DNA of 63,839 nt, counting the filler, from Kipferlia bialata (lineage: Eukaryota), in the NCBI GenBank assembly GCA_003568945.1. It is 5 parts of 5 records of this genome, joined end to end, with 100 filler letters (N's around TTAATTAATTAA, not from the genome) between each part and the next. Parts side by side here need not be neighbours in the genome. Positions count along the whole stretch, not along the records: positions 1 to 16,571 come from BDIP01000591.1; 4 more parts are not named here. One strand, 5' to 3'. Positions 1 through 63,839 of the stretch are shown here, one piece after another; the stretch's first letter is position 1, and every line of letters begins with the position of its first letter. The position numbers were made by a program, and so were the translations under genes. Below the pieces are notes generated by a model, which saw only the letters and a program-made list of their open reading frames with translations, searched no databases and was not told the origin of the DNA.

Positions 1-60
1 GGAAAATAGGGTAGGGTGGTGGGGGGGGGGGGGGGTATATTCATATATATGAGTACTAAC

Positions 61-149
61 CTCTTCCTGACGATACGTGGGCACAGGTACAGGTCCAGAC
101 ACCTCTTGAACCTCTCCATGATGAAGTCCTTGTAGGCTGGGATGCGCCT

Positions 150-193
<44 letters not shown>

Positions 194-1110
194 TGGGATG
201 CGCCTGAATGTAAGGGATATATATTATATATATTATAGGAATGATACACCAGTGCATAATGTCACCCAAGTATGATAGTCACTAGTTAAGGGTGTTCACA
301 TATATGAACCTACGCCACTATGATGCCCCAGCGAAAGGATGGGATATCTGAATCAAAGAGAATCACAGGATATAGATACGATCACATATCAATGTATGTA
401 TGCACACAAATCAGACAACGGGTATGGAATACTACTAGAACAACATATAATATCAAAGTCTGAGCATCACAAGCAAGAGAGAGAGAGATGCGGTACCTGA
501 ACTTGCCAAAGGCTGTGGGAGTGAAGTCGTAGGGCCTGTCCTCCTCCTCCCTCTCACCCCACTCGGCCAGCTCCTTCTTGGTAGGAATGTACTCGGGAGG
601 GGGGTTGAAGGACTCGGCGTGGCCTGGGAGGCGCATGCCGGGTGCAGACAGGTAGGACCTCTTCATCTGGGCAACGTCCAGGATATCTCTGTCCATCCAC
701 ACATCGTACCGCTGCTCTGGGACCAGCTGCTTGTCGCCAGGGAGCGCAGCCTTGCGCTTGGCGTCCAGCTCGGGGTCCAGGTCGCCACGGCGGATGGCTG
801 CGGCGATACGCTTGACAGTGCGGCCCTCGGAACGGCTGGGGATGTAGGCGGCCTTCATGAGGGGAGCATCGGATATCTGGAAGTCTGCCAGCTTGGACTT
901 GGCCAGACCGGCTGTGTAGTTGGCCCAGGGGTCGTTGTCGTGGGCGTGGTGGCCCCTCTCGACCCTACGGATCATGTTAACCTCCTCATTGGTCAGCTCT
1001 GTGACCTCACCGGTCACTGGGTCATAAAGACGCCTGAAGAAGGAGGGGTCGGACTTCTGCTGCACATAGTGATCGAGCAGCGAAGCGTCTGTCTCTCTAT
1101 CCTGTGACAT
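61..1110 (-). CDS. BOP1: Ribosome biogenesis protein BOP1/ERB1, 5' part (exons 1110-497 and 147-61; runs off the window start)
   Basis: BOP1 N-terminal domain motifs: DPSFFRRLYDPVTGEVTELTNEE, APGMRLPGHAESFNPPPEYIPT. After a GT-AG intron (496-148) comes RRIPAYKDFIMERFKRCLDLYLCPR. Confidence 0.93.
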
Positions 1111-1503
1111 CGCTCAAGAAGGCCGCATCTTGAGGGAATGTCTAGTCCCTTTGGATGAGGTGGCTAAGGCAAAAACAGCATGATCACCGGTGAACTGAGT
1201 TCGTCCCAGTAGAGCCTAGTAGGGTACCTACAAGGACACTGCCGTATGCGGGCTTTGTTTGTATCATTAACACACGTGTCCGGACATCAGGTACTATATA
1301 TCTCTGTTCCAAGCCCAAGACAGTCCGGATTCAGACACTATTCAAGACTATACCCAGAACACAACAGACAACGCAACTCAACGGCACTATTTATGGATGT
1401 AAAAGGCACATTAGGGCACCACTTGCACACTGGGGTTCAAGAGTCAGGTGTATCCTGACCCTCTAGCCCACTAGGTACCAGATGAGAGGCATACAACGAG
1501 GCC

Positions 1504-1931
1504 TCACTCGTCCTGGTAGAGGGGGTCACGCTTGTCGATGGGGGTGGCGGTCACAGTCTCCTTGGTGTCCCTGTCGCTGCCCCAGCCGTGGGCAGACTTG
1601 CCTCCCTTGGCACCCTGGCCACCGCGAACGGTGCCGGCGCCTGGGGCTGGGGTCAGATGATGCAGAGTTAAGGGAGAGAACAGGAGGAGCATTGTTGATG
1701 AAACAAATAAGGCAGAGAACGCACAAAAAGGTCAACAAGGCGTGTCATTAGTTACAAACACTACATTAAAGACACTATTGCGGTAATATGATACACAACA
1801 CCTGGCAGGAGCCGAGAAAATTCCAAAAATATGTCAGTCGATTCAAGAACTCTCAGCTAATGCCGGATAAAGCAGAAAAACTAACCTCCGTGGCGCTCCT
1901 GGCGCACCTCAGTCTTGGGATCGGGGGTCAT
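1504..1931 (-). CDS. 62-aa microprotein with PDCD4/SERBP1(HABP4)-like GG..WG...DPxY motif (exons 1931-1886, 1646-1504)
   Basis: ATG at 1931, donor gttag at 1885, acceptor ctgaccccag ending at 1647. The exons join in frame (46+143 nt) to give MTPDPKTEVRQERHGAPGAGTVRGGQGAKGGKSAHGWGSDRDTKETVTATPIDKRDPLYQDE*. Confidence 0.7.
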
Positions 1932-2004
1932 TGTTGTGTGTTGTGGTTTATGGGTGAAGAAGAAGCGTGTGACGTCAGTGGCCACTGTTCACCGATGGTC
2001 TTGG

Positions 2005-2040
2005 CACACCCTTTTGGCAAAAAGACACCACACCCTTTTG
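2005..2040 (+). promoter_or_regulatory. Direct repeat CACACCCTTTTG x2 in a divergent intergenic region; candidate promoter element
   Basis: Exact 12-mer at 2005-2016 and 2029-2040, between head-to-head ATGs at 1931 (-) and 2174 (+). A similar motif occurs upstream of other starts. Confidence 0.35.
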
Positions 2041-2173
2041 TGATTCTTTTTGTTTCGATGTTGGAGTCTACTCTCTCTCCATCACTATACGAGCACTTCT
2101 GAGCACCAATATACCGTCCCCCTCACCTACACCCTCCTTTACCTGTAGCTGGGTACTGTGTGGTGTGTGAGAG

Positions 2174-4808
2174 ATGGGTGACCGTGCGTCTAACCGTACG
2201 TATCTGGCCGGCCACCCCGAGCTAAAGGTACACCTACTGCACTATCACTATAGTACTCTCTATAGTATTCCATGCTGATGTATGCTCATCCCCCAGGTGT
2301 TTGTGACCTCAATGGTGGCAGCCCTGATCTCTAGGCGGCCTGATGACCCCCAGAGCTATATATCTGAGTGGGTCAGGACCCCTGGTCTCTGTGACCACAT
2401 TGCTAGACAGGTATATACTATACACACATAGTGAAACATTCTACATTGCAGCCTGACATAGGGTGCTATGTGTATCTGTCTTTGTGTGTGCTACCAGTCT
2501 TTCTGGTATCTACCCTTCTTCTCTGCATGCAATGTTGCCAGGCAGGTGTATAGTGTAGACTTACTATACTAACTCCCATCCAATACTGTGCACCAGACAC
2601 TAATATCGCTTTCTCTATACTTTACAATTAGTGTGTACGACTTCTCACTCAGCATCAGTATCAGCATCTACCACTTCCCACTCTGACTCACCTGCAGAGA
2701 GTATATTTAGTTAGTATTGTGTATATGTATATAGTTTAATAATAATAGTATTACATATATATTAATACATATATGTATACATATGCATGTGTATATATAC
2801 CTTTGCCTCTTTATTTATAGGTATGAGCAGGCAGCTGGACAGACCTCAACCAGAGGGGCATATTCTCTTCCATTATATAGGATCACATAGTATATAGTAT
2901 ACATCAACTAATGTGTTACTTATATATAGGTGGGAGCAGGAGATATGTATAAATGTCTATGAATCCATCTTTACCTCATCATCTCTTATCCTGTAGGTCG
3001 GTGCTGGTAGCTGGATAGACCTCCTCAAGCAGAGAGGTGTGTACGTTGACCCAGAGCCAGAGCCGGAGCCCACACCTGAGCCATCAGTGCCGGAGAGCGA
3101 GGGAGAGGCCACTGAGGAGGTATATATATATATTATATACTATTGTATATCGATAGATATATATATATATATATATATACCTGAACATCGGCACCAGAGA
3201 GCGAGGGAGAGGCCATTGAGGAGGTATATATCACATATATCATATATGAAAGACCAAGGAAACGGATAAACGATGGTAGTTGTTAATGTTGTCTAACTCG
3301 CAGATTTCAGAGGCCTCTTCTGACGAGGTTGCTCTGTCCAGGTCGGGGTCTAGGGGACCCAGTAGGCCCGGATCTAGGTATGTATATAAATCAATGTCCT
3401 TTCATATTTTCTTATCTCGCGACAGATGAATCAATATCATTTCTATTTCTCATAACTCTCCATTCTCGCTACAGGCTAGGGTCTAGGTATGGAGTGGACT
3501 TCAACACCTAAGCATTGAAATCTGACTCCTTTATGTGTTTCTTATACCAGGCCAGGCTCCAGGAGCATGAGGCGGGGCAAGAGCATGGGGGCCATAGCAA
3601 GGTATACATTGTATAGTAATATACCAACTATTGTGCTTATATACCCCTTCCTTTCTCTCTCAATGTGAGCATGAGGTGGGGCAAGAGCATGGGGGCAATA
3701 GCAAGGTTAGTATTGGGATGTATGTGAAATGCATATTGTTATTATACCCAAAGCTATTTGTTAGTGTTACACTGCTATTGATTATGTGGGGCAAGAGCAT
3801 GAGGGCCATAGCAAGGAAAGAATACATATATTTATACCGCTCCTCTCTCCATGTCTTCCACCTTTTCCCTCTCTCATAATGTATATGTGTGTCTTTACAT
3901 GATTCTTTTTCATATGGATTCCGTCTCTAATCCTGCAGGAGGGGCAGCACTCTCTTTGGTACAGAGAGCACAGGGAGTATGTCAAGGTATGTTCAGTGAT
4001 GTATCAGTACATTCTTTTACCGGCTCGGGAGGCTATATCCCCCCCCCCCCCTTCCGACCATCCCCCTCCTCGCATATCCATTTCATTCCAAGAAGCGGGA
4101 CTCTCCTCTGGCTCTCACAATGGCAACACTAGCTCTCTGTCTTCTGCTAACCAATAGGCGTGGTAGCACTCTCCTTGGCTCTGACACTGGCAACAGTCGC
4201 TATACGCTCTCTCTCTATTTATCTTTTTGTCTTACCCATAGGCGTGGCAGCACTCTCCTTGGGTCTGACAATGGCAACAGTGGCTGGATGCGGTCTCTCT
4301 CCCTGCCCTGTGTCAGGGACAGTGGCAGAGTGGTCATGGAACAACTGAGTAATAGCCTAAAGTATAAGGTATGTATATATATATATATATATATAGTGTA
4401 ATATAGTATATATATAGTATAATGTGGAACATAAGTCTATGTACATTTGTATATATTCATTGTTTCTAAGACAGTGGCAGAGTGGTCATGGAACAGCTCA
4501 GCAATAGCCTGAAGTATAAGGTACATATCGGTATATGTATATTGTGTCTTGTCATTATTTTTGCTAAGCATCAGGATACTAACACACCCTTCTTCTGCCT
4601 TGTGCCTGACCTGGCTACTATGGCATACAGTGCCCCACTCGCTGTGGCACGGTTAGCGGCGTCGCTAGCACTCTTAGGTTCATTGGTGTATATATATATT
4701 GGGGTGTATACGTATGGCATTCAGTGCACCACTGGCTGTGGCCAACCTGGCAGCATCACTTGACTTGATAGGCTTCACCCAGAAGGACCATGTGGATGAC
4801 CATGAGTA

Positions 4809-4859
<51 letters not shown>

Positions 4860-5515
4860 CCATATTCTAATTATTAACCCTAGGTGGCGGTGTCTTCACC
4901 CAGAAGGACCATGTGGATGACCATGAGTGCGAGGATGCAGTGCCACTGATACACGTTCAGGTGTGTATATAGATATAGTATTTATACTATATATATATAT
5001 ACTTAGTGTATACTATGTAGTGTTGTCTTCAATTTGTACAGTACCGCACCCCTCTTTATTCTTACCTTACCACCAGGCCGGCAACCTCCTATGTCCCTAC
5101 CCATCACCCACAATCATCGGGGGAGACACAGGTACATAGAGTGTATATATAGAGTGTATATATATGTGTATACTAGTACATACATATGAAATATTCAACC
5201 TCCTCTGCCCCTAACCATCACCCACCATCATCGGGGGAGACACAGGTATGTATAGTGTGGATATCATCTTGTTTTCACCAGAGCACATAGATATATGTAC
5301 TATATAATATATGAATAGTATAAAACACTATATACTGACCTCAGGTAGTGGTGAATGGGACGACACCGCCACCCTCGGATGTATAGAGCACATAGATATT
5401 ATAAGTATACTATACTATAACAATGTGTATACTTTATAGTACTAATACCCAGGAAGCGGTGAATGGGACGACACAGCCACCCTAGGGTGTATAGAGCACA
5501 TACCCCTGACTATAG

Positions 5516-5546
<31 letters not shown>

Positions 5547-6181
5547 TACTAACCTATAGGCAGCACTGAATGGGACGACACCGCCACCCTCGGCTGTATA
5601 GAGCACATTGATATTATATATATATCCTATACACACTGACCTATAGGCAGTGGCGAGTGGGATGACACAGCGACCCTTGGGTGCATAGAGCATATAGACA
5701 TTATAAGTATACTATACAATATATATATATTATAGTACTAATACCCAGGAAGCGGTGATTGGGATGACACAGCCACCCTAGGCTGTATAGATCACATGGC
5801 ACTAGTAGTATTATATATAATAATAATATGTATATATATACAGTACTATACTAATGTACAGGCAGCGGTGATTGGGACGACACTGCCACCCTTGGGTGCA
5901 TAGAGCACATGGCAGCCCTGGCCCCATGCATCAGTGGCATAGGATACATGGAACTATGCTATGGACTGAAGGTATATATATAGTGTATATATATATATAT
6001 AGTATGGCAGCCCTGGCCCCATGCATCAGTGGCATAGGATNNNNNNNNNNNNNATAGTATGGCAGCCCTGGCCCCATGCATCAGTGGCATAGGATACATG
6101 GAACTGTGTTATGGACTGAAGGTATATTATATAGTGTATGTCTATATATATATGTATATACTCTTTCTGTCATCATACTCC

Positions 6182-6227
<46 letters not shown>

Positions 6228-9200
6228 GTATCTACCCTCAGGGCGTTGTGGACATGTGGCCTGACACACTCTTTGTGGCATCACGGTCTCTCTCCGTCTC
6301 TCTCTCTCTTTGTATTCTTCTCTGTATATGTGTACTATATACATGTCTTACTCTAGGGTGTAGTGGACATGTGGCCGGACACCCTCTTTGTGGCATCCAA
6401 CCTCAGGAGCAGCAGAGTCGCCATGTCAATGGTAAGCAGTGCATATATGTATATGTGTATGTATATACATGTATATGTATCTGTATACAAAAGTATCCAA
6501 CCTCAGGAGCAGCAGAGTCGCCATGTCGATGGTATGTATGAGGATACCTATCTCTCTCTCTCTCTCTCTCTCTCTCCCCCTCCATATCTCTGTCTCTCCC
6601 TCTGCACCTTTATTAACGGAGAAGGAGGAAAGAATATGAATAATATATAAATTGCTCGATACATGTATATATATACATACCTCACCCCCTAGGCCATGGA
6701 GAAGGAGGGCAGGCGTCGGTGGGGAGTGCCAGAGGCACCGCCATGGCAGGTATATTGCTTATTGTCAGTACATATATATATATATTATATATATATATGT
6801 GTGTGTGTATGTATGTATAATTCTGTATTGTGTTCTTTTGGTGGGTAGTGCCAGAGGCACCGCCATGGCAGGTAGGGACAGATATATGTATATGCATACA
6901 CAAGTGTAATATCAATATGGCAGGTATATATAATAACTGCGCATATTGTCAGTATATATATACATATATACTTATATATATATATTTCTAGATTCGGTGG
7001 GGAGTCCCCAGAAGCACCGCCCAATCGGGTATGGGCAGATCTTCATTTGTCAGCAAGTTATACCTCCTTGTGTTTACTCACTCTCCTTCTGGAAGGTGGT
7101 GATGACAAGGCCGATCCCCCCCCCCCCTCTCTCTCTCTATGTATATGTGTATTATTTAGTACATATCCCCAGGAGGGTGATGACCACCGGTGTCTCCCTC
7201 TGTCTCTCTGTCATTGGACTTCAATTATGTATAATGTATCTTAATATCATTCACATCCAGGAGGGTGACGATGACAATGCCGACAAGTCCCTCAAGCCAT
7301 CGGCCTCTGCCACATCACTGGACCTGGGGGTGGATGAGGTATATAGTGTAGCATATAGTGTATATAGTATTATGTGTATTGTATAAATAGTATATGTAGT
7401 CATATAGGTATTAGTGTATTACAATAGTGTTTAGTAGCCTTCAGCCTCTGCCACATCACTGGATCTGGGGGTGGATGAGGTATATATATATATATATATA
7501 TTGTATATAAGTATAGAGTGTATTGTGTATTCTATATGCATTAACTATCTGCCACATCACTGGACCTGGGGGTGGATGAGGTATATATATATATAGATTG
7601 ATGTATATAGTATATGTGTATATGGCTGGGTGTATTAGTATATATGGTATATACATTGTCTAGCCATCGGCATCTGCCACATCACTGGACCTCGGGGTGG
7701 ATGAGGTATATATATATGTATGTATATAGTATACAGTATCTATAGTGCAATGAGTATATAGTATACTCAATGCATTATCAAGCCATCGGCATCTGCCACA
7801 TCCTTAGACCTGGGGGTGGATGAGGTATATACTGTAGCTTATAGTGGATATAGTATAATGTGTATAGTGTAAATAGTAGATGCAGTCATGTAGCCATAGG
7901 TATTTGTGTATTACTATAGTGTATAGTGTATAGAGCCTTCAGCCCCTGCCACATCCTTAGACCTCGGGGTGGACGAGGTATATTCTGTGTATTGTATATA
8001 TTTATGTATATGCATGGTATATGTACCACTGGATCTATACATACACCATCTAAATCACCAGATTCCCCTCTCCTCCAAGTGGGTAGGGGGTGATGACTGT
8101 GTTGCCTATCCATGTATATACTATATATATACTATATATATATGTCTAATACCAGATCCTCTTGTCCTCCAAGTGGGTAGGTGTTGATGACTGTGTGGCC
8201 TAATATATAGTATAGATATAGTATAGATATACCACCGTATATATATGTATATACTCTTCGTCTAATACCAGATCCCCCTCTCCTCCAAGTGGGTAGAGGG
8301 TGATGACTGTGTGGCCCAATTATAATACCACTGTATATCTTTCAATATATACAAGTGTCCCGCTGTATATATACTATTCATCTAATCCACCAGATCCCCC
8401 TCTCCTCCAAGTGGGTAGGGGGTGATGACTGTGTAGCCGTATAATATACCATTGTGTATAATATACCATTGTGTATAATATATATATATATATGTATCCC
8501 TGTATATATCTATATGCTAGTCTAATACCAGATCCCCCTCTCCTCCAAGTGGGTGGGTGGTGATGACTGTGTGGCCTTGTTGGGCTGTGAGAACGTCAAC
8601 CCTAACATCCCAAACGTCTACCACTTCCTGCCAGTGCTGCACAGGTATCATTGCTCAATAATTATGTATGTATATATGAATGTATTTATACAAGTATCAG
8701 AGTATATTAGTGTATACTACTATATATACTAGTATATACTATACCCTAAAGACTTCCTGCCAGTGCTGCACAGGTATCAGACTCTCTTGACACACTATAC
8801 ACCCATTAAGCCTATATTATTCGGTACTATACAAATATATCCATCTGGGTCATTCTTCCCTCACTTATATATTCCTGTTCCTCTGTGTACTTCCCTATAT
8901 TCACTGTTAGGAAGTCTGCCACGGTTACTGTTGTCCTGTCATGTCTCTTTGTTAGTATATTATACTACATATCCAGTATTACTGAATAATGTATACAGTC
9001 ACTCACTATTAGGAAGTCTGCCACCGTGACCGTTGTCCTGTCCATGCTTTACTATATATATATATATATATATATATGTATACATCTATATATATATATA
9101 TATATGTATACATCTATATATATATATATTCTGAATATATAATTAACAGTTGGATCTATCCTTGTACTCATGCGTAGGAAGTCTGCCACCGTGACCGTTG

Positions 9201-9407
9201 TCTTGTCTATGTTATCACAATGTCATCGTATACAAACTCTGGTTATTTCTATACCTTGAACTTACTTTAATAGTATGTAATCATGAGTCTATTCTCACCC
9301 ATAGGAAGTCTGCCACGGTTACTGTTGTCCTATCTCTGTTGAGCCCAGACATACCAGCCATAGACACAACAACCATGCCAGACTATTCAGGTATACATAC
9401 ATGTATA

Positions 9408-9444
<37 letters not shown>

Positions 9445-12400
9445 AGTGTATTGGCTATGAATGGTATTCTACGCTATGGTCCAGACATACCGGCCATAGA
9501 CACAACTACCATGCCAGACTATTCGGGTACAGTGTGGTGTTTACAATAATATTCCATCATGGTTCATTCAACAACATTCACAGTCATATGTACTGTTCAG
9601 GTATACATGGACCGCATTCATTATAGTATCTGGTGTCATTTATTCACTCACATCCAGGCAACGTGACTGCCCCGACAGGGGAGTCCATCGGAGGCACCAA
9701 CGAGTTCTGCCAGGTATTGATACCACACCAGCCTCGTAGAATAGTTATGCACATGTCTCCAAGTGTAGAAGTATTGTTAGTATCTTATACAAGGTCGACC
9801 CCACCGGTGGAGATGTGTTTGAGATCACTAGGAGGGCACTCCTAGGCACAGTCACGATGCTAAGTAGGCTGGGACTGGAGGTCAAGGGTATGGGTAGCAT
9901 ATATTGTATACTATATGTACATACTAATGTACTAATGCACTCCTGGGGACAGTCACTATGCTCAAAAGACTAGGGCTGGCTTATATGACACTAATATTTA
10001 CCAAAAGCGCTTGTGTCGTGTCTGACACTGTGACATATATACACATTTGTCATAATTGCAATGTGCATGTAGTGCATGTATACATATCTGGTGTTCTGCT
10101 CCTGTCTGGCAATGTGATCTCAGCCGATGTCATTTAATATTCATATGGAATTTTTTTAACATTGTATATGTATATCTGTATATATGTGTATTCATCTTCC
10201 TGACATTAGACTTTGGTGTCCTGTTCCTGTCTGACAATGTGATCCCAGCCGATGTGATAGCAGACATACAGTTCCTGAGGCCTAGCTTAACAATGGGAGT
10301 GCACGTGCTTGGGAGGTTTGTATGTGTATATATGTATTCATATACCATACTATATGCATTTCCTAAGGCCGCACAGAGCGATTACAGCACTAATGCTAAT
10401 ATTGCTTGGCGTGGTTTTGCATATATCCATTGCTGACCCCAGGTACAGTGCCCTCAGCAGACGGTCCAGGTTCTACATGATTGAGAGTGGGCACTACACG
10501 AAGGTGTGACATGTACTATTTTGAATCTATAGTATATATATCTAGTGTATATTTGAAAATTGAATCTATAGTATATATTGTACTGGAATGAATACCCTCT
10601 CACCGCCTAGGCCGATCAGCTAGCCATGCATGCCCTGAGTGACATTAGTGTACATGTATATATAGAGAGAGTATATGTATAGTATATGTATTTATATTCT
10701 TATCCTCCTTCATCCTAGGCTGAACAGCTGGCCATGCATGCCCTGAGTAACATTAGTATATATATATAGGTGTGTGTGTAACTCGATTCACACATATATG
10801 TCTCACCCTAGGCCGAGCAGCTGGCCATGCATGCTCTGAGTGACCTCAGAGTGTGTGAGGCATTCGAGAGAGGTATGTATATATACAGGGTACCACAGTG
10901 TATATGTGGTTAGTATATATGGATACAGATAGGTATAGTGATAGGTAATGCCCTGAGTGACCTCAGGGTGTGTGACGCATTTGAAAGAGGTATGTATATA
11001 TATTTATATATACGAATATATACGTATATGATATAGGATATGATGGGGGATAGTGAATGCTCTCAGTGACCTCAGGGTCTGTGAGGCATTTGAGAGAGGT
11101 TTGGAGTGATCTACATTATTGCACCATCTCTTTCTGATATGTTCCCTTACCCCTCAGGCATCGACATGCACCACAAATCCTGACACACTGTGTATATTGT
11201 GTATATAACCACTATATCAATTTATGTATATATATATATATGTATATATATATGTCTCTGACCCCCTCAGGCATTGACATGCACCACAAGTCGAGGTTCC
11301 CATTCCCTCCATTCCTGGCACCATACTCTGCTAAGGTATATATATATATATGCAGGATGTAGCATTCAATGACATAACACTATATATTCTTGTATATATA
11401 TATATGCTATCTCTGAATACCCGGCTGATGTCTCTGAGGTATGATACCTATATTTTCCATATTTACACCATATATATACTCGATACCATCTTATGTATAT
11501 TTAGTGTTCTATATGTATTGCTCTCTCTACTATATTTATTAGTATACATATGCTATCTACTCTGACCCCCAGGGTGATGTCACTGAGGGCGAGAGAGACG
11601 GAGCACCCTGTGAGTTCAGGTACATAATAGAGTATAATATGTATATTATATAGTATATGCATATACGAGAATGTAAGTGTATACATACAGAGAGGGACGG
11701 TGCCCCCTGTGAGTTCAGGTACATCTCCGTGTATAGTGTGTATTTATGAATTTCGATACATTTCTTTCATTGTGTTTTATCCTTTAGGAGCAGTGGCCTC
11801 CGCACCCCCTCCTTCGTCGTTGACACCTACTCTGACACACACCCTCTTTCTATCTGCATATATAGTATAGTTTCTAGTATTGCACAATCTCATAATAGGA
11901 GCAGTGGCCTCCGCACCCCCTTCTTTGTGGTGGACACATACTCTGACACTCCCTTCTCTCTCTCACTCTCATATATATATACGTAAATAGTATATGTACT
12001 GGTAATTCCTTATATCCAGGTCAAGTGGTCTTCGCACCCCCTCCTTTGTGGTGGATACCTACTCTGACACCCCCCTGTCCACCACCAATGACCCAGACGT
12101 GTCATCACCATACATGGTGGTGGCCATACCCACTATTAGAGGTAGTTATATATATTCTAGAAGTCAACATATGCTGAGTGTTTTCAACACATAAATGATT
12201 GACTAATCCCTTACCTCCTAGCCTCTGGCTCCAGTGAATCCATTGACGGCATCATTGTGTGTTTACCTGTATTGTTTGTACACATGTATACATATTAGTA
12301 CTCATTCCAGCCTCCGACAGTGATGATGCCCTTGACGATGTCAACACCCTGATATGTGTATATACCAGTATACTCATATATATAGTGTAAATGAATTGTA

Positions 12401-12464
12401 AAAGTGAAGTATTGACTCCCAGCCTCCGACTCCGATGCCCTCGATGACATCAATACCCTTACGC

Positions 12465-12501
<37 letters not shown>

Positions 12502-25370: not shown

Positions 25371-27507
25371 ATGGATTGGCTTAAGAGTCGGCGGCTTTGT
25401 CCCTGTAAGTACATACAACAAATGAAACAAAGCAGAACACAATATTTCACCTAACCTATCTATAAGACCGAAACTGATTGTTGTTAAGAAGGTACAGCAG
25501 TACAGACAGACCGTGTGGTGAGTGTTATACGGATAAGAGACGACATACACGTCATAGGTTACTATTCAGTACGTATAGGGGTATATGTGATATATTCAAT
25601 ATCAACTGGACAGTCGTATACCACTTCTGAGTAGAGAGTAGAGCGTATGAGAGGGTCACTGACTATCCAGAGTTGTTTGGAATATATACAATTACACTAT
25701 ATATACACTATATATATTGCTCTTTCGGCTTGTACATGTGTAGTATCAACTTTCACTGCCTTGTAGGGCATATGACAGCAAGAGCAGTATATAACGACAC
25801 ATTGAGACGATAGAGTCACCATAGCGGCATAGACAGGTTAGACATGATCATAACTGATCTGATGGCCGACGTTTGGAAACGGATGATATTCGTAGTCATT
25901 TCCCACAGGTATTCAACACAACGGTATACTGTGCTGTCTAGAATCATACAGATTTGAATTCAGCCGTATTGTGTCTGGATGGGTGTATTACGTTATGTAG
26001 ATATAGTATGGATAGTATGGTGTATACACAGGAGTACTGAAATGGTTCATGAAATGCGTTCGTTCACATTCGTCGACAACAGCCAAAGTACATCCATTGT
26101 CTTCGCAGTCAATGGGCGTGAGAAGGTCCTGATGATGACTATACAATGTGTAGAACAGCTATGGCGTGCATCTTACTCTCTATGAGAGTCTCATTATGAA
26201 ATGTTACAAAAGGGTTTATCTTTGTGTTGTAAAAAAATGCATATCTGACCCACAAAGGCTGATCATCACCTCTCCTGCGTATCACTCAAGATATGGTAAG
26301 CAGATATACCACGTACATGCGTGCTCCAGATCATTAATACAGTAGTAACACAGGGAAAAAGGACCACAAGAGATGCGGGTTCCCTCGGCAAGGGGACCAA
26401 GGACGCGAAACCACGAGTAGAGACGCGCCATGACCGGTCTTTGGCTATGCAGGGGGTACGTAGGAGTGTGATCACCCGCCTATCACTAGGACAGACTTCC
26501 TACACAGCTGTTCCAGATTAAGGTCCACTTACACTAGAAGAAAGATATGAAGAGGCAAAGGAAGCATGAGCAGAAGAGGAGCATTGTCAAGCAGCTAGAG
26601 AAGGAGAGAGCGAAGCAGAAGGTGGGGCAGTGTCTCCTCTGTTGTTTCCATAGTCGTTTGTCTTAGAATCGTCACTGATCCAAGCGCAAGGGCAGTCAAT
26701 TCGAGGTGACCGAGCTCTTTGATATGCTAAGGTGGGTATAGTATGCCTGACCTCCCCTCATGTTTTATATGAGTTGGGTCAGAGTCTACCAGGGTGATCC
26801 ATGCACTACTCTGAATAATGCATGTTTATTGGGTGGTGTCGGATCTATCTCTCTTCTCTGTCTCAAAGTAGTGGCAACTATGTCCATACCCTATCTGATA
26901 TATGTCACCTGACACCCTGACACCTTTCATGTATTGGATAACTACACCTCTTCCATCTTGCCATCTAATCTCAGGCAGAGCGTGGAGTCAAAGACCCATA
27001 TCGACCACACACCTACATGGGGACACAGGTATTAAGTCATTCAGTTGTACTCTGATGTCTCTATGCATGTCAGTATGTCTGTGTGTATTAATTAGTCTGT
27101 GTGTTCATTTGCAGGGGAGGCAGGTCTCAGCTGGCCAACAAGACTGTGCAGGACGTGAGAACCATTGGGACCCTTCTAAAGGACACCCCCAACCCAATGG
27201 AGGTATATATGTATATATATATATGTATATATATATATGTATATATATGTGTGGTATGAATGTGTTTGATGAATGTGTTGCTACTCCCACAGAGTTCTCC
27301 TGATCACTACTATACTGAGTATCAAGGGCCGGCACCTGTATATGTCCATGATGATATGTGTGGCGTGACATTACTATGTATAACCCCAGGTTCTCCAGGC
27401 CCACATTGCGGCCAAGCTGGCCAAGGACAAGGCACAGCCCCAGCCCAAGGGAAAGGGAAGGGGAAAGGGAAAGGGAAAGGGCCAGTGAGTCTGTATGCAC
27501 ACTGACA
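25371..27507 (+). CDS. Putative multi-exon basic protein of unknown function, divergent from PP2C
   Basis: ATG 25371 followed by a gtaag donor. Later short GT-AG-bounded exons (e.g. KKDMKRQRKHEQKRSIVKQLEKERAKQK, GSQFEVTELFDML). Frame continuity not fully checked; may be more than one gene. Confidence 0.4.
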
Positions 27508-28167
27508 GTGATAGTGACAGTGACAGTGACAGTGACAGTGACAGTGGCACTCCGCACTGACACTCCCCTTCACCTTAGATCTAGGGTTGTGCCACTCGGT
27601 GCATGGATGTGGACCTGGTGGCCATCAGCACACTGATATATAGATCAGTACACTGATACATCCTTGGTACACGTGGACGTGACTCGTTCGCTTCAGTACT
27701 GGACTAGTTGTGGACTAGTTGTGTCGGGGTTCAAATGGGCACTGGCTGTCGCCCCTGTACAGTTTAGGAGTCAGTACCGGTGTCAGTGGATTATTCAGTC
27801 TGGTCATGCTCTCTCTGTACAGTGCTTGTTCACATTTCTGTTCATATTTATATATATATATCTCAATGCATATTGTTTAACATATAGCAATGTGTGTGTG
27901 TATGGTCAGAGGCCCTTCATTATTGTATTATTCGTGCTAGAATAGATTTGATTGTGTTCACCTTTACTCTAGTACTCTTTCTCACTCAGTACTTAGTGTG
28001 TATTAATTAATACTCAGTGTTTCTACAGGTATTATATTGAGCTTGACCAAGGGGACATATGATTGGTCAGTATATATATATATATATATATATACATACA
28101 TTAGACTACATACTTCCAGATCTAGCCAAGAAATCTGTTAGGTATCTGATACACATAACGTGCGCGT

Positions 28168-30518
28168 CTATTTCTTCTTCTTGCTCCTTCTCTTTGGCTT
28201 TCCAAACATGGACATGATCGACGGCTGATCAGTGTCGGCTGCCAGTCGCTTAGGCTGCCTCTTCTTAGGGGCATCCTTAGCCGGAGACGCTGGGGTGGGA
28301 CCACACTTAGACACAAGTGATAAATGCATACACGTGAATGAATATACAGTATATACACTAGTATTTACGGTCAGTATCAATATCAGGGCGGTCACCACAA
28401 GAGTATAGAGGGCAAAACGCTCGCCTTGCTACTGATGTATACTGGCGATACTGTCACCATATAGGTATATAGGGATACATATGTCCCTGGGGATACCTGG
28501 GGCGTCCCCCCCCATGTCGACGTCCCCGCCCTCGGTGACCTTGGGCAGAGGAAGAATGTCCGACATGCACAGAGAGAGCCTGGGGTCATATGCATAGTCG
28601 CAGACACACATAATAATTATTATACATACATTGGTCAGAAGGGCAAACCAGTGCACCACACATAGTGCACACAACGGGCATAGAGGATAAATAGTACATA
28701 TAATACACTAAGGGATATGGTGTGAATGATGAATACACGTCGTGAACATACGTGTTAGTGATGAACGTCAGAGGGGAGCAACACAATGAATACAGTGTTA
28801 ATACTAATACAGAAAGAGTTAGATCAATGGAATTCTAGAGAAGCGATGATAGGTCTGTGATAGACACACACATACTTATATATAGGTGTGTATAAGTATA
28901 TTATATATATGTGTGTATATATAGTAGCCATGCATAATAGAACGGTGAGCCCACCTTGCGCATAGCAGTCTGATGAGGTCCCTGCCTAAGTACTCTGATA
29001 CGGCCATAGCTGCAGTGACGGCATTGAGTGTGGGGATGGCTGGTGTGATAGGATATGACAGGACATGATATGATATGGACATGATATGATATGGACATGA
29101 TATGACATGGGCGGAACAGAGAGAGAGCAGATACCGACACTGACACCGAGCCAGTTGGCAGTGAGAGTGATAGAGATACCCACTGTCCCACACACACACA
29201 CATCTGTACCTTGTTGGACGCCCTCCACCAATCTGACTAGGAAGTCGACGTGTCTGTCCTCACTGTACACGTACACGGGGCTGTGGTGGGGTATGTTTGT
29301 GGGGGCTCTATCTGCTATATACACTCTGCGACAGCGGGCACATACGCGATGGAACAGTAAACAGTCATCTCCCTATATACATACACAATTCCAGCCTGGC
29401 GTACCTCCCCCCTACCATGCTGGATGTGCACAACGCCCCTAGGACAGACTGGAGGGTGTCCGACCTAGACTGGGGGTGGGACAGACAGGGATGCTGATAC
29501 TGATACACACTGCAGATAACAACACATACTATATATATAGAACTCTGACACTTCAGACATCCACCTGTGGTAGACTGGGGATAGACGCCCCAGCCACTAC
29601 AGATACGATAGGTTCATACATCCCTCTGTGATAGCCACCCCCACATGCATCTTATATCCCTTGACAGTGCACAAGACATTGAGCAATACACTTATCCAGA
29701 GTACCCAAGATGCATACACATGAAGATCCACTCAAATGTAAATGTCTCTGTACATATATGTAGTACTTTACTATACACTACAAATACCTCCAGACAGTGC
29801 ACCAGGCCTGGGCACGCCTCGCAAATAGGGACACTGGGCCCCCGGGCCTTGGTGTCTGCGAGGCGGCTGTCCACCTGTCGCAGTGACTCTAGCACAGTGT
29901 CACAGTCTCCGCTGACTGAGACTGAGTCACCGCAGTCGGATAGACACCTGGCGGTCAATAAGAAGAGTGACAAGACTAGTGCGTGTATGAACGCTATACT
30001 CAATTCAGATTAGAACCTATTACCAAGAGGAAACCATACAAAGTGTAATAATGGTAATCGCTCAGCATGTCAGTGTCATTACTACCAGTACCAGTGTATT
30101 TAGGTATTGGGGAGTATATACCGTCTCACAATGGGGATGTGGCAGTATCAGTGCATAGAGAGTGCATTATATATATATACATGCAAGATCATGGCACCCT
30201 AACACCTTCTGGGGCAGTCTATGGCATAGTATAGATATGCACCTTCTGAGGATGGGCGACATGGGCAGGGCCAGGGGGATGGGAGTGAGTAGAGACATGC
30301 TCCGCAGAGAGACCACCCTGGTCCCCTGGAACCCCGAGAGGGGGCTGGGTCCTAGGGCAGCCACGTCCAGACAGGTACCGGCCCCACACGCCCCACAGTG
30401 CCCATACACAATGCCCTTGGCTGGGTTCAGCAATGAATAATGCAATACATGGTGCATATTGCTCAGAGGGTGGTAACTAGAGGGGGGTAACTGTCAGCGA
30501 TGGATGTTATATATACAT

Positions 30519-30551
<33 letters not shown>

Positions 30552-30725
30552 CATATGCGGGAAAGCACTCCACTTACGTTTCCTGGGATGGGGAACCATG
30601 AAGAATTCCACCGAGGTCCCCTTAACCTGAGTGTCAGTTGAGCTACATACTACATACTATGCGAAGACGACACGGACACTCCCTACCAATACCTCATCAG
30701 GGAGGACTAAGAGGGAGCTTGGCAT
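28168..30725 (-). CDS. RNASEH2B: Ribonuclease H2 subunit B
   Basis: Exons: VEFFMVPHPR, SGFQGTRVVSLRSMSLLTPIPL, YVYSEDRHVDFLVRLV, AMAVSEYL. C-terminal PIP-box-like QPSIMSMFGKPK followed by a basic tail, matching the RNase H2B architecture. Confidence 0.75.
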
Positions 30726-30938
30726 CTTGAACTAGTGTGACCAGTGGCGGCCCAAGGTTCCAAAGAAACACAACCCATACAAGAATGGACAACACAGTCC
30801 ATTTATACCAAAAACATGACACATAAAGCTAATACTTAGTAACTAAATCCTGAATGCAACAAATACAACATAACCCTCTGGTGTGTGACCAGACAGTAGT
30901 AACCCTGAGGTCCGCCAGACCCTGCTGTGGGCCTCTAT

Positions 30939-31312
30939 CTACTGAGGATGCGGCCCCGGCATGCCCATGTCTGGGGTAAGGCCCCGCCTGTCCATGCCCA
31001 GGTCGTGCTGCCTGCCCAGGTCACCCAGGTCACCCACGGCAGGGGGAACGCCATGGGAAGACGGAACCTGCAGTGAAAGGGCTTCCACGGACACAGCAGG
31101 ATTATATCCCCAGTACCATCGGAACGAACGAAATCTACATAAACAATGCCAGCGATGACAGACATCTATACCTGGTTCATCTGGGGGGCCACAGGGGCCC
31201 TGTTCTTGACTGAGGGCAGTCCTGCCAGGTAGTTCATGGCCTGGTTGTAGTGCTCTGACGCAATGAAGACCGGGACGTAACCAGGGGGGCACTGGACATA
31301 GTGACCTGACAT
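30939..31312 (-). CDS. 89-aa two-exon orphan protein (31312-31172, 31067-30939)
   Basis: MSGHYVQCPPGYVPVFIASEHYNQAMNYLAGLPSVKNRAPVAPQMNQ|VPSSHG...GPHPQ*; phase-0 GT-AG intron, GC-rich codons. Confidence 0.55.
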
Positions 31313-31599
31313 ACTCAGTATGATCAAGAAAGTGGCGACGTAAAAATGACACAAGATTGAAGCAGTAAAATCACTTTGAAGAGTTTGTGAATAAAGGGTC
31401 AGCAAAATGCCCCTAAACTAGATAAACAACAAGTCGGAGGTCTGTAAAAATCCGAAAGTATATATATGGCTCTTCTAGCCTTAAGTCGAACTTTCGACAT
31501 TTTTACTATCCTAGGTCCTAATTTAGCAAGTTGAAGTACCTATTCAAGACAGTGTCTTCTCAGGCAAGCGCTGACTCCGGTGTCGGAGTCTCCTTTGAA

Positions 31600-32539
31600 T
31601 GCCAGAGGCATACGTCCACACCTGGCTGTCGACACTGGGGTTCGGGTTCGGGGCTGTCCAGTCCTGTCATGATGTGATTATGATTCGAGACGACCTCTTT
31701 GTGTGTGTTAAGTCAAAAGGTACAAATGTGGTAGCAACACATGGTTTCCTATAGGTCCATATACGTTGCGTACTTGGACTCTGCCTCCTTGCTCGCTGAT
31801 ATAGTTGCCAGTGTTCTCCTTCATAACAATAATTGTTGAACAATCATCCAGTCCTTCTATACATACACATTCCCACTGCTGCTTCTGACTCAGGGTCTCG
31901 GTCGCACCATGGGTCTCTTGTTCTGTGGTTCGAGACAGAGGAGGTACGGTTATGCATATCTTCAGCGCATTCTCCCTCATGTGATGTATGGTATATATAC
32001 CACCCATTCTCCAATGCAATTGGCGCCTCCTCCAGGTCCTTATATTATGTGTATATGCCCTGACACCAGGGCACCCCCTGCACATACAGTGAGTGGATAA
32101 GTCAGTATCAGTACTAGTATCAGTATAGATAGTGTAAATACTGACATTGATACTGATACTGACACCAGGGCACCCCCTGCACATACAGTGAGTGGATCAG
32201 CTCCGGGAGGTCTGTGACGCAGCCTGTCAAGGTGGAGTCAGACCTGATTCGCAAGGGTGAGAGGCTGCTTTGGTATTGCTATCACTGGTACTATATATAC
32301 CGTATATTGTGAGTTGACCCTGTCTCCGACACCGTTTCTGATACTCAGCTGGCAAACAAGGAAGGCCAAAGCATGCGAAGAGTGGCGGTGTGTGCATCCG
32401 GTTTGTGTACCAGGGCAGCGACCACTACTCCAGCGCCACCATCACCAACCACCTAGTGCGAGTCCGAGACGTGACCCTCAACATCGTGCCCCTCACGGCC
32501 CTAACCCTATCCACCCTGCCCCCCGAGTGCACACCATGA
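31600..32539 (+). CDS. Putative short multi-exon protein of unknown function
   Basis: In-frame exons GSRSHHGSLVLWFETEE|GTPCTYSEWISSG...LIRK|AGKQGRPK...CIRFVYQG...PPECTP*, with an acceptor echo near 32070. Start uncertain. Confidence 0.45.
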
Positions 32540-33071
32540 CGCACATAGGGTGTGTGCCACACTCGGTGTGGCATATGATGATACGAATCGGGGGGGCGGG
32601 GGGGGTCTTTCTGTACTCACTCCGTACATTTGCTGTATGGTGGGTTTCCTTTGTTCTTTGTGTGGTATCAGGTCCCTTGGACTCTGATACTAAGTTAGTT
32701 GATTCCTCATGAATATACAATTTGCACCTTCTTTTATGAATGTGTACAATGGCCTCTTTACTCTGGTTAGTTGTCAAGACTGTCATATTGCATTCTTTCA
32801 TACTCTGGTCCTTCACAGGGATACACACTGAGTGACCCTTCCCAATGGGAGCCGGACCTGATACCAAGCATTACCAGAGGACACATACACTCTCATGCTG
32901 CGTGGCGTGTCTGCTGACGAGTCCCGGTGACCTACCATTGATGATTGACGAGCATCATATGCTCCATATTGACCAAAATGGCCTCCAGTAATCATTCAGA
33001 CTACTTGGCCTAGTAACCAGTTGTAGGGGATGTGGGGAGTGGGGGCGTGGTATTTACTACATGTGCCCACG

Positions 33072-33227
33072 TCATCTCCGTGGGATGGCCTGAAGGGAAT
33101 GATGCACTTGGCCCTGTACAGAACGACTGAGCAGTGATAGGGTCACCCAGTCAGGAAGAGAGGCAGGGATCCCCCCACCTCCATCACCATCATCAACGCC
33201 GTCCAATAGCAGTGCTGCCTCTCGGAC
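33072..33227 (-). CDS. Terminal exon of a gene truncated by the contig end
   Basis: Acceptor ttttacag then 52 codons VREAALLLDG...QAIPRR*. Confidence 0.4.
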   Translation of the reverse strand, partial: VREAALLLDGVDDGDGGGGIPASLPDWVTLSLLSRSVQGQVHHSLQAIPRR

Positions 33228-33235
33228 CTGTAAAA

Positions 33236-33335
33236 GNNNNNNNNNNNNNNNNNNNNNNNNNNNNNNNNNNNNNNNNNNNNTTAATTAATTAANNNNNNNN
33301 NNNNNNNNNNNNNNNNNNNNNNNNNNNNNNNNNNN
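33236..33335. other. Artificial contig linker
   Basis: N-run + TTAATTAATTAA + N-run. Confidence 0.98.
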
Positions 33336-33628
33336 NTTTGATTCCGCCATAAGTAATTCAGACTGACAACTGGAGGATATCCCCCCCCCCCCCTCTCTCT
33401 CTCTCTCTCCCCACCCACATCCCCACCCACATCAGCTCTCTCTCTATAGATCCCAGTATTCATGCAAGTATCCTCTCTCTTTCTCTCTCTCTCTCTATCT
33501 AACTAGAGATACAGTTTCATTTCCAACTTACCCCAGATCCCAGTCAATGCAAGTCCCAAAGTTAGGACTGCTCTCTCTCTCTCTCTCTCTCTCTACATAC
33601 ATCATTGTATTTCTCCCTCACACAACAG

Positions 33629-36600
33629 ATCCCAGTCAATGCAAGTCTCGCAGTCTTAGAGCTGCCTTACATCCTGACACAGCGAGGAAGTTCTATGAGG
33701 TGGGAGCATGCATACTACATACACACTACATACTCTATCTCTCTTGCCAACTCACTATCCCCCCCCCCTCCCCCACCCATTTACCATGCTATACACTTAT
33801 CATTTCTCTCGTGTTGTTATATATACCCGTCACTCGCTGTCATTTTTGGTTGTATATACCCTCTCTCAGGTTATTATTATACTCTTTTCTATCAATTCTA
33901 TATATTAGATGTATTTGTGTGTTCTTGAGAATGGTTTTACACCACTAGGTAGTGTATTATCTTCTCTCTCACTCTCATTATTATACTGTTTCTATATTAT
34001 ATATATATTTAGTATATATGTTATACTATATTGAATATTTGTATATTCAATATAAGTATGTACACTCACCGACAGTCGGTGCCTGCACCAGGGGAGGACG
34101 ACTGGCTCAGGATAAGGGAGGTATATATGTATCATACATACTATGTATGTGTATAGTATACTATTTATACACTGTATATGTATGCTACCCATATACTAGG
34201 CATAGGGGTAGATGACTGGCTCAGGATAAGGGAGGTATATATATACACTATTATATATATATATAGTATTCATTAATATAGTAATATGGTAATATATGTA
34301 GGCTGTAATAGAACTTCTACTATGGAATATATCTCTACCTCTTTACATACCTGTATCCACCGCTAAGTCCACCAGGAGAAGGGTCAGACCTTCAGTCAGT
34401 ACAAGGCCAAGTATAGGTGGGAAACTCTTGATATATAGTAATAGTATTGGTGTGCAGTTATGTACTGGTAAAGTAACTGTATTCGTTCTACCACTAATGT
34501 GCCGAGTGTTTGTATAGTGATACGAAGAGCAGTTGTTTTCCCCTATCCTGACCCTTCTCCCCCTATCTTCCCCTAACGCACAGAGGCAGGCTCTTGTGAA
34601 ATATATTCTCCAATTGTCATGCTGTCAAACTATTAGTGAACTCTCATTCTCTCTCTCTCTGTCACAACATTGTAAACATATATTCTCATAAGACTCAATT
34701 AGCCTAACTGACAATTAGGCCGCTGAAGAAGCCGGCCCCTCCGATCCTAATCATACCTGCAGTGTACAGAGGTCTAGACAGTGATAGTGAGGAAGAGAGT
34801 GAGGAAGAGGGAGAGGGAGAGAGTATGGGTGGGGGACTTGATCCACAAGCAGTGGTAGGTTGGTATATCTACATTCATTGATTGATTGATTGATTGATTG
34901 ATTGGTATACAACACAGACCGTGTTACACAGGTGTCTATTCTGTTCATGATAACCATCTCTCTACTTTTGTATCTTCCTGTTAATTCATATTCCCCTCTA
35001 ATTTACCAGAGTACGTACGTGCCTTCTACTACCCCTGTCCGGTAGTGCTACTAGACACCCTGGACCTGAAGGTAACAGAACAATCACCACTCATACTCAA
35101 TAATTATAATGAGTAATGAGTATGATAATGCTCATTGATAATACTATGATCAGTAGTTTACCCATTTTCTGATAGGAGTCACTAATAGCTTCATATATTT
35201 GTTGGCTCTTGGGACTGACCCCTAGCAACACAGGGTCAAGATGAGGGACAATGATGGGGACACCCAGTTCTATGCACCGGAGATACTGAGGCACTCAATA
35301 CTGTATAGCACTATATATATATATTCTCTCAACCATTTAGAAGTGTCAAGTCGGTCCCCTCTTGCAGACAGTACAGTGCAATAGCTCTAACGTAGAGCCT
35401 CTAAGAGTCATTTGGTGTAGTATATCCATGTAACATATACTAGTCTTACCCTTAGAAAGGTCAAGTCTATCCTCTCTGGCAGACAGTACAGTGCAGCAGC
35501 AGTCATGACAACACACGACATATACCACAGGTATAGTATATATAGTAAATATAGTAAATAATGATACTGATAGCATGCAACTGTTTCATATTCTTTCCGT
35601 ATGTATTGGATAGTGTGTATTGGTTAATATAGGTGACATACACCACAGGTACATACAACTGATAGTATATTAGCATGCTATCTCATATTGACCTTGTGGT
35701 ATTCGATTATCAGGGCTAGAGGTATCGGTCTGGACCAGGCATATTTCACTCTCTGTAGCGACATAGTCTCTACCTCTAGCCACATATTCTCCAGAGAGGA
35801 CTGGAACTATATACTTGGCCTAACCCATAGTCTCACCTTATAACCCCTTCTTGTCTCTCTCTCCTTCTAGCCCCTTACTTGCAGAGAAGACTGGAACTTT
35901 GTCTTTGGCCTGGCCCAGGGTGGTGTATCCATATTCTCTTTCTACCGATTTCTGCCATCATTCACTGGTGCTCCAGAAGTGAAACATCCTAGAGGTTAGT
36001 AATATTGCCGTAAATGTATACAGACTGCCAAAAGATCATAATACATGACTTGCAACATATACTGCTCGACCTTCACTCCTACCTTCTAGTTTACTTACTT
36101 ACCCCCTAGATGTCACTCTGTGGAGGTCTGTCCGCACAGCAGTGCACGAGCTGGGTCACTGGTAAGGATACATACTATTGTGTGTACCGTACGTCTGGTG
36201 TGCTCCATGCCAATATAGTCTTTGTCAATAACAACTTGAGTGCCCAGTATCCTCACCCCCCCAGCCTTGGTCTCCGGCACTGCATATACTACAAGTGCAT
36301 CATGAATGGATCAAACCACATAGGTGAGCGGTTCATGTGGATATAGTGACGTCACTCTACTGGAAGGGTGTCTTGAAGGGCGACGGTCTGCTATCTCTCT
36401 TTCTCTCCTAACCAACAGACGAGTCTGACTCCCGACCCCTCTCTCTATGTCCAGTGTGCCTGAGAAAGGTACATACATCACCAATGGTGATTTACCATAA
36501 GTACATTGTATGTCAAGCGAATATAGAGTACAGTATGAGAGTTGAATACGAAGTGCCATAGTACAGTGGATATGTCAATACACTGATTCACTTGTCTCAT

Positions 36601-36955
36601 AACAGGTATTGACCTGTGTCTCTTAGTATTTTGTATGTCTCATAACAGGTGTCACACAGACTAGGCGGAGGCGTGTTGACTCGCTATAGGGGAATAGCAG
36701 GTATGTCGAGATGTAAGTTTTGCTTCTCCATATATACTAGTAATACATTGAGTGTGTGTCATTTATTACTCGTCACTTTCACAACTCACTTCTGTTCCTA
36801 TTCCAGAGATTGTTAATATATATATGTGTATACTATGTATATATACATAGAACACAATATCCAACCTTATTCCAGAGTGGTACAGAGTCCATGGCTTCAC
36901 CGAGCAGCTAGAGAGATGTGAGGCAGTCATCAGGCACATCGAGGGCAGCAAGTAG
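33629..36955 (+). CDS. Archaemetzincin (peptidase M54, AMZ2-like) zinc metalloprotease; 5' end missing
   Basis: Spliced motifs: PAPGEDDWL..EKGQTFSQY, YVRAFYYP, THDIYHREDWNFVFGLA, AVHELGHCLGLRHCIYYKCIMNGSNHIDESDSRPLSLCPVCLRK (HEXXHXXGXXHCX4CXM...CXXC); stop TAG 36953-36955. Confidence 0.93.
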
Positions 36956-37958
36956 TACAATTCCATGCAGTGCTACCATTTCTTACGCGAAAGAACAAGG
37001 AGAATGTTGCATCGAGGGCAGGATGTAGGCACTCGCCTCGTCATACACTCTAAAGAGCCTATCTAACATGTACTTTTAGAATGGAATAGAGTGAGAGCAG
37101 AGTGGAGGCAGTCATCAAGCACATTGAGGGCAGGATGTAGTGTCTCATTATTGTCCCTCTCCTGAGCAATGATAGTGAGTCTGACATCAAGCACGTCGCA
37201 GGGTGCATGTTGCCACTTGCCTAGTCAGATTTACTATCTGGAGGAGACTTTGTGTAGGGTATAGAGTCACTCTATTCCCACCAGATAGTCAAATATAGGG
37301 TGAGAAATGAGAAGTGAGACATCAGGAATATAGAGGCCAAGATGCACAATTCTAAAGTGGACCACCATCATTTCTTTGAACTTCAAAGATCTGTTCTCAA
37401 CATACAAATGAGAACTTCAATTTCCACTCTTGTGAAATAGTGTCTGAGGCTGTCGTCTAGAAGTTCTAGACTATTACATAGAGGGAAGTATGTAGTTCCT
37501 TCCTATTGTTCGTACTTTCCTCAGCAACGCACACAGTGTAGTGTTACCCTCTGTATCGTGGTGGAGTAAGACTAGGCTTTCAGCACTGTTGTTAGTGTAT
37601 ATAGGATCACAAATTGTGACACAATCCATATTCTAACACATTTGAGTATAGGAAAGCTTCCGGGTTATATCATGCCCATTGGGCAGTACTTGAAAGAGTT
37701 TGCAAGTTATCAATGTTGAAATCAATAGATCAATGTACTAGGTGGACACTGTCCCTAGTAGGGACTCCCTACGGGTTATCTAGTTCTGCTGTCAACCCTG
37801 CCACAGGCCAGTTAGTGTGCCCTCTAGGTGTCGGTGCAGATTCTCTCTCTATCAGCATACTGACATATCCCAAAAGCATTTGAATTGAAAACATGCAATC
37901 TATTCCTTTCAGAGCTGAGTACGTTGTGCGGTCAGTATCGGTTCAAACTGTGACTTAC

Positions 37959-38389
37959 CATGGCATACACTCCCCCATCATACCCTCTTCTCATGGGGGG
38001 TGTCGGGACAGCAGCACGAGGCAGCGCCCACCTGGCAGTAAGAAGGAGAGAGAGGAATGAAGAGAGAGGGAGAGAGGTGAGACCCAGTTCATCAACGGCA
38101 TGGCAAGCAAGACGCGGCGCACGCACACATATATACAAAAACATGCACATATATCTATAAATACACCGATGTGTATCAATGTCAATATGTATCATATGTG
38201 TACCTATACTCATTTCCCTAGGTGTCTGAGTGATGGATATATATACACATGCACCTATCTATCTATACGTATATACGTATCCAATGAATACCTGTACTCC
38301 TCTCCATTGGTGTCTGAGTGGTGGGGGTAGAAGAGCTCGGGGTTCATCCGCAGGATCAGTCTAGAGTTAGAGACATAAGGGTCCAAAGA

Positions 38390-38433
<44 letters not shown>

Positions 38434-39507
38434 AGAAGAGGGGTTATCCGTAGGATCAGTCTGGTGTTAGAGACATAAGGATCTAAATGAGAGAGAGAGA
38501 GTAGAAGATGGTGTTAGACATGAATGAACACATTCAGACTATTAGATGAATTAGATACAATTTGACACATTGGAGACACATGGGTCCAGAGAGTGAGAAA
38601 GAAATAGCAAGAAGAGTCACTTGATGTTGCAGGACGGCTGCGTCTCTTTATTGCGCTCTGTCTCTCTAAACATACATCTATACGTATAGAGTATGTACCT
38701 GTTGTTGCAGGACCGATTTGTCTCCATCTCGTAGTCATTGACACTCATCATAAGGGAGTGGCAGCCAAAGGGAACAAGGTCCCTAGTGTGAGTATACATA
38801 AACACATAGATGAGTATATATATATATACATAATGAGAGAGAGAGACACACTCATCATAAGGGAGTGGCAGCCAAAGGACACAAGGTCCCTAAGCGTAAG
38901 AGGAGAATAGTATATATATTTGAATGATACATACTAAGTACTCTGTAGAGATTTACCCTACCTGCTGTGCATGCTCTTAATATCCACTGATCGTATACAC
39001 ACATATATATATATGTGTGTGTGAGAGGGAGTTCCATACACTAGATATAGAAATATCTATCTATATATACATACTCAATATATACCTAGCCATCTGCATG
39101 CCCTTAACATCCTCCCCCAGAGGCATGTAATCTATCCTAACAAATACTAGATATACACTTTAATACTATATACTAGATACAAGTACATATAGACTCTCTA
39201 TAAGTATAATATATTATATATACCTAGCCATCTGCATGCCCGTGACATCCACCCCAAGTGGCATACCCTCTATCCACACACCCTGCACGGTGTCATAGAC
39301 ATGCAGGGTGGGATCGGCACCTAGAGTAAGAGATAGAGAGACAGAGTAAGAGAGAAAGGGAGAGAGAGAGAGAGAGAGACCCTGCACGGTGTCATAGACA
39401 TGCAGGGTGGGATCNNNNNNNNNNNNNNNNNNNNNNNNNNNNNNNNNNNNNNNNNNNNNNNNNNNNNNNNNNNNNNNNNNNNNGGAAGAGATACTTATAT
39501 AATTATC

Positions 39508-39541
<34 letters not shown>

Positions 39542-42119
39542 GACATGCAGGGTGGCGTCTGAACCCGAAATGAGGAAGAGATATTAATATATATCTAGAG
39601 AGAGAGAGAGAGAGAGAGAGAGTCATAGACATGCAGGGTGGCATCTGAACCCGAAGTGAGGAAAAGACATATATATATATATATACACAGAGAGATAGAG
39701 AGAGAGAGAGACCCGGCACTGTGTCTATGCAAGGTGGCAGGGGTCTGATACATACACATATGGATCCATATATATATGGAGATATATATATATACCTGCC
39801 ACTGTGGTGCATAGTCTCCCAATAATATATGTGTATATACATATATATCATATCAATATATATAATGATATATATATATTTACATATAGTGAGAGCGAGA
39901 GAGAGACAGTCTTGTACCTGCCACTGTTGTGCATAGTCTCCCAATGATGTATGGGCCGATTGGCACAAGGGTGGAGGGGGGCTGGTGGTAAGTGTATATA
40001 TGTTCAAGTATATAATACATATGTCTATATGGAGATGAGAGAGAGAGAGAGAGAGATGGGCACTAGGGTTGAGGGGCCTGGGGCTTAATTACTGTATACT
40101 CATGGGAAGAGAGAGAAAGACAGAGAAAGAAAGACAGAGTGAGATATATTAGTGATTCCGTATTTACGGTGGGCAAGTCAATGTATACTCATATACATGG
40201 AGAGAGAGAGAGAGAGATACCTGGTGGGCAAAGGGACCAGTTGTGGCTAGCTGGGTGACACCATTCCTAGGGTCAGTCAATTCCTTATTCACGTACTATA
40301 TCTTGAATACATATGTGTACACATACCTACTGCTGTACAGCCAGTGTGACACTCCCTTTCGGTCACTCTCTAGGAACAGGTGCATGGAGTCCTCACAGAC
40401 ACACACCTAGGGGTCAGATACATACACTTCAACAGTGCATACTCATATATGGTAACATGTATTAGTATACAAATATGACAGAGAGAACAGGTGCATGGAG
40501 TCACCACAGACACAGACCTAACTGTCAGAGGTGTGTATATATAGGCAGGGTTTTTATACGTATAACACAGTATACTCTAGGAACAGGTGGATGGAGTCAC
40601 CACATACCCATACCTAGGGGTAAGACATATATATGGATACATAGACACACACTTAAGAATACTTCTACAAGTACTACTTAGACGGATAACTCTGTGGTCG
40701 CGAGACATGTATTATTATATACAAATAATAGCGAACGAGAGACTCTCGTGTTGAGTGGCTAGTGAGCGCACGTAACCAACTGATATGGCAACTGGCTATT
40801 ATACTGCTATCAATGGCCGTACCGAGCATACTCTCGTGTTGAGTGGGAGTGCCATGTCTGCCTTGGTCCAGCGGTGCGTGTCGGGGTCCATGCACCAGAC
40901 CTGATGGTTAGATGTATATACTATATATACTATATGACACATATATGTACAGTATGTATGTCATAGAGTATGTGTTGTGCCACAGTGCACCACACCTGGT
41001 TGTTAGATACGCAAACTACATATATACATCCATATATTTCGTTGTATACATATACTATAGTGACTAACCTCTGTCTGTTCCTTGTCGCTATAGGCAGTCT
41101 CCTTAAGCTTGCCGAATACCCAGAGCTGGGGTAAGGAATCCAATATGATAGTATTCATACGTACTAAAATATATACAAATACAGTATAATACTATGCATA
41201 TATATATATGCCAAAGACCCAGAGCTGGGGGTAAAGGACACACATACATGGATGGAGGCAAGAGACGCAGAGACGTGTCTCCATATTGTGTGTCACATAC
41301 ATATATGTACACACATTTACTACTAGATATACCTAATCCTCGTACTATGCCACCTTGACACCAATGTATAGATCAATAGTACATGCATATTTACAAACAG
41401 TACAAAATAGTATATATACCTATATATATATATATATATAGAAAGAGATAGGGAGATAGATAGAGAGAGAGAGAGAGATAGTATACCTTGTCATCAAACG
41501 CTGCCCCCTTGACACCTATCTGTTCATATAGTATGTTGCAGTATATTGTATGTATGTAACCACAGTATATATGGATGAACACACACCTTGTCCTCGAAAT
41601 CTTCCACCTTGATCCCCAGGTCACTCATGGCTGGTGGCCACAGACCCTTGTCCAGATCACCCTCTGCTAGTGTCAGGTATATAAGTATACTCCTATGATC
41701 TAGCGTATACATACACATCAATGTTTAATGTGGCAGATATGAGTGGTAGTATGTACACTATATATATATATACATATACACTATGGATGCACCACCTGGT
41801 ACCACCTCCGCCCGAGAGTGTATTATTAATATATGTATACACTCGATATATGTATATATTCTCTCTATATACATATAGTACCATATATGCCTCACCTGGT
41901 ACCACCTCCTGCCACTCACCAAGGGCCAGGTCATACTCTATATATACATACATACATATATACTCTAGATCATATATATATATATATATAGATATATATA
42001 TATACTACATATATACACTACACCCCTCACCTGGTACCACCTCCTGCCACTCACCAAGGGCCAGGTCATATGATAGAAGGGCATTCCTGAGTTAGATCAT
42101 GGTATATATATATGTATGG

Positions 42120-42153
<34 letters not shown>

Positions 42154-45100
42154 CAGAGACAGAGAGAGAGGGCCAGGTCATATGATAGAAGGGCATTCCT
42201 GAAGATAAGGAGGAGTTAGGTAGAGATATATACATTCCTGTGTGTAAGGACAAGGAGATATATATATAGAGATAGACAGATAGTGAGTGCGATAGAGCGC
42301 TATTCTCAGGCCGTATCCTGATACTTACACTATTTTAAACTAATGAAGCGAGGGAGAGAGGGGGAGAGTCCTTACATCTCCAATACATATATATATATAC
42401 ATACATATATATATAGAGAGAGAGACTGCTTGCCTTATGACATCTCTGGGGTTGTATGTTGGCACCATCCCATTGGGCCCAGATCTGAAGCCCCTGACAC
42501 CCCTCTCCTCATCTGACTTGGACATGTCCTCGACCTCGGGTTAGTATACATATATATGTATGGTTGTACACAGTAGACATAGACATACCATATGTATATA
42601 TATGAATATAGATCTAGTAAATACAAATATGCAGCATAGCACTACACCGCTAACCTTCCCTCCAAACACATAGACCCTCCCACAGCATAGTACAATATGG
42701 GGGATACATATGTGTAGAGTAGTATATATGTTGGATATGGTTATATGGTGTACCTTCCCTCCAAACACATAGACCCTCCCACAGCAGTGGACGCCCTCGA
42801 GACCCACCGCCTGAGTGTCAGTGTCATATATAGATATACACATAGCTATATAGTATCTGTATCATATACATACATATATATACACTAGTCATATACCCAC
42901 TAGTGCAAGCCCTCTAGACCTGGGTGTCAGTGTCATACATAGGTATATATATGAAAATTGTGTAGATTGAATATTAATACAGTATAATACCAGTATCATA
43001 TATATATATATCTAGTCTAGTGCACGCCCTCGCCACCTAGTGCCTGAGTGTCAGTATATATATATGTATGTATACATATGTGTATATGTATACATATACT
43101 GCCCAGTCTCTGACTCAGGCCGGTATGCACGGGTATATCCAATTGTATATATATGTATATACATAGTATATTACACCTGACACAGACCAGGGTGCACAGG
43201 GATAGGGTCACAGTGCAGCATGCGGTGGGTAGGGGTACTAGAGCCTATACTGGTGAGGGAGACGATGCCTACTGCCTAGAGTGAGTGAAGAGGGTAGGGG
43301 GTGAGACCGTACTGATCTGGGGGGACACTCATCAGTTTTAAATCGAAGTATGTAGAGGGAAGGATAGAGGAAAAGAGAGTGAGAAGTTACCTGAAGTGGC
43401 TCGTCAGTGTGCATAAGGGGTGAAGGGAGAGGCAGAGAGAGAGAGAGAGAGAGAGTACTGACCTGCGCTGGCTCGACCGGGTCAGTGGGTCTCTGGAACT
43501 CCTTGGGTCTGGGGGCCTAAGGTAAGTAACCCTTGTATATATATTTTATAGATAGTAAATGACTTACTAAATTACTCTATGTATAATACATTACCCTAGT
43601 AACCATGAACAGTGACCCATCAAGGAGTGCACACACCACAGGCGTCAGTGATATTATAATTATTCTATATACAAATGTATTACACTATACAGTTCTATAT
43701 ACAGTATATATAGTATAGTATATGTACCCTTCTAACCATGAATATACTACCGTCAGGCAGTGCACACAGCACAGGTGTCAGTGATACTATTGTATCTTAC
43801 TATAAAGCAAGTACTAAGTATAGTGTTGATTGTCTATATAGTATATATACTCTTTGTGTACCCTGGTAACCATGAAGAGTGACCCGTCAGGGAGTGCACA
43901 CAGCACAGGGGTGAGTGAGTGGTTGATGACTGGGTCACAGTCAGAGAAGGTGGCATGGGTGTCGATGATGTGAGAGACCCAGTTCGCCTAAGTTAGTAGG
44001 GTATGGATATATACATAGAGAGAGAGAGAGATACTATCTGAGATTGACGTATGGGATGTATGTATATATATGTATATATATATGAGACCCACTAAGCCTA
44101 ACATGCTAGTATCTCTCTATGCGATATAATGGAAGACAGAGTCCCTAACGTAGTATACCTATACAGTTAACGTAGTATACCTATACAGTTAAAAGAGTAT
44201 AAGGGTGTCTAACTGGTGTACCGTATAGTACAGTGGATATAGTACATAGTATAACGTCAACTGTGTCTAACCTGCTGTGTAGCGTTGGCTCCCGCTGCCT
44301 TGCACTGCTCCTCGTGGTTCCCTCTCTCTCCCTCTCCCTTTACCTCTCCCTCTGTCTCTGCAGCGGCACCGTCTCCATGCACCAGGTGGTAACCCACACC
44401 CTCTTCCGCCTAGCGTGAGGTGTAATAAAGAGTTAGTATGAAGGTAAAGGCATATATATATATATATGCCTATTAATTATACCCTGCTAAGGTACCATAT
44501 AGTGATACATATACATTGATAGTCTGTACAGTGATACCTCATACAGGGCATAGCACCTGCACCCCTCTAATGCAGTACTATATAGAAGAAACACTTAGTA
44601 TTATATACTATACATACATGCTAGTAGATACATATATATATATATATATATATAGATAGATAGATATAGTGATACCTCATACAGGGCATAGCACCTGCAC
44701 CCCTTTGTCGCACACTCTAGCCTGTCGGGGCCTGGGTTAGTATATATATATATGTATATATGTATATACTCTATATATACACAACATACACTATATGTGT
44801 ACTATATACGTATCACTCTGTGGCACACTCTAGCCTGTCGGTACCTGGGTTAGTGTGATATTCAATATTCATATGTACAACATATACTATATGTGTACTA
44901 TATATGTACTTATCTTATGCACACTATAGCCTGTCTGTGCCTGGGTTGGTATATATAATAAAAGATATATATGTACTATAGTATATCTCTACACCATATG
45001 TTTACAATACCGTAAGTATATATGAATACATTGAATGCAGATCATATATGTGGGTGGGTTAGTATGTATATGTATACATTGTGCTCCAGTGAGCAACCAA

Positions 45101-45388
45101 TACTAACATAATAAGAATACATACATTTATATACACAGACAAACACAGATCTACACTACTAATATTGAACATAAATGTATAATCGTAACTCAACAATATA
45201 TCTCCTACCTTCAGGTCTCCAGTCTGAGCCTGATCTCTCGTACATGGCACACACCAGGGCATGCAGGGTGGGATAACGGTAATTGTACAACTAGGGTTAA
45301 TTATCATAGAGAAAGAGAGAGAGAGAGAGAGAGAATACCAGTGCATGCAGGGTGGGGTAGAGGGGGCCATATAACTAGTGGTAAGGGG

Positions 45389-45419
<31 letters not shown>

Positions 45420-46075
45420 CAGTCATACACCTGAGATAAGACAGTGAGAGTGGTCCACCTTCTGTGTAGGCTGACCCCAAAAGAATATACACACGCTTAT
45501 ATATATGTGTACGTATACTCCTCTCTAGGTACGCAGATAGATACAAAGAAGACATGGTGGAGTAATTGTATATCATACATCGACCCACCCCCTCTGCCAG
45601 ACCAGACACCTCTCTCGGCACCACTGTCTGCTGACGGGTAGCGGCGGCATCCATGTCCCTACTATTAAGTATAATACATAAGTAACACAAACAATAAAGA
45701 ACTAATACATATATATAGAAATAGTGCAATAATCATACACTATACTATTCTCCTGACGGGCAGCGGCGGCATCCATGTCCCTATCACTTAGCTATTAAGT
45801 GTAAATATTTGTATATATATTACATTAAGTATCCAAATAACAAGTATTAGACGGGCAGCGGCCTCCTGCATATCCCTACCATAAAGTATATCTTTTAAAG
45901 ATTTATCATATAGTATCTATATATACGTATTCCTAATATTTAATACTATATATATATATATTATTATTAAATGTATTTACTGAGTATTCATAATGACAAT
46001 TGCAACTCTACAACACAACACATAGATACCGGTACCTCTGCATGTCCATGTTGCGCTGCATTAACTGCTGGATAC

Positions 46076-46106
<31 letters not shown>

Positions 46107-46473
46107 CCTATATATATATATACATATACCTATTGCGCTGCATTAACTGCTCGAGCTCAAGCATCTGGGCCTGGATACCGGCATCAAACGCTGCATCACT
46201 CACACCGCCAAAGAAGTCATCCCCGCCGCCCATGCCCTCTCTCTCTCTCTCTCCCTCACTGAAGCTGTCGCTCTCACTCCCGTCTCTCAGACCTGGCTCA
46301 CATGGCCAGCCGGAGAACTGGGTAAAGCCCTCTCTCTCTCTCTCGCCTCCATCGCGCCAGGCTCTGAACCCACCCTCCTCTGCCTCCATGGCTTCCATGT
46401 CGAATAGGACGTCCTGAAGATCAGTATATATACAGGATTACATTTAAATATACACGAGTATATACTATATTAT

Positions 46474-46510
<37 letters not shown>

Positions 46511-49370
46511 GATACACAAATATATTTGTCATACCTCACCCATATCCATTTCTCCAAAGGCCGCGTCACAGGCATGGTCCATGATCTCTCCTAGAGTATC
46601 AATCACACAGTATCGACAATAATTGATACATGGTAATATGGTAGTTTATATACTATATATTGTTAATAATAGTAGTATAAATATGGAAGCATCACAGGCT
46701 TGGTTACTATACTATATATAGCATTAAAGTACCATAAGATAAACCACAAGATAGTCCATCTTCATTAAGATGGCTAGATTAGGCATCAGGTGTGTACAAT
46801 ACATGTGAATGGTTCCAAGACAAAGTATAATATATTCCTGTATATGGGATCTACCTATGAGTGCAGTGTCGACAGAGCTTACTATATATATGAAAATATA
46901 CACATTCTATGACATATACCTATGTGCTATGTAGAACATTCATGAATGAGATAGTATATTTACACATGATACGCACCTATGAGTGCTGTGTCGACAGAGC
47001 TGGGGGGTAGCTTGTACCGAGTCTCAACCTGATGGGTTAGGATGGACAATGGATACGTATGAATATATATATATATCTGTAGAGAGAGAGAGAGAGAGGA
47101 CCTCAACCTGATGGATCAGAGGGAATATACCAACATATACATATCTGTGTGTTTGCATATATATATATATATATATACTCATTACGATAGTACAATTTTA
47201 CTCGACATGCGAGCCTGAACCTGATGCATCAGTAGAATATCTATTACTATGCGATTATAGAGATACTATTATAGAGATATTATTATGAGAATAGAGAGAG
47301 AGAGAGAGAGAGAGCTAAGGTCCCAACTTGACGTTTCAGAGGGACTCATAAAGACAAGCAACCACAGATGATACTATAATACCTAGCTTGAATGAAGAAT
47401 AGACGATTATTACAGATAAGACAGATAACACATCATATAGTATATATACAGTACCTCACGGATCAGAGGCTCTACATCCATCTCGATGTCTTCCTCATCC
47501 TCGTCAGCAATGGCAGCCATGCCTGGTTGTTAGTATATTGTACACATATATATACGTGTGTGTATGTATATATATATAGACAGGTAGGAGTACACGTGTC
47601 ATCCTCGTCACCCACAACAATGGCAGCCATGCCTGGCAGTTAGTACACAGCCTAGTTAACTAATGGTACATGAACGTATGTATACATATGTTTGACATCA
47701 ATGGCAGCCATGCCTGTGCGTTAGTGTACTGTCGTCATACACACAAATATATATATACATATACATAAATATATATACCTCTGAGCTGCAGTGTGAGACC
47801 CTCCCTGAGACAGGTGAACAAGTCAGTCTTGAACTGGTCCAGGCCTAGGGTTATCTGTACACTATACTGTATACATGTCAATATACTGAGCTATTCAAAA
47901 CTTGCTATATACTGGTCCAGGCCTGGGGTTGTATATAACTAGCAATAAATAAACACTAAGCAATTCATACTAAGCTATTCACTGGTCCAGACCTAGGGTT
48001 ACTATACACACAAGATGAGTTGATATACTAGTATACATACGGATTTACATGTATATATATATTGAATATATATATACCTGCTGCCACGTCAGCCTCCCAT
48101 ATATGCACAAACATACAGTCAGGTACACATATATATACATATATACATATATACATATGTACCTGCTGCCTCCCCTGCCTCTGGGTCACCCTTACATATA
48201 TACATAAACATACATATATATATACATATATATACATATATACATAAATATTCATATATATATATATATACCTGATGCCTCTGATCCCTCCCCTGCCTCT
48301 GGGTCAGCCTGCCAGTCCCTGAACTGGGGTGGGTATATACGATACTGAGTATAGATATGTATAGTATAGATATAATATGATAGAGAGAATACACGCTGCC
48401 AGTCCCTGAACAGGGATGAGTGCAGATATCATGCATATATAGTATATATATATAGAGAGAGAGATGATATGTATTATATATATATATGTAGAGAGAGATG
48501 TTACTTATTACATAAAGCCAGTCCCTGAACTGGGTGAGATGAAGAGTGGATACATATATATACAATATATAGATATATAGATAGAGAGAGAGAGTGTAGA
48601 GTGATATATATGTGAAGATAGTAGGAGAGATGGGGAGAGATGGAGAGATGGAGAGACAGAGAGGATGAGAAAGAGAGAAATACAAGGGAAATGATCGGTG
48701 TGGGAGGGGGGAATAATAATGAGTATATACAAAATAGAGAGAGACAGCGAAACACATGGGGAATGCACACATATAGAGATTAAGAGAGAGAGTGTGTGAA
48801 AGAGAGAGAGTGAGAGAGAGAGTGGGATATCAGATCAGCACACAAGATGGAGAGAGAAAACCTACCTATTGGATTATTACATGTGGAGAGAGAGAGAGAG
48901 AGAGAGAGTGAGTGAGTGTACGCAGAGGGAGATAGTGCAAGAGAGAGAGGTACCTTGGTCAGAAACCGACATATGGCAAAGACACTACCATATCAATATC
49001 AGCCAATATATGTACACAGAGAGAGAGTAAAGAGAGACAGACAGAGGGAGAGAGAGAGAGTTAGGTAAGTGCACCTTGGTCAGGTGGCGACATGGCATAG
49101 ACCCCAGGCACCATGAACAATATTAATGTCTGAATATACATGGAGAGAGAGAGAGAGAGACAGAGAGAGAGTGTGTGTTAGATGCACCTTGGTCAGATGC
49201 CTACACATGGCATAGACACCAGGCACCATCTCACCCATTAGGTCGACTTCGTAGTCCTCCATATCCTCATCACTCTCTCTCTCTCTCTCTCCCTCCTCAT
49301 CACTTTCCGTGGGAGGTCTCTTGGGGTCGGTTGGTACCACCGGAGCAGTCATCAAGAGGAGGGGATGCAT
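37959..49370 (-). CDS. Multi-exon protein with acidic N-terminal region and C-terminal Kelch-type beta-propeller repeats (possibly more than one gene; 3' end approximate)
   Basis: Start [10 protein letters not shown] at 49370. Kelch-like exons [45 protein letters not shown]; late exons [15 protein letters not shown]. Dense exon echoes in the introns. Confidence 0.6.
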
Positions 49371-49883
49371 AGTCTGAAGATCCTCTGACGAAGCGGTTGA
49401 AACGAGACAGATTACACCAAGCAAGTCACGATTCGTGACTCACGAATAAATATATACTATTACAAGGTATGTATCAAGCACTTAAACTAATCGCCACTGC
49501 GACACAAACCTTCTACTACATGGTTTATACAGTGTTCCACACTTCATATCTTTGACTCTATTGCTAAATGGAACACACATGTTGTCCCCCCCTTCCTACT
49601 TAGAGAACAGAGAGTCTCGCATTCACTCACATATAGCTAGGACCGATGATCTGGCCTTTCCTTGACTGTCTCTGACTAGAGGAGTAAGCCGGACCCCCCT
49701 TGACCATCATGCCCACTGTGTCCATACCCTCTGTGCATGTAGGCACCTCAGTGACAGAGACCACAGAGAGAGAGAGAGAGGACTGCCTAGGGCAGAGGCC
49801 ACAGAGGGTAGGTGGGTGTAGGGAAGAGAGAGAATCTTTTTATTCCTCTCTCGAGCTGAACCCTTTTTCATATTCGCTCAATG

Positions 49884-49983
49884 GNNNNNNNNNNNNNNNN
49901 NNNNNNNNNNNNNNNNNNNNNNNNNNNNTTAATTAATTAANNNNNNNNNNNNNNNNNNNNNNNNNNNNNNNNNNNNNNNNNNN
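49884..49983. other. Artificial contig linker
   Basis: N-run + TTAATTAATTAA + N-run. Confidence 0.98.
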
Positions 49984-50053
49984 NTTTTTTATTTTTTTTA
50001 TCCCCCCCCCCCCCCCCCCCCCCCTCCCCCCTTTCCCTTTCCCTCACCCCCAG

Positions 50054-50933
50054 GGTCCTTGCCCAGCTCCAGTCCATGCGTGAGGACGAGGACACGCCCA
50101 CCTCCCTCATGCCCCAGATGCTCTATGACACAGCGTACCAGCTGGGCAGGCTGGCTGCCTCCACCCTCGGCTCCATCCCACTCTACGGGTCAAAGCTAGA
50201 CGTCAGGGCCGCCCAGCTACAGGGTGTGTATCTCATGTCTATTGTGCGTTGTCCCTATTTCCCTCTATCTCCTAACCCCAGGCGAGGCCTACCACGCCAT
50301 GGGCAAGTGCTGCTTCCACTCGGGGACAGACTTCAGCGAGGGCGAGGACAGTGACCTGCACCAGGCCATAGCAGCCCACATGATACAGGTATCATCATCT
50401 GTATCTATATATATATATGTGTGTGTATATGTATACTGATACTGATACAGGCGGTTGAGCACCTGAAGCGCGTGCCTAACCCCTCCCACACCACCATGCT
50501 GCTCAAGATTGAGGCACAGACCCACATCGGTATGCACTACATGTATATATATGAGTTTATAGTTCGCTTATTGTTAGGCATGGCGTACATTGCCATGGAC
50601 GAGATAGAGGGTGCCAAGCTGTGGCTGGATGCAGTGAGGGAGGGTGCCGACCAGTACGCCACCCAGCTCAACGAGGCAAAGCCCAGGCTCATCTTTGGCC
50701 GCAAGAGGCAGAGACAGGAGTGCGAGGAGGCCCAGGACATGCTGTCCAGCCTGGAGCAGAGCCTTGACATGCTGGCCGACATGACTGTGTCCAACAGCAG
50801 TGCCCTCAGAGAGTGTGGGGAGGAGGGAGAGGCAGAGACTGAAGAGCAGGAAGAGGGAGAGGCAGAGGCAGAGGCAGAGGAGGAGGAGGAGGAGGCTCCT
50901 GCCGGTCCTGACGCTAAGAGGTCTCAGAACTGA
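50054..50933 (+). CDS. 3' part of a helical TPR-like protein with acidic tail (NASP/Sim3-like histone chaperone is one possibility)
   Basis: Four short-intron exons: AYHAMGKCCF, EAQTHIGMAYIAMDEIEGAKLWL, a coiled helix, a poly-E tail and KRSQN*. Confidence 0.45.
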
Positions 50934-51290
50934 GTGTCACCGTGTATAGATTCATTATAACAGATACCCATTTTTGATCCATGTTAGCGTTGTGTGTAGA
51001 CAGTTGGTAATTATTGATTGATACTCGAGGCCAACAGCCAAAGATACAAACAATCTATTGCGAGGTATCAACATATCAGTATATGGATACAAGTGTCACT
51101 CCAGTGTACACAGACACACGACGAGTGAGTAGGTGTCCACGACCCTAGGCCATGGCGCGGTAAACAAGACAGCAAGACAGAAACATACGGGAGACAACAG
51201 TACACTGGGACAATCACCCCTGGTGCACATAGAGGGACAGAATAGGTACCCCCTAGCAGACTACTACTACTAAGCCTAGTAGCAGCACCC

Positions 51291-52454
51291 TCACTGAAGG
51301 AATGGGAGGTTCGTCCTGGCAACCGGCCTCAGGCCCAGCGACGTCTGGGGCCTCTCCTCCTCGTCCATGGGGTGGTAGGCAGAGGACGGCCGGGCAGACA
51401 CACCCCGAGGCTTGGCGCTCTTGAGACGTCTGACGGTACGCTGTGCAGAGTAGAGCTCGCGTCTGAGCCCCTCTGTCTCTGACAGCACTGCCCGTCTGAT
51501 ACTCTGTCCCTGCACCCCCTTGACCGCTGTGCCGCTCTGCTGTAGGGCCGCCAGTCTGGCCGCAGTCTCCTCCGCCCTGGCCACCGCGTCTCTCTTGACC
51601 CTTCTCTCCTGCTGCAGGGCGGATGTCAGTTCGGCTATGCGCTGGCTCAGCTTGTGCTGCTCGAGGTCAGCTATCCGCTCCTGCTGGTCGAGTGCCCGCC
51701 TCAGCTGAGTACCCTCACTCCTGCTCTTGTGTAAGGCCTCTAGCATCCTGGCAGAGTCAAGCTGGGCAGAGGCGTTGAGGTCTCCCAGGTGCTGGGATAC
51801 GTTGGTCAGCACTCTGCTCTTCCTGCCCTTCCACTGGAGAAGGTTGTCGCGCTGCCTGCCAAACTTGCTCAACTTCTGTCTGAGTGCTGCTGTCTCCACC
51901 TCGCTCTTGGACAGGGCCTCCTGGGTCTGGGAAAGCTGGTTGCGCAGGATGTCCTCAGAGGCCATCTGGGGTGAGGGGGAAACAGAGAATACATCAATAG
52001 CAACAGTGGAATTATGACTGGAATACATGTTCACACCCTGCCTCACCTGCTGCGCCCTGACTTGTCTGAGCATGGCTGTCTTTCTCTCCATCTGGCTGGT
52101 GAGGGACTCCACCTGCTCTCCCAGTCTGGACTGCAAGGAAGAGATGCGCATCTGACCAAACACTCTAGGGGTCAGGGTTATACAATGTTACAGTAGGGAA
52201 TATAGTGTGTGTGTATATAAGGACTACACCCACCTAGCCTTCCTTGTCAGTCTGCACTGTGTCTCCAATGCTGTCCTTAGCTGCATAGCCTCATCGTCCA
52301 ATGTCACAAAGCGTCTCAGGGCAGACTTGACACTCTCCAGCTGCTGCTTGTCTGCCAACTTGTTGAGGGCGTCCTTCCTGGCCTCATGCAGGGTGGAACG
52401 GACAGCCTGGCCGTGCTCCTCCCTGGGGTGAGAGAGAGATGGGGAATATATATG

Positions 52455-52486
<32 letters not shown>

Positions 52487-63839: not shown

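What the first reader, a model, noticed from the sequence alone, without database searches (positions are those of the whole stretch)
1504..1931. Stand-alone PDCD4/SERBP1-type ribosome-binding microprotein hidden by an intron
Seen: the spliced 62-aa protein contains RGGQGAKGGKSAHGWG...IDKRDPLYQDE. Established: the PDCD4 N-terminal ribosome-binding region reads roughly RGLPKKGGAGGKGVWG...VDVKDPNYDDD, and the KxGxG..WG motif is shared with SERBP1/HABP4/Stm1 ribosome-dormancy factors. Inference: a minimal translation repressor or hibernation factor lacking MA3 domains. It sits next to BOP1 and is missed by the ORF track.
Basis: partly seen in the sequence, partly recalled or inferred. Interest (0 to 1): 0.7.

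Follow-up and report, generated by a model that had tools for sequence, protein, structure and literature searches.

The report
Ribosome-plug microprotein gene beside BOP1
A spliced, polyadenylated two-exon gene encodes a 62-residue protein that is a divergent stand-alone copy of the segment by which PDCD4 and SERBP1 plug the ribosome's mRNA channel, so it likely parks idle ribosomes, and similar tiny proteins occur in many eukaryotic lineages; binding is untested.

Summary
The gene is real. Contigs of two runs from separate studies join 1886 to 1646, and one runs from 1953 to a non-templated poly(A) tail at 1380, so the 62-aa product is not fused to BOP1 or to MA3 domains. Pfam, PDB and single-sequence searches miss it. 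A profile of 40 stand-alone relatives built without it scores it 27.6 bits, above 3000 of 3000 shuffles even with WG/DP/Y held fixed. A profile of this family hits human PDCD4 96-149 (E 6e-14) and SERBP1. Such ~50-100-aa proteins occur across eukaryotes, carry only automatic names, and I found no paper on them. The window's copy is divergent: it keeps W-G, one Lys, R(-14) and DxxDPxY but lacks the Lys pair and a near-invariant Gly. The isolated human PDCD4 N-terminal domain binds 40S (21 nM) but does not inhibit translation (PMC11310195). Binding was not tested. Verdict: new variant of a known kind, interest 0.5.

The parts
1932..1953 (-). 5' UTR, at least 22 nt, no upstream ATG
   Evidence: X2 contig starts at 1953. 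A contig end is only a lower bound for the start site.
1886..1931 (-). Exon 1 coding part (15 codons + 1 nt); carries E-R-H (1898-1890), the likely counterpart of the D-R-H/D-R-R motif 1
1647..1885 (-). 239-nt GT-AG intron, phase 1; donor GTTAGT, branch motif CTGAC at 1656-1652 with the branch A 6 nt from the acceptor G
   Evidence: joint in X2 and X5
1641..1642 (-). Second in-frame AG; possible minor acceptor giving a 60-aa form (inferred, not seen as a joint)
   Evidence: X1 contig stops exactly at 1642, where a 1640-spliced form would converge with the other forms
1504..1646 (-). Exon 2 coding part to TGA
1579..1626 (-). R23 ... K29-G-G ... W37-G38: counterpart of PDCD4 R110 ... K114/K115 ... 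W124-G125
   Evidence: residue roles from PMC11217289 and PMC11310195
1516..1536 (-). D-x-x-D-P-x-Y, the C-terminal motif shared with PDCD4 and the stand-alone family, absent from SERBP1 in the PDB alignments
1380..1503 (-). 3' UTR (124 nt) ending at a non-templated poly(A) site near 1380
   Evidence: X2 loose end; genomic context
497..1114 (-). Downstream neighbour: first exon of BOP1 (ATG 1110), a separate transcript

Best explanation
The gene makes a spliced, polyadenylated mRNA for a 62-residue protein, predicted to be unfolded, that consists only of a divergent PDCD4/SERBP1-type ribosome-binding region and likely plugs the mRNA channel of idle 40S subunits or vacant 80S ribosomes to protect them. 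Shown: gene structure, transcript, stand-alone status, homology by profile. Inferred from the human structures: W37 would dock in the uS3 pocket like PDCD4 W124; K29 (perhaps helped by K32) would contact h18 like K114/K115; R23 and R13 would reach the decoding bases like R110 and R102/R103; the DxxDPxY tail would run along uS3 outside the channel. Without MA3 domains it could not hold eIF4A and would be displaced by eIF1/eIF1A/43S assembly, so it would act as a reversible preservation factor for empty ribosomes, not as a strong initiation repressor.
For: Transcript and stand-alone status. Profile of 40 non-redundant stand-alone relatives aligned without the query: 27.6 bits (62 aa), 29.3 (60 aa), 24.1 (exon 2); 0 of 3000 plain shuffles and 0 of 3000 shuffles with W, G, D, P, Y fixed reach this. 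Profile of 34 RBRs from MA3-bearing ORFs: 16.1 bits for exon 2, 0 of 5000 shuffles; SERBP1, a proven channel binder, scores 13.6 on that profile. The family alignment (47 rows, exon 2 among them) hits human PDCD4 96-149 at E 5.8e-14, SERBP1 chains at 19.5-27.4 bits, Vig2 19.7, HABP4-type chains 16, and matches the MA3-linked RBR profile at 99.6%. R23 lies 14 residues before W37, as R110 does before W124 (PMC11217289). The SERBP1 chains deposited as 6mte_w and 8vvt_w are only 55 and 46 aa long. PDCD4 1-156 alone binds 40S with Ki 21 nM but does not inhibit translation at 8 uM (PMC11310195). No stable fold is predicted (pTM 0.20, no secondary structure). The Atlas gives a lead only: a 57-aa cluster with PF04774 in 34% of members, score 0.81; the same cluster is the top hit of a typical member.
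Against: No binding or function was tested here. The copy is divergent: 27.6 bits against 52.5-77.3 for 14 left-out typical members. It has one basic residue at W-10..W-8 where 35 of 40 stand-alone and 34 of 34 MA3-linked relatives have two or more, Ser at W-4 where 39 of 40 and 32 of 34 have Gly, and no aromatic at the Y131 position (which only 7 of 40 and 4 of 34 relatives keep); the K114A/K115A double mutant of PDCD4 loses binding. Against the MA3-linked profile the score is only marginal once WG/DP/Y are fixed (73, 170 and 198 of 5000 shuffles reach it), and HHalign of exon 2 alone gives 34% probability. Exon 2 has no Pfam hit, no PDB hit and no true hit among 1.84 billion representatives. 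The relatives were gathered with a pattern that encodes the motif, so their conservation is inflated. No relative from the same lineage was found, so selection on this copy could not be measured.
Confidence: 0.6

Rival explanations
1. It is a degenerate or re-tuned member that has lost most channel contacts and binds only the uS3 surface, weakly, or acts as a competitor or adaptor at the entry site.
For: Lys pair and near-invariant Gly missing; long terminal branch 1.64; best-kept part is the C-terminal DxxDPxY.
Against: It still keeps ERH, R at W-14, K-G-G, A-H-x-W-G in the short SERBP1-like spacing and two basic residues before W, as 7 of 40 relatives do; the organism's BOP1 is also very divergent (no hit at E 1e-20, weak evidence), so fast lineage-wide change could explain the drift.
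Confidence: 0.17
2. It is an active translation repressor that blocks initiation by occupying the channel.
For: The RBR clashes with mRNA, initiator tRNA and eIF1A, and the authors propose eIF4A-independent inhibition (PMC11217289); the N-terminal domain lowers mRNA affinity 4-fold.
Against: PDCD4 1-156 does not inhibit translation at 8 uM and is >100-fold weaker on 43S (PMC11310195); the window protein lacks MA3 and ends before the eIF3g-binding strand (PDCD4 148-159).
Confidence: 0.1
3. The likeness is partly convergent: a small Gly/basic disordered RNA-binding peptide with a non-ribosomal job.
For: Gly-rich composition (10 of 62); single-sequence searches all blank.
Against: Three separate motifs in the family order and spacing across the whole length; 0 of 3000 motif-fixed shuffles reach the score.
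Confidence: 0.08
4. It is functionally tied to BOP1 (detached N-terminal piece or ribosome-biogenesis partner).
For: Tandem, 266 nt upstream of the BOP1 transcript; this BOP1 starts at BOP1NT profile position 18.
Against: Separate poly(A) transcript; similarity is to PDCD4, not BOP1; no BOP1-like frame in the flanks (up to 700 nt) of 77 related loci.
Confidence: 0.05

Closest known systems
PDCD4 ribosome-binding region (human residues 100-145; PDB 8XXL; plant MRF-type proteins, name recalled)
   Same: Motif order D/E-R ... R ... K-G ... W-G ... D-x-x-D-P-x-Y; R at W-14; whole protein equals the RBR in length.
   Different: No MA3 domains, no eIF3g-binding strand, no long N-terminus; one Lys instead of K114/K115; one residue shorter between K and W; W-to-D spacing 19 instead of 16.
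SERBP1 / HABP4 / Vig2 / Stm1 dormancy factors (Pfam PF04774)
   Same: Short K-G-G-x-x-x-H-x-W-G spacing and D/E-R-H motif; family profile hits SERBP1, Vig2 and HABP4-type chains; 23 of 47 family rows match PF04774 at E<=0.01.
   Different: 62 aa against about 350-410; carries DxxDPxY, which SERBP1 lacks; no long RGG regions; exon 2 itself does not reach PF04774. No Stm1 chain was hit.
Unnamed stand-alone RBR proteins (automatic names 'Hyaluronan/mRNA-binding protein domain-containing protein', 'programmed cell death protein 4', 'hypothetical')
   Same: Same architecture and size (49-99 aa); named members in Bonamia, Perkinsus, Mastigamoeba, Chromosphaera, Adiantum, Globisporangium/Pythium.
   Different: The window copy is the most divergent one scored and is absent from the 5.8-billion-protein collection at 25-81 aa.
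Yeast Tma10/Stf2 (recalled as ~85-aa proteins with a K-x-G-x-G-x-x-N-W-G motif; from memory, no call)
   Same: Recalled small size and motif.
   Different: Homology not tested; not among the named hits listed; no paper linking them to this family was found.

Membership tests
PDCD4 | Tandem MA3 domains on the same chain | tested here: not met
   Stop at 1504 and poly(A) at 1380; no MA3-like frame in the window (best 3.9 bits)
PDCD4 | RBR motif 2: W-G | tested here: met
   W37-G38
PDCD4 | RBR motif 1 arginines (R102/R103, R110) | tested here: met
   R23 at W-14 as R110; R13 at W-24 (W-22 in the 60-aa form) against W-22 for R102; family range 20-26
PDCD4 | K114/K115 pair | tested here: not met
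   Only K29; preceded by Ala (4 of 40 relatives also lack the first Lys); K32 nearby
PDCD4 | C-terminal D-x-x-D-P-N-Y of the RBR | tested here: met
   DKRDPLY, Leu for Asn
SERBP1/HABP4/Stm1 (PF04774) | Pfam PF04774 above its cut-off | tested here: inconclusive
   Exon 2 alone has no hit; the full spliced protein, whose exon 1 carries the ERH motif, was not scanned against Pfam
SERBP1/HABP4/Stm1 (PF04774) | Long RGG-rich chain of several hundred residues | tested here: not met
   62 aa; PDB SERBP1/HABP4 chains 347-408 aa
Stand-alone RBR proteins | Significant match to a profile built without the query | tested here: met
   27.6 bits, 0 of 3000 in both nulls; below typical members, 52.5-77.3
Stand-alone RBR proteins | Own transcript ending just after DPxY | tested here: met
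mRNA-channel binders (function) | Binds 40S/80S at uS3 and h18 | not testable with these tools
   Needs biochemistry or cryo-EM
Tma10/Stf2 | Profile similarity | not tested
   No sequence of these proteins was returned by any search

The most novel reading that the evidence does not exclude
RBR-only microproteins are an ancient, pan-eukaryotic and so far unstudied class of minimal ribosome-hibernation factors, the module from which PDCD4 (plus MA3) and SERBP1/Stm1 (plus RGG regions) were built; this gene is its member in a deep-branching protist, may be that lineage's main dormancy factor, and tunes the depth of channel insertion by a two-residue alternative acceptor inside motif 1.
Probability: 0.25. 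Interest if true: 0.75.

Novelty: new variant of a known kind. Interest (0 to 1): 0.5.

Why it matters
Which factor fills the mRNA channel of dormant ribosomes is open in many protists: in Toxoplasma the density is unassigned and no clear PDCD4 homologue was found (PMC13419753, passages). A 50-100-aa class that annotation pipelines and Pfam often miss (23 of 47 match at E<=0.01) is a ready candidate list. It also gives a natural test of what the RBR does without MA3, a point on which the two 2024 PDCD4 papers differ in emphasis. A 62-aa peptide can be synthesised and assayed directly.

Tried and rejected
Single-sequence searches with exon 2: Pfam 0 families, PDB 0, word search 0 candidates at 25-81 aa, phmmer over 1.84 billion proteins gave 2 hits, both repeat proteins (one has no WG at all, the other is a Thr/Ser-rich repeat), rejected. 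Motif pattern in viral contigs: 0. Of 89 metagenome loci, 11 did not hold the motif in frame and L012 was dropped by eye as unrelated. Tree of 75 rows x 58 columns (quick method only): 42 of 72 branches open; it cannot say whether stand-alone forms arose once or many times. AlphaFold model too poor for a fold search, none run. Search with the BOP1 exon for longer relatives gave nothing at E 1e-20, so the organism's group is not shown. No whole genome is held, so I could not test whether this organism also has PDCD4 or SERBP1. Complex prediction with a stand-in uS3 was not available, so there is no structural verdict on binding. The alternative acceptor could not be checked by a second read lay. 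Run X4 (share 0.07) was never laid and is not used. Contig depth in X1 (5427 for exon 2, 830 for BOP1) cannot rank expression and is not used as evidence. Fusion to BOP1 through a GTGAGG at the stop codon was considered and rejected by the poly(A) contig.

Full report
Gene structure. On the minus strand an ATG at 1931 opens 46 nt of coding sequence, followed by a GTTAGT donor at 1885. The intron ends in CTGAC-CCCAG at 1647, and exon 2 reads in frame to TGA at 1506-1504, giving 62 aa. Exon 2 has no Met in its stop-to-stop frame, which explains why ORF callers miss it; no protein of 25-81 aa in the 5.8-billion collection shares three 5-mers with it. Five public runs hold part of the region; four were laid. 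X2 and X5, from different studies, join 1886 to 1646; X3 has a loose end that fits the same joint; X1 covers 1382-1642 only. The X2 contig runs 1953 to 1380 and ends in poly(A) that is not in the genome. BOP1 is on another contig starting at 1114. The gene is therefore a stand-alone two-exon unit. GC3 is 0.81 against 0.41 GC in the intron. A second AG at 1642-1641 may be a minor acceptor: X1 stops at 1642, the exact convergence point of a 1640-spliced form with the other forms. This is a hint only.

Homology. Every single-sequence search with exon 2 was blank or spurious. The Atlas gave sub-threshold leads to 56-61-aa eukaryotic clusters, one with PF04774 in 34% of members. I therefore collected relatives with a degenerate pattern for KKxGxG..WG..DPxY: 89 metagenome loci, 78 with the motif in frame, one dropped as unrelated. 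Of 36 long ORFs, 35 were scanned and all 35 hit MA3, 34 above the cut-off. A profile of 34 of these RBRs finds human PDCD4 100-148 at E 3.6e-18 and SERBP1 at 13.6 bits. It scores exon 2 at 16.1 bits and the 62-aa form at 13.2, reached by 0 of 5000 shuffles each, but by 73 and 170 of 5000 when W, G, D, P and Y are held in place. HHalign of exon 2 alone is weak (34%). Twenty-four loci stop within 22 residues of DPxY, and 23 of them show no MA3 in the fetched flank (14 with 497 nt or more; many are near-copies).

The stand-alone family. An alignment of exon 2 with 12 short ORFs found 184 proteins at E<=0.001 among 586 candidates; of the 120 listed, 64 start with Met, are 100 aa or shorter and end within 25 residues of DPxY. 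Named ones come from Bonamia, Perkinsus, Mastigamoeba, Chromosphaera, Adiantum and Globisporangium/Pythium, that is Rhizaria, Alveolata, Amoebozoa, Holozoa, land plants and stramenopiles (group names from my own knowledge). Their names are automatic. A profile of 40 non-redundant members aligned without the query scores the 62-aa form 27.6 bits, the 60-aa form 29.3 and exon 2 24.1, above all 3000 shuffles in both nulls; 14 left-out members score 52.5-77.3. The 47-row family alignment, which includes exon 2, hits human PDCD4 96-149 (E 5.8e-14), SERBP1 chains (19.5-27.4 bits), Vig2 and HABP4-type chains and matches the MA3-linked profile at 99.6%; 23 of its 47 rows match PF04774 at E<=0.01, exon 2 not among them. 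Caveat: the seed set was chosen by the motif, so column conservation is inflated; the motif-fixed null addresses this only in part.

Residue map. PDCD4's RBR is residues 100-145; R102, R103 and R110 contact decoding-site rRNA, K114/K115 contact h18, and W124 sits in a uS3 pocket; mutating either group abolishes binding (PMC11217289, whole main text and three supplement legends; its alignment figure S9 is a picture I could not see and 4 of 16 supplement files were not searched; PMC11310195, passages and section 10). The window protein has W37-G38, R23 at W-14, E-R-H at W-25 to W-23, K29 at W-8 in the shorter SERBP1-like spacing (13 of 40 relatives have K there), and DxxDPxY 19 residues after W (family 15-19). 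It departs from the family in having one basic residue at W-10 to W-8 (35 of 40 and 34 of 34 relatives have two or more) and Ser for Gly at W-4 (39 of 40, 32 of 34). Net charge is +3 before W and -3 after, which fits a basic part in the rRNA channel and an acidic part on the uS3 surface (inference). AlphaFold2 gives no fold (pTM 0.20), as expected for an extended ribosome-bound peptide.

Mechanism. PDCD4 1-156 binds 40S as well as the full protein (Ki 21 against 23 nM), lowers mRNA affinity 4-fold, is weakened more than 10-fold by eIF1/eIF1A and more than 100-fold on 43S, and does not inhibit translation at 8 uM (PMC11310195). An RBR-only protein would thus occupy empty subunits or vacant 80S and give way when initiation factors load. 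I put 0.6 on this passive preservation role, 0.17 on a weakened or re-tuned binder, 0.1 on an active repressor, 0.08 on convergence and 0.05 on a tie to BOP1 (no BOP1-like frame in the flanks of 77 related loci). None of this was tested by experiment or by complex prediction.

Literature. No paper on stand-alone RBR proteins turned up in ten searches: HABP4+PDCD4+microprotein 0, Tma10+Stm1+dormant 0, hyaluronan/mRNA-binding/dormant/protist 0, Stf2+HABP4+yeast 0; some searches returned the two PDCD4 structure papers, a review of vacant ribosomes (PMC12785861, passages), a Toxoplasma preprint (PMC13419753, passages) and two listings not opened; two searches were seen as listings only; one search concerned introns (PMC6679479, passages). 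Most subscription journals are not in the library. Earlier unchecked AI notes of this scan describe the same kind of gene in diatoms and a marine eukaryote; they are not support, but they show that the class recurs, and some place it next to PDCD4, which is not the case here (no MA3 frame in the window, a weak test in an intron-rich genome).

Verdict. Observation confirmed; interpretation partly supported. It works most likely like the PDCD4 RBR or SERBP1 core but is a member of neither family by architecture. It is a divergent, apparently unannotated member of a widespread, automatically named and, as far as I could find, unstudied class. Novelty: new variant of a known kind. Interest 0.5: the class is a good, cheap experimental target, but this copy is neither the first seen nor the most typical.

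Noticed in passing
window 1641-1648: Tandem acceptors 6 nt apart; the X1 contig stops at 1642, the point where a 1640-spliced form converges with the others. The 60-aa form would put R13 at W-22 as in PDCD4 and scores 29.3 against 27.6 bits.
   Followed up: partly
window 1953-2091: About 140 nt separate this gene from a divergent + strand transcript (3849-nt contig starting at 2091); the gap holds TGACGTCA (1970-1977) and CACCCTTTTG twice, possible shared promoter elements.
   Followed up: no
window 497-1114: BOP1 begins at BOP1NT profile position 18 with a 5' UTR of about 4 nt and lacks the usual acidic N-terminal extension (usual form recalled).
   Followed up: partly
whole window: CTRAY to first AG spacing peaks at 5-8 nt (62 at 7 nt, 23 expected), like the fused branch point/acceptor of metamonads (PMC6679479); the organism is likely an intron-rich metamonad (inference).
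   Followed up: partly
window 59095-60260: TSR1/BMS1-type C-terminal exon (RIBIOP_C, E 2e-74), a second ribosome-biogenesis gene in the window.
   Followed up: no
window 52949-58645: 1899-codon stop-free frame on the minus strand in a GC-rich block (about 0.6), no Pfam match.
   Followed up: no
L092, L093, L096: Short contigs in three bacterial assemblies encode animal-type ribosomal protein uS3, probably contamination.
   Followed up: no
P0028-P0085 (about two dozen of the 120 hits): A subgroup of 85-132-aa RBR proteins with an SP-rich N-terminus (MRSP/MKSP) and a Pro/Ala-rich tail, no MA3 in the listed length; two are named from red algae. Possible phospho-regulated branch.
   Followed up: no

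What the first reader, a model, noticed from the sequence alone, without database searches (positions are those of the whole stretch)
36920..37350. Echoes of a terminal exon downstream of the stop codon
Seen: the archaemetzincin end GAG GCA GTC ATC AGG CAC ATC GAG GGC AGC AAG TAG is echoed at ~37009, at 37105-37140 (GAG GCA GTC ATC AAG CAC ATT GAG GGC AGG ATG TAG, stop kept in frame), and more decayed at ~37183 and ~37318. There is no splice donor here and the spacers are not microsatellites. Inference: echo formation is a DNA-level process acting at coding/non-coding boundaries in general, not only a splicing device. This constrains the models above.
Basis: partly seen in the sequence, partly recalled or inferred. 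Interest (0 to 1): 0.7.

Follow-up and report, generated by a model that had tools for sequence, protein, structure and literature searches.

The report
Exon relics behind a stop codon
Five decayed copies of a gene's last exon follow its stop codon in the protist Kipferlia, and most introns nearby hold similar half-exon copies that differ from the working exon mainly at silent codon positions, so they are likely relics of former coding sequence pushed aside when DNA breaks were repaired from a diverged allele.

Summary
The echoes are real, and there are five, not four (37010, 37080-37140, 37171, 37302, 37476). The gene is a Kipferlia bialata archaemetzincin. An exon-only contig matches my 13-exon model to the base and runs unspliced through the first three echoes, so these lie in the 3' UTR. 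Echo 2 is a frameshifted whole-exon copy with its acceptor, and post-stop flanks were copied too, so the process acts on DNA. The larger result lies in the introns. 44 of 72 hold half-exon echoes, which differ from their exon at third codon positions (243 of 333 mismatches, dN/dS 0.12; a neutral duplicate gives about 0.5). In 7 of 15 exons the 5' echo ends where the 3' echo begins. Echoes therefore diverged mostly as coding sequence. The best model (0.5) is break repair or unequal exchange between strongly diverged alleles that match only in exons. The codon signal in the 3' array alone is weak (15 of 28, p 0.02). No second allele was available to test the model.

The parts
33629..36955 (+). 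Archaemetzincin (Peptidase_M54, HELGH) gene, 13 exons seen, 5' part cut by the contig end
   Evidence: Model gives a 299-aa frame identical to P0001, named Kipferlia bialata peptidase M54. Pfam PF07998 E 6e-12. The exon-only contig fits: last exon predicted and seen at record position 914.
36876..36955 (+). Working terminal exon, stop TAG at 36953-36955
   Evidence: Several homologs end within a few residues of this point (P0010 296/330 of 331 aa; P0012 297/328 of 328).
36956..37242 (+). 3' UTR, minimum extent, unspliced; holds echoes 1-3
   Evidence: Run X2 record 9, piece 36873-37242, 0 differences, 0 gaps. The contig end is not a transcript end.
37010..37028 (+). Echo 1: last 19 nt, stop kept; post-stop flank type B
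   Evidence: 17/19; flank resembles that of echo 3, p 0.005, 4 of 336 intergenic pieces score as high.
37063..37140 (+). Echo 2: branch-like CTAAC (37063), AG (37078-79), exon 5' part, net 19-nt loss (frameshift), then the last 36 nt with stop; flank type C
   Evidence: 32/36; acceptor part 12/15, gapped p 0.02; use of this acceptor would read another frame.
37171..37212 (+). Echo 3, decayed, stop lost; flank type B
   Evidence: 25/36; 11 mismatches spread over all codon positions.
37258..37385 (+). Echo 4, decayed (core 37302-37344), with a possible exon 5' remnant at 37258-37268 and a flank like the one behind the true stop (type A)
   Evidence: 23/36; flank p 0.003, 0 of 336 intergenic pieces score as high; the 5' remnant is weak (p 0.05).
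37446..37530 (+).
   Evidence: 15/19, 3 of 4 differences synonymous; flank p 0.004, 1 of 336; echo 2 and echo 5 are the best-scoring unit pair (59.5).
2174..16378 (+). Gene P0003 (35 exons seen) with intronic half-exon echoes, up to five per exon side
37932..49370 (-). Gene P0002 (27 exons, weak Kelch match) with intronic half-exon echoes
   Evidence: three exons confirmed by run X2 record 10 with 0 differences.

Best explanation
The five copies behind the stop codon belong to a window-wide pattern of exon-end copies that differ from the working exon mainly at silent positions, and they are likely relics of former coding sequence, displaced when a break inside the exon was repaired from a strongly diverged allele. 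Shown: the copies, their polarity, the copied flanks and the synonymous bias. Inferred mechanism: (1) alleles are similar only in exons, so strand invasion starts there; (2) synthesis runs past the exon end into the donor's unrelated intron or UTR; (3) the new strand is end-joined to the other break end instead of annealing, so the donor's exon end becomes the working copy and the old exon end is left beside it; (4) unequal exchange between exon and echoes multiplies copies that share one inner end; (5) selection keeps only harmless products, which are half-exons in introns and also whole-exon copies behind a stop; (6) echoes then decay and are lost.
For: Echo vs exon mismatches by codon position are 50/40/243 over 99 segments, dN/dS 0.12. 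d0/d4 is 0.113, bootstrap over 45 exons 0.074-0.172; simulated neutral duplicates put through the same detector give 0.48-0.52. Echo vs echo pS 0.34, pN 0.04. GC at fourfold sites is 0.61 in echoes, 0.59 in exons, against 0.37 for introns. A frame-free test shows the same 3-periodicity (1068/673/668, pairs not independent). Polarity is strict: 0 of 99 segments cover a whole exon; GT kept in 33 of 35, AG in 42 of 47. 5' and 3' echoes of one exon meet within 6 nt in 7 of 15 exons (2.5-3.7 expected, p 0.004-0.03). Only 5 of 146 local repeat pairs in the three genes lack exon-derived bases; 0 lie in 7,092 nt of other intergenic DNA. 8 of 15 informative site pairs are incompatible, as for mosaics. 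pN is lower in the nearest than the farthest copy in 14 of 18 untied families of 24 (p 0.015). In the 3' array all five echoes share Met at the last codon where the exon has Lys. Papers (passages): metamonads lack Ku/DNA-PKcs and rely on HR and alternative end joining (PMC8516963); in a hypervariable fungus crossovers fall in exons (PMC4209137, abstract).
Against: No second allele was seen. The DNA run shows no other letters over 6 kb, P0001-P0003 each have one cluster member, and the metagenome scan gave one 31% hit. The model needs synonymous diversity near 0.3, above the 14% between parents in PMC4209137. The codon bias in the 3' array itself is weak: 16 of 35 raw mismatches (p 0.09), 15 of 28 unique (p 0.02); echoes 3 and 4 show none; the three intronic echoes of this gene give 8/64 at zero-fold vs 3/13 at fourfold sites. 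Pooled pN does not rise with rank (0.040, 0.047, 0.039) and does not differ between exon-proximal and distal halves. At 3-nt tolerance the meeting of echo ends is 4 of 15 (p 0.03-0.09), and both-side echoes are not enriched (Fisher p 0.22). Incompatible sites may be repeated mutation. Sex or ploidy of Kipferlia was not examined.
Confidence: 0.5

Rival explanations
1. Echoes arise by ordinary tandem duplication within one lineage but keep exchanging sequence with the working exon (conversion, or deletion between echo and exon). Echoes carrying amino-acid changes are then purged because they damage the gene when they are swapped in.
For: Shared inner ends in families (27 of 42 acceptor pairs and 9 of 20 donor pairs within 4 nt); mosaic sites (8 of 15); 8 of 81 echoes of 24 nt or more are identical to the exon. 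It needs no foreign allele.
Against: Inference: exchange frequent enough to purge would also erase synonymous differences unless population size times mutation rate is very large, which again implies high diversity. It does not explain echo halves meeting at one point.
Confidence: 0.2
2. Echoes are, or were until recently, translated: the 3' copies as duplicated alternative terminal exons, the intronic ones as alternative exon halves joined by rare or non-canonical splicing.
For: Purifying-type divergence. Echo 2 has a branch-like site and AG. Stops are kept in echoes 1, 2 and 5. Complementary halves overlap by 1-3 nt in 4 of 15 exons.
Against: Echo 2 is frameshifted. The X2 contig reads straight through echoes 1-3, and X2 depth in that bin equals that one contig (30.9). 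All 8 X2 pieces listed match working exons with 0 differences. Only 12 of 47 acceptor echoes have a GT and 14 of 35 donor echoes an AG near the inner end. Contigs drop rare forms, so this is not exclusion.
Confidence: 0.15
3. Plain neutral tandem duplication: small duplications occur everywhere, only those that leave the reading frame intact survive, and the copies decay freely. The 3' array is one old case.
For: Copied flanks, decay of echoes 3 and 4 at all codon positions, no repeats inside 8,546 nt of long exons. It could hold for the 3' array alone, where the codon signal is weak.
Against: It predicts d0/d4 of about 0.5; observed 0.113. It predicts purely non-coding duplicates too, but there are 5 of 146 in genes and 0 in 7 kb of intergenic DNA.
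Confidence: 0.12
4. Assembly artefact: haplotypes or paralogs were joined in tandem.
For: Short-read assembly of a repeat-rich genome; differences look allelic.
Against: One 3,537-nt DNA contig at ordinary depth spans the whole array with 0 differences, and the exon-only contig reads through three echoes. Both runs are of one sample and may be the window's source.
Confidence: 0.03

Closest known systems
Internal (partial-exon) tandem duplication; intron gain by tandem duplication (PMC4974935, passages; Gao and Lynch 2009 seen only as cited there, not held)
   Same: Direct local copies that span an exon boundary and carry splice signals.
   Different: Here it affects 44 of 72 introns, creates no new intron that I could see, and the copies diverge like coding sequence (dN/dS 0.12) rather than neutrally.
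Tandem exon duplication giving mutually exclusive or alternative terminal exons (PMC9013439, PMC5740500: search listing and start of abstract only)
   Same: Arrays of exon copies with synonymous divergence; echo 2 has an acceptor.
   Different: Intronic copies are half-exons with one splice site only (0 of 99 whole); echo 2 is frameshifted; no use seen in the RNA-like contigs.
Templated insertions of alternative end joining / SD-MMEJ, and SDSA (PMC7407515, passages)
   Same: Insertions copied from DNA near a break, short junction overlaps, in a lineage lacking canonical NHEJ (PMC8516963, passages).
   Different: Those insertions are copies of the same molecule; most echoes are diverged at silent sites (8 of 81 identical) and come in arrays.
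Exon-restricted crossing-over in hypervariable Schizophyllum commune (PMC4209137, abstract)
   Same: Recombination confined to exons because flanks are too diverged, which is the premise of my model.
   Different: The abstract reports no exon-end duplications; hypervariability in Kipferlia is only inferred.
Silent cassette systems of antigenic variation (pilS, vls, VSG pseudogenes; recalled, from no call)
   Same: Partial, untranslated gene copies beside an expressed copy, with mosaic sequences.
   Different: Cassettes store amino-acid diversity in a few surface genes; echoes hold silent diversity in unrelated genes.

Membership tests
Neutral internal tandem duplication | Direct copy next to its source, spanning the boundary with flank | tested here: met
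   99 segments vs 2 hits in 450 null pairs; flank pairs.
Neutral internal tandem duplication | Copy diverges neutrally (d0/d4 about 0.5 or more) | tested here: not met
   0.113, CI 0.074-0.172 vs 0.48-0.52 simulated; inconclusive for the 3' array alone.
Duplicated alternative terminal exon | Own branch site and AG acceptor | tested here: met
   Echo 2 only; weak or absent for the other four.
Duplicated alternative terminal exon | Homologous reading frame from acceptor to stop | tested here: not met
   Net 19-nt loss shifts the frame.
Duplicated alternative terminal exon | Spliced to exon 12 in mRNA | tested here: inconclusive
   One contig reads through unspliced and no second contig covers the bin; contigs drop rare isoforms.
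Templated-insertion repair scar (SD-MMEJ / aborted SDSA) | Insert copied from DNA at the break, junction microhomology | tested here: inconclusive
   1-3 nt overlaps in 4 of 15 exons (p 0.03-0.09); within 6 nt in 7 of 15.
Templated-insertion repair scar (SD-MMEJ / aborted SDSA) | Dependence on alternative end-joining or HR proteins | not testable with these tools
   Only literature passages on pathway content.
Introner / transposon / dispersed repeat | One sequence family dispersed over many loci | tested here: not met
   Each echo matches only its own flanking exon (2 of 450 null hits, one microsatellite-like); the 36-mer has no copy elsewhere in the window.
Silent cassettes of antigenic variation (recalled) | Stored diversity is mainly amino-acid changing | tested here: not met
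   pN 0.04 vs pS 0.28-0.34.
Structured RNA element in a 3' UTR | Rfam match or unusually stable fold | tested here: not met
   0 Rfam matches at E up to 1; z -1.52, 4 of 100 shuffles as good.

The most novel reading that the evidence does not exclude
Kipferlia renews its exons by copy-and-displace repair from highly diverged alleles, so its introns and some 3' UTRs are built from stacked halves of former exons. One haploid-looking genome would then hold a fossil sample of past alleles, give direct evidence of recombination and extreme diversity in a fornicate, and show a route of intron growth that I did not find described.
Probability: 0.4. Interest if true: 0.88.

Novelty: new variant of a known kind. 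Interest (0 to 1): 0.72.

Why it matters
Non-coding copies that diverge like coding DNA should not exist under ordinary duplication. If the allele-capture model holds, a published draft genome with about 125,000 introns (PMC5874029, passages) contains a very large number of dated repair events and allele samples. These would make sex, diversity and break repair without NHEJ testable in a free-living relative of Giardia. In practice, echoes mislead gene models: the last annotated exon of P0003 is an echo.

Tried and rejected
No whole genome is held, so the genome-wide stop/start survey could not be run. Echoes at other stops: 9 of 10 had none; one 13-nt hit at 744 nt behind 50933 scored 10.5, within the null (50 of 479 random pieces reach 10). 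In one search four of 12 stop candidates were out of frame and one (20142) was not a credible gene end; two were dropped and three re-placed. Three of 8 start candidates had no valid frame and were dropped. No RNA holder was listed as RNA on record; X2 is treated as RNA because its contig holds exons only. RNA use of the P0003 echoes was not obtained. The metagenome scan gave one distant contig. The representative search gave only homologs of 45% identity or less among the best 150 besides P0001. Pfam on two single exons gave nothing. Rfam and folding were negative. A simple block duplication of the array does not fit the flank order A-B-C-B-A-C. cDNA origin is rejected: echoes carry intron ends, with identity above control for about 7-17 nt into the intron. 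Base composition or CpG as the cause of the third-position bias is rejected: all four bases show it, and non-CpG fourfold sites differ at 148 of 585. Nine paper searches listed no description of such echoes in Kipferlia; in the genome paper 'duplicat' and 'tandem' occur 0 times. Supplements were not read, and subscription papers are not covered.

Full report
Setting. The window is a string of contigs joined by N-linkers. Three exon queries each returned one protein named Kipferlia bialata, on contigs whose lengths fit the window's pieces. The finding lies behind a 13-exon archaemetzincin gene (33629-36955, +). My model gives a 299-aa protein identical to P0001, with Pfam Peptidase_M54 at E 6e-12. 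Several homologs end within a few residues of the same point, so the stop is a natural end.

Observation. The copies are real. Against 127,606 positions the last 36 nt score 32, 25, 23 and 22 at four places within 400 nt of the stop, while only two positions elsewhere reach 23 or more. The last 19 nt have their three best non-self hits at 37010, 37122 and 37477. The last of these is a fifth echo. A DNA contig spans 34913-38381 with no difference; that run may be the window's source. A 1,280-nt contig of a run guessed to be RNA holds only exons, places the last exon exactly where the model predicts (914 = 914), and continues unspliced to 37242. Echoes 1-3 are thus in the 3' UTR; echoes 4 and 5 lie beyond the contig's end.

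Anatomy of the array. There are six units (the working one plus five) of 72-148 nt. Echo 2 starts with a branch-like CTAAC, an AG and the exon's first 13 nt, then lacks a net 19 nt, so it is a frameshifted whole-exon copy. Post-stop flanks pair up as working/echo 4, echo 1/echo 3 and echo 2/echo 5 (p 0.003-0.005 among 15 pairs; 0, 4 and 1 of 336 real intergenic pieces score as high). The copied unit therefore crossed the stop into UTR, and units were multiplied and shuffled (flank order A-B-C-B-A-C). All five echoes have ATG at the last codon where the exon has AAG. Echo 5 differs at four sites, three of them synonymous. Over all five echoes, third positions take 16 of 35 mismatches (p 0.09), or 15 of 28 when shared variants are counted once (p 0.02). 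The three best-kept echoes give 8 of 11, a post hoc choice. No Rfam match and no unusual fold were found.

Is it general? In this window 1 of 10 stops and 0 of 5 credible starts have echoes, against 31 of 72 donors and 29 of 72 acceptors.

The intronic echoes. I mapped P0001-P0003 to the DNA (75 exons; 6 and 4 alternative chains exist for P0002 and P0003; I replaced the last annotated exon of P0003, an echo, with the open exon at 16286-16378). 44 of 72 introns hold 99 echo segments of a flanking exon; non-flanking introns give 2 hits in 450 pairs. Echoes of the upstream exon are its 3' end plus GT; echoes of the downstream exon are AG plus its 5' end; none is a whole exon. Median length is 35 nt and the maximum 63. 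Echoes make up 16% of intron sequence. Mismatches fall 50/40/243 on codon positions 1/2/3, dN/dS 0.12, and position 3 leads in 28 of 41 exons with variants. d0/d4 is 0.113 (0.074-0.172). A neutral copy beside a constrained exon gives 0.48-0.52 through the same detector. Composition and CpG do not explain the bias. Most of the divergence was therefore gathered under coding constraint. The effect is strongest in P0003 (0.026 vs 0.306), weaker in P0002 (0.055 vs 0.170) and unclear in P0001 (0.125 vs 0.231, few sites).

Geometry. Copies in a family often share their inner end (27 of 42 and 9 of 20 pairs within 4 nt). In 7 of 15 exons with echoes on both sides, the 5' echo ends within 6 nt of where the 3' echo begins (2.5-3.7 expected; p 0.004-0.03; weaker at 3 nt). 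This looks like an old exon split at one point with a complete copy between the halves. Purely non-coding local duplicates are rare: 5 of 146 pairs in these genes and 0 in 7,092 nt of other intergenic DNA.

Mechanism. Shown: copies, polarity, copied flanks, synonymous bias, and use of the working exons in the 8 RNA-like pieces listed. Inferred: a break in an exon is repaired from a diverged allele that matches only in exons. Synthesis overshoots into the donor's intron or UTR and is end-joined, so the donor's exon end goes to work and the old end is left as an echo. Unequal exchange then multiplies copies. Selection allows half-exons in introns and whole exons only behind a stop, which fits echo 2. 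Literature fits the premises: metamonads lack Ku and DNA-PKcs and lean on HR and alternative end joining (PMC8516963, passages); crossovers in a hypervariable fungus fall in exons (PMC4209137, abstract); SDSA and templated insertions are described in PMC7407515 (passages). Against: no second allele was found, the required diversity is extreme, and the age gradient is mixed (14 of 18 untied families, but flat when pooled). I put this at 0.5. Rivals are within-lineage exchange with second-order selection (0.2), present or recent use by alternative or non-canonical splicing (0.15), plain neutral duplication (0.12) and artefact (0.03).

Comparison and novelty. It works like internal tandem duplication or templated repair but fails the neutral-divergence test. 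It resembles duplicated alternative exons but fails the whole-exon and frame tests. It is not a dispersed element. Nine searches listed no account of it, and the genome paper's passages and methods do not mention it (PMC5874029); supplements and subscription papers were not seen. Two earlier scan notes report exon-end copies in other genomes, and the lines shown mention no synonymous bias (unchecked).

Verdict. The 3' array alone is modest evidence. Its value is that it removes splicing as a requirement and points to a strong and unexplained coding signature in non-coding copies. Interest 0.72.

Noticed in passing
window 15962-16378: The public protein P0003 ends in an echo copy (15962-16026) rather than the open exon at 16286-16378; echoes mislead annotation.
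   Followed up: partly
window 35291-35455: Intron 6 of the archaemetzincin gene starts with GC; the length of the RNA-like contig fits this GC-AG intron. P0002 also has one GC donor near 42433.
   Followed up: partly
window 37900-38031: The annotated end of P0002 (stop 37932) contains a donor-like site near 37960 and an acceptor-like site near 37917 on the minus strand; the true last exon may lie further on.
   Followed up: no
window 52946-60320: Two GC-rich minus-strand genes with very long exons (a 1,899-codon open stretch and a 427-codon one) have no local repeats, unlike the intron-dense genes with AT-rich microsatellite introns.
   Followed up: partly
window 60692-62422 and 22168-23062, 32060-32200: Further echo families in genes that I did not model; they were included only in the frame-free test.
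   Followed up: partly
window 16572-16671, 33238-33337, 49886-49985, 60324-60423: N-runs around a six-frame-stop linker join unrelated contigs; genes on either side are not neighbours.
   Followed up: yes
window 36593-36650 and 36795-36875: Short acceptor-only echoes (intron end plus AG and a few exon bases) upstream of exons 12 and 13 of the archaemetzincin gene.
   Followed up: no
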